A DNA stretch of 64,000 nt. Source: a bacterium (GTDB lineage: Bacteria; Hinthialibacterota; Hinthialibacteria; Hinthialibacterales; Hinthialibacteraceae). Where the stretch lies: the NCBI GenBank assembly GCA_963663405.2, contig CAXXSM010000148.1, forward strand, positions 1 to 64,000, in the 5' to 3' direction. The first letter of the stretch is position 1. Every line of letters begins with the position of its first letter. The position numbers and the translations under genes are program-made. This document shows, in pieces, positions 1 through 64,000 of this stretch. Under the pieces are notes generated by a model. That model saw only the letters and a list, made by a program, of their open reading frames with translations, was not told the origin of the DNA and made no database searches.

Positions 1-1164
1 ATCGGCTCAAGCGATACACAACCGCCATGCGCAATGAAAAACCGGACCGGATACCCATCCGCCCGTTCGTTGCTGAATTCACAGCCAAATATGCGGGCTA
101 TACGTGTCAGGAAGTGACGCACGATTATGAGAAGGCGTTCGCCGCCGCCCGGAAGTGCGCTGCGGACTTTGATTGGGACGCTGTCGTGGGAAATATGGTT
201 TATGTATGGACCGCGTTGACGCAGGCCATCGGACTAAATATTACGCCACTCCTGGTATTGATATTCCCACCGAAACGGATTTCAATACCTCGAACCTCCA
301 GAAGGGGAATCGTTCATGCGGCCGGATGAATACGATGCGCTTATCGAGGATCCAACTGGATTCTTGTTCAGCGTCTGGCTTCCCCGCATCTCGAATGACG
401 TCTGTCCGATCGGCGAACCGGTGACGTACCGCAACAACCTCTCGTTCCTTAAAGGCGGGATGGCGATGCTCTCGTATTTCACTTCCTTTGGGACGCAGAA
501 TGAAAGGTTGCGAACCGAATCGGGAACTGTCTCCGCGATTGCGGGCATCCTTAAGGCGCCATTCGATATTTTGGCGGATAAATTACGCGGCTACGTTGGA
601 TTGAGCATGGATTTGTTCGAACGGCCGGAGAAAGTACTCGCCGCCTGCGAAGCATTGATGCCGCATCTGTTGCATGTCGCGCTCTCCGGCGCCGATCCGG
701 ATAAGAATGTCCCCATTTCCATCTGGATGCACAGGGGATGTGTGCCCTTTGTTTCCTTCGATCAATTTAACAATTATTATTGGCCGACGCTCAAGCCCAT
801 TATTGAAGAGATCTGGTCACGCGGCCATCAGGTTCTTTTCTACGCCGAGGGCGATTGGAATGTCCATCTCCAAAAATTCGCCGAACTGCCGGAAGGGAGC
901 ATCATCTACCACATCGATAAAGCCGATATTTTTGAAGCGCATAAACAGATCGGGCACAAATTCTGTCTCAGCGGTGGGATTCCCAACACGCTGTTGAGCT
1001 ACCGCAAGCCAAAAGATGTGCGGGAGTATTGTAAAAAAGTGATTGATGGCGTAGCCGGTGACGGTGGTTATATCATGGACGCCAGCGCCATCATTCAGAA
1101 TGACGCGAAGATCGAAAATGTGCGAGCGATGACCGATTTCACCCGTGAATATGGAGTCTATTAA
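1..1164 (+). CDS. Uroporphyrinogen decarboxylase (URO-D/MtaA-CmuA methyltransferase-like) family protein; 5'-truncated by the window edge and frameshifted
   Basis: ORF pieces 27-329, 173-424 and 316-1164 join into one protein (EKPDRIPI..., DLFERPEKVLAACE, FNNYYWPTLK, CLSGGIP...GGYIMD...AKIENVRAM). The frame is open back to the window start. Confidence 0.75.
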
Positions 1165-1305
1165 GGACGAAACAGAAAAAAGTTGAATCCTAAAATCAAT
1201 CTCTATAGATATCGCAGTTGATAGGGTTTCTTTATACAAGATATACTTGAGTTTCGTCTTGCAGAGTCTTTTACTGTCAGATCGTTAAGAGAAGGAGTCC
1301 GCCCA

Positions 1306-1476
1306 ATGTCCGAAATCAAAGTACCAACAATCAAACCTGGCGTCTGCATTCCCTGGGAGGATAAACTCAAGGAACTGCCCGAAATCAAAAGCAACGAGGA
1401 ACTCGTCCGGCAAAAATGGGAAGATATCGACGCTCTCGCTTACGTCTATATATGGCATTGCCTGGTTTCATTCTAA
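1306..1476 (+). CDS. Small 56-aa protein, not in the ORF track
   Basis: RBS AAGGAG at 1292-1297, ATG 1306, TAA 1474-1476. Translation MSEIKVPTIKPGVCIPWEDKLKELPEIKSNEELVRQKWEDIDALAYVYIWHCLVSF. Confidence 0.7.
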   Translation: MSEIKVPTIKPGVCIPWEDKLKELPEIKSNEELVRQKWEDIDALAYVYIWHCLVSF

Positions 1477-2526
1477 ACCAGCTTTCTTCCGGTTTTGCAA
1501 CCGTAGTTGTTCCCAGGCGGCGAAATCTTCCGGCGGATGAATGATTTCCGCATCTGGTATCCGCTGGAGGGAAATCGCTTCACTTGGACAGCCGGTCACG
1601 CAGACACCACATCCAATACACTTCTCCTGGTCGACAATAATCGAACCGTTTGAATGGATCGCATTCACTTGACAGCGTTCAACACAGATTTCGCATTCCT
1701 CACATTGCGCGTCATCGATCACCGCTAAATAATTGGCTTTGGCGATCGAGTTTTTAAGACCTTTCTTGTGAATGCCCAGCAAGAGTTCGCAGCAACAGCC
1801 ACAGCAATTGCAGACGTAAAAAACACCTTTGGCGATATTGCTGACCGTATGGACAAGTCCCAGATCCCTCGCTTCATCAAGAATTTGCAAGGCTTCTTCT
1901 TTTGTTGTTGATGAGGGACGCGCAGGTTTTTCCTCTGCGAAGAAAGCGAGGCAATTCTTCAGCGGGAAATCGCATCCTTTGTCCAGCAATTTCATTTTCT
2001 TGCGGCAGATGCAGTCGTTGACAAAGAACGAGACAGAATTCATCATCATCGCCTTAACGTCATCGTAAGGAAGAATCCATTCTGGATTCACCGAACCATG
2101 CGCGGGAACGACTCGTTGAAACGCGGGGCCGTATTCCATTAATCCCTCCGCTCCACCGTTGTTCATATACTCCTCAACCATATGCGCCAATTCGTGGTCA
2201 ATCGTGTTTACTTGCGCTTCATAGATTCCTACGATAAAGGGCGCCAGACGGAACGTTGGTTCTGATTTGGTTCCCCCCATCAACGCCACTCGCCGTTTTG
2301 CGAATTTCAACAATCTGATTTGTGTCTTCTTGATGGGGAGATCCGCCCGTTCCGCGATCTGTTCTGCGGATTCCATTGTTCCCTGGAGATGACTGAGTAA
2401 CTCAGCGTCTTCTGGGGAGAAAATTTTTTCAAGGATTGTTAACTCAATTTTAGATTGTGTGCGAGGAAAACCGTTCGGCAGCCGGTCTAACTGCGCCGCA
2501 AGCCGTTCATAACAAGTCTCCACCAT
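1468..2526 (-). CDS. 4Fe-4S dicluster-binding protein (N-terminal HTH-like region, C-terminal ferredoxin)
   Basis: CICR, CNCCGCCC, CEECEICVERC and CIGCGVCVTGCP motifs. Confidence 0.85.
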   Translation of the reverse strand: MVETCYERLAAQLDRLPNGFPRTQSKIELTILEKIFSPEDAELLSHLQGTMESAEQIAERADLPIKKTQIRLLKFAKRRVALMGGTKSEPTFRLAPFIVGIYEAQVNTIDHELAHMVEEYMNNGGAEGLMEYGPAFQRVVPAHGSVNPEWILPYDDVKAMMMNSVSFFVNDCICRKKMKLLDKGCDFPLKNCLAFFAEEKPARPSSTTKEEALQILDEARDLGLVHTVSNIAKGVFYVCNCCGCCCELLLGIHKKGLKNSIAKANYLAVIDDAQCEECEICVERCQVNAIHSNGSIIVDQEKCIGCGVCVTGCPSEAISLQRIPDAEIIHPPEDFAAWEQLRLQNRKKAGLE

Positions 2527-2750
2527 TCTTTTTTCCTTTGTATATTGAGTAACTTTCAGTACTATTTCCGAATGAATTTACCCGCTATTTTAAATCTTGT
2601 GATATAGTGTAAAAAGGCAATCATTCGATTCTGGATTTGAATTTAATAACTGTACTTCAATATTTATTTGTTCATTCACCGCCCCTAAAGAATTGCGAAT
2701 AGGCTAAAATTAATAGTAGGACAAGAAATGGATTCTATGCGGTGTGATTA

Positions 2751-5700
2751 ATGTTATCGTCTTTTTCCATTAAAAAAACGCGAGAGACAATCATGAGTGG
2801 GTATATACTGGATTCCATATCATCTTCCCGGTGGCTCCTCGCGGTCATACTGTGCGCTTTTGTTCTGATTGGCGCTATCCATGATGGATTAGCCCAAAAT
2901 GTCGATGTGGATCCGATAATCGATGATGATATTGTAATTGTCCCTGGCGCGCCGACAGCCACTCCGACACAGCGCGGAATTATTATCGCCCCAACGCGTA
3001 TCATTAAACGCACATCCACGCCAACGCCTACGAATACTCCCACACCCGTTCCGGCCCGATTGATTCTCGCCGGTCATCGAATTGTATGGGATCAGATGCC
3101 CGGTCTGATCGATTCCGGTGACGGTGTCATCAATCCTGGTGAAACCATCGGTATTGCGGTTCGTTTAACGAACCAAACGAACACGCCGATCGAGAACTTG
3201 CGCTTAAGCCTCTATACATCGGATTCCAACGTTACCCTTGTGAGCGATCTATTGTATTGGGACCGGATCGGACCAGGGGAAACGGTGGAATCGATCAACA
3301 GTGTAGAGGCTGAGATCTCTCCCTCCATAGATTTTTTTACATCCATTGCGTTTTATCTCACAACATATGGCGGTGTAGCGGTTTCCTCAATTGGTTCGTT
3401 TGAACTGTGTGTTCTTCCATCGATCAATATAGGCCCACAGAGCGGGAATGGTCTCGGTCCCGCCGGGATTGCGTTCGTTCCAGAAACCAGCCGGTTGTAT
3501 GTCACCAATTCTCTCAGCGGCAATGTCTCTGTAGTGACCCGCAGGGTCTCCGCCAGTATTCCAACGGATCCTGATCCCGGCCCGATTCTCTATGATTCAC
3601 AATCTCAACGCCTTTATGTAGGTCATACCAGCGCGCCGCGGATCACGATAATCGATCCATTGCAGGACGCTGTGATTCAAACGATTGATATCCCCGATGC
3701 GGATAGCGTTGACGATCTCGCCATTTCTAAGAAAAAGAACTTTCTTTTCGTGGCTCATAAAGAAAAGGGCCGGATTTCTATCCTCGATTTAAATACATAC
3801 GAATTACTGACTGTGATGAATGATTTTTCGCGAGTCTCTTCCATCGTGTTTCTAGAATCTCGCTCCATTCTGGCTGTGTTGGACGCGGAAACGGATCTTC
3901 TTGCGCTGGTCTATTTGGAAAAAGAAGAAATACGATGGGTTCCGGTTGAGGGAGAAATCGGGGGAGATACGCTGCTGGCGGATGATCAAAACGGCGTGAT
4001 CTATTTCGGGGGACAACAAAAAGAGCGTGAAGGGATTTATAAAGTCTCTATCCCCAATGAGACGATCGGATTTATTAGCGCCGATCGATTCGATTCTCGA
4101 AAGGTCAATGGATTGGCTTTGGACGCGGAAACGAATCGTCTCTTTGTTAGTTTGGTTGAAACGTCCGGTGATTCGGTCAATCTTGCGGCAGTCGACCCGG
4201 AAACCGGCTCCATTCTGGAACTCACGAAATCCACGAGGCGTTTTACGTCTCTTTTCTCACTGCCTCCTGCCAGCGCTGAACGTCTTTACGCGCTCGATTC
4301 ATACGAACACCGCTTGGCTGTCTTTGACCGAAATACGATTGAGGAGCCGATTGACACGATTACGCTGGGTAACACTCCCTATCAAGCCGTTGCTGATGCG
4401 GCGCAGGGGCGGGTGTATGTTACGCATCATGATACGACTTTGCTGACTTCCATCGATACGGTATCTATGCGGTTACTGGAGACGCTTGATGTGAACCAGC
4501 GGTTGGGCGGAATCGATTTTGACTCGAACGCGAATTTGGCGTATGCGGCCCAGCGGGATAAGGGCAGCGTGCTGGAATTGGCGGTGGAGGGCGCGTTGCG
4601 CCCTATCCGGCGCTTTGAAGTTGGAAATGATCCAACCGCCATCGCTGTTGATTCGATCCATAAACGGATTATCGCTATCTGCCCATTCAGCGATCGAGTG
4701 TATCTAATTGACCGGGGGAGTGACAGGGATTCTTCCGTTCTGCCGATTGAGGCCGGTCATCGGCCGATTGGCGCTGCTGTGAATGAGAATGATGGTCTAT
4801 TTTATGTCATCACACAAGGTTCATTAGACGAGGGTTTACCATCAGAATTGATAGCGTTCGATATACAAAAAGGAACAATTATCAGCAGGATTCAGTTGGA
4901 TAGTAAGAATCCCCCTGCCTCTATCGCATTCGATTCAAGAACCAATCGAATCTTTGTAAGTTTCTATGCCGCGCATGAAGTGTGGATATTCAATCCTTTT
5001 AGCGCAGGGATCGCCGATAACTCTCACCAGACGCTCTCGATCGGTGAATCCGCTGGATCAGTGGCAGTCGATTCAAAACGGCGCCGTTTGTATGTTCTTA
5101 TGCCTGAAGTGAATCAAATGCGCGTTTTCGATCTCGATCAATTGAATCCAATCCGTGACGCTGATGTGGGCCGTTACCCCAGCGGACTCGCGGTGGATGA
5201 AGAATCGGCTCGTGTCTACGTCACCGCTCTCGTGGGAGGCGCGCTTTGTGTCTATCAAGATCAAGGAAGTGTCGATACCACATTTCCGGCGCCATCGTGG
5301 ATCGTCGCAAGAGCCGGTGATTCTCAAGTCCATGTAACATGGGCGTCTGTGCAGGATGCGGTTGGATACATTGTTGAACGTTCCCGGACTGGGCTCACGA
5401 GTTTTGTTTCCCTCACTTCGCGTCAGATCAGTGTGGATTCCACGGATTACATCGATACAGATGTGAAAAACGGATTAGAATATCGATACCAAGTCAAGGC
5501 CGTAGGGCCGGGAAAAGTGATTAGTGAAGCGGTCATAAGCGATCCTGTGACGCCTCAAATTGAGGAGAGCACGCTTCTTGTGATCGATCGTCAGAAAACC
5601 CATGTCCGGGTATTCCCGGGAGAAACTGGGCAATTTTCAATTTCACTGAACGCTAAGTTGGGATTTTCAGATACGCTTGACTTTGAATTAACCTGCAAAG

Positions 5701-7424
5701 ATTATAAGAACTGTGAGGATCATCCTCGCATTGATTCTGTTCGAATCAGCTCACCCAATACCCGTTTGGCGCCTACGATCAATATCCCGTCAATTTCTGA
5801 TATTGTACTCAATATTCAAACAACATCGGATCTCATTACCATATATGTAACGGTGGCAAATACCCCGCGAACCTATGAAATGATCCCCCTTCAATTGATC
5901 GTATCGAGTGGCCGGGTGGAGGATCGTATTCCCCTGTTGCTTGAGATCATTCCACCACCCTCGGCGGCGATTAGCAATATCAATTTAATTCGTGAGAATT
6001 TAATACTTAAAAAGGACGAACGAATCCTCCCCATTTCCATAACAACGGATTGGGCGCCCGGTGGTATGATAGGGAGAGTCGTAACGATAAATGGAGAATT
6101 GAACGCGCCGGTGAGTGATACGGCGATCGATCTCGTCATTCACAAACCGGATGGGCAGGAATTGAACTTGCGAGGGGTGTTGCTTGAGGACCGTCAATTC
6201 GCCGCGTCTCTACCCATTTTGAACGCTGGGGATGAGGGAATCTGGAAAGCCGAAGCGTCATTTGGTGGGAATGATCTTGTCTCCGCTGGACAAAGCGCTG
6301 TATATCATTTGCCCGTCCAATCCGGCGCCGGAGGACGGAAACTTACAGCCAACGTTGTTCGTCCGCAGGCTGCCGAATCAGAGTTTATCCTAGGTAAGGC
6401 TCTAATCGCGTCAGGACCGCCAAGTACGCTGCGGTCTCGTGAGTTTACACTTACATTTATGGAAAGAATCGGCGCGCTCCTGATGGAACGGCGTTTTCCT
6501 CAGGACGCCATGCGGCTCTTTAGCGCGGCGGATGATTCGGGTGTCATGGAAACGCCGGCGCTGGGGAATCTGCTGCAAGCGATCGAAGAATCCGCCGGAG
6601 CGGATTATCTGATTCTTTATTTGATGGCTGATGTAAATTCGAATGGTCAGTTGATTCTCAATGAGACGGAAACTCTCCCGCCGGATACGTTCAACGCCAC
6701 ACTGACCGCTGCGCATGGGACGAAACCGGCGCTGATTGTGCTGGACGGTTACCGGGCGAACGCCTTCATTGAACAGTTAGACACAGCGGGACGGGTATTG
6801 ATCGCCTCCACTGGATCGGGGGAGATGAATATCGCTATCTTTGGTGAATTCATCGATGGAACGCAACTCAGTTTCTCGAATTTCTTGTTTGACGCGATCG
6901 ATTTAGGCAATTCCGTCGAAGATAGTTTCGCCTTGGCAATGGATCAGATTGTGGCGTTGCAGGGACCGTTTGTGGTCCAGGCGCCCCGCTTGTATGTGGG
7001 AGATGAGGCGCTAGCCGATTTACCGGTCGGCAGCGCAGTGGATAAGCCTTTGGAAGAATTGAGTGACCGGATTCCACCCGTGATCACTGAACTGAATACA
7101 ACAGGAAGTTTGGAAACTTCGCAAGATTCACTGCTTTTACAAGTTGAGGTGTCAGACAACCGCGAAGCGCAATCGGTCACTGTCATACTGGGGGAAACCG
7201 GCGCCGGGAACGAAAAAGTCATTCCCTTGATTAAAGGGGAGGGCCCAGGACTCTTCTCGTTGAATCTGACTCCCGCCGATCTGCCTCCAATGGCGCCGGA
7301 TCAAGACATCATCCCCGCCGCGATCATCGCCGCCGATACAAGCGGCAATCTTTCTGAACCGGCGCTGATCTCAATCTCAGTTGGTGAAGGATTAACATGG
7401 ATCATGAATTGGATGGAGATGTAG
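2751..7424 (+). CDS. Large secreted protein: Pro/Thr linker, YVTN-type beta-propellers, FN3/Ig-like domains, degenerate caspase/C13-like domain
   Basis: Hydrophobic signal region (LLAVILCAFVLIGA), PTPTNTPTP linker, repeated P.gia.d...RLYVT motifs, FN3-like VHVTW...GYIVERS...YRYQVKAV. Ends WIMNWMEM. True start may be 2792. Confidence 0.75.
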   Translation: MLSSFSIKKTRETIMSGYILDSISSSRWLLAVILCAFVLIGAIHDGLAQNVDVDPIIDDDIVIVPGAPTATPTQRGIIIAPTRIIKRTSTPTPTNTPTPVPARLILAGHRIVWDQMPGLIDSGDGVINPGETIGIAVRLTNQTNTPIENLRLSLYTSDSNVTLVSDLLYWDRIGPGETVESINSVEAEISPSIDFFTSIAFYLTTYGGVAVSSIGSFELCVLPSINIGPQSGNGLGPAGIAFVPETSRLYVTNSLSGNVSVVTRRVSASIPTDPDPGPILYDSQSQRLYVGHTSAPRITIIDPLQDAVIQTIDIPDADSVDDLAISKKKNFLFVAHKEKGRISILDLNTYELLTVMNDFSRVSSIVFLESRSILAVLDAETDLLALVYLEKEEIRWVPVEGEIGGDTLLADDQNGVIYFGGQQKEREGIYKVSIPNETIGFISADRFDSRKVNGLALDAETNRLFVSLVETSGDSVNLAAVDPETGSILELTKSTRRFTSLFSLPPASAERLYALDSYEHRLAVFDRNTIEEPIDTITLGNTPYQAVADAAQGRVYVTHHDTTLLTSIDTVSMRLLETLDVNQRLGGIDFDSNANLAYAAQRDKGSVLELAVEGALRPIRRFEVGNDPTAIAVDSIHKRIIAICPFSDRVYLIDRGSDRDSSVLPIEAGHRPIGAAVNENDGLFYVITQGSLDEGLPSELIAFDIQKGTIISRIQLDSKNPPASIAFDSRTNRIFVSFYAAHEVWIFNPFSAGIADNSHQTLSIGESAGSVAVDSKRRRLYVLMPEVNQMRVFDLDQLNPIRDADVGRYPSGLAVDEESARVYVTALVGGALCVYQDQGSVDTTFPAPSWIVARAGDSQVHVTWASVQDAVGYIVERSRTGLTSFVSLTSRQISVDSTDYIDTDVKNGLEYRYQVKAVGPGKVISEAVISDPVTPQIEESTLLVIDRQKTHVRVFPGETGQFSISLNAKLGFSDTLDFELTCKDYKNCEDHPRIDSVRISSPNTRLAPTINIPSISDIVLNIQTTSDLITIYVTVANTPRTYEMIPLQLIVSSGRVEDRIPLLLEIIPPPSAAISNINLIRENLILKKDERILPISITTDWAPGGMIGRVVTINGELNAPVSDTAIDLVIHKPDGQELNLRGVLLEDRQFAASLPILNAGDEGIWKAEASFGGNDLVSAGQSAVYHLPVQSGAGGRKLTANVVRPQAAESEFILGKALIASGPPSTLRSREFTLTFMERIGALLMERRFPQDAMRLFSAADDSGVMETPALGNLLQAIEESAGADYLILYLMADVNSNGQLILNETETLPPDTFNATLTAAHGTKPALIVLDGYRANAFIEQLDTAGRVLIASTGSGEMNIAIFGEFIDGTQLSFSNFLFDAIDLGNSVEDSFALAMDQIVALQGPFVVQAPRLYVGDEALADLPVGSAVDKPLEELSDRIPPVITELNTTGSLETSQDSLLLQVEVSDNREAQSVTVILGETGAGNEKVIPLIKGEGPGLFSLNLTPADLPPMAPDQDIIPAAIIAADTSGNLSEPALISISVGEGLTWIMNWMEM

Positions 7425-7599
7425 ACTTGCACAATTTTGTATGTTATGCCTTGAAAAATTAGTGAATTGTTGTATTATTTTTTTGTCAAGAAATAATACA
7501 TTTAAATTTGAATACAGTGACAAAATGTAATGTAATTAAAGGGGATTCCGTTATTTATCATTCCCAACATTTACAATTCTGTGTTCCCTATTTTACAAA

Positions 7600-7648
7600 A
7601 TGAGTATTTACAACTTGGTAAAGCATCGTTCTTATCTATCTATTTTGT
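7600..7648 (+). pseudogene. Detached 5' end (signal peptide n-region) of the sensor kinase, cut off by the MITE
   Basis: MSIYNLVKHRSYLSIL joins in frame to WIVLFTNTAGIVWA-DDR once the MITE and one TSD copy are removed. Confidence 0.8.
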
Positions 7649-8149
7649 GGTTCATCCGGAAATTGGGCACATCGATTGAATTTTTAATAAAAAGTGTAAT
7701 CGAAAGCCCTATGGATCGTGACGTGTCTGTGGACAAATCTATCGATATTGCCCACAGCCACTTGGATAACGATAAAGCCGTTATCCACACGCTCCACAGT
7801 TATACGGATAATACCAATTCTATTTTTTTCTTTGTTAATAACTGATTGAATATTCTATACTTAAGAATCTTGAAAAACTTGCTAAGATTTAAAGAAATCC
7901 TTGTATTGATCATTTTAAAAAACAGATTGCAAAACACCCAATAATCAATATTCCGATAGTCTATTCAAAGATTAGATAATCATAGAATAAGATACACAAA
8001 TATTTGACAGATTACTTTTGACATTTAACAGATCACGGAGTATCGATGCTTTTTTCCTAGGAAATTTGAGGTATCACAATGATAAAACTTACAAAAAATG
8101 GTGAAATTTCCTAAGAAAAAACGCAATGCGCCCAATTTCCGGATGAGCC
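7649..8149. mobile_element. 501-bp MITE (non-autonomous IS derivative)
   Basis: 24-bp terminal inverted repeats GGTTCATCCGGAAATTGGGCACAT (7649-7672) and ATGCGCCCAATTTCCGGATGAGCC (8126-8149), 2 mismatches. 8-bp target duplication TATTTTGT at 7641-7648 and 8150-8157. No transposase ORF. Confidence 0.9.
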
Positions 8150-8153
8150 TATT

Positions 8154-11100
8154 TTGTGGATTGTTCTTTTCACAAATACTGCTGGAATTGTATGGGCTGA
8201 TGATCGGTTGTTTTTCCGGTATTGGGATTTTACGGATGGATTGGGGGAATCGTACGTCTCTAATCTTTCTGTGGACGCATCAGGATCGATTTGGGTGAAT
8301 CACGGGGATGTCACCCGTATGAGTTGGTTCGACGGGTATCACATTCACAATATAAAAAGTCCTGGTTCCGATGTAAAAGTCTATCATTCTCTCTCCGGCC
8401 AAATCTGGTCGATTTCTACAGAAGGATTGCTCGAATATAAAAATGAGGAGTGGATTCTTCATCCAAAAGACGATTCTGTAGATCAAGATTACGGTTTTTC
8501 GAGAACCTCTTTTTTTCCTATCCAGGAAGATCGGATCTTGTATCTTCTCCCCACGAAATTGATGGAATATGACGCTGGGAGGAAGCAAGCGAAAATTCTT
8601 TTCCCAGTGAGAAATACAAAACTTGGCCGTTTTAGACATTTCAGTCCAGCAAGAGATGGAGGTTTATGGATTACAGGTGAAAAAGGGATTGCGAAAATTT
8701 ATCCAAAGGACGACCGTTATCTTCCGGAATCGAAATGGGATGAATTCCTTCCGCCGGACGAACTTGGACTTTCAAATTTTCAACTTCCATACGAAGACTG
8801 GGAAGGAAATCTGAATACAATTGCTGTTGAAGAAATATCTCGAAAGCGAGTGTTAACTCGTTTTGACGGTCAATCGATTTCTGTTCAATATTCCAGCGAT
8901 GAAGACATCATCCGGGGGTGGAATGATATTGATGATGGATTGTGGTTAGTCAAATATCCCTCTCAAAATATTTCGCGCAAGAGAACCAATCAAACCGAAA
9001 AACGGATTGAAGAAGATGACCTTTCTGGGACTATTCATGATGTAGCGCTGGAAGTGGATGGCGCGTTCTGGCTTGGGACGTCACAGAATCTCGTTCGTTA
9101 TGCGCCTCCATTATGGAGAACTCCACCGGAAATCGAGAACGTTCAATCTCCCGTTCACGCCATCCATGAAGATAACAACGGCCGGCTCTGGTTCGCTTGC
9201 ACCTCCAGTCTTGTTCTATTTGATAAAGGTCAGTGGAAAGAATATCCATTTCCAGATGATAGCCGGAGCAGTTACAATAGCACGCAAAGCCTTTGTTCGT
9301 TACCCGATGGGCGTCTCGCCATACAAACACGAAAACGCAGAAGAGAATTACTCATTTTCAATCCTCAGCAAGAGAAATTCGATATTATCGCGCATACCCC
9401 AAACCGGAAGATACGACATATCGCTGCCCGGCCAGATGGCGGTTTGCTGCTGCAGACAGGGGATGAAGAAGATTTTCGATTGGAGACGTTTGATGGAACG
9501 GATTTCAACGTTTTATTAGACAGCAGCACTCCCTGGGGATTCACCCACATCCGCTACCTCTATGAGAAAAAGAATGGCGATCTCCTAATTGGAGGAACGG
9601 ATGGACTCGCGCTGTATCGAAATGGCGCCTATAGAGTGTTGCCTATCGATCGGGACAATGGGGCTTTCTGTATCGAAGAAACCGCTGATGGGACCATCTG
9701 GATTGGCGGCCGGGATAAAATCGTAGCGATACAAGATGAGGGCTTTTCCATTGTCTGGGGTGGGATCGATAAAGCGCGTTCTATGATCGCCACTCAAAAC
9801 AAGGATGTTTGGGTAGCGGCGGGTAATGGGCTCCATTGGTACCGGGATGGTTCATGGATTACCCATACAAAATATGAAGGGCTTCCCTCAACAATTACCT
9901 ACACCGTGTTTGAAGACAGCCAGGGCCGTTTATGGGCAGGCACAGCGCGAGGGATCAGTCTTTACCATCCCAACGCGGATTCCGATCCTCCTGAAACTGT
10001 GATTGATCCCAACAAAAACCTGTCTGAAATCTCTTCCCGTGGTGAGGATCGTCTTGTCTATGAGGGGATTGATAAATGGAAATTTACACAAAAAGAACGG
10101 CTTCTGTTTTCGTACCGCTTAGATGATGGGGAGTGGAGCCTATTTCAAAATGAAGCGGATACATCGTTACGTGAGTTACGTCCCGGTTCTCATCTGTTTG
10201 AAGTCCGTACGATGGATTTAAACCGGAACATCGATCCGACCCCGGCGTCATTTCAATTTGTTGTTTTATTGCCCTGGTATAAGGAACCGGTTTTTTTACT
10301 TCTTTCCAGTACCAGTTGTCTGACGATTCTTTTTTTAATCGGACTCGCTATTTCCCGTCATATGCGTTTGAAAAAACGCACGGTTGATCTCGACTCCGCT
10401 TATCAATCGTTGAAAGAGGAGAATACAAAGCGGATTCAGGCGGAAAACGAACGAAAAGGTCTGGAAGCGCAATACCTCCAATCCCAAAAAATGGAAGTTG
10501 TAGGACAATTGGCAGGCGGTGTCGCGCATGATTTTAACAATCTGCTTACGATTATCCTTGGTAATTTAGCGTTGGCTACACGGCAGACGGCCGGCAAAAT
10601 TCTCACCAATCTTACGAACGCGCAAACAGCCGCGAAAACCGCGGCGAAGTTGGTCCAACAACTCCTGGCTTTCAGCCGTAAAACTGAGTTCAAATTGGAA
10701 CCGGTTCCGATCAATTCACTGATTGAAGACATTTATAAACTGACGAAGCAGGTTACCGATCAGAAGATTGAGATTGTAATGCGCGCAATGGATGACGCTC
10801 CCATGATTCTCGCTGACGCCCGGCAAATCAAATCGGCTCTCATGAATCTCTGTGTGAATGCCCGGGACGCGATCGAGGAAGCGATAGTCAAGGATCCATC
10901 TTATATTCCAGAAGAAGGCCGGTTTCAAATTACACTTGAAACCGATCGAGTGGAAATCGACGCGGAGTACTGCAAACAATATTCCTATGCGCAACCAGGA
11001 TCGTATGCGCTTCTCTCCGTCTCGGATAATGGAATAGGGATGGATCAAGACACTTTACGCCACATTTTTGAACCGTTCTTTTCAACGAAGGAAGTCGGCA

Positions 11101-11249
11101 AAGGCTGTGGGCTTGGATTAGCGAGCGCCTATGGCGTCGTCAAAGAACACTATGGATGGATTCACGTCGACAGCGAACCCGGCCGGGGCACGCGGATTAA
11201 AATTTATTTACCTGTTGGCGATCATGAAGAAACGGAGACTCTCATGTGA
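8154..11249 (+). CDS. Sensor histidine kinase (periplasmic beta-propeller + Y_Y_Y, TM, HisKA, HATPase); N-terminus interrupted by the MITE
   Basis: ED..G.LW propeller repeats, YRLD..EWS / LRPGSHLFEVR, TM after PWYKEP, H-box GQLAGGVAHDFNNLL, N-box NLCVNARDA, DNGIGM, FEPFFSTK, GLGL. Confidence 0.9.
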   Translation: MWIVLFTNTAGIVWADDRLFFRYWDFTDGLGESYVSNLSVDASGSIWVNHGDVTRMSWFDGYHIHNIKSPGSDVKVYHSLSGQIWSISTEGLLEYKNEEWILHPKDDSVDQDYGFSRTSFFPIQEDRILYLLPTKLMEYDAGRKQAKILFPVRNTKLGRFRHFSPARDGGLWITGEKGIAKIYPKDDRYLPESKWDEFLPPDELGLSNFQLPYEDWEGNLNTIAVEEISRKRVLTRFDGQSISVQYSSDEDIIRGWNDIDDGLWLVKYPSQNISRKRTNQTEKRIEEDDLSGTIHDVALEVDGAFWLGTSQNLVRYAPPLWRTPPEIENVQSPVHAIHEDNNGRLWFACTSSLVLFDKGQWKEYPFPDDSRSSYNSTQSLCSLPDGRLAIQTRKRRRELLIFNPQQEKFDIIAHTPNRKIRHIAARPDGGLLLQTGDEEDFRLETFDGTDFNVLLDSSTPWGFTHIRYLYEKKNGDLLIGGTDGLALYRNGAYRVLPIDRDNGAFCIEETADGTIWIGGRDKIVAIQDEGFSIVWGGIDKARSMIATQNKDVWVAAGNGLHWYRDGSWITHTKYEGLPSTITYTVFEDSQGRLWAGTARGISLYHPNADSDPPETVIDPNKNLSEISSRGEDRLVYEGIDKWKFTQKERLLFSYRLDDGEWSLFQNEADTSLRELRPGSHLFEVRTMDLNRNIDPTPASFQFVVLLPWYKEPVFLLLSSTSCLTILFLIGLAISRHMRLKKRTVDLDSAYQSLKEENTKRIQAENERKGLEAQYLQSQKMEVVGQLAGGVAHDFNNLLTIILGNLALATRQTAGKILTNLTNAQTAAKTAAKLVQQLLAFSRKTEFKLEPVPINSLIEDIYKLTKQVTDQKIEIVMRAMDDAPMILADARQIKSALMNLCVNARDAIEEAIVKDPSYIPEEGRFQITLETDRVEIDAEYCKQYSYAQPGSYALLSVSDNGIGMDQDTLRHIFEPFFSTKEVGKGCGLGLASAYGVVKEHYGWIHVDSEPGRGTRIKIYLPVGDHEETETLM

Positions 11250-11386
11250 TCAGAATCATACCATACTATTCCAGCGCCGGATGTAACATATTTTTCCTTC
11301 TCCGGATCGCCACATGGAGTTGTTCTTAACCTATCTACTTACTGTCTTACATTGAATTCAACTTCCAGTATATATCAATTTAATAA

Positions 11387-13012
11387 TCAGTTATTTCTCG
11401 CAGTTTGCCGGGATTCGTTATTATTCTTTGTATAACTTAATAGGCCGGAAAGTTCTTCTATTTTTTGGGTATAAATCAGCAGTTTGTCTGGATTCGTTAC
11501 TATTTTGTTCTGACTTAACTCTATATAAATGTCCATTGCTTTGATATACATAGTTTTCGCTTGTTCTAGATCCTTGAGTTGGTAGTTAATAAACCCCAAT
11601 TTCGTATAATCCTTCGCGACATTCTCCTGTAATCCGAGTTGCGCATTGATCTCCACCGCTTTCTCGAACAAGCGTTTCGCTTCTTCCAGATCACCTTTCG
11701 TATTGTAGTTTTCCGCTTGTTTTTCTAGTTGGATAACTTGATAGCGTTGATGAATAGGAAGGATGATTCGAAAATAGGTTCGATCCTTATCAAAGTCAAA
11801 CTGCGCTCTTGGAGAACCATTGAGCCGCATATGTTTCTGTATTTTTGTTATCCCCGTCCCTTGCATTTCGGCCAAATTCAATTCTTTTAAGAAATCCCCA
11901 ATGCGGCGGTTTCTCGCCGGCACAGCGGGGATGAAAGCGTCCGGTTCAAAATGTTTTAGATCAATCCCCTGCACGGGACCTGGATAACTTGTTATCTCCA
12001 TTCGGTCTGAATATATACGAATTTTTACAGGATCTCGTGGACTATTATAACCACGATGGAATACCGCGTTGACAATGGCTTCTTCCATCGCCGCATACGG
12101 ATACGGGATCGTTCGTTCCGCTTCTGCTTGACCGGGAATTTTTTGAACGATCCGCCCGGTGATCCCTTTTAGATAATTCAAGCAGGATTGAATTTGCAAA
12201 GGCAATGGGCCGCGGAATTCTCGCTCTTCAAATAGATCCCCCCCGGCTTCATCATCAAACTGCGCGGTTTCAATGTAAGCGCCGGGGTAAAACATATCCG
12301 GCGAGTCATTAAAAAAGAGCAACGCGATGTTTCGCGGAACTTCGTGCTCATTGATGGGGAATAACAGCCGAAGCTTCCGGTAGACGTTCAGACGATCGAT
12401 TTCGGAATGACTTTCCGCGAGAGAACTATTAATGTCTTGTAAGTATTTTCTCACAAGGGGGTAGGAGATATTTTCCAATTTTCCTTCTAAACTCCGCCGG
12501 TCATCAAAGGGAACTTTGGCTGTTTGTTCGAGTAATTGCCGTTGCAGGTCACCGGCCGCTTCCACCGTGCAGGAGCCGGAACGAACCCAATACTTTTTAT
12601 TTTTACTGTCTTTGCCATACGCTGCGTAAGGGCGATTGTCGCCCGCGGGCGCCCAGATAATGAGGATCGTCTTTTCTTGATACTTTTCTACAAAAATGTA
12701 AGGTAAATATTCGGGAGATATTTTTCCTTTACTCTCTCCGGCGATCTCTCTTTGTATGCGATCGACATCAAACGTATCCAATCCCCTTGGAGGCAAAACG
12801 GCCTGTCCCCTATCATCAGTATCCAAGCCAAGAATGATATACCCTCCATTCAAATTCAATAGATCATTCGCAAACGCGCAGATTGTCCGGATCGTGGAAT
12901 CTTTAATTATGTCATTCCACGTTCCTTTAAATTCCACTCGATGAGTTTCTATCCTTGTTTGATAGATTAAGTTTTCTAGATTGAAGGGTAATTTGTTGTC
13001 AAACACGATCAA
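11387..13012 (-). CDS. AlbA_2 (Schlafen-like) DNA-binding + HATPase_c_4 domain protein with C-terminal TPRs
   Basis: ETHRVEFKG...ICAFAND...GGYIILG, EAIVNAVFHRGY, RNRRIGDFLKEL..E..GTG, TPR-like GDLEEAKRLFEKAVEI. Confidence 0.8.
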   Translation of the reverse strand: MIVFDNKLPFNLENLIYQTRIETHRVEFKGTWNDIIKDSTIRTICAFANDLLNLNGGYIILGLDTDDRGQAVLPPRGLDTFDVDRIQREIAGESKGKISPEYLPYIFVEKYQEKTILIIWAPAGDNRPYAAYGKDSKNKKYWVRSGSCTVEAAGDLQRQLLEQTAKVPFDDRRSLEGKLENISYPLVRKYLQDINSSLAESHSEIDRLNVYRKLRLLFPINEHEVPRNIALLFFNDSPDMFYPGAYIETAQFDDEAGGDLFEEREFRGPLPLQIQSCLNYLKGITGRIVQKIPGQAEAERTIPYPYAAMEEAIVNAVFHRGYNSPRDPVKIRIYSDRMEITSYPGPVQGIDLKHFEPDAFIPAVPARNRRIGDFLKELNLAEMQGTGITKIQKHMRLNGSPRAQFDFDKDRTYFRIILPIHQRYQVIQLEKQAENYNTKGDLEEAKRLFEKAVEINAQLGLQENVAKDYTKLGFINYQLKDLEQAKTMYIKAMDIYIELSQNKIVTNPDKLLIYTQKIEELSGLLSYTKNNNESRQTARNN

Positions 13013-13075
13013 CTCTATTTTATGATTTTATCTACATTATATTCTATTCTTAAATTCATAGAATTAGCATATCGT

Positions 13076-14335
13076 TCACCGTTTCAATCCTCTATAAAAT
13101 TGAAGCAAACTTTTCATCAAGACAACCCCTGAATCAATGTTTTCTTGTTTTGTGAATAGGGCGCCACCTCCTTCACAGAGGATGGCAGTGATACCGAATT
13201 GTAGATGGGGACCGTTGGTCCAGTAAGTTGGATTGGGATCAGTGGTTTTTGATTTGGCTAATGGTTTGACAAGCTGGTGAGGATCGTTTCGCCCCATAAT
13301 CTTTTTTAATTCTGTCCACGGACCTGCTTGGGCGCCTATTTCTGGGCCGGGGATGATGATTGGTTCGACGATCCCGCCCCACGTGTGCATGCTCCAGAGA
13401 TCCGTCACCGGCGCGTCCGAAGCCATCAAGGCTTCCAAATCCTTTTGGCAGAGGTACGCTTCATGCGCCTGCTTCTCCGCATCGGCGCCATTGACAAAAT
13501 ACGAGCGGTTCATGTCCACGCCCTGCGCGTTAACTCGGTACCAGCCATTGGAAGGCGCGTCGGGGCTCATCATCGGGATAAAGTGGCAGACACTGCGTGC
13601 CCGGTCCTCCTCCGCTTCCGGACTTAGCAGCCAGTCGATCATACCCGCCATGCGCCATTGGGAATTATGCTCACCTGGATGTTGGTTCGCGAAGTAATGA
13701 ACCCAGCGTTTGCCTACTGGATGGGGGCTTTTTGGATCGGTGATCGTTAGACGGTAGATGTTCCGGCCGCCCAGGGACTGTCCTATCACGTGTACTTGAA
13801 TAAAAGGGCTTTGTCTCCAATGGTCTATCAAACTCTCTAAATCTTTATACGAGAGGGGGACTTGGTGGCCTACAATTACACTGTCTTCGGTAAATGTGGG
13901 GAAAATCAACGTATCCCCTTCCGCCGAATTCGTGGAATTCCGAGTCCAATGAACCGGGGTCCAGTTCTCTCCATCATACGACCAGGAGTGGAAATACTCG
14001 TTGAAGATATACCGGTCTCCTCCAAGGAAGACAACGTCTAGTTTCAGCGCATTTCCTTTCGCATGGCGTTTGATGCGGAACTGCAATTTGTTGCACCAAT
14101 CCGGATGCTGGGGCGCATGGCTCAATATCACTTTAAAATGATTCTCCCCAATTTTCTCGATTGTGGTTCCTTGTGATCCCAGCGGCTCGTTAAAAGAGAA
14201 ATCATCAACCGATAACGATTGGCTTTTTGTTTCCGCGTGATTCGAAAATGACACTATAAGCATTCCTAATAGCGCGATCGCGCCTGCGCGTTTGAGAAAT
14301 TGCGCTCTTATTATCTTCATAGCTATCGAGGTCAA
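13076..14335 (-). CDS. Secreted M14-family zinc carboxypeptidase-like protein
   Basis: QHPGE (HxxE), RVNAQGVDMNR, SMHTW; signal peptide. Confidence 0.75.
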   Translation of the reverse strand: MTSIAMKIIRAQFLKRAGAIALLGMLIVSFSNHAETKSQSLSVDDFSFNEPLGSQGTTIEKIGENHFKVILSHAPQHPDWCNKLQFRIKRHAKGNALKLDVVFLGGDRYIFNEYFHSWSYDGENWTPVHWTRNSTNSAEGDTLIFPTFTEDSVIVGHQVPLSYKDLESLIDHWRQSPFIQVHVIGQSLGGRNIYRLTITDPKSPHPVGKRWVHYFANQHPGEHNSQWRMAGMIDWLLSPEAEEDRARSVCHFIPMMSPDAPSNGWYRVNAQGVDMNRSYFVNGADAEKQAHEAYLCQKDLEALMASDAPVTDLWSMHTWGGIVEPIIIPGPEIGAQAGPWTELKKIMGRNDPHQLVKPLAKSKTTDPNPTYWTNGPHLQFGITAILCEGGGALFTKQENIDSGVVLMKSLLQFYRGLKR

Positions 14336-14381
14336 CGTATGATCTCCTCGAAATTCCGATCATAGACACTCAATCGGTTTC

Positions 14382-15629
14382 TTATTTCACAATACTGCTG
14401 ATATCCAATAAATACATCTGCCGTTTGCCGGAGTGCAGGGAATCGATACAAACCGATTTTCCATCCCGGCTCCAGCGGCCATGCAGGTCACAGCGGGTTT
14501 GTCCTTTGAACTCCTTGTCGAGATAGAAGCGTCCCAGTTTAACTAACTTTGAATCGGAAGGGCGGAGCAGCATCAAGTTTTGCATCCGTTCTTTATCGGG
14601 ATAGGTGTCTGTTAGAATCCATGTTCCATCCGGTGAGTACGTGCAATGCCCGTCCCGTGTCAAAATCTCTTCTCCGATAATTTCCTTTTTGCTGGTTTGA
14701 TCGGTGTACAGATAAAACTTGTTTCCGGTTTCCGGTTCGGTGGACCAGGCTAAGATTTGTTTCGAATTGCGCCAGATGAAATGGGAAACCATACCATGAT
14801 CGGCGACACGGAAAATATCTTCCCCAGTCGTGGAGGCTGTAAACATGCGCGTATACCAGCCCTTCTCTCCATCGGGTTGCTTTTGCCATCGGTGAAGAAA
14901 AATGAAGCGCGTTCCATCCGGATTGAACAGCAGATGATTGAACCAGTGTTTCCCTTCACCATCCATGGGGGATTCACTGGGGATCGCCGCGATCTGATCG
15001 AGTGAAATAATTAATTTCGCTTCGCCTGTTTTGAGATCGACGCGGAAGATCCCATCCTCTTTTGGATGGAGCTGATCGGCGCCGGGATCGGTGATCCCCA
15101 CGTATCCATAGCCCGGTCTTGTGTCGTTCAACCGGGCGAAGTTGACGCTTAATCCCCATTTCCCATCCGGACTGACCGTATAGATCGCACGCGGAAGAAC
15201 GCGTTTTTCCCCCGTAAACACATCCTGAACGATCGAGATGAATTCTCCTTCTCGGCGGCTGTTGTAGATGACTTCGCTCTTGGAGCCCGGCAGCCATTGC
15301 AGCATACAACCTTGCTGCCAAGACCAGGCGCTTGTCTGTGCGAACTCGATCCAGCGATCGCCGTCTTCCAAATCGGCCATCCCTAACCGGATCACATCAT
15401 CCGGTTGGGGCGCGCGGTTGTTGAAATCGATCTCCATTCCCAACACATAGCGCCCGCTTTCATCGAACTGGTATTTGTCATAATAGGAAAACCAGTGGGA
15501 CTGCGGTCCTTTTGTTATTGCGCGCACGGGAACATAGGCTTCACAAAGTTTTTCAGGGGACTGCGCTAAAAGAATTCCCGGGGATAAAAGAAATACAAAA
15601 ACGAATACGAAGAACAGTCGTTGAAGCAT
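14382..15629 (-). CDS. Secreted TolB/oligogalacturonate-lyase-like beta-propeller protein
   Basis: HWFSYYD, AWSWQQGCMLQW, HWFNHLLFNPDG, DGHCTYSPDG, RCDLHGRWSRDG. Signal peptide starts at MLQRLFF (15629). Confidence 0.7.
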   Translation of the reverse strand: MLQRLFFVFVFVFLLSPGILLAQSPEKLCEAYVPVRAITKGPQSHWFSYYDKYQFDESGRYVLGMEIDFNNRAPQPDDVIRLGMADLEDGDRWIEFAQTSAWSWQQGCMLQWLPGSKSEVIYNSRREGEFISIVQDVFTGEKRVLPRAIYTVSPDGKWGLSVNFARLNDTRPGYGYVGITDPGADQLHPKEDGIFRVDLKTGEAKLIISLDQIAAIPSESPMDGEGKHWFNHLLFNPDGTRFIFLHRWQKQPDGEKGWYTRMFTASTTGEDIFRVADHGMVSHFIWRNSKQILAWSTEPETGNKFYLYTDQTSKKEIIGEEILTRDGHCTYSPDGTWILTDTYPDKERMQNLMLLRPSDSKLVKLGRFYLDKEFKGQTRCDLHGRWSRDGKSVCIDSLHSGKRQMYLLDISSIVK

Positions 15630-15735
15630 CTTTAAATTCTCCAATTCTAGTGTATTGATCATGGCAAGTATGAATGTATCATACATCCTATATTTTACGA
15701 GGGAACGATCGAAGGGAAATACCGTGGATGGAGGC

Positions 15736-16335
15736 ATGGCGCAGCGAATTGGTTTTTACGGAGGCGGATTCGATCCGATTCATATCGGGCATCTGATCTT
15801 GGCGCAGACGGCGATTGAATCATTGGACTTGAACCGTGTCATTCTTATGCCCACGGGTGGATCGCCCTACTACAAAGAACAGGAAAAGCGCGCGTCCGGC
15901 TCTGACCGGTTGGCGATGGCGCGGTTGGCCGCCGCGTCCCACCCAAAGATCGAAGTGAGTTCATACGAAGTTGACAGCGAGCGTTTCTGTTATACGATCG
16001 ACACGCTGCGTCATTTGAAATCCGAATCGCCTCCTGGTTCGGAGATCATTTTACTTGTCGGCGGTGATTGGAAAGACAAACTGCCCTATTGGAAAGATGG
16101 CGATCGTATCGTTGAAGAATTCACCACCGCCATTTTCTCGCGTCCAGGTTTTTTACGCGAGCTGAGTCCGGAAAAATCAGAGGAGGAAAGCGGGCGGATT
16201 CTTTATCTCTCGATGCCATTGATCGATATATCCTCGTCCACCATTCGCGAACGCGTAAAGAAGGGGCTTTCGATTCAATTCTTTGTCCCTGATCCCGTGA
16301 GGGAATATATTGAACGACATGGGTGTTATCTCTGA
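15736..16335 (+). CDS. nadD: Nicotinate-nucleotide adenylyltransferase
   Basis: GGGFDPIHIGH, YTIDTL, ISSSTIRER; GGAGG RBS before ATG 15736. Confidence 0.92.
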   Translation: MAQRIGFYGGGFDPIHIGHLILAQTAIESLDLNRVILMPTGGSPYYKEQEKRASGSDRLAMARLAAASHPKIEVSSYEVDSERFCYTIDTLRHLKSESPPGSEIILLVGGDWKDKLPYWKDGDRIVEEFTTAIFSRPGFLRELSPEKSEEESGRILYLSMPLIDISSSTIRERVKKGLSIQFFVPDPVREYIERHGCYL

Positions 16336-16427
16336 TCTCTCCCACTTCACAACGCTCTTGCCAAAGTCGTGTTACAGGTGGAAACTGATTAATATAAACT
16401 CAATATTTACGATAGGCGGCGAAACAG

Positions 16428-17480
16428 ATGAGCGGTGAGCAGGGCAAATGGGAACAACGGTGGCATCCGTTATGGCGCGAATGGGTGATCTATTCGGCTC
16501 ATCGCAATCAGCGTCCGTGGAGCGGCGCTTCGGTTCCGCCTTCTTCAAGCGCGCCCGCCTATGATCCCGAATGTTATCTCTGTCCAGGGAACGCCCGCAT
16601 TCATGGACACCGGAATCCCGATTACAAAGATATATTTATTTTTGATAACGATCACCCCGTTGTAGGGCCGGACGCGCCTGATATCCCTATAGATCAACGA
16701 GAACTCCACAGCGGTTTATACCGCCGCGAGCGCGCCAATGGAATCGCGCGCGTCGTCTGTTTCGATCCCCGGCACAACGTAACGCTGGCTCAATTGTCCT
16801 TGGGACAAATGACGAAAGTGGCCCAAGCCTGGAGCGCTCAAACCCGCGAATTATACGAACACCCGGATATCCGCTACGTGCTCATTTTTGAAAACAAGGG
16901 AGAAATCGTCGGCGTTTCCAATCCCCATCCCCACTGTCAAATCTATGCGGCGAACTGCGTGTTCACGATTGTGGAGCGGGAACTTGAATCCGCGGCGCTC
17001 TACAAAAACGAGACGGGAAACAATCTATTCGCTTCAATTATCGAAGCGGAACAGGAAGATGGTATCCGGGTTCTCGCCGAAAATGAGAATGCGATCGCCT
17101 TCATTCCTTTTTTTGCCCGGTACGCGTATGAGACGCACATTTTCCCGAAGCGCCGCCACGCTACGATGCGAACGCTAACGGTGGCAGAAGAACGCGATCT
17201 GGCGGATGTGTATCTTCAAGTAATCCGCCGGTTCGATCTGCTTTATGGGATGTCATTCCCTTATGTGATGTCGATCCTGCAAGCGCCCGTGGATGGAGGA
17301 GAATATCCCAATTATCATTTCCATTTGTTTTTCCAACCCCCGCTGCGGCGCCCTGGTTTGAAAAAATTTCCCGCCGGACCTGAAATCGGGGGCGGTAATT
17401 TTATGGCCGACACGATCCCGGAAGAGAAAGCCTGGGAATTGAAGCAAGTCGATTTAACGGCGTTTCAAGAAATGGATTGA
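16428..17480 (+). CDS. galT: Galactose-1-phosphate uridylyltransferase
   Basis: R..RPW, CYLCPGN, FENKG...GVSNPHPHCQ catalytic motif. Confidence 0.92.
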   Translation: MSGEQGKWEQRWHPLWREWVIYSAHRNQRPWSGASVPPSSSAPAYDPECYLCPGNARIHGHRNPDYKDIFIFDNDHPVVGPDAPDIPIDQRELHSGLYRRERANGIARVVCFDPRHNVTLAQLSLGQMTKVAQAWSAQTRELYEHPDIRYVLIFENKGEIVGVSNPHPHCQIYAANCVFTIVERELESAALYKNETGNNLFASIIEAEQEDGIRVLAENENAIAFIPFFARYAYETHIFPKRRHATMRTLTVAEERDLADVYLQVIRRFDLLYGMSFPYVMSILQAPVDGGEYPNYHFHLFFQPPLRRPGLKKFPAGPEIGGGNFMADTIPEEKAWELKQVDLTAFQEMD

Positions 17481-17484
17481 TTGT

Positions 17485-18499
17485 ATGGACTATTCGTTTC
17501 TAAAAGAGATACTCTGTGAGACCGGATTGCGGATCTGCCGACGCGTTCATCATTCCCTGCATACTCAATCCCTGGAGGAGCGCGCCGCCGTCCATTCGGA
17601 ATCCAGCGATGACACGATCTATCAGATCGATCGTGATGTGGAAGATTTATTGATCGAAGAGATCGAAACCCATGCGGAGGAACTAGGCGGCGTTGTTCTT
17701 GTCGCGGAAGGTCTCGAACGTGAAGGGGAACTCTACACGGCTCCCAACAGTATTGATCCGGCTGACGCCGCCTGGCGGATTCTGATGGACCCGATCGATG
17801 GCACTCGCGGGATCATGTACGACAAACGTTCGGCGTTCTATCTCGCGGGGGCCGCTCCAAACCGGGGCGAATCCACTACAATTCAGGATATTGAACTGGC
17901 CGTGATGGTGGAAATCCCCACATCGCGCAGTTATCTGAGCGATACGCTATGGGCGATTAAAGGCGAAGGCGCGCGCCGGTTTACACACGACTTGAAAACC
18001 GGCGCCGTTAAACCCCGCTCAATCACACCCTCCACATCTTCAACCATTTTAGGAGGATTCGCGCAAATTTCGCGCTTCTTCCCACCAGGCCGTAATATTC
18101 TCGCTCAAATCGATGAAGAGATTATCCAAACACTATTCCCTAACGCGCCGGAAGGACGGGCGATTCTCTTTGAAGACCAATATATCTCAACGGGGGGGCA
18201 ATTTTACGAAATGCTGATCGGGCACGACCGGTTCAACGCCGATCTGCGCGCGAGTCTCTACCGGCGGATGCGGGGGGATGGATTCACTGCCGGGGCTTAC
18301 ATGTCACCCTTACGATATCTGCGCCCAACTTATCGGCGCCGAGGCGGGATTGCTCATTACAGGGATCGATGGCGCTCCTCTTAATACGCCTTTCGACACG
18401 ACGTATCCCGTCGATTGGATTGGTTACGCCAATCCCGCGATCCGCCAGGAAGTAGAACCGGTTCTGCAAGATGTTTTAAAACAACACGGACTATTATGA
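17485..18499 (+). CDS. Inositol monophosphatase/FIG-superfamily protein (frameshift near 18280)
   Basis: DPIDGT motif; the C-terminal CHPYD...AEAG..ITG.DG part lies in ORF 18278-18499. Confidence 0.8.
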
Positions 18500-19404
18500 T
18501 GTCTCCTGCGCAATAATCTCTCCCACAGCGTGCTGTTTCCCTCGAATCAAGTCTAACGATCCCACGACCGCCCCGGTGACGATAGAGACCATCGCGATCA
18601 CGGATATCCAAGTAAGTGGATGACCGCCTAGAATCGCGAGAAAGAGTGTCGCTGTGAATGGAGTCATGTAGGAGAGTGAACCGATAATTCGGGGATCGCC
18701 CATTTTCATGGCGGCGTCCCATGTGAAGAACGCCGCTCCCATCGGCCCTGCGCCGGTGATAAGAAGCAGAAACCATTCCCATGCGCTGAATGATAGAATC
18801 ATGTCAAATGAATATGATTGCAGGAAATAGACGCCCATCGCGAGCAGGCCGGAGAAAAGGCAAAATCCACCGACCGCGCTGTCGGAAAGCTGGGCAGGCG
18901 TTTTGTCATTAGCGAATAGAGCGCCCACACCAACGCGCCGCCTCCCGCGTAACAATATCCGGTCAGGTTGGCTGTATCCAATTGGAACCGGCCGCTGGTT
19001 ACGATCAACGCGGCGCCGGTAAATCCAAACGCGCCTCCAAGATAATGATGGAGCCGCAGCCGATAGCCGGAAAAAAAGAGTGGAGTCAGCAATACGATCA
19101 GCAGTTGCCAGAGATCGTTGACCAGGTTTACTTCAATCGCGGGCGCGTAGTGAAATGCGGTAAAAAACAAGAAATGATAGCCAAAAATCCCCCCTACTCC
19201 CACAGCGAACGTGCGCCAAGGCACACGCCAGGATCGATAGGTATATGCGCTGGCGAAGCCACACATACAAAGAGTGATCCCAGCAAGCAAAAATGGGGGG
19301 ATATGCTTTAACCGGGCGTATAGATAGACTCCCAGACTCCAAAGAGCGATTGTGATCAAAGCGAGAATGACAGCAAGAAATGATCTCTTATCCTGTGAAT
19401 GCAC
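18494..19404 (-). CDS. EamA/DMT family transporter (frameshifted)
   Basis: Two hydrophobic ORFs (18799-19404, 18494-18955): APAIEVNLVNDLW, WDAAMKMGDPRIIGSLSYMTP. Confidence 0.8.
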
Positions 19405-19407
19405 GAT

Positions 19408-20852
19408 TTACCAGATCCACTCCATCCCCTCTTTTTCGTACAGTTCTTTCAGTTTTTTATAGTAAGTTTCTGTCATTGATTGATTGTATCGATCGACAAT
19501 GCTGAGATCTTCCGGGATCTCTCCTTGATCGCCGGTTTCTTCAATCCAGTGTTGGAGCCGGTCCCGCATGAGCTGCAGCGTCCCCGCATAGTTGGGATCA
19601 ACGGCGAGGTTATGGACTTCGTGTGGATCGTTGGAGAGATCGTACAATTCTTCCATCGGCCGGGCGGGCGCCATGAAACGCGCCTGTTCGGGAGTGAGTT
19701 TCCCTTGTTTAAAAAGCCGGCGCATCAGCCGAAGGACAGGATACGACGTTTCCTTATATCGGTTCAGCTGAGTATAAGGCCGTTCGGGGTGGAAATTCCG
19801 GATGTATTTGAACCGTTTATCCCGCACGCAACGGATGCGGTCCACAGTTTCATCGCACCGGTCACGCGCCGCGATGATGTATTCCCGCGCCGCTTCGTTT
19901 GGGCCAACAAACCGTCCTTCCATTTTTGTTTTAGAAATATCAACACCCGCCAGAACTAGACTTGTCGCTGCGACATCGATCGAACTGATCATATCGTCTC
20001 TAACGGTTCCCGGTTCGATCTCTCCCGGCCATCGCGCAATGAGGGGAATATGAATGCCGCCGTCGTAGAGCCATTGCTTGCCTCGCACATGACACCCGCC
20101 CATGATCACCCCATAAAGATAACAATCGTATTATCCGCCAGCCCATCGTCTTCCAGTTTTTTAAGGACGGCGCCGACTTTTCGATCCAAATGGCCGATGG
20201 TATCTAGATACAACGCCCAGTCTTCGCGTGTAATGGGATGATCAGGATAGTAGGGAGGCAGAACAACATCCGCTGGATCGGTGGGATTCTCATCTAATTT
20301 CTTGAATTTCCTGTGCGCCTCAGGGAAATTGATCTCGGCGAAAAACGGCTGTGATGATTTCAATTGATCCCAATCATCTCCATCAAATGGCTTTTCAACC
20401 TTGAAATTAAAATCCGTCTTCCCGGCGCCTTTCAATGTATTGGTAATTCGTTTTATATTCGCGGTGAAATAGCCTACATCCCGGAAATAATCCGTGATTA
20501 AACGGACACCATCCGGCAGGCGGTAGCCATCCTGGCGATGGCTGCGATGGTTGTGCGCGCCGATGGAGGTTTGGTACATCCCCGTATGCAATGCCGAACG
20601 CGCGGCGGAACAGACCGGCGCTGTTGTAAACGCGTTGGTAAATCGGACACCTTCACTCGCAAGCCGGTCGATATTGGGTGTCTGCGCCAACGATTCTCCA
20701 TAACACCCCAGATCCGGGGAGAGATCTTCCGCCAGAATCCAAAGAATATTGGGCCGGTTCGCTTGCGCCATACTGCGTTGTGCTCCTACAGAAAGCAGAA
20801 ACGCAGGCAGAGCGCCTGTGGTGGTTAGGAATTGTCTCCGGGTTGATGTCAT
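19408..20852 (-). CDS. Tat-exported Cys-type sulfatase (frameshift near 20107)
   Basis: TRRQFL Tat motif, RPNILWILAED, CSAARSALHTG, C-terminal EELYDL..DPHE..NLA. Confidence 0.88.
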
Positions 20853-20915
20853 TGTCTGATCTCCAAATATAGCTGTATACAATCTGAACGAGCTGTGAGT
20901 ACTGCGCTTCATTTG

Positions 20916-21005
20916 TTTGAATCACGGAGGTCACGGAGGAGCGTGGATTGCGCGGAGAAAAATTCCGCGTGCACCGTGTGTTATCTGTGGAATCCGTGAT
21001 TCAAA
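20916..21005. repeat. Intergenic palindromic repeat element
   Basis: 13-bp inverted repeat TTTGAATCACGGA / TCCGTGATTCAAA with nested CACGGA/CCGTG units and an inner CGCGGA/TCCGCG stem. Confidence 0.65.
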
Positions 21006-21038
21006 ATTCAGTGTCCTTTATTCTTAATATTGACACTA

Positions 21039-21067
21039 TTCACGGGCGGGACGCCTGCGCTCCATTT
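21039..21067 (-). repeat. REP-like dispersed repeat, copy 1
   Basis: Reverse complement matches 55415-55443 at 28/29 nt (AAATGGA[G/A]CGCAGGCGTCCCGCCCGTGAA). Confidence 0.75.
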
Positions 21068-21257
21068 ACTGTAAGGCAAGATGGAAATTTTTATCTATAG
21101 TCATACATGTAAGGATGGATTAATAGTTAATTCGAGCAGTAAATAAATTCGAATAAGCGATTTACGGCGAAATGGAAAAGTCTAACGCTATTTGATAATT
21201 CTCCAAACTTAGAATAAAATGACGGTGGTTACAATCTAACTGATTTTATTTACTATA

Positions 21258-21386
21258 GAAGAAGACGAGAATTTCGATTTCGAGGAAGCTTTGCGTTCAA
21301 TCAATTTCGAATTGGGCGATCTCAACGCTAAAGCCGTGCAATTGGCTACGGTCAAATCGAAAAATGTTAATGAACTGGGATTATGA
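21258..21386 (+). pseudogene. 3' remnant of a type I restriction-modification M subunit (hsdM-like)
   Basis: EEDENFDFEEALRSINFELGDLNAKAVQLATVKSKNVNELGL* resembles HsdM C-termini; the stop overlaps ATGAGT as at hsdM/hsdS junctions. Confidence 0.55.
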
Positions 21387-21503
21387 GTGATTCTTCTTAT
21401 AAAGAACCGAATATGGAAATAATGTGAAAAACAGCGCATATTAGACTCGATGCAATAAAATAGATATTGTGGAGTTTTTGAATCATCAAAATGGGAGAAC
21501 AGC

Positions 21504-21746
21504 ATGAAAGCGATAGAAATGGAAACCGTTATCGATCCCGACGGTAAATTACCCGATGCGTTTCATGAAGTCTTTGGTAGAAAAGCCCGCGTGATTGTTC
21601 TTTACCAGGAAGAGAACTCCAATCCTCCTTCCGATAATGATTCCACCCAATTGATGGAACTTGCCGGGAAAATCAATTCATTTCGAGAGATAGAGGATCC
21701 TTTGTCGTTTCAACGAAAATTGCGAGATGAATGGATGCGAGAATAG
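21504..21746 (+). CDS. Putative antitoxin (VapB-like)
   Basis: 80 aa, overlaps the PIN gene, ends DPLSFQRKLRDEW. Confidence 0.7.
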   Translation: MKAIEMETVIDPDGKLPDAFHEVFGRKARVIVLYQEENSNPPSDNDSTQLMELAGKINSFREIEDPLSFQRKLRDEWMRE

Positions 21747-22123
21747 AATCCATGAATGACGAATTTTTTCTTATCGACACACATATCTTCATTCTATTAT
21801 TCAACAACAGATTGTCTGAACGTCTCCCTTATGGAAAATTTGGATGTTCCATTATCACAGAAATGGAATTGCGATCCTTTCCAAAACTGACCTTGGAAGA
21901 AGAAGCGTTTATGCGTGAAAAACTTTCCTGTCTTACGATTTATGGAATTGATGACGCTGTAAAGGAAAAAGCGATTCATCTGCGCCGCACTACCCGGCTT
22001 AAACTTCCGGACGCGATCATTGCGGCAACCGCTATTGTACATGCTGCTATCCTATTGACGAACGACAAGGAACTTCACGTCATTCCTGAGTTAAAATATC
22101 AAGAATTAGCCTTAAAATCGTAA
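21731..22123 (+). CDS. vapC: PIN-domain VapC toxin
   Basis: LIDTH, SIITEMEL, LKLPDAIIAATA, LLTND. Confidence 0.88.
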   Translation: MDARIESMNDEFFLIDTHIFILLFNNRLSERLPYGKFGCSIITEMELRSFPKLTLEEEAFMREKLSCLTIYGIDDAVKEKAIHLRRTTRLKLPDAIIAATAIVHAAILLTNDKELHVIPELKYQELALKS

Positions 22124-22414
22124 ATAAATGTTGAAACTGGAAAGATTATTCAAAGTTATTTATATCCGATCCCTTCCACAATTCCGGATTATCACTTGTA
22201 TCGATAATCCCTTACAACAGCATGTATCCAATGAAAATCGGTGATCAATAATAGACGTCCATCTGATTCCTTTCGATCGTCTGTTAAAGATTTGTATATA
22301 AGAGAGTCATTTGAAACGTTGTGGATGAATTCGATTCTTCCTCAACAGACCGCTAGCCCTTTATCTATCACCGTTTTTCCGCATGATAGTTCGAAAGAAA
22401 AAAGAGGAAACACA

Positions 22415-23902
22415 ATGCAAACTGGATTTCATTGGATTGATTACTTGGCGCTGGGACTCTATCTAACCGGCATGTTGGCGCTGGGATTTTATTTTACCCG
22501 CCGGGAACATACCACTTCCCGGTTTTTTCTAGGGGATCGAAAAATGCCCTGGTGGGCGGTTGGGATATCGATTTTCGCGACCAAACTGAGCGCGATTACA
22601 TATATCTCCATTCCCGGCCGCTCGTTTGAAACGGATTGGTCTTGGCTGGTTTATAATTTTAGGGATTCCCATCTCCGGTATGATCGTGATTTTCTTATTT
22701 CTTTCCCATCTTCCGGGAGAAGAAGATCACATCCGTGTATGAATACCTAGAACGCCGCTTTGGACCGGAGACACGGGCGTATGGAGCGCTCGCGTATATC
22801 CTCATGCAAATCGGCCGGATTGCGATAGTTTTATTCCTGCCTGCTCTAGCGCTCACCGAGGTGACTGGATTTTCCGTCGAATGGATGATTTTCGTCATGG
22901 GAATCCTAGTCACTGTATACACGGTTCTTGGGGGAATCGAAGCCGTGATCTGGTCGGATGTAATTCAGGCCGTTATTTTATTGCTTGGCGCCATTATCGC
23001 CTTATTGATTATCTGCTTCCGTGTCGATGGTGGTTTCGCTGGTGTCATCGATATCGGAAGCGAGCATCATAAATTCCAGATGATCCATCTCGATCCATCC
23101 GTGTCGGAGGATCTGATTTGGTTTTTACTGATTGGAGCGGTCTTCACCACTCTTGTGCCCTATGCGTCGGAACAAACCATTGTTCAACGGTATTTTACGA
23201 CGAAAAGCGACAAGGATGCGCGGCGAAGTATTTTCTTCAGTATTGGGTTTGGAGTATTCTCATCGTTTTTATTCTTTTTTTTAGGCACGGCGTTGTTCGC
23301 GTTTTATACGACACATCCTGGGCTTTTAGAAGAAGGTGTGGAGTGGGACCGGGTTTTCCCCTTCTTTATTGTTCAGGAAATGCCTCCTGGAATATCAGGT
23401 TTAGTCATCGCCGCCATTTTTTGCCGGAGCGATGTCCAGCCTGGATTCGAGTTTGAATTCAATCTCCACTGTTTGTGTAACCGATTTTTACAAACGTTTC
23501 ATGCGCCCGGATAGTGATGATAAGCGATGCCTGAACCTAGCGCGATGGATCACGATCATCATGGGAATCCTCGCAACATTCCTGGCGATTATGATCGCGC
23601 GCAGCCTGATTGGTAATCCCAATCAAAAAGGCGCATGGGATATGTTCGTCGCCGTACAGGGACTCTTGGGAGGCGGATTAGCAGGGATTTTCTGTGTTGG
23701 AATCTTAACCCACCGGACCAATCAAATCGGCGTAATGTCTGGTTTGGTGATCAGCACGGCGGTCTTGGCGGTTGTCAAATTCCAATTCAATTGGCACTCG
23801 CAAACCTTTGCCGCCATAGGTATTGTGACCGCGTTTCTCGTCTCCTATTTATTCAGCCTTGTCACCTCTCGCTCAGCCCCTTTAGTAGAAACTTCAAAAT
23901 AA
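22415..23902 (+). CDS. Sodium:solute symporter (two frameshifts)
   Basis: FFLGDRKMPWWAVGISIFATKLSAITY, YEYLERRFG, GGIEAVIWSDVIQ, MSSLDSSLNS across three ORFs; RBS AGAGGA. Confidence 0.88.
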
Positions 23903-24101
23903 ATCCGGAACGTCAAAATCTCTTTTAGCTGCCCTCCGATCTTTTACGAATAATATAATCGTACGAAAAGATCGCTTGAGTAGAACGGATTTGGCGTGTA
24001 TTATCATGAGAGTAATAACGAGAATACCATATAAACATCTGAATTATCAATTGTTGCTCTTCTTGCGCTTACTCGGCGGAAGAATCGCGCGAGATTATGT
24101 G

Positions 24102-25724
24102 ATGGAAGAATTCTATCGATTGCTCCAAGAACTTGCTCAAAGCGATCTCTCCGCCCCACCTAGCCCGTCTTGCCGTTCGTCCATTATTCAAATCCTTCAA
24201 ACACGGCTCCAAAACGAACCGTGGTTTCCCCAAAACGGGAGCGCTTGGATCCAGCGTTCAATCGAATCGGCGGCGGACAGCGGATTGAATCAACTCAAGC
24301 AACTGATCGAACGGGATTATGGTGAGAAGGAACTGAACCGGCGTCTGCGCGCGTTTGAATCGAATTTGACGGATAAATTCTTCTTCACGCCGGAAGCGGT
24401 TCATCTCATCTACGCCAGTAAACCGGAGGCGTTGGAAGCCTTTGTAAATGAAGGCGTAGACCGGCATTGCCGCTTTATCCGCCGCGCGGTTTCCAGCGTC
24501 ATTTACCGGAATCGGGCTGGTATCGGACGCCTTTCTCTTGACGGCGCTGAATTAGAGGATGAACTCTGGGGCAATGTGACGGAAGAAATCGTCCGCTGCC
24601 TTACGGATACATCGGCGCGCGTCTGGCGGACGCGGGAAGATTCCCCCCTCGAATTTCCACCCAAAACCATTCGCGGCCGCCGACAGGGAAGCGTTCTCCG
24701 CATCGCGCTGTCAATGAAAGGCCGAAAAATGGCGATGGCGCGGTCGGACTCAGCGCTGATGGTCTGGGATATAGAAAGCCTGGAACGGATTCATACATGG
24801 GATCTTCAACATCTGCGCTCCGGTAAAGAATCCGGAGAGGCTTTCCTTAATACGTCCCGTCTATTCTTTTCCGAAGATGGCTTAAAATTAGCGCTCGATA
24901 CCGGAAATGGGCTTATTGTGGTCTTTTCCCTCAACGATACCGAGAGCGGCATAAAAACATACACGGATAAAGAAAAAAAGAAATTTTTACGTGAATGTGG
25001 GAATCTATACATTCCTGATCCCTCGGAGAGTGACGCCAATCGATTTGATTTTCAATCCCGCCGGGGAGACCGGCTGCGTTTTGAGGAATACCGGGCAGCG
25101 GTGTACGATTGGTCCTGCGACGCGGATTGCCACATGGTTGCGACAGCGAGTGAATGCGAACGTTTGATGCCCCAATGGATGCGGGACGCTGGATTCGAGC
25201 GATCGGTTTTTCATATCGCGAAAAAACGTTTGATTGACCTGATCCGCAAACATACCCACACCGCCTATCATTGTTGGCGTTGTGGATCAGCGAGCGCCAA
25301 CTCTTCGGAGACGCGTTGCCGTGAATGTGACGCGGATTTCAGCCTTTGTCCATTGGGATGCAAATTGAAGAAACACGAAATCCTTAATGCGGCGAACCGC
25401 TGGCAATGCCCCCGCTGTGGAACGCAGTCGCGTCTGATGGAAACCGCAAAAGATATACACGAAGATTATCTCTTGACCGATCGCAGTCCCCAGCAGCGCT
25501 CTTGGGCGGAGCAGCACGATATGGAGCGGATTTTAAACGCGCTCTCCAGCGTGTCCGTCACCTACAAAAAACGCGAGATCGCCTGTGACCGGTTGGTTGA
25601 GTTCAAAACATCCGGCATGACGAATGAAGAGATCGGCGAGGAACTGGGCATCCCTAGAGGATCCGTCGATTACGTTTGGAATCAATGCAGAGAACAGGTC
25701 TTAAAGATATTCAAGGACCTATAA
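24102..25724 (+). CDS. Atypical sigma70/ECF-like factor with WD40-like insertion and double zinc ribbon
   Basis: Region-2-like AELEDELWGNVTEEIVR and FERSVFHIAKKRLIDLIRK; region-4 HTH GMTNEEIGEELGIPRGSV; four Cys pairs. ORF is open from 23976; probable start 24102. Confidence 0.6.
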   Translation: MEEFYRLLQELAQSDLSAPPSPSCRSSIIQILQTRLQNEPWFPQNGSAWIQRSIESAADSGLNQLKQLIERDYGEKELNRRLRAFESNLTDKFFFTPEAVHLIYASKPEALEAFVNEGVDRHCRFIRRAVSSVIYRNRAGIGRLSLDGAELEDELWGNVTEEIVRCLTDTSARVWRTREDSPLEFPPKTIRGRRQGSVLRIALSMKGRKMAMARSDSALMVWDIESLERIHTWDLQHLRSGKESGEAFLNTSRLFFSEDGLKLALDTGNGLIVVFSLNDTESGIKTYTDKEKKKFLRECGNLYIPDPSESDANRFDFQSRRGDRLRFEEYRAAVYDWSCDADCHMVATASECERLMPQWMRDAGFERSVFHIAKKRLIDLIRKHTHTAYHCWRCGSASANSSETRCRECDADFSLCPLGCKLKKHEILNAANRWQCPRCGTQSRLMETAKDIHEDYLLTDRSPQQRSWAEQHDMERILNALSSVSVTYKKREIACDRLVEFKTSGMTNEEIGEELGIPRGSVDYVWNQCREQVLKIFKDL

Positions 25725-25738
25725 AATAGGAAAGCGCA

Positions 25739-26875
25739 ATGAACGAACGGCGAAGAGAAACAAAACCAGCGCTGGCCAGTGACTCCGAGTGGGAGCGCGT
25801 CAATCAGGTGATCGCCTCCATACTCCAGGACCGCGATCCATCGTGGCTGGACGCGACGGAAAACATGCAGGAAACATCCGCCTCATTGAAACGGGATCGG
25901 GCGGCGTTTACCGGCGCCTTGCGTGACGCCCCTTTCCAGAAACGCCGGGATGACCGTCCCTCGCTTCTGGAGCGATGGATGCAGGAATCCCGCCGCCGCG
26001 ACTGGCTGGTCCGGATTCAGAGCCGCATGCGCGTCATGGAGAGCCGGTTTGGTGAAATGCGGGATCGTGTGGAAGGTTTCTTCGATCCCCTGATCACAGC
26101 GATTGAAGCGCTCTCGCAGCGAATGCAGCCCGCTCCCGTGATGCGGGACGCCGCCGCCGCAAGAGAACTGGTCTACCAGCCATGCCGCCGGGCGATCGAA
26201 CCGGTTGATCTACCGATTTTCAGCCCGCTTTTCTGCACGGCGATTGAAGCCGCGAACGGCGCGATTGAGATTTCGGGCTTAAAACCGGATACCGCGTATA
26301 AAATCTCTCTCTGGCCGGTCAAGGATTTAGACCGGGGTGGGGAAGAGACATTACACTCCTCCCCGCAAGGACAGGTCCGCATCGATATCGCCTCCTGGAT
26401 TCAGCGCCTGAAAGACCAGGATACCGCGCCGGTGGAGATGGTCTGGTTTCTAGCGGAAGAGCGTCCCGGCGCGCAGACCTCCAATGGATGGAGTTCCGGC
26501 CTGGTCTGGTTGGAGAGTAATTCAACGCTTCAACTCAGCCAGGAAATTCAATCGATACTATTTCAAGCGGCGCGGGAAGATATGGACGAATCGGATATCA
26601 ACACCCTCGTCGAGATCAATCTTCTCGCGGCGCGGGAACATTATATCAAAGCGTACGAACGCGCCCGCCGCGCGCTTCTGCATTCCTCAAAACAATCCAA
26701 ATACGAAAGCCGCGTGCCCTTCCGCGAATGCCTCTGGCAGTTGATTCACTATATTCTGGAGAACATCGAAAGAAGAATCGAAACCGCCGCCCCCGCCTTC
26801 CACCAAATTAAATCCAACTGGGACGCCCTTACCCCCCTGCAAAAACTTCAAGAACGAATCGCGGAGTGGGAGTGA
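25739..26875 (+). CDS. Hypothetical protein, possible anti-sigma/partner
   Basis: 378-aa ORF 14 nt after the sigma-like gene, with AGGA RBS and the same composition. Confidence 0.65.
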   Translation: MNERRRETKPALASDSEWERVNQVIASILQDRDPSWLDATENMQETSASLKRDRAAFTGALRDAPFQKRRDDRPSLLERWMQESRRRDWLVRIQSRMRVMESRFGEMRDRVEGFFDPLITAIEALSQRMQPAPVMRDAAAARELVYQPCRRAIEPVDLPIFSPLFCTAIEAANGAIEISGLKPDTAYKISLWPVKDLDRGGEETLHSSPQGQVRIDIASWIQRLKDQDTAPVEMVWFLAEERPGAQTSNGWSSGLVWLESNSTLQLSQEIQSILFQAAREDMDESDINTLVEINLLAAREHYIKAYERARRALLHSSKQSKYESRVPFRECLWQLIHYILENIERRIETAAPAFHQIKSNWDALTPLQKLQERIAEWE

Positions 26876-26893
26876 AGGAATTCTCGTTCCAGT

Positions 26894-27091
26894 TTATGGC
26901 CCAAACACATTGATATCCCCCAAACTGTTCAATCCATTACTTGAATCATACGATAGCGCGTCGGGCAGTTGCGAACTCATCCGCCAGTCCATCAGAGTAT
27001 CCAGCCCCCGGCTTGAAAAGCGATATACGTATCGTTTGTACTCATCCGTTACGCTGAATGGGTGAATTGTGGATTTTTCCTGAACGAGACT
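26894..27091 (-). pseudogene. 3' remnant of a prepilin/pseudopilin-like paralog
   Basis: ...YRFSSRGLD...YDSSNGLNSLGDINVFGP* matches the C-terminus of 54788-55390 (WKVTSAGPD...FDVSNGLRSWGDIIRIGP). No pilin N-terminus. Confidence 0.65.
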
Positions 27092-27165
27092 CTATCAACA
27101 CCTGCGTGATGTTGTATATAATTCAGTTTCATAATAGTTTTATTCCGTTTAATTGGGAGACGGCG

Positions 27166-28082
27166 ATGAACATTCACGATATATCGTATCATGAAATCAT
27201 CTCGATTACTAAGAATAAAGAACTCTCCAACGTATATGACGTTCAAATCAAGATGGATGAGAGTATGGGGGTATTTCAAGAAGTAGAATGCCATCTCACC
27301 CTTTATCCTTACAGCCGGAAACTCTGCGCGAGCCATGTTTTGTTTCTTCCTTTTGAGGAATATGTAAAGGATATCTCTTCTCACCAACGTTCAGCCTATT
27401 CATTGATCGGCGATCAATTCAACAATCTTTTCGGCGTGTTTCTTGGGATCGCGATTGTTTTTATATTTTATTTTTTAAAACCCGATGATTTGCTCTCCGT
27501 CGAATCCATCGTTTCCGTGTTGGGGGCGTATATCATAGGCAGGGATATATGGGCGGATATAGAAAAAGCGTTGATTAATATTTCAAAGAAATGGAGAATC
27601 CGTTACACGGAGAATTACTATCTCTACCAATTGGAAAAATCAACTACGTTAACTCAGTATTCCTTTTTCGCGAAGAAACAACGCTACGGCATCCATCCCC
27701 TGCTCCCGGAGCAGATGGATTTATTGAACAGAGCAACTCACAAACCGTCCGGCTGCTCTTCAACATTCGTAATGTTAAGAAAACCGAAAATGGACTTTCT
27801 ATATTCTATCCATCCATATTGATCCAGAATTAATTCCAGAATTCAAGAGATTTATGTTTGGAGTGAAACTCAGCTTCAACAAAAAAACGGCTGGGAATCA
27901 GCCGCTCGTATGAATTTTTCCAATCCATCCACAACCAATCTTTGGGCTGCCTGAACGAACAAGGAGACTGGATCGAAAACGCTATCTTCTTCCGCCGCAC
28001 ATGGATCTTCAAACGATTGAAATACTTTGTGAAAAAGGGGATTATCGAAGGAGAGAAGTTATTCAATGCCCGGATAGAATAA
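27166..28082 (+). CDS. Hypothetical membrane protein (frameshifted)
   Basis: Two TM segments (GVFLGIAIVFIFYFL; SIVSVLGAYIIG). Coding continues in shifted frames to ...EKLFNARIE*. Confidence 0.55.
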
Positions 28083-28400
28083 TGAATGCTGGATGTATTA
28101 AAGAGGATGGGTTGAAAATGCGTGTTGGGTACCGAGTTTAATAAAAAAGAAGTTGCTGCAAAAAAATAATTGTCTAATGTATGTTTTACTGTCTTCTTCA
28201 CTGATGGCAGAGTCTGTCCTTTATATTAATAAACTTTGTTTCCATTCTTACCCACACAATCTTCATCCCAAGAAAATGAAAATAATTCCCATACAGCGAA
28301 GACAAAGGTTTTTTCTCTTTCGCCGATTCACATAGAAAAAATCTCCTCTCTGCGATAGACTTAACATGAATCTTGATAGGAAAGAGAGAGCGTTAGCTTC

Positions 28401-28760
28401 ATGGAACACCGAAACTTTCTTCTATATCTGAAAGCGCTTATCTGGTCGGTTTTTGTGTCGTATTCGAACTCAACCGTGGCGGCGATCGCGGAATGTCTCC
28501 GGGAGGGAGTTGTCAGTGACGCGTATCCAGAATTCCGAGATACGCATTTAGGGGAAAGCCTGCGCTTCTTGATCGGCTCAATTCCATCGGAGGATGACCG
28601 GCGCCAGTTAGCGGCTTGCATGGAGCAGGTGAAATCCAGTTCCGCCTCTATGGTATACCGCAACATGGTCATTGAAGTCGGGCATTATGTAACCGCCAAA
28701 ACAACCCATTGGGGATGTCCCCGCCGACTGCAATGGCGTCGTGTACTGCTTGGGGGATAA
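28401..28760 (+). CDS. Hypothetical protein or degraded fragment
   Basis: 119-aa ATG ORF of moderate GC within AT-rich DNA; no motif recognised. Confidence 0.25.
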   Translation: MEHRNFLLYLKALIWSVFVSYSNSTVAAIAECLREGVVSDAYPEFRDTHLGESLRFLIGSIPSEDDRRQLAACMEQVKSSSASMVYRNMVIEVGHYVTAKTTHWGCPRRLQWRRVLLGG

Positions 28761-28948
28761 TCTCATCTCTGTTGTCTTCCGGAAAGCGGACAAATCTCTT
28801 GCCATCAAAGAAGTGCAACCCTACCAGGTTTTACCGGTCTATACCTTGACGATCCCTGAATCCTAAACGTATGATCATTGGACTAGAGGACTTTCTTTTT
28901 TTCCTATTTTTTTGTATCTATTTCGATTTCAAACGATGAGGTGTTCAT

Positions 28949-29780
28949 ATGAAGTACGCAATCTGTAATGAGACGTATCAGAACCAACCATTTGACGAAG
29001 TTTGCGCGAGCGCGAAGCGGCATGGCTACGACGCTCTCGAAATCGCGCCGTTCACATTCGGAAAACTAGTTACGGAAATATCCCCCCAAGAACGCGCGGA
29101 TATCAAAAAGACCGCCGAGGACGCTGGATTGAAGATCGCCGGTCTGCATTGGCTCCTCGTTGTTTCCTCAAGGGGTGAATAAGTTACTCCATATCAATTG
29201 TCCGGACAAAGCGGTCCGTGATGAGACTGCCGCGTATTACAAAGAACTGATCCGTTTCTGCGCCGATTTAGGCGGAGAGGTGATGGTCCACGGATCACCG
29301 AAACAGCGCAATTGGGAACCAGGAGATTTTTACCAGGACACTTTCCAACGCGCGGTGGAATTCTATCAATCCTGCCTGGATCTGGCGAAAGAACATGGAA
29401 TCACGATCTGTTTTGAACCATTGACCCATGCGGAGACCAACTTTATCAACACCGGCCGTGACGCTCGTGTCTTGATCGAAACTCTTAATCACCCCAACAT
29501 GAAACTTCATCTCGATGTGAAAGCGATGTGTGGTGGTGAATACATCCCCCCGGCGGACGCGATTCGGGAAAACAAAGATATTCTCGGCCACTTCCACGCC
29601 AACGACCGCAACACAAAAGGGCCGGGAACCGGTGACGTGGACTATACGCCCATCACCGCCGCCCTCAAAGAGATAAATTACTCAGGCTATGTTTCCGTCG
29701 AGGTGTTTGATTATACCCCCGATGGGGATACAATCGCACGGGATAGTATGCGATACTTGAAGCAAGTGTTCGGAGAGTAA
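28949..29780 (+). CDS. Sugar phosphate isomerase/epimerase (D-psicose/D-tagatose 3-epimerase-like; frameshift near 29165)
   Basis: YAICNETY, LEIAPFT, GLHWLL, FEPL...ETNFIN, HLDVKAM, HFHAND, VSVEVF. Confidence 0.85.
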
Positions 29781-29918
29781 TTTCCAACCACCACATAAAC
29801 CATAATGATTGAGATCACAACTGCAGATGAAAATGGAGTTACGAGAGCGAATTCGAACGAGATATCTTTAGGAACTCATTTTCATATAAAAGCGAAACTA
29901 TTTACAGGAGTGGAAGCA

Positions 29919-31161
29919 ATGAAAAAAACATCTGGCTCTTCTATTGATTGGCTGCGCGCTTCTTATGGGAACCGCCGCCGGAACGAGTTACGCCCTGGAA
30001 GTCGCGGTCTACGCCGGTCCCGCTCCCTGCGATAATTGCCCGGTCACCGCCCCGATCCCGGATGGAGTGGAACTCCCGGCGGGTGTGGAACTTAATAATG
30101 TCATGCTGGTCCGGGGAACGGAAGCGATTCCCGCCGCCGTTCTTCCCACTCTGAAATGCCGTGAACTCGCGTTTATCGTCGACGGTATGAAACCTTTTGA
30201 AAAACGAGTTTATCAACTCGTGACGGGCAGCGTTGTTACAGAGAACGCGGTTACGATCCAAAAGACGGATGGCGCGCTTGACGTGCAAATCGGTGGAAAA
30301 CCATTCACAACGTATACTTACGAGGGTGATGATGTCGTCCGCCCAGCGTTTCTATCCCCTCTATGGTCCCAAAGGCGCCGCCATGACACGTGGATACCCG
30401 ATGGAATTTCATGAAGGTGAAAAAAAAGACCATCCCCATCATCATTCCTTCTGGGTCGCGCATGGTGATGTGAACGGCACGGACAATTGGAGTATCGCGG
30501 ATAATTGTGGATCCACCAAGCAAATAGAGATTCTTGCCAACGGTATCCACCCCCGTCTGTGGCCGGTTTCTGACAAACAACGTGTGGTTAACACATGACG
30601 GCGAAAACCATATTTGAAGATCGCCGCATGGTTACGATCTGGGGCACGCCCGATAACGCCCGCATGGTCGATGTCACTCTTCTCTTCACCGCCACACACG
30701 GCGACGTAAAATTCGGGGATACGAAAGAAGGCGGACTGCTCTCTCTTCGTGTCGCAGGCACAATGAAAGAAAAGCAGAATGATGGTTCCAGAGGCGGTAC
30801 TATCATCAATGCCAACGGAGAGAAAGACGAGAAAGACGCTTGGGGTAAAGCGGCGCCCTGGTGCGATTACAGCGGACCGGTTGGAGAAATAATCGCGGGC
30901 TTGACGATCATGGATCACCCGGAAAATCCGTTCTATCCAACCCGGTATCATGTGCGTAACTATGGCTTATTTACCGCTAATTCATTTGGGCTTTCCTATT
31001 TCCTGCGGGATCGCTCCATCGATGGTAGCCAAATCCTGAAAGACGGTCAGTCCTGGCTCCATCAATACCGCGTTTATATACACGAAGGGGACGTAAACGA
31101 AGGTAAAGTCACCGCCGCGTATACGAATTTCGCTTCTGAACCCACTGTGATCCTGCGATAA
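29919..31161 (+). CDS. Secreted DUF6807/PmoA-like family protein (several frameshifts)
   Basis: FTTY, YPLYGP.G..MTR, DHPHHHSFW.AHGDVNG, FGDTKEGG...RVA, WCDYSG, DHPENP..PTRYHVR.YGLF across four ORF pieces. Confidence 0.75.
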
Positions 31162-31243
31162 CGGGGACGCGGAGGTATAATAGATAAAAAAAACGCGCCT
31201 TTAGCGTATCTATGAACGCGATCCATACGTTTAGCGGATTATA

Positions 31244-32182
31244 TTGACGAAAGTTGGGATTGATTCGGCCGCTGTGATAGACATCATTATTATTAATTAT
31301 AATTGCGTAACGGATTTAAAAACGTTGCTGGAAACGCTCACAAGTGAGGAAGACGCCCGCTATTCAAGGCGGGCGTTTTTTTCCATTACGGTCGTCGACA
31401 ACGATTCACCGGATGGAAGCGCGACGATGGTGTCGACGCAGTTTCCCCAAGTCAAATTGATCGCTCGTGAAGAAAATGATGGCTACGCCGCCGCCGTGAA
31501 CGAAGGACTGGCGTCCACGAAAAATCGTGAGATTTTGCTGCTTAACAGTGATACGCTCGTAACCCCATCTACCGTCACTCGTCTTTCCCGCATATGGGAA
31601 CGGTTGGATTTTCCCGGCATTCTTGGTCCCCTGCACTTTGAGGAAGATGAATTCCCTCAATTAACGTGGGGCGCCTATCCTTCCTGGGCTGCTGAAAAAG
31701 AACGCAGGCGCATCGACCGCGCGGTGTTCAACCGGGAAGAATGGGCCGCGAAGAAAGTCCTCGCCGAAGCCTGCCGGACACGGGAAGTCGATTGGGTATC
31801 GGGTTCCTGCATGTTTTTCCCCCGGCTTCTCGTGGAGGATATCGGGCCGTGGGATCAGAATTTTTTCCTCTTCTTTGAAGATATCGATTGGTGTCTGCGC
31901 GCGAAAGCCAAAGGCTACCCGATCTATCACACTTCCGAGGCGCGCATCACTCACATTCACGGCGCCAGTGTCGATCAAGATCCGGATCTCTCGGAGATCG
32001 AATACCGCCGCAGTCAATGCTATTTCACGAAAAAACACTTCGGCTGGTTCGCGCTGATGAAACTGCGAGGATACCTGACCGTCAAACTCTTTGGACGCTG
32101 GTTGATTGGAAGCCGATCGGGATTCAGCCGCGGTGTTTCATTCGAAATCTTCCGTGAAATCTGGCGCAAACCAGGAATATGA
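31244..32182 (+). CDS. Glycosyltransferase family 2
   Basis: IIIINYN, VVDNDSPDGS, LLLNSD, VSGSCM, FFLFFEDIDWC. Confidence 0.9.
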   Translation: MTKVGIDSAAVIDIIIINYNCVTDLKTLLETLTSEEDARYSRRAFFSITVVDNDSPDGSATMVSTQFPQVKLIAREENDGYAAAVNEGLASTKNREILLLNSDTLVTPSTVTRLSRIWERLDFPGILGPLHFEEDEFPQLTWGAYPSWAAEKERRRIDRAVFNREEWAAKKVLAEACRTREVDWVSGSCMFFPRLLVEDIGPWDQNFFLFFEDIDWCLRAKAKGYPIYHTSEARITHIHGASVDQDPDLSEIEYRRSQCYFTKKHFGWFALMKLRGYLTVKLFGRWLIGSRSGFSRGVSFEIFREIWRKPGI

Positions 32183-32213
32183 TTGACGCTTTCGCAAACG
32201 ATGCAAACGGCCA

Positions 32214-33383
32214 TTGTTCGATCGTCTAGAGAACAATGCAATGTCAGCAATGTCCCAATTCCACATACTCCAAGTCGCCGCCAGTTTGAAAGGCGGTTCC
32301 GCGTCACATATGCTCGATCTTAGCCGGGGATTGCTCGAGCGGGGTCATCGTGTCTCCATCGCCTCACCCTGTGACATTCCCGAACTTGTCAGCGAATTCG
32401 AAACGTTGAACATTCCCTATTTTGAATTCCCGGTGAGTTCCCGAATGTTCTGGAAATCCATCATCCCCCTGCAGCGTATATTCTCCAGACCTGAATTTAC
32501 ACACATTCACGTTCATGGGATTCGCACTGCGTTCCTTGCCCGGCTCGCGTGTCTTACGCTATGGAAACGGCCCCCACTTCTCTATTCTGTCCACGCTTAC
32601 CATCCCGCTCATTATCCCAATCCCATCGTGCGGATGGCGGTGGGGATGTTTGAACAGATTTTAAGTCCTCTTACCGATGCGTTTATCTGCGTCTCTCAAA
32701 GCACGCGCGAGGAATTTCTGCAAGCGGTTTCATGGGCGCGCAAACGATGTCACGTGGTCGAGAATGGTATCGAAGTTCGTTCGTTATCCAACGAACGCAA
32801 ACAGGAATTACGCAACCAACTGCGCGCTCAATTGAATATCCCGGAAGACCGCTTCGTTATTGGATGCGCCGCAAGGCTGCATTGGCAGAAACAGATCGAT
32901 CGTCTGATTGAAGCGTTCTCCCTATTGGCGCCGGATGATGAACGGCTCGTTCTCGTCCTGATCGGCGATGGGCCGGACCGGGAACAACTCGAACGTCAAA
33001 CGCGGGAACTGGGATTGAGTGACCGTGCGCTGTTTTTAGGACGAAGAGATAACATTCGTGATTTATACACCATCATGGACCTGTTCGTCCTATCATCATT
33101 ATGGGAGGGATTACCTTTGGTGATCTTGGAAGCGTGGGACACGGGAATCCCCACCGTAGCGGCAAACGTCCCTGGTTCCAACGATCTAATCGAAGATGGT
33201 CAAACCGGCTTCCTCGCCGAAAATACCACCAAAGGAATCAAAAAAACCATCCAACGCGCCATCGCGGCCAAAGAAACTTGGCCCCAGATGATCCAAACCA
33301 CCCGCGAAAAACTCCTTCAACATTACACACGAGATCGTATGGTCGATCGAATTGTAGAAATCTATCAAACAACCAGTGTATAA
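32214..33383 (+). CDS. Glycosyltransferase family 4
   Basis: HIHVHG, ENGI, ARL..QK, GDGP, DLFVLSSLWEGLPLVILEA. Confidence 0.9.
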   Translation: MFDRLENNAMSAMSQFHILQVAASLKGGSASHMLDLSRGLLERGHRVSIASPCDIPELVSEFETLNIPYFEFPVSSRMFWKSIIPLQRIFSRPEFTHIHVHGIRTAFLARLACLTLWKRPPLLYSVHAYHPAHYPNPIVRMAVGMFEQILSPLTDAFICVSQSTREEFLQAVSWARKRCHVVENGIEVRSLSNERKQELRNQLRAQLNIPEDRFVIGCAARLHWQKQIDRLIEAFSLLAPDDERLVLVLIGDGPDREQLERQTRELGLSDRALFLGRRDNIRDLYTIMDLFVLSSLWEGLPLVILEAWDTGIPTVAANVPGSNDLIEDGQTGFLAENTTKGIKKTIQRAIAAKETWPQMIQTTREKLLQHYTRDRMVDRIVEIYQTTSV

Positions 33384-33555
33384 TTCATATGGTTCGAAAG
33401 TAGAATTTCCACACAACAAGGCGTTGATTCAAGCCTAGATGAATCTCTTCTTACCTTTGAAAATCGTTGTTAGTATCAATTATAATGAATCAATATTGAT
33501 AGCATGCCTCGCCGCGCTCCATAGGCGCTTATATTGTTTGTAAGGAGACAATCGT

Positions 33556-34293
33556 ATGTGGATTCATCGTTTTGCAGTTCTTTTCGTGTTGGTGATTATC
33601 CCGATGTGGTCTTTTGCCCAAGACGATAAGAATTGGATTGATCTATTCAATGGCAAAGACTTATCCGGATGGACGGTAAAATGTAAGTCAGAAGATAGTG
33701 ATGTACAATTTTGGAAAGCCGATAATGGAACCATCCTCGCTGATTCGCTGAATCAAAAAGGACATGATTATGTTTGGCTCATGACGGAGAAAGAGTATTC
33801 AAACTTTATATTGCGTCTGCGTTTTCAGGCTTATAAAGAAAGCCCGGGGAATAGCGGAGTTCAAATTCGAAGCCGGTATGATGAAGATGATGATGGAGGC
33901 TGGTTGAACGGACCACAAATCGACATTCATCCACCAGGGCCGTGGCGATGTGGAATGATGTGGGACGAAACTCGCGGCAATCAACGATGGATCTTTCCAA
34001 AAATCCCAAAAGGAACCTGGGTCGATCCAGATATGTCCATCCCCAAACGCGTGTTTTACTATCACGATCAAAACAGCGGTTGGAATGATCTTGAAATCAC
34101 CGCTCGTGGAATGGATATAAGCGCGCGGTTGAATGATGTTATGATTACGCAATTCAATGGGAATGGGATTCTCAACGACACAGTGCATAAAGAAAAAAAT
34201 GTAGGAGAAAAGGGCCACATCGTCCTGCAGATTCACAAAGGCGATCAACTTAAGATCCGGTTTAAAGATATTCGAATTCGTGTTTTTGATTAA
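33556..34293 (+). CDS. DUF1080 (3-keto-disaccharide hydrolase-like) secreted protein
   Basis: WIDLFNGKDLSGW, NSGVQIRS, WND.EI, GHIVLQIH, FKDIRI. Confidence 0.88.
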   Translation: MWIHRFAVLFVLVIIPMWSFAQDDKNWIDLFNGKDLSGWTVKCKSEDSDVQFWKADNGTILADSLNQKGHDYVWLMTEKEYSNFILRLRFQAYKESPGNSGVQIRSRYDEDDDGGWLNGPQIDIHPPGPWRCGMMWDETRGNQRWIFPKIPKGTWVDPDMSIPKRVFYYHDQNSGWNDLEITARGMDISARLNDVMITQFNGNGILNDTVHKEKNVGEKGHIVLQIHKGDQLKIRFKDIRIRVFD

Positions 34294-34335
34294 GTTATTC
34301 TATTTATAATAAACCAGTCAAGCAGAGATGATGCA

Positions 34336-34560
34336 ATGAACACAAGAGAATTGATTGAGAAGGCTGTTTCGCTTCCTGAGGAAGAACGCGTTTTGGTAAT
34401 TGATTCTTTGCTTCAAAGCCTTAATCAACCTGATTCAGAAATTGACAAGATGTGGCACGCCACAGCGCTGAAACGATTGGCGGAGATAAGAGAAGGATCC
34501 GTTACACCTGTTCCAGGTGAAGAGGTATTTAAACGGATCGTCGATCGGTTTGAACAATGA
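34336..34560 (+). CDS. Putative addiction-module antitoxin (TIGR02574-like)
   Basis: LPEEER..VIDSLLQSL...IDKMW...KRLAEIREG.V..VPGEEVF. Confidence 0.85.
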   Translation: MNTRELIEKAVSLPEEERVLVIDSLLQSLNQPDSEIDKMWHATALKRLAEIREGSVTPVPGEEVFKRIVDRFEQ

Positions 34561-34847
34561 ATTTTTCGTTTCACCTAGAGGCGGAAGATGAGTTCAATAA
34601 GGCGATCGATTATTACGAAGACATCGAATCTGGGCTTGGGTATGATTTCGCAATAGAGGTTTACACCACGATTCAGCGTACGATTTCTTATCCAAAAGCC
34701 TGGCCTGTTTTAGAAGGAGAAATCCGTCGTTCCTTGGTCAGGCGGTTTCTCTATGGAATATTGTATTCCGTTGAAACAGAATGAATTTTCATTGTCGCAG
34801 TCATGAATCTTCATAGGCGCCCATCGTATTGGAAGCATAGAATTTAG
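34557..34847 (+). pseudogene. RelE/ParE-family toxin with in-frame TGA at 34782-34784
   Basis: FHLEAEDEF..AIDYYE...GLG..F...RR.LV.RF.YGI.Y. Past the TGA the same frame continues IFIVAVMNLHRRPSYWKHRI*. Confidence 0.8.
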
Positions 34848-34925
34848 AAGGATAAACGAACTGCTTGTTCCTATTGAAGAAAACAAAGTGTCATATAACG
34901 TAACGAACGCTGAATCCTTTTTGTT

Positions 34926-36542
34926 TTACGCTTTATGATTCAACGCCGCTTTGATAAATCCTTTGAAGAGGGGATGGGGCGCTCGTGGGCGGGATTTGAG
35001 TTCGGGGTGGAATTGGCAGCCGACGAACCAGGGATGGTCTTTGAGTTCAACGATTTCTACTAATTGTCCGTCGGGTGATGTTCCACTGACGAGGAAACCG
35101 GCTTCTTCGAAACCCTCTTTATAATCGTTGTTGAATTCCCATCGATGACGGTGGCGTTCAGAAATTTCTTTTGTTTTATAAGCGGCATGCGCTTTTGTGT
35201 CGGGTATCAGCACACATGGATACGCGCCGAGGCGCATCGTGCCTCCCTTGTCGACGATGCGGCGTTGCTCGTCCATGAGGCTGATGACGGGATCGGGAGT
35301 GCTGGGTTCGAACTCGGTGCTGGAGGCTTCCGGCTTACCGAGGACGTTGCGCGCGAATTCAACCACGCTGCATTGCATTCCGAGGCAAATGCCAAAGAAG
35401 GGGATTTTCTTTTCACGGGCGTATTCAATCGCCATGACTTTTCCATGCGTGCCCCGTTTCCCGAATCCCCAGGGAACTAAGATTCCATCGACGCCGTGAA
35501 GAAATTCTTCGGCTCCTTTCTTTTCGAGTTCTTCCGCATGAATGCGTTTGATCTTCACTTTCGCCCGGTTGGCGACACCGCCATGCAGAAGGGCGTCATA
35601 GATGGAGCGATAGGCGTCTTGCAGGCGGATATATTTGCCGACTACGGCGATGGTGACGGGTCCCTTTTTTGGATTTTTGATCGCGCTGACCAGTTTTTTC
35701 CATTCTTTGATATCGGGTTCCCCGTTTTTAATTTTAAAATGTTCAAGGACCAACGCGTCGAGTTCTTGTTCACAATAAGCGATCGGGATTTCGTAGATCG
35801 TCGATTTTACATCCTTAGCGCTGACAACGTAACGGGGGGGCACATTGCAGAAAAGGCCGATTTTTTCCTTCATCTCTTTGCTAAGTGGTTCGGCCGTGCG
35901 GCAAAGGAGAATGTTGGGTTGAATCCCGATTTCGCGCAGTTTATTAACGCTGTGTTGGGTGGGTTTGGTCTTCAATTCCCCCGCGACGGAGATAAGAGGA
36001 ATCAGGGTTAGGTGGGCGTAGAGCACCCGTTCGGGACCGAGTTCCCAGCCAATTTGGCGGATCGCTTCGACGAAGGGGTAGCCTTCGATGTCGCCGATTG
36101 TGCCACCGACTTCGACGATCTGAAAATCGGGTTTGAATTCCTCGGCGACTTCGAAAATACGATTCTTGATCTCATCGGTGATATGGGGAATGAGCTGGAC
36201 CGTTTTCCCAAGGTAACCGCCCCGGCGTTCGCGTTTGATCACGGCGTCGTAGATTTGGCCGGTGGAGACGCTGCTTTTCCGGGTAATGGTGGCGTGAGTG
36301 AAACGTTCGTAGTAGCCGATGTCAAGATCCGTCTCGGCGCCGTCATCGGTGACGTAGACTTCCCCGTGCTGGTAGGGACTCATCGTGCCCGGATCCACAT
36401 TGATATATGGATCCACTTTCTGAAGCGCGACAGTGAATCCATGCGCTTCGAGCAAGCAGCCGATGGCGGCGCAGGCGACTCCTTTTCCCAGGGAAGAGCA
36501 GACGCCTCCCGTTACAAAAATATAATGTGTTTTTTCGCTCAC
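34926..36542 (-). CDS. pyrG: CTP synthase
   Basis: [59 protein letters not shown]. Confidence 0.97.
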
Positions 36543-37073
36543 GATCCATCTCCCAATTCAAGAACCTCATGAAAATGATTTGAAATGGTTTCCCATTTCA
36601 TTGGTTTTCCATAGATATCGGGAATATATCCTATTGATATGAGAAGCCTTACGCTCAGGTCGCCCATTGGGGATTGGATCATTCCCGCTATGTGTACGAA
36701 AGCGTTCGATAAAGATATTGGTTATGTTATTAAGAAGAACCACACGAGGAGGGATAAACCAAACCCTCCAACCCTAGACAAACTCATTGCCCACATAGGA
36801 TCGTTTAATGAACCGGCGGGCGCGAAACATGATTGTGTAAAAGAAGTGACACCGTTAAATGCGGGTCATTCTAGAGTAAGTGCGATTGAGGATTCTGTCA
36901 AGCTGAGAATGAAAATTTGTTTTCTGGAAGAGATAACGATGAAAAATTTGTTGCAATTGTCGATCGATGTGAGGCGTTATCTAATATCACTGGAAACGTT
37001 ATTTATAATACAATAATAGACCTTGACCATCCAACGTTGAGGGAATGTTATGAAATGACAAAGGAGGAAAATA

Positions 37074-37946
37074 GTGAATTCTGATAACGTTCTCAAATCG
37101 ACTATTCTATCGATCTTTTTTATTGTTTCTTCCATTAACGCGTTTTCACAAACTATCAATACGCCCGAGAATTTCCCCGATCCGAATTTCCGGGCGGTGG
37201 TGGAAGAATTTATGGGAGTGGAGGAGGGAGGAGAATTTACAGCTTTTGAAGCGGCGGAGATGATAGGGGATTTCGACTGCTCCGGTCAGGATATTTTAGA
37301 TTTGACGGGGATTGAATTCTTGACGGGGATTGATGAGCTTCATTGTGCGAACAACGAATTGACTTCACTGGATCTCTCCAAGAATACCGCTTTGACGGGT
37401 CTTGACTGCAGCATGAATCAATTAACCAGCCTGGATATTTCAAACAATTCCGCGTTGGAGTGGCTCGATTGCTGGGAGAATCAATTGACCGAGCTGAATG
37501 TCTCGCAGAATACAGACCTAGCGGCTCTCTGGTGTCACGGCAATGAATTGACCATTTTGGATGTCTCAAACAATCCTGATTTGCTTTCACTCGTCTGCTA
37601 TGAGAATCAACTGACCAGCCTGGATGTTTCCAACAATCCCATACTGCTTGAACTCGCCTGCTCCAGAAATCAATTGACCCATCTAGATGTCTCGAACAAT
37701 ATCGTATTAATTCATCTCTCCTGTTTTGACAATCAATTGACCAGCCTCGCCGGGATTGTCGTCAATGAAAGCATTGGAAAAGAAGGCTGGCTGGATGTTC
37801 GTAACAACTACATCGGCTGCGAAGATCCAGAAGCCGCGATGAATGATATCCAAATCCTCATTGAGCGAATCGGAGAGAACTTTTTATATGAACCGCAGAG
37901 AGAATGTAAGTCGGGAGTGAAGGATTGGATTTTATATTTAGATTAA
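37074..37946 (+). CDS. Secreted leucine-rich repeat (internalin-like) protein
   Basis: Signal peptide, FPDPNFR cap, tandem 21-aa L.C..NQLT.LDVS.N repeats. Ends VKDWILYLD. Confidence 0.9.
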   Translation: MNSDNVLKSTILSIFFIVSSINAFSQTINTPENFPDPNFRAVVEEFMGVEEGGEFTAFEAAEMIGDFDCSGQDILDLTGIEFLTGIDELHCANNELTSLDLSKNTALTGLDCSMNQLTSLDISNNSALEWLDCWENQLTELNVSQNTDLAALWCHGNELTILDVSNNPDLLSLVCYENQLTSLDVSNNPILLELACSRNQLTHLDVSNNIVLIHLSCFDNQLTSLAGIVVNESIGKEGWLDVRNNYIGCEDPEAAMNDIQILIERIGENFLYEPQRECKSGVKDWILYLD

Positions 37947-38043
37947 GTATATTTTTGAGATTCTCATAGATTCTTGAGACCATTCTGGCGCCTTTATTTA
38001 ATACAGAATTCCTTGTTTAATAGTGATTGACGCAAGATAAGTC

Positions 38044-38402
38044 ATGCTTGGGAGGGAATTCATGGTTTTAACAAGCGTTCTCAAATCTTCTCTTCTATCG
38101 ATCTGCTTCCTTGGTATTTCCATTCCCGCGTTTTCTCAAAATATTAATACACCAGAGAATTTTCCTGATCCAAACTTTCGGATGGTGGTTGAACGATTTA
38201 TGGGTATGAGAGAATTCACGGTGGAGGAAGCCGCTGCCAAAAGTGGGACAATGGATTATTTTAGTGCAACTTCTAGGGGAATTAGTATAGAGGACATGAC
38301 TGGAATCGAATATTTCACTTCTTTGACTGAACTCATCTGTGGGTGGGATTCAGTGAAAATTATGGATCTCTCTCACAATACTGCTTTGGGATTTTTTGTA
38401 TT
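38044..38402 (+). pseudogene. 5' part of a second LRR paralog, interrupted
   Basis: INTPENFPDPNFR cap as in the upstream gene. The LRR breaks at MDLSHNTALG. Confidence 0.8.
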
Positions 38403-39816
38403 AATAAAGCCTTAGAGATTAATCTGTAATCTGTTTTAGGATGGGGAAATTGGGTCCAGATACTAATCAATTTTGATAGTACTCATACGGATTTTTGGGG
38501 AAAATCTTTGATATCAAGTTGGATCTTATTGAAATATTTTCGCCAAGTACTTCGTAAATCAAAAATTAGTATTTTAAATACTAGGAAGGAACTACAAGGA
38601 TGAATCCAATAAATATAACCCTTAACGAAATTATAAGATTTGCTCTTTCAGGAGGAGTATTTTTAGTTTCAATTTTTATGATGCGACCGGATTTTTATTT
38701 ATTTAATTCTTTTTCGAATTATGGAGATAGCATTACTTTTTCATCTTTTTATCTCTTAATGGCTATCGTAATTGGAGGCTTTATTTATACCCTATATAGA
38801 GCAACATTGTTCCCCCTATTCTATTATTTGCTTAGGCTATGGATGCGTAAGAAAAATCTTCTTCCATCTTTTGATGAGGAAATAATTTGGATTCCCAATA
38901 CTAGAAGATGGACTCTCGTTAGCGAAGATGAATTGAAACGAGATTTTGTTAGATGGGAAATTAAAAAAAGAAAAGGAGGATTGCATGAAAATCTCAAATC
39001 ATGGGCCGCTATGGTTCATTTTTTATATTGTTCAGCTATTGCGATATCTCTCGCTTCTTATTTTTGCTGGCTTGATAGAGGAGGTAGATTTGATTTTTTA
39101 GTTATAGATTGGTGGTCAGGTAAAAAAGTAGTAGTAGCGATAGGAATTGTAGGAATATGGTTGGCGGCAGTTATTAATCACTGGAGGTATTTAATTTTTG
39201 ATGGGATTATAATGAAACATGATTATGAATTAACAAGTGATGTGATAACCACAGAACTTTCTCCTAGGAAAATGAGCATGAGTAGATTAGAAAATCTAAA
39301 AATTAAAACCATAAGTGATTGTGGACTTTATGAAATTGGACAGTTAGATATGATAAAAGATAATACTGATCGTTCAATATCTGTGAATATCAACAGATTT
39401 TCAACATCTCTAGATCGCCATTCAACTAAATGTAAAGATGGGATTCCAGGAGATGTCCACATTCTTGTCCTTGATCCAAAAGCCCGAGCAGGGAACCATT
39501 ATCATAAAAGAATCCAAGAATATTTCATTAATATAGGATATAAAGATTTAGTATTACACTTAAAAGATAGAAAAACTAAAGAGATTATACAAGTGATAAT
39601 TCCTCCAATTACTAGAGAGGAAATTATTGTGATTAGGCCAAAATGTGGTGTAACTCACTTAGTAGAAAATCCTAATGATATTTTATGCCCTCTACTTATC
39701 ATTATTGACAATGATTGTCCGGATGACACCATTATCGACAAAATATTAACTAATTAAGTAAATAGAATATCGTAGAGTCAATGGAGGATACAGAAATCCT
39801 CGAGAATTGTGTATAG
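38403..39816. mobile_element. AT-rich inserted segment carrying one cargo gene; no transposase
   Basis: Separates the two halves of the LRR paralog. GTATT direct repeat at 38398-38402 and 39817-39821. Confidence 0.6.
38600..39757 (+). CDS. Membrane protein (about 4 TM) fused to a C-terminal cupin (WxcM/FdtA-like)
   Basis: AGGAAGGA RBS, hydrophobic N-terminal half, RAGNHYHKRIQEYF ... GVTHLVEN cupin motifs. Confidence 0.65.
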   Translation: MNPINITLNEIIRFALSGGVFLVSIFMMRPDFYLFNSFSNYGDSITFSSFYLLMAIVIGGFIYTLYRATLFPLFYYLLRLWMRKKNLLPSFDEEIIWIPNTRRWTLVSEDELKRDFVRWEIKKRKGGLHENLKSWAAMVHFLYCSAIAISLASYFCWLDRGGRFDFLVIDWWSGKKVVVAIGIVGIWLAAVINHWRYLIFDGIIMKHDYELTSDVITTELSPRKMSMSRLENLKIKTISDCGLYEIGQLDMIKDNTDRSISVNINRFSTSLDRHSTKCKDGIPGDVHILVLDPKARAGNHYHKRIQEYFINIGYKDLVLHLKDRKTKEIIQVIIPPITREEIIVIRPKCGVTHLVENPNDILCPLLIIIDNDCPDDTIIDKILTN

Positions 39817-40039
39817 GTATTGTTTGAATAATAACTTAACCAGTCTATCGAGTTTTGTCGCTAACGAAGGTCTTGGATTGGGAGATAATGTGGATGTTCG
39901 TATCAATTTTATTGGTTGTGTTGATACAGACAACTCGTTGAATGATATCCAAATTCTAATAGAGAGAATCGGGGATGGTTTTAAATACAAATCGCAGAAA
40001 TGTGAAAAACTACCAGTCATGAATTGGATATTATTTTGA
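39817..40039 (+). pseudogene. 3' part of the interrupted LRR paralog
   Basis: YCLNNNLTSL...DVRINFIGC...NDIQILIERIG matches the C-terminus of 37074-37946. Ends VMNWILF. Confidence 0.8.
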
Positions 40040-40061
40040 GAAAAACGTTGATTATTGGTTG

Positions 40062-42005
40062 TCACAACGCATACCGCGCACGCCGTACATACACATACCA
40101 TTCCGTGAAAAGAACGATGAGGGCGAGAATGGCGAGGAGTCGCCAGATTTCTTGGTTGCTTTGGACGGGGGCGGTGTCGCCTTCGAGGACGCCTTCGTCG
40201 CTTTCCAAGGCCATCTGGGGGGCGATGGTGGATTCTTCGGGGGAGGTTAGGTTGAAGGCGAATCGTTTGTTGATAGTGGCTCCCGCTTTGTATTCGTAAA
40301 TCCCCGCTTTTTCCGTTTGGCTGAAGTATTCCGGAGTGACGTCTGCAAAGGCGATTTCACGGCGGCCGATTGGCTCTGGACCGGTGAGAATCGCTTGTTC
40401 GGTAAGGGAAACAGGTGGCTCGAGTGTGAGAATGTCTCCTGTTTTTTTGATTAAAGAACCAGGGCCGCCCCGGTCACTGACCCAGTTCAACAGGTTGGTG
40501 AAGAAGATGGGGAAGGAGACGAGATAGGGCCAATCGGTGTCGTAGATGTCAAACGACAACACCAATCCGCGAATGTCTTTATGTTGGAACGCGGTAATGA
40601 GAGGAGTTTCCCGCGATTCGACGATCACCTCCGCCCAGCCGGGTACGCCTAAATTGCGGGCCTTATTAATCGTCAAGTTATCAAAGGTAATGTAGCGAGT
40701 CAGGGGATGAAAACGGTCCCAGTCCACGACGGCGGGCAGGGTCAATTCCTCACCCCGCGTCCAATCCGGCAGGGGGGGAATGGAATTGATGAACAGGTAA
40801 TTGCCCGGAACGAGCGTTTCCGGGGCGAATGTGTCGAAGACGACGAGATCATAGTTTTCCGGTCCCGTGTAATTGACGGGGGAGACCGTTCCGATGCTGG
40901 ACCGCACATCAAGGTTCAAGACGCGTTCGAGGAAATAATTTCCTGAAGAAACGAGCAAAACGTTGATGATTTCATCTTTAGGGATCAGCGCCCAGGCGTG
41001 GTTGTCGCTATCCAATTTATCATCACTATCGAGGATCACTTCGATTTTTTCCGGAAACGTGCCGGGATCTTTGAAGATGATGGTCTGGTTTTCACCGCTT
41101 TTTAAAGTGATCTCGCGGGCGTCCATTAATTCGCGTTTGACTTCGTTGGAGGGATTCTTTCCACCGCCGGCCGCTGTTGTTGTGACTGTGTCTGTGCCGG
41201 ATCCGATTTCGCCGTGGATGTCTCCTTCTCCCCAGAGTTCGACATAGATGTTTTTCTCTTGCTTCCCTGTGTTTTTAATGCCGGCAAGCACCTGGTAGTT
41301 TTGTGAGAGGGAAAAATCCCGCCGGACGACGAGATCGATGATACCGACATTGTCATCCGATTGGCCGATGGGGATAAACCGGACCGCGTTCGATCCAAGG
41401 GGAAAATCGGGGGGGACGATAAATTGTCCATCCGAAAAGATTATGATTTCTGGATTCGGTTGAAGTTCGGCGGCGGAGCGGGCGATATTGAGCGCGTCGG
41501 TGATCTGCGTGGGAGCGTCTGAGGTTTCAATAGCCCGAATCACACTACGGAGGACGGCTTTGTCCTGCTCGAAGGTAGAGAGGACGCGGGCTTTGGAGTC
41601 ATAGGACACTACCATCATCCGGTCGCCCATGCTCATATCATTGACGAGGTCGATGGCTTTGTCTTTCGCTTCCTCCAGCCGGTTTGTATTGACATCCGTG
41701 GCGGCCATACTGGCTGAGCGGTCGATCAAAACGATGAAACTCTGACCTTCAAGCCCTCCCAGGTTCAGGACAGGACGGGCGATAACGAAAGTCAGCAAAG
41801 CCATGATGAGCAGTTGAAGAAAGAGAAGCAGATTGCGTTTCAGTTTCTGGAAGGGGGTGTTGGCTTTCAGGTCTTCCAAACTGCGGCGCCATAACAACGT
41901 GCTGGAAATCGGCAGATTGATCCGCTTCAGTTTTAATAAATAAAGGATAACGACGGCCGGTAAAAAGAGTCCGAACAAGAGTCCAAATGGCGCCAAAAAA
42001 TTCAT
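40062..42005 (-). CDS. BatA/vWA domain membrane protein
   Basis: MNFLAP...ILYLLK...SSTLLW BatA motif, MIDAS DRSASM, FSDG, C-terminal TM. Confidence 0.9.
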   Translation of the reverse strand: MNFLAPFGLLFGLFLPAVVILYLLKLKRINLPISSTLLWRRSLEDLKANTPFQKLKRNLLLFLQLLIMALLTFVIARPVLNLGGLEGQSFIVLIDRSASMAATDVNTNRLEEAKDKAIDLVNDMSMGDRMMVVSYDSKARVLSTFEQDKAVLRSVIRAIETSDAPTQITDALNIARSAAELQPNPEIIIFSDGQFIVPPDFPLGSNAVRFIPIGQSDDNVGIIDLVVRRDFSLSQNYQVLAGIKNTGKQEKNIYVELWGEGDIHGEIGSGTDTVTTTAAGGGKNPSNEVKRELMDAREITLKSGENQTIIFKDPGTFPEKIEVILDSDDKLDSDNHAWALIPKDEIINVLLVSSGNYFLERVLNLDVRSSIGTVSPVNYTGPENYDLVVFDTFAPETLVPGNYLFINSIPPLPDWTRGEELTLPAVVDWDRFHPLTRYITFDNLTINKARNLGVPGWAEVIVESRETPLITAFQHKDIRGLVLSFDIYDTDWPYLVSFPIFFTNLLNWVSDRGGPGSLIKKTGDILTLEPPVSLTEQAILTGPEPIGRREIAFADVTPEYFSQTEKAGIYEYKAGATINKRFAFNLTSPEESTIAPQMALESDEGVLEGDTAPVQSNQEIWRLLAILALIVLFTEWYVYVRRARYAL

Positions 42006-42059
42006 GATGTGTACCTATATTTATTTCCAAAATGGGTGTCAAAAAACGACAGAAACCAT

Positions 42060-43004
42060 TTATTCGATTAAACCCAGGCGGCGGAAGGAATCGGTTAAAA
42101 GACGTTCAACGGGAGCGTCGGATGAGACAGGCAGATAGTGCACCCCGTATTGCGAGCTGAATCGTTTGACTTCCGCCTGGAACGCTTTCAACCGGCGTCC
42201 ATACACGTTTAAAAGCTCATCTGTAATACTGATTTCCACATCTTCCGACGTTTCCACATCAATAAGCCGGAGCGCGCCGAAGAGATCGGGCTGTATCTCT
42301 TGCGGTGAGAGGACTTGGAGAACGTAGAGGTCGTTTCGATTTTGTAATAGATGTTTGAACGCTTGTTCATAGCCGTCCGGATCGAATAGATCGGACAGCA
42401 GGAGAATCACGCCTCCCCGTGTCTGCTGCAGGGCGAAGCGCCGGCAACTTTCTGTAAGGGAGGTTTCGCCTTCCAAAGTTAGGTTGTCGAGGAATTCAAT
42501 AATCCGCCAGATCCGGGATTTGCTGCGCGTGGGCTGCATCCACCGGTAGTTGGATTCGTTGAATCCGATCAGGCAGACGCGGTCCAGTCCTGACAGCCCG
42601 ATATACGCCAGCGCCGCCGCAACACGTTTGGCGAACCAGGATTTATTCGGATCGCCGAAGTTCATGGAAGCGCTCGTATCGAGGAGGATATAGAGGTATA
42701 GATCTTCTTCTTCATGAAAAAGTTTCGTGAAAAGACGGTCCAGACGTCCGAAGATATTCCAGTCTAAGAAGCGCAGATCGTCTCCTTTGGCGTAATCGCG
42801 GTAATCCGCGAACTCTATAGAAATCCCCCGTTTTTTCGAGCGCCGTTCGCCCTTCATCTTTCCCAAGAAGATTTTTTTTGAGATCAGGCCTAATTGTTCG
42901 AGATGCCGGAGAAACGACGCGTCTAGAAGCGGTTGCTCTACGGTTTTTTTCTCGGTCTGTTCCCCGGTCTTTTCCTCCACTAATTCCGCTGTGGATTCCG
43001 CCAT
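42060..43004 (-). CDS. DUF58 domain protein (MoxR-associated)
   Basis: G.RRSKKRG.SIEFADYRDY..GDDLRFLDWN, LLDTSASM, LLSDLFD. Confidence 0.92.
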   Translation of the reverse strand: MAESTAELVEEKTGEQTEKKTVEQPLLDASFLRHLEQLGLISKKIFLGKMKGERRSKKRGISIEFADYRDYAKGDDLRFLDWNIFGRLDRLFTKLFHEEEDLYLYILLDTSASMNFGDPNKSWFAKRVAAALAYIGLSGLDRVCLIGFNESNYRWMQPTRSKSRIWRIIEFLDNLTLEGETSLTESCRRFALQQTRGGVILLLSDLFDPDGYEQAFKHLLQNRNDLYVLQVLSPQEIQPDLFGALRLIDVETSEDVEISITDELLNVYGRRLKAFQAEVKRFSSQYGVHYLPVSSDAPVERLLTDSFRRLGLIE

Positions 43005-43157
43005 GTCCGATCCCTTTCTTCGGTTCTAACTTCTATTGTTTAATTAAACGTGAGCGATGAGAAAAATGTTTATATGAACATCCCCCATTACGATTGATTT
43101 CATACTATCTCCTGCTGTAAAACCATCTCCAGCCGATTATATCCGGCTAAGTGATTG

Positions 43158-44081
43158 TTAGAAAAGTGGTTCGGCTTCGTCTTTCTCCTGGAGCCGCTCC
43201 CGGCACAGCCAGGCGATTGCTTCTAGATCCAGCGTGGGGAAGAACTGACAGCGGAATTGATACGGGTGGTCTTCACTTTTTCCCGTTTCGTCCAAATGGG
43301 TGGAGACGGGAGTGACAATGCGGCCGGTTTTGTTCCGTTGAATTTCCAGCGAGCAAAGTGGGTGCGAGAGGAAACCAATGCAGCTGCAGGCTTTGCCGTT
43401 GGATCCGCTGCGTGTTATGACAAAAAACGGAGTTCCTACAACCCGATGGTTCTCTTTTGGATCTGGTTCCCAAAAAAGTTTCGATAAATGTTGTGTATTT
43501 GGCGCGTAAAAACTCTTAATATCTTTTGGAAGGAGAATATGCGCGCCGTCTTTGTCCGGAGCGCTCAGTCCATCAGGGAAGGCGATCTTTTTTAAAGAAT
43601 CGGCGTTGGAGCCTTCGATATAGCAGGAGCATTTTAAGATGGGAAAGGTTGTGGAAAGGAGATAGCGAATGGTGATGGAGGTTTCTTTATCGTCTCCCAT
43701 GACACCTGTGAGACTCACATCGTGGAAATCCTCTTCGCTTGAAGAGCGCGGCATGTAATAATTGGTTTTGAACTGAACGCCTTGTTTTCCTTTATGACCG
43801 AAACGAAATTCATTTGAATCGCTGTTTGACTCGAGTATGACGGCGCCGGATTTTTGACCGGACTGCATGGACCAAGTCATACCGGATACTTTATCCATGA
43901 TCTGGAAACGCCCACTTGGCATTCGAATCTGGAGTTGAATGCTCTGGTTGTCCAACTGGATGAGACCTGTTTTCGTTTGGGGGGATTCCGCTTTGGCGAT
44001 CATTGGGATACTCGTTTCTTTCTGTGACACTTTCCTTAAAAAGAGAAGGCGGTGATGAACCGCCTTTTTAACATTTATCAT
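43158..44081 (-). CDS. Hypothetical protein
   Basis: 307-aa ORF that looks beta-strand-rich; no family recognised. Confidence 0.55.
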   Translation of the reverse strand: MINVKKAVHHRLLFLRKVSQKETSIPMIAKAESPQTKTGLIQLDNQSIQLQIRMPSGRFQIMDKVSGMTWSMQSGQKSGAVILESNSDSNEFRFGHKGKQGVQFKTNYYMPRSSSEEDFHDVSLTGVMGDDKETSITIRYLLSTTFPILKCSCYIEGSNADSLKKIAFPDGLSAPDKDGAHILLPKDIKSFYAPNTQHLSKLFWEPDPKENHRVVGTPFFVITRSGSNGKACSCIGFLSHPLCSLEIQRNKTGRIVTPVSTHLDETGKSEDHPYQFRCQFFPTLDLEAIAWLCRERLQEKDEAEPLF

Positions 44082-44251
44082 AAGTGAGATTCAATGGGGA
44101 TTCTACCCATTGTTTTATAAATCAATACTGATGATAATGGCCTTTTAAAAATATTCGTATATCCGCATATATGCATATTTACTTTTCGCTCTTTCCGGAT
44201 ATACTTATTCATTCGACCTGAAACGATTTGTTTTGAAAGGAATTCAGCGCG

Positions 44252-47200
44252 ATGACGCGGACGGTTTCCATCCAGGAAGTTTTAAACGAACGCATTCTTG
44301 TCTTTGACGGGGCGATGGGCACATCGATCCAGAATCTCAATCTGACCGAAGAGGATTTTGGGGGGGATGGAGTATGATGGATGCAATGAATACCTCGCCA
44401 TTACCAAGCCGGCTGTGATCGATGAGATTCACCGAAGTTTTTTAGAAGCAGGCGCGGATGTGATTGAGACCGGATCTTTCGGTTCGACACCCATTGTTCT
44501 GGCTGAATATGGATTGGGAGACCGGGCGTTTGAGATCTCGAAAGTCTCGGCGGAAATCGCGCGGAAAGCCGCTGACGCCTTTTCTACATCGGATAAACCA
44601 CGGTTCGTGGCTGGTTCGATGGGACCGACTACCAAGTCAATCACCGTCATCGGTGGGATTACTTTCCAGGAACTGATCGATAATTTTCGTGAGCAGGCGA
44701 AAGGATTAATCGCTGGGGGGATCGATTTTCTCTTGCTGGAAACCGCGCAGGATACACGAAACGTCAAAGCGGGGATCATTGGCGTCAAGCAGGCGCTTCA
44801 AGAAACCGGACTCGAACTTCCTATTATGGTCAGCGGCACGATTGAGCCGATGGGAACCATGCTCGCAGGACAGGGAGTGGAAGCTCTGTATACGTCACTC
44901 GAACACGTGGGACTATTGGCGATTGGATTAAACTGCGCGACAGGGCCGCGCTTTATGACGGATCATATCCGGTCTCTTTCGGATATCGCGCAGTGCTATG
45001 TCAGCTGCGTGCCAAATGCGGGGCTTCCCGATGAAGAAGGACACTACAATGAGACGCCGGGATCAATCGCGGCGGTGTTGGAGCAATTCGTTGAGGAGGG
45101 CTGGATCAATATTCTCGGCGGATGCTGCGGCACAACGCCTCAGCATATCGCGGCCATCGCGGAGATGGTTCAAGGGAAAACACCCCGTGTTCCCACAATC
45201 CGGCGCCGGTGTCATTTCTCCGGTGTGGATTACTTGGAGTTAGATGAGGATGCGCGTCCATTGCTCGTTGGTGAGCGGACAAATGTGATCGGCAGCCGGA
45301 AATTCAAGCGATTGATCGTGGAAGAGAAATATGAGGAAGCGTCTGAGATCGGCCGTAGACAGGCGCGGAGCGGCGCGCATGTTGTTGATGTCTGTCTCGC
45401 CAATCCGGACCGGGATGAATTAAGGGATATCGAGCGGTTTCTCGAACACCAGATCAAGAAAATTAAAACACCGTTGATGATCGATTCAACCGATGCGGAT
45501 GTGATCGAGCGCGCGCTTCAATTCTGCCAAGGGAAAAGCATTATCAATTCGATCAACCTGGAGGATGGAGAGGAACGTTTCGCCCAAGTTGTTCCAATTG
45601 GGAAGCAGTATGGCGCCGCGTTTGTCGTGGGGTGCATCGATGACGATCCAGACCAGGGTATGGCAGTCACCTGCGAGCGGAAAGTGGAGATCGCCCAGCG
45701 GTCGTACGATCTATTGACAAATAAATACGGCGTGCCCCCGCAGGATATCATCTTCGATCCATTGGTCTTTCCCTGCGCGACAGGAGATGAGAATTATATC
45801 GGTTCCGCCGAACAGACCATCAACGGCGTCGCGGCGATCAAGAAAGAACTGCCTGAAACCCGTACGATTCTCGGAATCAGCAATGTTTCATTTGGATTGC
45901 CTCCGGCAGGACGTGAGATTTTGAATTCTGTTTTTCTCTATCATTGTACAAAAGCGGGATTGGATTTCGCGATTGTGAACACAGAAAAATTGGAACGATA
46001 CGCGTCAATTTCCGAGGAAGAGCGCAAACTGGCGGAAGACCTGCTCTTCAATCGGGGAGAGAATCCGATCGACGCGTTCGCCTCGTTCTACAAAGGCAAG
46101 AAGGCGAAGGAGAAAAAGCCAAAAGAAAACCAGACAGTGGAAGAGCGTTTGGCGGATTACATCATCGAAGGTTCCAAAGATGGATTGATCGAGGATCTGG
46201 AACGGGCGCGGGAGAAATATGCGCCGCTCGATATTATTAACGGGCCGTTGATGGCGGGTATGTCCGAGGTGGGCCGTCTGTTCAATAACAATGAACTGAT
46301 CGTCGCGGAAGTGCTTCAAAGCGCGGAAAGCATGAAAACGGCGGTGTCGCATCTCGAACAATTCATGGAGAAACACGAATCACAGACCCAGGTGACGATG
46401 CTTTTGGCGACGGTCAAAGGTGACGTTCACGATATCGGAAAGAACCTGGTTGAGATTATCTTTTCCAATAATGGGTACAATGTCATCGATCTTGGAATCA
46501 AAGTGGCGCCCGAAACGCTGATCGAGGCCTACCGGAAGCATCAACCCGATCTGATCGGATTGAGTGGATTATTGGTGAAATCAGCGCGCCAAATGGCGGT
46601 GACGGCGCACGATTTGAAACGGGAATCCATCGACGCGCCTGTTTTAGTCGGGGGCGCGGCGCTCTCGAATCAATTTACCCGGACGAAAATCGCGACGGAG
46701 TACGGTGGTCTGGCGATATATGCGAAAGACGCGATGAACGGCCTGGATCTCGCTAACCAGATCATGAATGACGAACGCCGGATCGAATTAGAGAATTTTG
46801 CGCGGGAAGAGACCGAACGGTTTTTGGCGAAAGCGCAGGACAAAGAGGCGCCGTTGAAAAAATCGCCCCCAAAATCCACGCCGAAATTGCGGCAGGATTA
46901 TGATATTCCCGTTCCTCCGGATTTAAAGCCGCATGTGATTGAATCGTATCCAATGGATGAGATTTTTAAATATATCAATCTCCAAACACTCCTGGGGAAA
47001 CATCTCGGCCTTAGGGGGATTGTGGATAAACTGCTGGCGGATGAGGATCTAAAAGCGATGGAGTTACATAAATTTGTGATCCAGATGTTGGATGAGATCA
47101 TCGAAAAGAACATTATTATTCCAAAAGCGGTCTACCAATTTTTCCCCGTGCGCTCTGAAGGGGATACGATTGTGATTCTCGACGCGGCGCGCAAGGTGGA

Positions 47201-47738
47201 GCGGGAGCGGATGCGGTTTCCGCGTCAATCCGAACAGAAACAGTTGTGTTTAAGCGATTATGTGGCGTCCGATCGGGAGGATTACGCGGCGATGTTTGTG
47301 ACAACCTGCGGCGCGCCGGGTGTCTCGGAATGGACCGCGCGGTATAAGAAGGATGGCGAGTATCTCAAGTCGCATATTCTCCAAGCGTTGGCCATCGAAA
47401 GCGCGGAAGGATTCGCCGAACTGCTGCATGAGAAACTCCGCGATATGTGGGGCATCTCCGATCCACCTGAATTGACGATGAAAGAAAAAATGCAGGCAAA
47501 ATACCGGGGAATCCGTGTCAGTTTCGGTTACCCCGCCTGCCCCCGTATGGAAGATCAAACCCAGCTCTTCGCCCTCCTGGACGTGGAACGGCGTATCCAA
47601 GTCTCCCTAACGGAAAACTATATGATGGACCCGGAAGCGTCCGTCTCAGCTCTAGTGTTCCATCATCCAGATGGAAATTATTTCAATATCCCAGAGAAGG
47701 ATATCGAAGCGTTTGAGGCGGCTTTAGTAGGGGATTAA
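44252..47738 (+). CDS. metH: Cobalamin-dependent methionine synthase (extra G in the G7 run at 44360-44366)
   Basis: RBS and ATG 44252 give ILVFDGAMGT. Main ORF has GLNCATGP, GGCCGTTP, GERTN, KGDVHDIGKN, GYPACP. Confidence 0.96.
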
Positions 47739-47862
47739 GTTGAAGACTGAAGACTGAAGGCTGAAGGGAAAGGCAAATCACATTTGATGTGGCTGCCAAA
47801 AGATACTGCAAGATGAAACTCATCTATCTATTGCGTTTGGTTTTAACCACAATCTAACATTC

Positions 47863-48566
47863 TCACCAGGATCCCTTTGAGGATAAATCTTCAGATGAAA
47901 GACGTTCGAGTTTTTTAATCCATGACTCAAAATGAGGGCATTTCTCCCGCAAATGTTCCAATCCGATTTTGTTAACCGCTTCAGGACCGGCTATTACTTT
48001 TTGACCTTCATATTCCGGAATTTCTTTTATAATCCGCTTTGATGGCGCTGTTTGTTCTCCATCATCAATCAATTCGGGAGATGCGACATTTTTACATTGA
48101 TTTTCAAGATATCGTATCGCAGATTCTTTTTCAAAAAATCTATCTAAAAGTTTGCTTGGATCGGTGAGAACGAGCGCTTCGAATTCATGCAGCTGAATAT
48201 AAGGGATAAAATTAGTAGAGCCGATGTCTTTCAAGAATTCTTCTTCCAACCGCTCTACTCGCAGATAGGGATTACTACAATTACAGGCGTCTTCATATCC
48301 AGGAAAATCCACTGGAGCGCATACAGATCGAACATTGTCGTAAAAAATGCGTCTGGCTTCCGATCTTCTTTCATCCATAAAGATATATCTTTTTTTGCCT
48401 TTTTATAACTAATCATTCCTCCACGAAAAATCTGATTTTTCTTTCGTCCAGTTTCGACGCAACGTATGCTTGTAGATATTCCAAAATGTCCGAGATGATC
48501 GACTAAGACAAGATTAACAAACGCCTCTTCTGTTTGTCCTTCCACGATCATATTCAGACGAATCAT
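47863..48566 (-). CDS. DUF4276 family (TOPRIM-like) protein (frameshifted)
   Basis: IVEGQTEEAFV, FTTMFDLYAL, FIPYIQLHEFEAL, PELIDDG..TAPSKRI, CPHF..W. Confidence 0.85.
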
Positions 48567-49711
48567 TTATAAGGTCTCCCCCCAATCACGTTCTTCTCCC
48601 ATAATTCAGCGAGTGAATATTCATCAAGCCACTCCTTCAATCTCTTCGTCTCAAGACGTTTAAAAATCGATTCTCTCCCTTTTCGTTCTACAACAATAAT
48701 ATCTTTAGGATCGAATCGATCGACTAAGGCGGCTGACTGTGTCGCTAGGATGACTTGCGTAGAAAGAGAAACACTCTTGATTAAACCCATTATGATTTCT
48801 ATCGCATGGGGATGCAGACTGAGTTCCGGTTCGTCAATAATAAGAATTTGGGGTTGAGATTGTTGGGGAACTAATAACAAAGTCACGAGCGCCATAATAC
48901 GCAAAGTTCCATCAGATGCGAAATAAGGACTGTATATCAAATCGGAACCTTGCTCGCGCCATTGTAAAAGAAGGCCTTCTTTCTCCGGTTCCTTCTCCGA
49001 TTTCTGCTCATGTTCAAATACAAAATCATCAAAAAAAGGCAGGAGAAGACGAATTGTTTCAACGATTCTTTGATAATACTTGAATTTCATTTTCTTCAAT
49101 CGATAGAGAAACGGCGCGAGATTTCCTCCATCTTTTTTTAAAAAATGCCCATCATTCACATCCCATTTATTACGAATTCGCGACGTTTCGGATGTGTTGT
49201 GAAAGTGGTACACAATGCTGGCTTCCATCAGATTACGAATATCCTCTTCATAAATATAATCATGCGCTTTATCTATGAGTTTGGTTTCTTTGTAGTTTGT
49301 TTCTGAGAATAACACGCGCCCATTACCATCTATACCTGATCTTTTTAGTTCCTCCATGAAGAATACTAATGTATCATTTGCGTAGGGACATAATCTCAGA
49401 GTATATTGGCAGTGACCACTTTTTGTTTGAAAGGCAAGGCGCGCTTCGATTTTCTTCGATGTTTCTTCTCCTTCGAAGAGCAGTCTATTCGCTCCACCAC
49501 TGTTAGAAACAAAGTTTTGAAAATTACCAGATAAACCAGTCACCATCCAGTTCAGCATTCTAAAAAAATCCAGCAGATTTGATTTCCCCGCCCCATTCGG
49601 ACCAATTAGAACATTGATTTGTCCTAGAGTGAGATTTTCAAGTTTACGAATGGATTTAAATCCTTGGATATTTAATTGCGTCAACGCGTTCATAATATAT
49701 GACTCCAGCAA
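48563..49711 (-). CDS. AAA_21/ABC-type ATPase
   Basis: Walker A GPNGAGKSN, SDGTLR signature, IDEPELSLHP, ATQS, terminal LWEKNVIGGRP. Confidence 0.9.
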   Translation of the reverse strand: MLESYIMNALTQLNIQGFKSIRKLENLTLGQINVLIGPNGAGKSNLLDFFRMLNWMVTGLSGNFQNFVSNSGGANRLLFEGEETSKKIEARLAFQTKSGHCQYTLRLCPYANDTLVFFMEELKRSGIDGNGRVLFSETNYKETKLIDKAHDYIYEEDIRNLMEASIVYHFHNTSETSRIRNKWDVNDGHFLKKDGGNLAPFLYRLKKMKFKYYQRIVETIRLLLPFFDDFVFEHEQKSEKEPEKEGLLLQWREQGSDLIYSPYFASDGTLRIMALVTLLLVPQQSQPQILIIDEPELSLHPHAIEIIMGLIKSVSLSTQVILATQSAALVDRFDPKDIIVVERKGRESIFKRLETKRLKEWLDEYSLAELWEKNVIGGRPYK

Positions 49712-49739
49712 ATGTGAACGTGAGTTAGTTTAATATATC

Positions 49740-50381
49740 TCACTCCGTCGGTGGGAGGATCTTGACTCGCCGTCCTTCTACGCGCAGGCGGTTTTCGTGG
49801 AAGAGGCGAATGGCTCGTGGGTAAATCTCACGTTCGGCGGCTTGCACCCGCTCCGCGAGGGATTCCGGCGTGTCTTCGTCATAGACTTCGACGGCTTTCT
49901 GCAGGATGATCGGACCGGTGTCGTAATTCTCGTCAACGAAATGGACTGTTGTTCCCGATATCTTCACTCCCATTTCGATGACCGCTTCATGGACGTGATG
50001 TCCGAAGACGCCCTTCCCGCAAAACGAGGGAATTAACGCAGGATGGATGTTCATGATTCGTCCGTAATATTTTGGATCGGTTCGGAAGAGAGACATATAA
50101 CCGGCGAGTACGATTAAATCCGGATTCACTTCTATCACCGCGTCAGACACCGCTTGGTTGAATTTTTCCCAGGAAGGATATTCTTTCCGTGGGAAGACCC
50201 GCGCTGGGATATTGTGTTTTTTGGCCCGTTCAATACCGTAGGCGTCATTTTGACTGCTGATCACAAGAATGATCTCAATGGGCAACTCACCCGCTTCCAT
50301 CAGATCGATCAGATTTTGCAACGTAGTTCCACTGCCGGACAGCAGCACGGCCACTTTTAGACGCTTCTTTACCATTGTCAT
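49740..50381 (-). CDS. purN: Phosphoribosylglycinamide formyltransferase
   Basis: LLSGSGTTLQ, LAGYM, NIHPALIP.F.G, GTTVHFVD..YDTGPII.Q. Confidence 0.96.
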   Translation of the reverse strand: MTMVKKRLKVAVLLSGSGTTLQNLIDLMEAGELPIEIILVISSQNDAYGIERAKKHNIPARVFPRKEYPSWEKFNQAVSDAVIEVNPDLIVLAGYMSLFRTDPKYYGRIMNIHPALIPSFCGKGVFGHHVHEAVIEMGVKISGTTVHFVDENYDTGPIILQKAVEVYDEDTPESLAERVQAAEREIYPRAIRLFHENRLRVEGRRVKILPPTE

Positions 50382-51175
50382 GATTCTCCTTCATTACAAA
50401 ATATCTCGCGCAGGCGCCGTATGGATCGCGCCGCGCGTTCATCGGGCGGTTCGCTGTCTTCCCCCGCGACAGCCGTCAGCCATCCCTGATAGTGTAATCG
50501 ATCCAGTTCGATCTTCACACTTTTAAAATCAACGCATCCCTCCCCCAACACACAAAATGTCTCCGATTCCTCCTTGGATAAATCCTGCACATGAACGTAT
50601 TGGATACAACTCCCATAAATCTGAATGATCCGCGCCGGATCGGCTTCCATCAATTGCAGATGGGCGGTATCGGGACAGAAGAAGACCGTGTTTGTGTCCA
50701 CTAGATTTAACAAGCGATCGATCTCCTCTTCCGACTGAACGCGGTCTCCCCGTTGCGGAAGAAAATAAGTATAGAGGTCGTAGTCAAGACAACACTTAGC
50801 CAGTTCGTTTATCGCCTCCGCCATCACTTTGAAATCCGTTCGGATATCGCTCACTAATTCGCGGCTTCCCGTTGATACGACGAGATGCCGCGCTCCCATC
50901 GTATGTAGAAACGCCGCAATGGGAACATGGCGGTGGATTGTCTCTTCGCGCATCTCCGGAATGGACCAATCCCCGCCACCCATAACGGCGGTCAATTCAA
51001 GACGGCAGGTTCGCAGCCGTTCTTGCAGCAGTTCCGTCCGGTCTCCGAAACGCTCTACAAGGAACGTATCTCCTTCGATTCCCGCGAATCCACTTTCCGC
51101 GCTGTCCTCGATCGCCTGTTCGATTCGATCGGAGGGCCATGCGCTGGTTTGAAACGCAAACGTATATCGGCTCAT
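50378..51175 (-). CDS. Sugar phosphate isomerase/epimerase (IolE-like TIM barrel)
   Basis: GFAGIE, CPDTAHL...DP, YVHVQD, LGEG.VDF, Y.GWL. Confidence 0.75.
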   Translation of the reverse strand: MSRYTFAFQTSAWPSDRIEQAIEDSAESGFAGIEGDTFLVERFGDRTELLQERLRTCRLELTAVMGGGDWSIPEMREETIHRHVPIAAFLHTMGARHLVVSTGSRELVSDIRTDFKVMAEAINELAKCCLDYDLYTYFLPQRGDRVQSEEEIDRLLNLVDTNTVFFCPDTAHLQLMEADPARIIQIYGSCIQYVHVQDLSKEESETFCVLGEGCVDFKSVKIELDRLHYQGWLTAVAGEDSEPPDERAARSIRRLREIFCNEGES

Positions 51176-51286
51176 CTTCCATTTCTCCGGTTGTGCTCAT
51201 ATCGTATAACAGGACGTAGTAACACGGTAGGATTGAAAATGAATTTCACAACGCCGGTTAAAAAAACGGCGGGAAAGTTATGCGAC

Positions 51287-51766
51287 ATGGATACGATCGA
51301 ATTTCATCCCATTGGAGTGATCCACTCTCCCTATTCCAATCCCATCGGTATGCCGATACAAACTCAGGGCGCTAAAAACACTCCTGGAACCATTACATTA
51401 AATGAACAGTATAAAGAAGGTCTACTCGATTTGGATGGCTTTTCTCATTTGATTCTTCTCTATCATTTTCATTTATCAAAAGAATATAAATTAACGGTCA
51501 AACCTTATTTGGATGATGTTCCTCACGGTGTCTTCGCCACACGCGCGCCAAAACGCCCCAATCCAATCGGCCTTTCGATTGTAAGGTTAGAGAAAATTGA
51601 GGATACGGTATTGCACATACTTGATGTCGATATAGTCGATGGAACACCGTTGCTCGATATTAAACCTTACGTGCCGCAATTCAATCCATCTTCGTCTATC
51701 CGGTCAGGTTGGCTTACTGATAAAGCAAGTTTCGCCACGGAAAAAAAGTCCGATACGAGGATCTGA
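51287..51766 (+). CDS. tsaA: tRNA (N6-threonylcarbamoyladenosine-37)-methyltransferase TrmO
   Basis: PIGVIHSPY, GFSHL.LLYHFH, GVFATRAPKRPNPIGLS, DGTPLLDIKPY. Confidence 0.93.
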   Translation: MDTIEFHPIGVIHSPYSNPIGMPIQTQGAKNTPGTITLNEQYKEGLLDLDGFSHLILLYHFHLSKEYKLTVKPYLDDVPHGVFATRAPKRPNPIGLSIVRLEKIEDTVLHILDVDIVDGTPLLDIKPYVPQFNPSSSIRSGWLTDKASFATEKKSDTRI

Positions 51767-51768
51767 AT

Positions 51769-52104
51769 CTATTCCCCCCGGCTGATCGCCTCCACATGCT
51801 CCCGGACTACTTCCGGGGGGGAATCCTTTACCAATTTACGAAACGCTAGAAAGAGAAACAACACATCATCCACTCGCCCCAAAAATAGAAAGGGAAAATC
51901 CCGGATCAGATCGATCGGACAAAAGAAATAAATAATCGAAGCGTAACAAAGAAATTTTAAATAAAATGGTACCCGTGGATCGTTCAGCAACCGGTAAAAC
52001 AACCGGATAAAACTGGGGAGATGAATCAAAAACGTAAGGATCTTTAATGGAGAAAACCGTCCGGCGGTTTGAAGAATACGGCTGAAACGGAATGGATTGG
52101 CCAC
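51769..52104 (-). CDS. DUF1232/YkvA family membrane protein
   Basis: DPRVP..K...Y...PIDLI.D....G..DD. Confidence 0.85.
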   Translation of the reverse strand: MANPFRFSRILQTAGRFSPLKILTFLIHLPSFIRLFYRLLNDPRVPFYLKFLCYASIIYFFCPIDLIRDFPFLFLGRVDDVLFLFLAFRKLVKDSPPEVVREHVEAISRGE

Positions 52105-52110
52105 GTCTCT

Positions 52111-53521
52111 TTATAACCCCAATCTTTGCCGCAGCGTATTGCGGGAGATCCCCAGCAATTTGGCGGCTTGTACCTGATTGCCCTTTGTATGTGTCATCGC
52201 CCGTTTGGCCAGTTCCGCCTCTAACCAAAAATAGATTTTCATCGGGCGGCTTTCCTGTCGCTTGAGGATTTCCTTCCACAACCGATCCAGCGCGGTTTCC
52301 CAAATCTCCTTCGACGCGGCCTTCGCGTGGACTTTCCTCCGTGACGATGGATCTCTCAACAAGCCGTCCCTGGGGCAAGAGATGTTCCACAGCGATCACA
52401 CCGCTTTGCGAGAGAAGCAACGCCCGTTGAACAGAATTTTCTAATTCCCGCACATTTCCGGGCCAGTCGTGATTCTCCAGGTAATCCGCCGCTTCTTTCG
52501 AAAGTTGCAATGAATCGTATCCCGCCCGTCTGGCGAAATATCGCGCGAGGATCGGGATGTCTTCTTTGCGCTCCCGCAAAGGTGGCAGATGAATTGTCAC
52601 CACTTGCAAACGGTAGAACAGGTCTTCACGGAATTCACCCTTCTTTACTCTTTGTGTCAAATCACGATTGGTCGCGGCGATAATCCGGACGTCGGTCTGT
52701 AGAATCTCCTTGCCTCCAACTCGTTGAAATGTCCGATCTTGGAGGATACGAAGGAGTTTTCCCTGTGTTACTAGACTCAATTCCCCGATCTCATCTAAAA
52801 AGATCGTGCCGCCGCGCGCCTGCTCGAATTTCCCAATGCGCCGTTCATGCGCCCCGGAGAACGCCCCTTTCTCGTGCCCGAACAGTTCACTCTCCAAAAG
52901 CGATTCGGGAATCGCAGCGCAGTTTAAAGGAAGAAAGAGATTGTCTTTACGCGGACTGTGGCTGTAAATCGCCCGAGCGACCAGTTCCTTGCCTGTCCCG
53001 CTCTCGCCCGTAATCAACGCCAGCGCGTCGCTGCCGGTCACCCGCCCAATTAGTTTATATACTTCCTGCATCGCGGGGGAGTTTCCCACAAGCACATCAT
53101 CGGATGACGAGAGCCCCTCTTTTACCCCCCAGACAACAGATTTTTGCATCATCCGCCGGATCGAGAGCGCGTCACGAATCAACTCCATCATCTTGGGCGG
53201 ATCGAAGGGTTTCAACGCATAGTCATAGGCTCCCAGCCGCGTCGCTTCGATGGCCGAATTCGTCGTTGAGTAGGCTGTCATGATGATGACCGGGATCTGA
53301 CGGTTTTTTTTTGCGATCTCGCTTAAGGCGGTCAAACCATCCATTCCCTTCATCTTGATATCCATCAAGATCAAATCCGGTGTCATTCGTTCGAGAATCG
53401 TGAGCGCTTCTTCCCCCGAATACGCGCTGGATATTGAACAGTTTAGAGGCGACAAGAACCGCCGGAACGAGTAATGGACATCTTCTTCATCATCGACAAT
53501 CAATATAGCCGATTCATCCAT
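52111..53521 (-). CDS. Sigma54-dependent response regulator, NtrC family (frameshift before the HTH)
   Basis: REC domain (VDDE, MDIKM, KPF), GESGTGKELVA, GAFSGA, WPGNVREL. Fis-type HTH GNQVQAAKLLGISRNTLR in ORF 52111-52362. Confidence 0.92.
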
Positions 53522-53594
53522 GGTGAATCATCCTCATATCTCTTTTGGATTTCCTCTGTCCCGGCTTTTATATATGAAAATGAGTCTCAAGCAT

Positions 53595-53673
53595 GTAGGG
53601 TGGTTCGCATCTTTTTGAGGCGCCATTTTCGCAAATCATTCCCGGTGGGTCGATAAAGGGTGACCCACCCTAC
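53595..53673. repeat. GTAG-type REP doublet (REPIN-like)
   Basis: GTAGGGTGG at 53595 and inverted CCACCCTAC ending at 53673, with an internal GGTGGGTC/GACCCACC hairpin. Confidence 0.65.
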
Positions 53674-53852
53674 CGCTTCCGCGACTCATTTTCATTTGCA
53701 GTAGTGATCTTCTATCATAATGGTTCCTATGAAATGAAAATCACGGTAATTGACTCTAGCGCTGTTTTGAATACTGTATTATTATAGCGTCGCCAACGCA
53801 AATGGTCGCCCGCTAGGGTGACCCGATTTTATTTGGTGAATGGGATACACTC

Positions 53853-54344
53853 ATGGTAGATGATTTTTCTTTTAACGAAAACGGCATAGAGATGGAAAAT
53901 GAAGAATCCATTGAAGAGCGTCAGACGATTCGTACGAAGATCGGTCCCGGCGCCTTCCTCCAAGGAACCCTTCAGCTGAAACAAGGGATGGAAATCCTGG
54001 GGAATTTTAAAGGGGATATCCTATCCAACAGCCGGGTAAAAGTGCTGAAGGGTGGACATCTGGAAGGATCGGTGGACGCGTTTGACGTCACCGTGGAAGG
54101 CGAGGCGAAGGTCGCATCTATGAATGCGCGGAAACGTTTCGCCGTCACAGGGGAGGGTAAATTCACCGGAACGTTGGACATCCAACCCGAAGAGATAGTC
54201 CTTTCCGAATACGCCTTGTTCGGCTCAAACGATGAAATCGCGGAAGAATTCGCAAAGACATACACTAGTCCCCACCCATCTTCCATTCAAGAGAAGAAAG
54301 AAATCTCTCTCCCAGACCAGGCAGACGAAAACGGCGAATCATAA
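53853..54344 (+). CDS. Bactofilin-like polymer-forming cytoskeletal protein
   Basis: T.IGPG..L.G.L...I.G.F.G.I...V.V...G.L.G.V.A..V.V.G beta-helix pattern. Confidence 0.75.
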   Translation: MVDDFSFNENGIEMENEESIEERQTIRTKIGPGAFLQGTLQLKQGMEILGNFKGDILSNSRVKVLKGGHLEGSVDAFDVTVEGEAKVASMNARKRFAVTGEGKFTGTLDIQPEEIVLSEYALFGSNDEIAEEFAKTYTSPHPSSIQEKKEISLPDQADENGES

Positions 54345-54787
54345 AATGATCCTGCGCTTTCCCTATCGATACATTGAGACTCCTTTCTTCGTTTTATGAA
54401 ATTCTTATATGGTTTTAATATCTATTGAATCACCATCTAATTTATAGTACTATTAAAATCGAATTCTAGAAAACATATTTGTAATCGGTCAACCATCTGA
54501 AGTGATAGATTCCTCCCTCAAACCTATGGGGAGAATCAGTTTCTTGATGATTGTCGCTATATCACTTCATGTGACTGACCTGATGCGCATATTTAACCAC
54601 CGTGTAGAGTGAAAAGCAATTGCAAATATCAAAATTGACACACACTCATTAAATCGTTTTTGGGATCAACCCATCTGTTTCGAGCGTTAAACTGAGTTCA
54701 AGAGAAAACGTTTTTACGTCATGTCCCTTAATAAATACTAGAAGAAGTGACGGCGCCACCCGCCACTTCTTACTTTATAAGAGCCAA

Positions 54788-55390
54788 ATGCGCAAAGGAG
54801 ATAGTACGTTGAAAAGACAGGCGTTTACCTTGATTGAACTTCTAATTGTCGTCGCGATTATCGGGATTCTCGCCGCCATCGCTGTTCCCAATTTTCTAAA
54901 CGCTCAACTGCGGGCCAAGATCGCCAGGGCGGAATCCGAAATTCGCAACATCGGTATGTCGTTGGAAGCGTATCGTCTAGACAATAATTTATATCCACCT
55001 ACGAACCATCCAGATTGTACTTGGAAATATCCGATCAGCACTCGGTTGTATCCATTAACCACTCCCATCGCTTATATGTCATCAGTTCCCATTGATCCGT
55101 TTCTCTATGGACCGCCAGGAACCCGGATCAACGACGAGCAATCGGAGTGGTATGACACCTACGATTACGTGGATATCTGGTCGCTTTTTCAATTTTGTGA
55201 GATGACAATTGTCACATTACCGTTTCGTTGTTCGGAATGGAAAGTGACCAGCGCAGGACCGGACGCGACCAACACGTATGGACGGGCGTATATGTTTGAT
55301 GTGTCGAATGGATTGCGAAGTTGGGGTGATATTATACGTATTGGTCCCCGTTCCTCAAAACCATGCGAAGATGAATATGTCGGAAAATAA
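54788..55390 (+). CDS. Prepilin-type N-terminal cleavage/methylation domain protein (GspG-like)
   Basis: AFTLIELLIVVAIIGILAAIAVPNF, LTTPIAY...P.DPF, SAGPD, SNGL.S.GDI. Confidence 0.9.
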   Translation: MRKGDSTLKRQAFTLIELLIVVAIIGILAAIAVPNFLNAQLRAKIARAESEIRNIGMSLEAYRLDNNLYPPTNHPDCTWKYPISTRLYPLTTPIAYMSSVPIDPFLYGPPGTRINDEQSEWYDTYDYVDIWSLFQFCEMTIVTLPFRCSEWKVTSAGPDATNTYGRAYMFDVSNGLRSWGDIIRIGPRSSKPCEDEYVGK

Positions 55391-55414
55391 ATAGAACGTG
55401 GACGTCTAGCCTGG

Positions 55415-55443
55415 AAATGGAACGCAGGCGTCCCGCCCGTGAA
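55415..55443 (+). repeat. REP-like dispersed repeat, copy 2
   Basis: 28/29 identity to the reverse complement of 21039-21067. Confidence 0.75.
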
Positions 55444-55547
55444 AATAACAACGAATTATTTACATTTAGATAAAAAATCAATATAGGAATTCAAAACATC
55501 AGCAGAGTGAAACTGCTGCGAATCATCAAATAAAGGGGAGTGTTACA

Positions 55548-56691
55548 ATGAAAAGGATTTTGTGCGTATTTTTATTCGCCTCGCTGGCTACAGTGGGATT
55601 CACGCAGGAAGAAAAAGTCTTCATCACGAGTTTCGAAGATTCGGAAGAACTCACCGGCAGCTGGGATAATAGCTGGACCGGCGGCTCGTTTCAGGAATGC
55701 TTCGTTGATTATGGAACCGATCCAGCCCCTCCTGACGGAGACGCCGTTCTCGTCATTTTCTATGACAACGCCGGTTCAACTTGGCAGCACTCGACATTCA
55801 ATTTCGCGGTTCCAGCTGTTGATATCACCGGCATGCGGGAAATTCATATGTCGGTCTATTTCACTCCGGAATCTACGGGGGATCTGCAGATCCGAATGGA
55901 TCTTCCTAACGGCAATATTCTAGGCTTCGCTGATGTCCCATCCGCTGGGGAATGGCACGAACTGGTCTGGAAAAATCGATCGGAAAACGTCAGTCATGGA
56001 TTTCTTGTCGGAACTTACATACATCCAAGGCTTTATCGTACCGACACCAGGTGACGCGGCCGGCGAAGTGTGGATTGATAACTTCTACGCCTTCCGTCCG
56101 GCGGATATCCCTGCGGAAATTGACGAAGTGGTTGTCTATGGCTTCAACGAAGCCGATCCAGACACCGGCGCGCCGGTGGGATGGACGAAAGCGAGCGACG
56201 AAGATGGCTACATGCCCGAAATGGCTGCTGGTTTAGCCGATCCATCTGAAGGCTCCGATTCGATGGTCATGTTCTGTTGGAGCGGGTACGTCAATAACGT
56301 GATAACGACCGACGCGCTGGGCGCGTTCGACCGCTGGCGGGAAGCGTTGGAAATCCAGTTCGATGTGCTGACACCGGAAGCGATCTCCGGCGGTTGGATG
56401 CAGAGCCGGATCGTGGTTCGATCCGGAATTGGAGAGGATGCGGACAGTGTCGTTGAAGATTCAATGAAAGAAATCGGTTATGCGGACGCGGTTGATGATT
56501 GGAAAACACTGTTATGGGAAGTGGACATGACAGATCATATTCCCAATATTAACGCCGCCGATGGATGGCTTGAAATCCAGATTGACACGAACCAAAACGG
56601 CGACGCTGATGGGCAAATGATTCTCGTCGACAATTTCCGTGTTACCGTGCCCCGCGAACCGGTTGATGTAAACAGTTGGGCTCTCTATTAA
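55548..56691 (+). CDS. Secreted protein with two CBM-like beta-sandwich repeats (frameshift near 55972)
   Basis: Signal peptide; repeated W..L.W...IDNF / VDNF units. Ends VNSWALY. Confidence 0.65.
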
Positions 56692-56712
56692 ATCTATTTC
56701 TATTTACAATAA

Positions 56713-56739
56713 CGGGGATCAACCAAGCGTTGATCCCCG
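56713..56739. terminator. Hairpin between convergent genes
   Basis: CGGGGATCAAC-caagc-GTTGATCCCCG, 11-bp perfect stem. Confidence 0.6.
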
Positions 56740-56969
56740 ATACCATTAAGTTACATTGACCGAACGCCAAGAGAAAGGCTGTTTCTTGCCCTTACATACC
56801 TTCACTCTTCAATCTTAACACTTAGAGTCGAGTGTTTATATTGATTGGATTATTTCCTGTGAATATCAATCGCTTGTTACTATAAGAACAAACAAACGAG
56901 GATAACATCATTGAAAAGGTAAAATACGCGCAATCTATTCTTGATAAGGCGCCGCCAGAGGGAAACACT

Positions 56970-57194
56970 TCACTGAATAAAATCATCCTCATTTTCTAAT
57001 TCGCTTAAAAATTGTTCGGAAGATACGATTGCACGATCAATAAGTGTCGATAATTCAACTGTTTGAGTTCTTAAAGAAATCAAATTACCTTCTAAAGAGG
57101 TAATAGAATTTTGATTTAAATTTTGCTCGAGAAAGAGTAAAGTATTATAATATTCATCTAAAATCAATCCCATTTTCATTTCTGATTTCTGCAT
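56970..57194 (-). pseudogene. 3' fragment of a DUF2959-like protein, truncated at the junction
   Basis: KM..IL......LLFL..NLN...I.SL.G pattern of DUF2959 C-termini; the frame closes just upstream, inside recF. Confidence 0.55.
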
Positions 57195-58237
57195 GTTTTG
57201 ATAAAATCATCATCAATTTTCTCAGTAAATGTAAAAAACATCTGATCAGCACATTTAATAATCCGGTAAAAAGCATCTTTTGTCACCTGATCAAGTTCTC
57301 CGGTTACATCATCAACCAGAACCACTATTTTGCTTTTCTCTCCCCTGCCCTCCTCCAGTTTACTGATCAAATTGATTTTTCCCAATTTTAAACATAATGC
57401 CAATAGACGGCACTGTCCAGTTGAACCGAAATGACGCAGCAGTTTACCACTGTAAAGAAAATCAAAATCATCAACCTGTGGCCCAAAACTGGTATAACCT
57501 TTTAATTTATCTTTTTCACGGTCCCGCTTTAAACGATTCTGAAATAATTCGTTATTATTTGTTCCACTGTGAAAACGATAATCAATGTCAAATTTAACCG
57601 AATCCGCTTTGATCGAATTGATTAAGCCGTTAATTTCATTTTTAAGCGCTTCACAGGCTTTTTTACGGTAATCCACAATCGTACATCCCTTTTCCGCTAT
57701 CATCGCTTCATAGACATCCATAAGCGTTAAATCGGGATTATTAGAACGCAACATGACATTACGGGTTTTCAAAACGGTAAGATAATCGCTTAAAATCGTC
57801 AGATATTCCGGATGCAATGTAGATATCAACATATCAAAATAGCGTCTTCTCAATCCGGAACTGCCACTTACAATCAGGATATCATCAGGCGAAAAAGCGA
57901 CTGCTTTAAATTTCTGAATAAATTCACTGGCCTTCGAAACCGGTGCCCCATCCATCCTTAATTTGCGCTTATCCAGATATTCAACTTCCAATAGCTGTTC
58001 CCAAGCCTGTCCGATATTAACCTGTGATTTTATGTAAAATCCTTTTCCACCGATTTTTTTTAAATCTTTCAGTTGTGACGTCCGGAATGAACGAAGCATG
58101 CTGATAAAAAAAATGGCTTCAAGTAAGTTTGTTTTCCCCTCACCATTTTGACCGATAAACACATTAACAGTCGATTTAAATGTAAGATTCAACTCGGAAT
58201 AGTTGCGAAAATCGCGAAGAGAGAGAGACGAAATCAT
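57176..58237 (-). CDS. recF: DNA replication/repair protein RecF (last codons probably chimeric)
   Basis: FRNY, GQNGEGKTNLLEAI, RRRYFD, GPQVDD, GSTGQCR, LVDDVTGELD. Confidence 0.95.
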   Translation of the reverse strand: MISSLSLRDFRNYSELNLTFKSTVNVFIGQNGEGKTNLLEAIFFISMLRSFRTSQLKDLKKIGGKGFYIKSQVNIGQAWEQLLEVEYLDKRKLRMDGAPVSKASEFIQKFKAVAFSPDDILIVSGSSGLRRRYFDMLISTLHPEYLTILSDYLTVLKTRNVMLRSNNPDLTLMDVYEAMIAEKGCTIVDYRKKACEALKNEINGLINSIKADSVKFDIDYRFHSGTNNNELFQNRLKRDREKDKLKGYTSFGPQVDDFDFLYSGKLLRHFGSTGQCRLLALCLKLGKINLISKLEEGRGEKSKIVVLVDDVTGELDQVTKDAFYRIIKCADQMFFTFTEKIDDDFIKTCRNQK

Positions 58238-58288
58238 AGATGATCCTTTTCAGCAAATAATTGATTGGATCAAAGGTTTAACAAACAA

Positions 58289-58317
58289 TCAGATTGAAGA
58301 AACAGTCTTCAATCTGA
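58289..58317 (-). terminator. Intrinsic terminator-like hairpin after dnaN
   Basis: 12-bp perfect stem TCAGATTGAAGA/TCTTCAATCTGA, followed by TTGTTTGTT on the minus strand. Confidence 0.6.
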
Positions 58318-58339
58318 ACTTAAAATCGACGCTGAAAAA

Positions 58340-59434
58340 TTACTTATTTCTCATCGGCATAATGACATAAAGGAAGCCATCGCCACCTTCAATACCGACA
58401 GGACTGAAGCCGTCATTCAACTTCAATGATACATTATCACTGCTGACATGTCTGAATGGATCAGCCAGGAATGCCGGATTAAAGGAAATATTAATTTCTG
58501 TATCATTGTAATCAATTTCAATAACGTCTTTTGCTTCACCGACTTCTGAACTTGCAGCATCAAATTGCAACATATTATTACCAATATTCAATTTGATAAA
58601 TGAACCGCTGTCAGCAATAGAGATGGCAACCAGATCCAGTCTGGATAAGAAATCCTGAGCTGAAATGCTGATTGATTTGCTGAACGAAGCCGGTATAACC
58701 TGGCGGTAATTGGGATAGTTTCCTTCAATCAACTTTGAAGTTAAAATGGATTTTCCGGTATCAAAAAGAATCTGATTTTCACCAATTTCTATTGAGACTT
58801 CTCCACCTTTTCCTACCAACCGTTTCAACTCAGTAGCACTCTTAATTGGCAGAATGGAATCACCGTCTTCTCCGGTAAAATTGTCAAGAATTTTTTCAAC
58901 CAATGCCAAGCGTTTACCATCAGTAGCCACAGCTGTGAACGTGTTTTCTTTGATTGACAGCAGAATTCCATGTAGAACCTTACGGGAATCATCAAGACTG
59001 ACCGCATAGGAAATTTGATCCAGAATACGCGATAATTCTTCTTCCGGCAATTTGAACTGTTTGATCGGAGTAAATTGGATTGGAAGCGGAAAATCTTCCT
59101 CAGATAAGCCGTAAATCAAGCCGGAGTAACTGCCACATTTTATTTCTGTATGATGATTTTCATTGGTATCCATGGAGACTTCTTTACCAATAAACTTACC
59201 AACAAACATCTGTAATTTTTTAGCCGGTAAAGTTGTTTTTCCTTCACGTTCAACAGTCGCTTCAATTTTGGTAGTAATACGTATTTCCAGATCAGTAGTA
59301 GTTAAGGTAAGGCAGTTTTCTTCAGCCTCCATCAACACATTTGCCAGTACAGGCAATGTTGTTCGTGATCCGATTACACTTGTCAGTTTTTGTAATGCTT
59401 CCTGAAGGCTGTTTTTGGCTACCGTTAATTTCAT
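58340..59434 (-). CDS. dnaN: DNA polymerase III beta sliding clamp
   Basis: TLPVLANVL, TTDLEI, VATDGKRLA, SKLIEGNYPNYRQVIP, YVIMPMR; GGAG RBS. Confidence 0.97.
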   Translation of the reverse strand: MKLTVAKNSLQEALQKLTSVIGSRTTLPVLANVLMEAEENCLTLTTTDLEIRITTKIEATVEREGKTTLPAKKLQMFVGKFIGKEVSMDTNENHHTEIKCGSYSGLIYGLSEEDFPLPIQFTPIKQFKLPEEELSRILDQISYAVSLDDSRKVLHGILLSIKENTFTAVATDGKRLALVEKILDNFTGEDGDSILPIKSATELKRLVGKGGEVSIEIGENQILFDTGKSILTSKLIEGNYPNYRQVIPASFSKSISISAQDFLSRLDLVAISIADSGSFIKLNIGNNMLQFDAASSEVGEAKDVIEIDYNDTEINISFNPAFLADPFRHVSSDNVSLKLNDGFSPVGIEGGDGFLYVIMPMRNK

Positions 59435-59446
59435 CTTATACTCCAA

Positions 59447-59690
59447 TTTTTCGACTTATTTACAGATGTTAATATTAGTAATTTATATTATATATATTAA
59501 AATAAAACTATTGTTATTATTATAAGCTGTTAATTTGTTAATAAATTTAATTTCAAGTAGGAAAAACTCAAATTTTAATTATTAATAACCCTGTTTTTTT
59601 TTGTTTAAAACCTATACTCGTCTGTGAATTAATGTTATTAACATAATTATTTAATGAAAAATTAACAATTTTATTAACAACCCAGACAAG
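59447..59690. other. Candidate replication origin (oriC)
   Basis: Very AT-rich gap upstream of dnaN with repeated TTATTAACA-type 9-mers (59536-44 rc, 59635-43, 59671-79, plus near matches). Confidence 0.5.
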
Positions 59691-59699
59691 GAGACAAGA

Positions 59700-60335
59700 A
59701 TGTCATATGATATATCAGACTTATTCAACCGTTATCCGGAATTACAATTACAACAGGATAATATACTGAAAGCTTGTTCAATTTTCAAAGAAACATTCAA
59801 AAATGATGGTACTCTTTTTGTTTGCGGTAATGGAGGGAGTGCCAGTGATGCTGAACATATTGCCGGTGAACTTTTAAAAGGATTTCTTAAATTAAGACCA
59901 ATTGATAAAGAGCTGCGCAATAAACTGGAAACTGATTATCAGGAACAAGGTAAATTTATTGCCGATGGACTGCAAAATGGTCTGAAAACAATTTCATTAA
60001 TTGGACATCCTTCACTTTCAACAGCGTTTGCCAATGATGTGAATGCATCATTGATTTTTGCTCAACAACTTCATGTGTTGGGAAAAAAAGGTGATGCCTT
60101 GTTAGCTTTATCAACATCCGGAAATTCTGATAATGTGATTAAATGTATGCAATTAGCTAATGTTAAAGGAATTAAAACAGTAGCTATGACCGGAAGTGGG
60201 GGAGGGAAGTGTAAAGAACTTGCTGAATGCTGCATTCAGGCACCATCGAAAGAAACATACATTGTTCAGGAATATCATCTTCCTGTTTATCATGCAATCT
60301 GTGCTGTATTAGAGGATGAATTTTATGGTGAATAA
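59700..60335 (+). CDS. gmhA: D-sedoheptulose-7-phosphate isomerase (SIS domain)
   Basis: CGNGGSASDAEHIAGEL, TAFAND, STSGNS, QEYH. Confidence 0.88.
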   Translation: MSYDISDLFNRYPELQLQQDNILKACSIFKETFKNDGTLFVCGNGGSASDAEHIAGELLKGFLKLRPIDKELRNKLETDYQEQGKFIADGLQNGLKTISLIGHPSLSTAFANDVNASLIFAQQLHVLGKKGDALLALSTSGNSDNVIKCMQLANVKGIKTVAMTGSGGGKCKELAECCIQAPSKETYIVQEYHLPVYHAICAVLEDEFYGE

Positions 60336-61041
60336 AAAAGAAAAAATAAAGCATGTTGCAATTATTATGGATGGCAATGGACGCTGGGCAAAGCAACGTG
60401 GCTTTGAACGAATTGAAGGTCATCGCGCTGGCGCTGAAGCAGTTAAACGGACCATTCAGGCAGCTCAGGATTTTGGTATTGAATACCTTACCTTATATGC
60501 GTTCAGTACTGAAAACTGGAAGCGGGAAAAATCTGAAGTTATGGGTTTAATGTCTTTATTACGTGAATTTATTGATAAAAATATTGAGGAAGTTAATGAG
60601 AAAGGAATCCGCCTGAAAGCAATTGGCCGTTTGAATCAACTTCCTTTTCCTACCAGAAAAAAATTATTTAAAGCAATTGAACAGACAAAAAACAATACAA
60701 AAGGCAATCTTGTTCTGGCATTAAGTTATGGTGGCAGAGCAGAACTTATCGATGCAGTTAAAAAAATATCTGAAGAGGTAAAATCAGGGAGCATCAAAAT
60801 TAAAAATATTGATGAAGAACTGATTTCAAATTATCTTTACGATCCAACTATTCCCGATCCTGATCTCATGATTAGAACCAGTAGCGAATTTCGCATCAGT
60901 AACTTTCTGCTCTGGCAATTGTCCTATTCTGAAATCTACATTTCTGATCTGCTCTGGCCGGACTTTGATAAACATGAATTCCAAAAAGCTTTGGATAGTT
61001 ACTACAATCGTGAAAGACGTTTCGGAGGCCGTTTGAAATAG
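60316..61041 (+). CDS. uppS: Undecaprenyl diphosphate synthase
   Basis: HVAIIMDGNGRWA, YAFSTENWKR, YGGR.E, DLMIRTS.E.RISNFLLWQ. Confidence 0.96.
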   Translation: MNFMVNKKEKIKHVAIIMDGNGRWAKQRGFERIEGHRAGAEAVKRTIQAAQDFGIEYLTLYAFSTENWKREKSEVMGLMSLLREFIDKNIEEVNEKGIRLKAIGRLNQLPFPTRKKLFKAIEQTKNNTKGNLVLALSYGGRAELIDAVKKISEEVKSGSIKIKNIDEELISNYLYDPTIPDPDLMIRTSSEFRISNFLLWQLSYSEIYISDLLWPDFDKHEFQKALDSYYNRERRFGGRLK

Positions 61042-61166
61042 TCGTCATTTCCAGTCGTCACTTTGTCGTTATATAGAAAAATAGCCTCAAAATTACTTTC
61101 ACTTATTGAAAATAACTTGATAACAGGTATCTTTACAAAACATTCAAAATTAATTAAAAGGCAGCA

Positions 61167-62759
61167 ATGAAATTCTTTAACACAGCAGGACCTGTAAATA
61201 AAAGTATTCATTATAAAATAGATCCATTAAAGCGTTTGGATACAGAAGAAATTCTGATGTTAATTGAACAACAGAAGTATTTTATTCTCCATGCTCCCCG
61301 TCAAACAGGAAAGACATCGTGCTTATTGGCTCTACGTGATTATCTGAATAAAGGAAGCGATTATTATTGTGTATATGCAAATTTTGAAGCTGGACAGGCA
61401 GCTAGAAATGATATACATGATGGTATAAGCTCAATTTTATCTGAACTGCATGCTCGTATTTCTGATACACTTAATATAAAAATTCCTTTTACAGTAAATG
61501 AAATAATAGAATCAAACAGTGCAAATAATGCATTAAACGCATATCTTAATAATATCTGTAAATTGCTGGATAAACCTTTTATTCTGTTTATAGATGAAAT
61601 TGATGCTTTGGTTGGTGATACATTGATATCAGTACTACGTCAATTACGTTCCGGATATGATACTCGACCGACTCTTTTTCCACAATCTGTCATTCTTTGC
61701 GGAGTTCGCGATATAAAAGATTACCGTATTCATCGAAGTGATGATGATATTATTACAGGTGGTAGTTGTTTTAATATTAAATCTGAATCATTATCTCTTG
61801 GTAATTTTTCTGAACAGGACGTTAGAACATTATATGCGGAACATACAAAAGAGACTGGACAACAGTTTGATGACGCCTGTTTTCCATTAATTATGCAGTA
61901 TACAGGTGGACAACCCTGGTTGGTTAATGCGCTGGGATATGAAGTTACATTTAAAATGAAAGAAAACCGTGATCGTTCTGTTGTAATTACAGCTGATATG
62001 CTCAACCAGGCAAAAGAAAACTTGATTTTATCCAGGGCAACTCACCTTGATCAACTTGCCGATAAACTTAAAGAAGATCGGGTTCGTCATGTTATTGAAC
62101 CCATGTTGACTGGTGATGACAGCGATGCCAGCTTTGACGACAATGAATATTGCGTTGATCTCGGTCTTATTAAAAAGAGTGATCGTGGATATATCATTTC
62201 CAACGATATTTATAAAGAAGTTATGCCGCGAGAATTAACCACAATGATTCAAAATGGTTTTATGGCTAAGTTTCAGCCGGAATGGATCAATCCTGATGCT
62301 ACATTGAATGTTCATAAACTAATGACAATGTTTCAGCAATTCTGGCGTGAAAACAGTGATATATGGTCTGCGAAAATAGCAGGATATAATGAAGCTGCAC
62401 CCCATCTTGTTTTTCAAGGATTTTTGCAATGGGTCAGTAATGGTCAGGGCTTGATTGAAAGAGAATATGGCCTTGGTAGAAGCAGAGCAGATCTCTATTT
62501 ACGCTGGAAATATACTAAAGGTGAACAGCGTATTGTCTTTGAACTGAAAATGCGCACTGAAAGAGATAATTCCTCCAAAAAATTTGAAAAAATAAAAAAT
62601 GACGGCCTTAGACAAATCTCTCAATACGCTGATCTCTGTGGTGCCGATGAAGCCCATCTGATTATTTTTGATCGTCGACCCTCAATTGACTGGAAAAATA
62701 AACTATATATTGACAATACAAAACAAAATAAACTCAATATCAGCATCTGGGGAATGTGA
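61167..62759 (+). CDS. AAA-like ATPase with C-terminal PD-(D/E)XK nuclease-like domain
   Basis: FFNTAGP, HAPRQTGKTS, FIDEID, TGGQPWLVN, EREY..G..RADL...VFELK. Confidence 0.85.
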   Translation: MKFFNTAGPVNKSIHYKIDPLKRLDTEEILMLIEQQKYFILHAPRQTGKTSCLLALRDYLNKGSDYYCVYANFEAGQAARNDIHDGISSILSELHARISDTLNIKIPFTVNEIIESNSANNALNAYLNNICKLLDKPFILFIDEIDALVGDTLISVLRQLRSGYDTRPTLFPQSVILCGVRDIKDYRIHRSDDDIITGGSCFNIKSESLSLGNFSEQDVRTLYAEHTKETGQQFDDACFPLIMQYTGGQPWLVNALGYEVTFKMKENRDRSVVITADMLNQAKENLILSRATHLDQLADKLKEDRVRHVIEPMLTGDDSDASFDDNEYCVDLGLIKKSDRGYIISNDIYKEVMPRELTTMIQNGFMAKFQPEWINPDATLNVHKLMTMFQQFWRENSDIWSAKIAGYNEAAPHLVFQGFLQWVSNGQGLIEREYGLGRSRADLYLRWKYTKGEQRIVFELKMRTERDNSSKKFEKIKNDGLRQISQYADLCGADEAHLIIFDRRPSIDWKNKLYIDNTKQNKLNISIWGM

Positions 62760-62821
62760 GTTTTCATATAGTTGTATTTGTATCTATCTATTTTTTGATA
62801 AACTTATTAAGAAGAACGATA

Positions 62822-63319
62822 ATGAAAACTTATAAATTTACCCTTGTTGAAGTTATTATAATTTTACTGATTCTTGTTATTTTAGCAGCAATGTTATTAC
62901 CTGCTCTTAATTCAAAACGGGAAGTAACCAGAAATATTTCCTGTGCAGGTAATCTAAGATCAATGGGTTTGTCTTTTAAACAATATGCATTGGACTTTAA
63001 TAATCAATTTCCGAGTGGGATGAATGATGCTGGTTTAGATAAACTAAGGGAAAATGATTATTTGACTGACTTTAAAATTTATGCATGTCCTTCAACTTCA
63101 GATACAGGAACAATTGATGGCATTAGTGTGAAATCAAGTTATCAATATATCGGCAATATGTCAGAAGAAAATACTCAACCTGACAGCGGATTAATGGCTG
63201 ATTATTCCGGCAATCACAGTGATTACGGTAATATTCTCTTCTGTGATGGCCATGTTACAGGTTATGCAGGTTCTTCCTGGCTGTCCAATGCTGGTAATAA
63301 AGGTTTTGTTAACTATTAA
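62822..63319 (+). CDS. Prepilin-type protein with H-X9-DG motif
   Basis: FTLVE...ILAAMLLPAL, C..NL..MG, CPS, HSDYGNILFCDGH. Confidence 0.88.
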   Translation: MKTYKFTLVEVIIILLILVILAAMLLPALNSKREVTRNISCAGNLRSMGLSFKQYALDFNNQFPSGMNDAGLDKLRENDYLTDFKIYACPSTSDTGTIDGISVKSSYQYIGNMSEENTQPDSGLMADYSGNHSDYGNILFCDGHVTGYAGSSWLSNAGNKGFVNY

Positions 63320-63334
63320 AGAATAAAAAATTTT

Positions 63335-64000
63335 CACAGATATCCCATAGAATTCTATTAAAATAGAAAAAAGCAGATTTCAGTATACCTTAATTGCAAC
63401 CAAACAAAAAAAGGAAATGCCATGAAACCTGCCAAGCATCAATTTAGTGTACTAAAACAAATTTGCAATCATATTCCACCCTATCTTGTTTCAAAGCTGG
63501 CCAAGAAAAATGGAGTAACCCAAAAAAGTCGCAGCTTCAGTCCCTGGAGTCATATCGTGAGCCTTGTTTATGCTCAATTATCGCATGCATTAAGTTTGAA
63601 TGATGTTTGTGATTCCCTTAGGAACCATTCAGGCGCTTTGGCGTCAGTCCGGGGAGCAACAGCTCCAAGCCGCAATGGTTTGTCTAATGCCAATAAAATC
63701 CGTAATCCCAAAATGGCTGAAGAACTGTTCTGGGAAGTAATGAAACAAATAACGCATGATCATCCTGACTTTATTCACAGCCGAAAATATAGTAAAATGC
63801 CACGTAGGTTCAAACGGACAATCAATGCAATAGATTCATCTACTATTCAATTAATTGCCAAATGTCTCAATTGGGCAAAGCACCGTCGAAGAAAAGCTGC
63901 GGCCAAAATGCATATGCGACTTGATCTGCAATCATTTTTACCTCGTTTTGCCATAATAAAAAGCGGCAACACCCATGATTCAACAGAAGCATATGAGTTG
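63335..64000 (+). mobile_element. IS4-family insertion sequence (left part)
   Basis: Putative left end CACAGATATCCCATAG at 63335 followed by a transposase ORF; runs off the window, so the right end cannot be checked. Confidence 0.65.
63422..64000 (+). CDS. IS4-family transposase (DUF4372 + DDE), partial; not in the ORF track
   Basis: AAGGA RBS; MKPAKHQFSVLKQIC...FSPWSH...AQL...SLNDVC...SRNGLSNAN..R...IDSSTI.L...WAKHRRRKAAAKMHMRLD...HD. Confidence 0.9.
   Translation, partial: MKPAKHQFSVLKQICNHIPPYLVSKLAKKNGVTQKSRSFSPWSHIVSLVYAQLSHALSLNDVCDSLRNHSGALASVRGATAPSRNGLSNANKIRNPKMAEELFWEVMKQITHDHPDFIHSRKYSKMPRRFKRTINAIDSSTIQLIAKCLNWAKHRRRKAAAKMHMRLDLQSFLPRFAIIKSGNTHDSTEAYEL

Follow-up and report, generated by a model that had tools for sequence, protein, structure and literature searches.

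Organization of the locus

The window (the whole stretch of 64,000 nucleotides analysed here) carries on its + strand a sigma-like gene and, directly 3′ of it, a partner gene (25739..26875) that codes for a 378-residue protein of no known family. The sigma-like gene had been noted earlier as a 582-codon ORF at 23976-25724, which is a real open frame; all features described below lie on the same strand and residues are numbered on this 582-aa ORF. The motifs quoted for it are found at the residues assigned to them: EALEAFVNEGVDRHCRFIRRAV from residue 150, AELEDELWGNVTEEIVR at 191-207, DTSARVW at 211-217, MVATASE at 387-393, FERSVFHIAKKRLIDLIRK at 407-425, GMTNEEIGEELGIPRGSV at 547-564 and, in the linker, CWRC (433-436), CREC (448-451), CPLGC (458-462) and CPRC (478-481). 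These features stand above chance because all of them are kept in 17 homologues with 35-45% identity; they are also kept in one 93%-identical fragment.

Translation is unlikely to begin at the TTG codon 23976, which lies inside a conserved 42-nt DNA element (23970..24011) that abuts or overlaps the first candidate start codon. The element is composed of TTGAGT (23976-23981), a 17-nt spacer, TATTAT (23999-24004) and ATG (24006), and is found at a fixed distance to the gene in the window and in 7 related loci. It is 1 nt shorter at an eighth related locus (L018), which was excluded from the PWM, and looser sigma70-like versions are present at 3 further loci. The PWM scores 52.1 at 23970..24011 and −1.9 or less at the other 399 core-pattern candidates of the same genome; since the element is unique in this genome-wide scan, no regulon can be derived from it. 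The gene likely starts at ATG 24006 (residue 11, giving a gene at 24006..25724) or at ATG 24102 (residue 43). The 93%-identical homologue starts at the equivalent of residue 11, and the gene calls of 7 of 17 homologues begin at the equivalent of residue 43. Eight of 9 loci have no stop in the 32 codons between the two ATGs; frame 0 has 1 stop, frame 1 has 21 and frame 2 has 9. The 42-nt element could be read as a sigma70-type promoter, with translation starting at residue 43 behind a 5′ leader, but a simple leader is disfavoured because these codons are stop-free and their number is preserved across loci. The stretch of ~95 nt found 3′ of the element has no predicted consensus pairs in nine sequences and no Rfam match at E ≤ 1. 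No RNA run listing the locus stretch was found, and contigs from four runs cover the locus partially.

Probable assignment to the sigma70 family

The product of the first gene, present in one copy in its genome, is most likely a sigma70-family, ECF-like factor composed of sigma2 and sigma4 and lacking sigma3. The sigma70-ECF model TIGR02937 aligns to residues 405-577 over profile positions 50 to 163 of 165 (E 3.4e-8), at a score of 33.3 bits that is below the curated cut-off of 42.9 (P0001, the sole member for which a score is given). The same model matches 14 of 14 members at E ≤ 0.01, and in all 14 the order and the spacing of regions 2.3/2.4 to 4 are those of the ECF model. In a protein-language-model search the nearest cluster combined WD40, Sigma70_r2 and Sigma70_r4 (904 aa), at a weak score of 0.75.

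The C-terminal region-4 helix-turn-helix claimed for the protein is borne out by TIGR02937 in these 14 members and by hhalign against the ECF sigmas of the same genome (E 5e-6). Delimited by TIGR02937, Pfam and hhalign, it extends over residues 510-582 plus the stop codon (25503..25724) and has a pLDDT of 85-90 in the AlphaFold2 (AF2) model. Of 17 members, 9 match Pfam Sigma70_r4_2 and 8 match Sigma70_r4 at E ≤ 1; r4, r4_2 and ECF families match the window protein at E ~0.03. GerE/LuxR-type and other HTH families also match weakly in some members.

A predicted sigma domain 2 in two halves

Residues ~150-208 had been read as ECF regions 2.1-2.2 and residues ~405-425 as regions 2.3-2.4, the joined halves being expected to form a sigma2 helical bundle. 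Such a bundle is formed in the AlphaFold2 model of the protein alone (mean pLDDT 76), in which residues 133-210 (24372..24605; proposed regions 2.1-2.2) and 395-427 (25158..25256) make up one sigma domain-2-like unit with a beta insert between them. The boundaries follow VIA-align rows that begin at 132-133 for the first half, and TIGR02937, hhalign and VIA-align rows that end at 426-430 for the second, which holds a conserved RxMPxWMxxAGF segment and a region 2.3/2.4-like helix. Upstream, residues 43-132 (24102..24371) are modelled as helices (64-79, 90-112, 117-137; pLDDT 71-88) that have no family match and lie outside the fold-search rows. A match of this N-terminal stretch to sigma region 2 (hhalign P 0.003) was taken as helical noise.

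The fold search compared the AF2 model with 48,161 chains by VIA-align. Sigma chains account for 6 of the 50 rows listed and are the only non-propeller ones; they span 132/133 to 426-430 (one to 516), and the other 44 rows listed are confined to model residues 210-397. The sigma chains are 8vjl_B (pro-sigmaK; Z 9.1, rmsd 2.7 Å, 94 aligned of 116), 4x8k_A (SigA domain 2; Z 9.0, rmsd 2.8 Å, 99 aligned of 122), 7vpd_F (Z 8.4), 7ye1_F (Z 7.8), 9m84_F (Z 7.8, rmsd 9.5) and 5h6x_B (RpoS region 1.2+2; Z 7.8, rmsd 3.1, 88 aligned of 96), values that are middling for helical bundles, for which a Z below ~13 can reflect a common arrangement. Because the first segment (133-210) has 78 residues, alignments of 88-99 residues must take in the helix found past the insert.

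Sequence comparison bears differently on the two halves. Regions 2.3-2.4 are recognised by TIGR02937 in all 14 members and their helix scores 18.4 in hhalign, above a maximum of 10.7 over 30 column shuffles. With the insert deleted, the profile keeps register with the genome's own sigmas across regions 2.2 and 2.3/2.4 (hhalign 19.3 vs a shuffled maximum of 16.4). For regions 2.1-2.2 the predicted fold stands and significant sequence support does not: the first half scores 12.7 in hhalign against the genome's own sigmas, under the shuffled maximum of 15.4; segment 133-212 has no sigma match in Pfam at E ≤ 10 in any of 14 members; and its profile has no match among PDB sequences at E ≤ 10. A six-frame search of the genome with Pfam PF04542 gave 40 matches, none in the sigma-like ORF. 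The strongest conservation in 133-212 is nevertheless on the helix placed as region 2.2, in which E196, L197, G199, E203 and E204 are invariant. The protein thus has the sigma2 fold of the Sigma70 family on the predicted model and lacks a sigma2 recognisable in sequence by PF04542. On structure prediction combined with partial sequence homology, the predicted architecture of a sigma domain 2 split into residues 133-210 and 395-427 around a WD40-type insert holds.

The WD40-type insert

The insert extends over residues 211-394 (24606..25157), as delimited by DSSP, the fold search, phmmer and a PDB profile. It had been described as ~185 aa of WD40 blades between the sigma2 halves; the WD40 homology is upheld, and the full propeller gives way to approximately three blades. 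DSSP strands are distributed across 214-390, with blades at ~240-276, 295-330 and 379-390 + 214-227. Among the VIA-align rows listed, WD40 propellers match the insert with Z values as high as 10.2, and a 3-blade fragment gives the best compact match (6r5z_A, Z 8.4, 102 of 119 residues aligned). Residues ~204-330 match multi-repeat WD40 proteins in phmmer at E down to 6e-18, the family profile matches PDB WD40 chains at E 1.3e-16 (2ymu_A), and all 17 members match WD40-type Pfam families at E ≤ 1. With the whole model as query, Foldseek found only WD40 propellers in the PDB, and the 60 matches listed for the whole-family profile against PDB sequences are likewise WD40 chains only. The insert therefore carries the WD40 repeat signature and is not a closed propeller, which has four or more blades, usually seven, in one chain.

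The one strong WD40 repeat by sequence is 236-268, with 907 domain hits of at least 8 bits vs 0 on reversed sequences. The remaining insert segments, including both 'half-repeat' ends, reach 5.7-7.8 bits vs 0.1-3.5 on reversed sequences. DTSARVW and MVATASE had been taken as the two halves of one repeat. The strand alignments agree, as the start of the insert aligns to the WD40 'DKTVKLW' strand and its end, 'DGxxxATASE', to the preceding WD40 strand, while the bit scores of these ends (5.7-7.8) are weak. Since they align to consecutive strands, the two ends plausibly form one blade together. No insert-less or fused relatives were found by all-length phmmer: in the 18 family members at E ≤ 1e-30 the insert is present wherever the sequence covers that region, and a search for shorter relatives gave two 100-aa fragments only.

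The cysteine-rich linker

The two sigma domains are connected by residues 428-509 (25257..25502), a linker with eight invariant cysteines in four pairs, followed by an acidic stretch. C433, C436, C448, C451, C458, C462, C478 and C481 are invariant in 17 of 17 aligned sequences and are predicted, from the motifs, to form two zinc ribbons, each site having two conserved Cys-knuckle pairs. Pfam Zn_ribbon_3 is found in the linker of 13 of 17 members at E ≤ 1, and the linker matches a rubrerythrin-like domain at E 8.7e-5; its pLDDT in the AF2 model is low. A profile of residues 395-582 has 16 weak zinc-finger-type matches among PDB sequences (best E 0.059) and no sigma chain at E ≤ 10. The zinc linker announced in the earlier note is thus present and invariant among the aligned sequences, yet it is missing in 6 of 14 representatives of the family and degenerate in one more. 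For this reason it is optional, and a Zn/redox sensor can no longer be placed at the core of the mechanism.

The partner protein and the predicted complex

The protein had been proposed as a one-component sigma factor, a view contradicted by the conserved gene that follows and whose product is predicted to bind it. A tblastn search placed the partner gene directly downstream at 15 of the 16 loci; the remaining one breaks off 242 nt past the sigma-like gene, so that the two genes adjoin in all 15 loci with room. Both are present in the genome of the window and in 19 of 19 others of the same family, and in 0 of 15 genomes from five other families of the phylum. The partner has no Pfam or NCBIfam match at E ≤ 10, anti-sigma families included, no usable match in the ESM Atlas and no evident transmembrane segment. 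Its fold search gave generic helical repeats (best Z 8.0) and no clear fold; residues 161-260 are FN3-like (Z 6.3-6.4), and residues 1-150 are barely covered by the rows.

Complex prediction gave a median ipSAE of 0.63 (runs 0.67, 0.62 and 0.63), with 0.00 for the best of 3 controls; 58 of 80 solved complexes attain the ipSAE mark, as do 2 of 110 mismatched pairs. At least 66% of the contacts agree between runs and partner pLDDT is at least 70. The predicted interface involves partner residues 12-84 only and, on the sigma side, residues 146-206, 239-379 and 394-429, with no predicted contact to sigma4. Folded alone, partner residues 1-88 have a pLDDT of 41-67. The predicted contacts 198-199, 202-203 and 206 share one face of helix 2.2; the hhalign register pairs W198 and T202 with N409 and M413 of E. 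coli sigma70, residues that have a role in core binding. Binding of the ~85 N-terminal residues of the partner to the sigma2/WD40 surface is supported by these models, which are not independent of the structure model because both were built on the same small alignments (17 and 15 rows). By hand count, the interface holds 11 of the 45 invariant residues in 43-430, where ~8 are expected; this count was not used as evidence.

Comparison with known systems

ECF-type sigma and WD40 repeats are also combined in one polypeptide in ECF57-type factors (Planctomycetota and others), for which the available text of PMC8999054 proposes that conserved Cys pairs link sigma2 and sigma4. There the WD40 part is C-terminal to an intact sigma2-sigma4 core. 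In the window protein ~three blades lie inside sigma2, at 211-394 before region 2.3, none is C-terminal since the protein ends in region 4, and Pfam Sigma70_r2 is undetectable.

Extra folded domains beyond sigma2 and sigma4 are likewise found in the ECF-type sigma-HetZ of heterocyst-forming cyanobacteria, where they are bound by a soluble cognate inhibitor, PatU3 (as described in the part of PMC13342950 available). According to that description the order is i1-sigma2-i2-sigma3.2-sigma4-i3, so that the extra domains flank sigma2, which is split here; they are not WD40, and the text available describes no zinc ribbons (PMC13342950). The statement that ECF extensions are normally terminal has therefore a published exception, of a different kind.

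Linker cysteines, as present in the window protein, aid metal-dependent activity in CorE-like factors (ECF238), at least in the portions of PMC8999054 and PMC7826278 that were accessible. CorE-like proteins have a linker CxC and a C-terminal Cys-rich domain, whereas the window protein has no C-terminal extension and its CxxC, CxxC, CxxxC and CxxC motifs form, at 433-481, a ~50-residue module wholly in the linker, with a subclade lacking the module. Class I anti-sigma pairs resemble the present pair in having a co-transcribed partner and short N-terminal helices, predicted here, around the core-binding sigma2 surface; this partner, by contrast, has no anti-sigma family match and resembles an anti-sigma domain in its predicted binding only, and a WD40 module, absent from ordinary sigmas, is part of the interface.

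The claim that no described group is like this protein agrees with the literature available to us, in which ECF57 and sigma-HetZ/PatU3 are the nearest cases and no sigma with a folded domain inside sigma2 or the −10 loop was found; the supplementary ECF tables (PMC7826278) and the supplementary information of PMC13342950 could hold a related group. Neither 'insertion' nor 'WD40' occurs in the text of the 2021 ECF classification.

A proposed mechanism and its alternatives

The reading that we favour, at a probability of roughly 60%, is a two-gene operon that encodes a WD40-interrupted ECF-like sigma and a soluble partner acting as an anti-sigma-like switch. The interruption would lie at the N-terminal edge of the 2.2-2.3 loop, the '−10 specificity loop' of ordinary sigmas, and the linker between sigma2 and sigma4 would carry two zinc ribbons in most members. 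The N-terminus of the partner, probably disordered alone, would fold onto a surface to which helices 2.1/2.2, the 2.3/2.4 helix and the WD40 insert all contribute. Once bound it would mask the face of helix 2.2 that sigmas use for the beta′ clamp helices of RNA polymerase and would also lock the region beside the −10 reading loop. Release of the sigma would then follow a signal perceived by the putative C-terminal beta-sandwich and helical-repeat domains of the partner, and in the Cys-bearing clade the zinc linker may be an additional signal sensor. We infer that the protein binds RNA polymerase and that the partner is inhibitory, and the kind of signal and the regulon are likewise inferred; the predicted interface by itself cannot tell an inhibiting from an activating partner.

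In one rival reading the partner would be an indispensable co-factor that completes or stabilises the sigma2/WD40 module, for instance by closing the three-blade sheet, and that remains part of the holoenzyme as co-activator or second sigma subunit. Three WD40 blades are too few to close on their own, and the partner contacts the blades at residues 291-346; the strict 1:1 co-occurrence and adjacency, together with one upstream element apparently common to both genes, also fit such a role, and contacted sigma residues are often invariant (Y146, H164, G199, E203, A306, F337, W379, R409, K416, I420, R424). Sigma/anti-sigma pairs show strict pairing equally, however, and the footprint covers helices 2.1/2.2 and 2.3/2.4, which, judged by the hhalign register, have to be free for beta′ and DNA in known sigmas; we hold a permanent co-factor to be rather unlikely. 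It is also quite improbable that the insert serves mainly to contact DNA or RNAP and so to change promoter recognition, rather than as a regulatory docking site: WD40 modules are typically protein-binding, and the RxMPxWMxxAGF segment found after the insert may remain the specificity loop. What speaks for it is that the insert is universal in the family and the zinc linker is not, that by the hhalign register it is placed at the specificity loop reading the −10 element (PMC6411747, in the part available), and that non-sigma2 insertions of sigma-HetZ, which PatU3 also binds, recognise and unwind the −10 region according to the available text of PMC13342950.

An HTH regulator or scaffold with a sigma-like relic fold and no RNA polymerase binding would account for the sub-threshold family scores, the lack of sequence signal in regions 2.1-2.2 (the beta′-binding part), the bulky modules at two sites that are tightly packed in holoenzymes, and the weak GerE/LuxR-type and other HTH matches of some members. 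We give little credence to this reading, as regions 2.3/2.4 to 4 follow one another at the spacing of the ECF model in every one of the 14 members, the fold search picks sigma domain 2 specifically, and conservation within 133-212 peaks on the putative region 2.2 helix. In ordinary factors the −10 base read by the specificity loop is flipped, and the linker runs through the RNAP cleft (PMC6411747, as far as available). A folded double zinc ribbon in such a cleft-threading linker is hard to reconcile with canonical ECF geometry, which speaks against the reading that we favour.

Beyond the anti-sigma-like switch, the pair could represent a new kind of sigma regulation, in which a protein-interaction module grafted into the −10 specificity loop would let the dedicated partner control both core binding and reading of the −10 element from one place. 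Either the partner or a second copy of the sigma would complete the three-blade unit, and the double zinc ribbon would replace sigma3 in the linker. This extended proposal is tentative and we rate it at less than an even chance.

Implications

No other part of sigma70-family factors is as conserved or as tightly packed as sigma2, which binds the beta′ clamp helices and uses its specificity loop to read and melt the −10 element. If the window protein is active, it would provide a measure of the structural load that sigma2 can tolerate, and the geometry of its holoenzyme must differ from that of every solved sigma70-family complex. It would also be a natural case of regulation at the −10 reading head, by a partner of no known fold; the association of an unusual sigma with a constant partner suggests a new mode of sigma control. 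As the sigma2 domain is invisible to HMMs, censuses that use Sigma70_r2 or generic ECF models overlook such proteins. The gene pair marks, universally and in single copy, one family-level clade of uncultured bacteria with large genomes (20 of 20 genomes), and this universality suggests that it has a core regulatory role there.

Sigma-Like Gene and Its Upstream Element

The ORF at positions 23976–25724 of the forward strand very probably (roughly 0.8) encodes a sigma70-family protein whose sigma2 domain is split by a WD40-type insert. This architecture, like every other reading given here, is predicted from small alignments of genomes of uncultured bacteria. The 582-codon frame is present as described in the earlier note, and each motif quoted there was found at the residue number claimed. 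The gene is considered real because its whole layout is common to 17 homologues with 35–45% identity, plus one 93%-identical fragment. It is found in single copy in its own genome, and phmmer, run exhaustively against 1.84 billion representatives, identified 18 family members at E ≤ 1e-30. The homologues are annotated “hypothetical protein” in their sources, with one named “ribosomal protein L40E”, presumably due to the zinc ribbon.

That the gene starts at the listed TTG is doubtful, as this codon sits within a conserved DNA element. This 42-nt element (23970–24011), directly upstream of the gene, is conserved across genera. It has a fixed position in the window and in seven related loci; it is 1 nt shorter in an eighth (L018), which was omitted from the PWM, and looser versions occur in three more loci. 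The element is unique in its own 8.4-Mb genome (PWM 52.1 versus −1.9 for the next of 400 candidates). It carries sigma70-like hexamers (TTGAGN-17-TATNAT) and ends exactly at a candidate ATG/GTG start; its spacer is partly palindromic (CGGnT..GCCG). It is possibly a promoter of the housekeeping type whose spacer holds an operator, possibly a promoter autoregulated by the sigma-like protein that yields a leaderless transcript, or possibly a translational element. For the ~95 nt that follow it, neither a consensus RNA structure nor a match in Rfam was found.

One candidate start is ATG 24006 (residue 11), where the 93%-identical homologue begins. The 32 codons that follow are free of stops in eight of nine loci carrying the upstream element (1 stop in frame 0, 21 in frame 1 and 9 in frame 2). 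ATG 24102 (residue 43) is the other candidate, used in 7 of the 17 homologue gene calls, and the extension ahead of it is missing in two subgroups. This basic and hydrophobic 32-codon extension (24006–24101; residues 11–42) keeps its length in those eight loci and might genuinely form a short amphipathic helix at the N-terminus.

Predicted Domain Architecture

Sequence support for a sigma identity is uneven across the protein. Residues 405–577 align to positions 50–163 of the 165 in the NCBIfam profile TIGR02937 (sigma70-ECF) with E 3.4e-8, at a score of 33.3 bits that is below the curated cut-off of 42.9; the profile matches 14 of 14 diverse members at E ≤ 0.01. Region 4 (residues 510–582) gave weak Pfam matches (9/17 and 8/17 members at E ≤ 1) and aligned to the 31 ECF-sized sigmas of its own genome with an hhalign E of 5e-6. 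The 2.3/2.4 helix alone scored 18.4 in hhalign, where 30 column shuffles reached at most 10.7. Significant sequence support was not found for the proposed regions 2.1–2.2 (residues 133–212): they had no sigma match in Pfam at E ≤ 10 in any of 14 members, their profile matched no PDB sequence, and their hhalign score of 12.7 is below the shuffled maximum (15.4). A PF04542 scan of the genome holding the window found 40 sigmas, the sigma-like ORF not being among them. These 40 Sigma70_r2 matches represent a large sigma complement (genome of 8.44 Mb, 82% complete); the 35 species genomes of the phylum in the collection are all 4–8 Mb.

Once the insert (residues 211–394) is deleted from the profile, LEDELWGxVMEE falls on region 2.2 and, in the same register, AGFERxVxHIAKKRLIDLIRK falls on regions 2.3/2.4 (hhalign 19.3 versus a shuffled maximum of 16.4). 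This register locates the insert in the loop between regions 2.2 and 2.3, at its N-terminal edge. In primary and ECF sigmas that loop is the “specificity loop”, by which the flipped −10 base is read (PMC6411747). An invariant segment, RxMPxWMxxAGF, comes right after the insert and may still serve as specificity loop.

The AlphaFold2 model, built on a 17-row alignment (mean pLDDT 76), has a helical region (residues 43–209), beta strands (214–390), a long helix (407–426), a low-confidence stretch (428–509) and a helical bundle (510–581). The model was compared by VIA-align to 48,161 PDB representatives. Residues 210–397 match beta-propellers with Z up to 10.2, and the 3-blade fragment 6r5z_A, aligned over 102 of its 119 residues, matches at Z 8.4. 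Apart from propellers, the rows listed contain only six sigma chains, whose Z values are, by VIA-align's own warning, of a size that is middling for helical bundles: 8vjl_B (pro-sigmaK; Z 9.1, rmsd 2.7 Å, 94 residues aligned of a chain of 116), 4x8k_A (SigA domain 2; Z 9.0, 2.8 Å, 99 of 122), 5h6x_B (RpoS region 1.2+2; Z 7.8, 3.1 Å, 88 of 96), 7vpd_F, 7ye1_F and 9m84_F. All six cover residues 132/133 to 426–430, and one extends to 516. Since residues 133–210 number only 78, these alignments must also use the helix that follows the insert, and the model therefore builds one sigma2-like bundle from two pieces ~185 residues apart. We credit this match because no other helical protein was listed and because it agrees with the sequence evidence.

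Within the insert, WD40 homology judged from sequence is solid for one repeat (residues 236–268), with 907 domain matches of at least 8 bits in 130 WD40 proteins versus 0 on reversed sequences; the family profile matches PDB chain 2ymu_A with E 1.3e-16. The ends of the insert had been read as the swapped halves of one repeat. This is plausible because they align, albeit weakly, to two neighbouring WD40 blade strands and are both strands in the AlphaFold2 model. The start “DxSARVW” aligns to WD40 “DKTVKLW”, and the end “DGxxxATASE” reaches 6.4 bits against the same motif in WD40 proteins (0.1 on reversed sequences). Swapped ends are the natural outcome of inserting a module through the B–C turn of a blade. 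The insert comprises only some three blades, too few for a unit to close on its own; as modelled, it would have to remain open, associate with a second copy or rely on a partner for completion.

The eight cysteines of the linker (residues 428–509), which gives weak zinc-ribbon matches, are invariant across the first 17 sequences. Among 14 wider-family representatives, the module is entirely absent from six and short of three cysteines in a seventh; in all of these, the insert, the two halves of sigma2 and region 4 are retained. The zinc module is an addition specific to one clade, and its use in redox or metal sensing is speculation.

Partner Gene and Predicted Complex

The reading of the sigma-like protein as a one-component factor overlooked a conserved gene that begins 15 nt past its stop codon (25739–26875, + strand; 378 aa). 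A homologue of this partner is found directly downstream in 15 of 16 related loci, while the sixteenth locus stops 242 nt past the sigma-like gene. Across the 35 genomes, both genes are present in the genome that holds the window and in every one of the 19 other genomes of its family, and neither is found in the 15 genomes of five other families. The partner has no match in Pfam and NCBIfam at E ≤ 10. Its fold search gave a best Z of 8.0, FN3-like matches on residues 161–260 (Z 6.3–6.4) and TPR-like helices on 263–378, with no clear fold; when it is modelled by itself, confidence is low over the first 88 residues.

Prediction of the two proteins together yielded a median ipSAE of 0.63 (runs 0.67, 0.62, 0.63), the best of three controls being 0.00. 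Scores at that level were obtained for 58 of 80 solved complexes and for 2 of 110 mismatched pairs. Contact agreement between runs was at least 66% and partner pLDDT at least 70. The prediction supports, without proving, binding of the partner to the sigma-like protein. The predicted interface involves only residues 12–84 of the partner and, on the sigma side, helices 2.1/2.2 (146–206), the 2.3/2.4 helix (408–429) and the insert (239–379). The nearly invariant partner F57 packs against sigma residues 161–168 and 202, and the conserved “SLxExW” (75–81) against blade residues 295–346. Another strongly conserved partner motif, RRRAIEPADLPxFxPLFCTA (149–168), lies outside this interface.

In the hhalign register, the contacted face of helix 2.2 (198, 202 and 206) presumably matches the sigma70 face that binds the beta' clamp helices. 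An inhibitory reading is favoured because of this contact: while bound, the partner would act as an anti-sigma-like inhibitor, the direction of the effect being inferred. Taken as a whole, this model-based mechanism, with the partner as inhibitor, seems to us somewhat the likelier case.

Genomic Neighbourhood

The coding sequence of a sodium:solute symporter (Pfam SSF; 22241–23902, +) is broken into three ORFs that overlap and differ in frame. Related-strain contigs (sequencing runs X2 and X3) are without single bases at 22291, 22657, 22702 and 23417, and the breaks may thus be indel errors of the window's assembly or mark a pseudogene specific to this strain. A frame break of this kind also affects a sulfatase (19408–20912, −), split into adjacent ORFs for the N-terminal part (20106–20912, −) and for the C-terminal part with SGSH_C (19408–20109, −). 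No ORF of at least 120 aa was identified between 20912 and 21731. The neighbourhood of the PIN-domain ORF (21731–22123, +; E 7.5e-12) is not conserved in related loci. In two loci of related MAGs, the partner (L013:7758–8871) and the sigma-like gene (L025:3050–4724) were each recovered as two tblastn pieces in different frames, which look like frameshifts of those assemblies. Segments 38001–40000 and 58001–64000 of the window, with a G+C of 0.335–0.364 versus 0.44–0.52 elsewhere, may be foreign or AT-rich islands.

Comparison with Known Sigma Factors

WD40-like repeats are described as C-terminal extensions of ECF57 sigmas (PMC8999054), and CorE-like ECF238 sigmas combine a linker CxC with a C-terminal Cys-rich tail (PMC8999054, PMC7826278). 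Recent cryo-EM of Sigma-HetZ, as reported in PMC13342950, shows an ECF-type sigma whose three extra domains take part in recognising the −10 region and in unwinding it, and serve as the binding site of the inhibitor PatU3; its order i1-sigma2-i2-sigma3.2-sigma4-i3 leaves sigma2 itself unsplit. Neither “insertion” nor “WD40” is present in the main text of the 2021 ECF re-classification, for which sequences were retrieved with a generic HMM of sigma2-linker-sigma4 layout and a score threshold that a split-sigma2 protein would probably fail. No sigma with a domain inside sigma2 was found in the literature searched. As far as checked in this literature, there is no description of the insertion site, of the three-blade module, of the zinc-ribbon linker or of the partner family, and an ECF-like sigma with a cognate binding partner is already known in kind.
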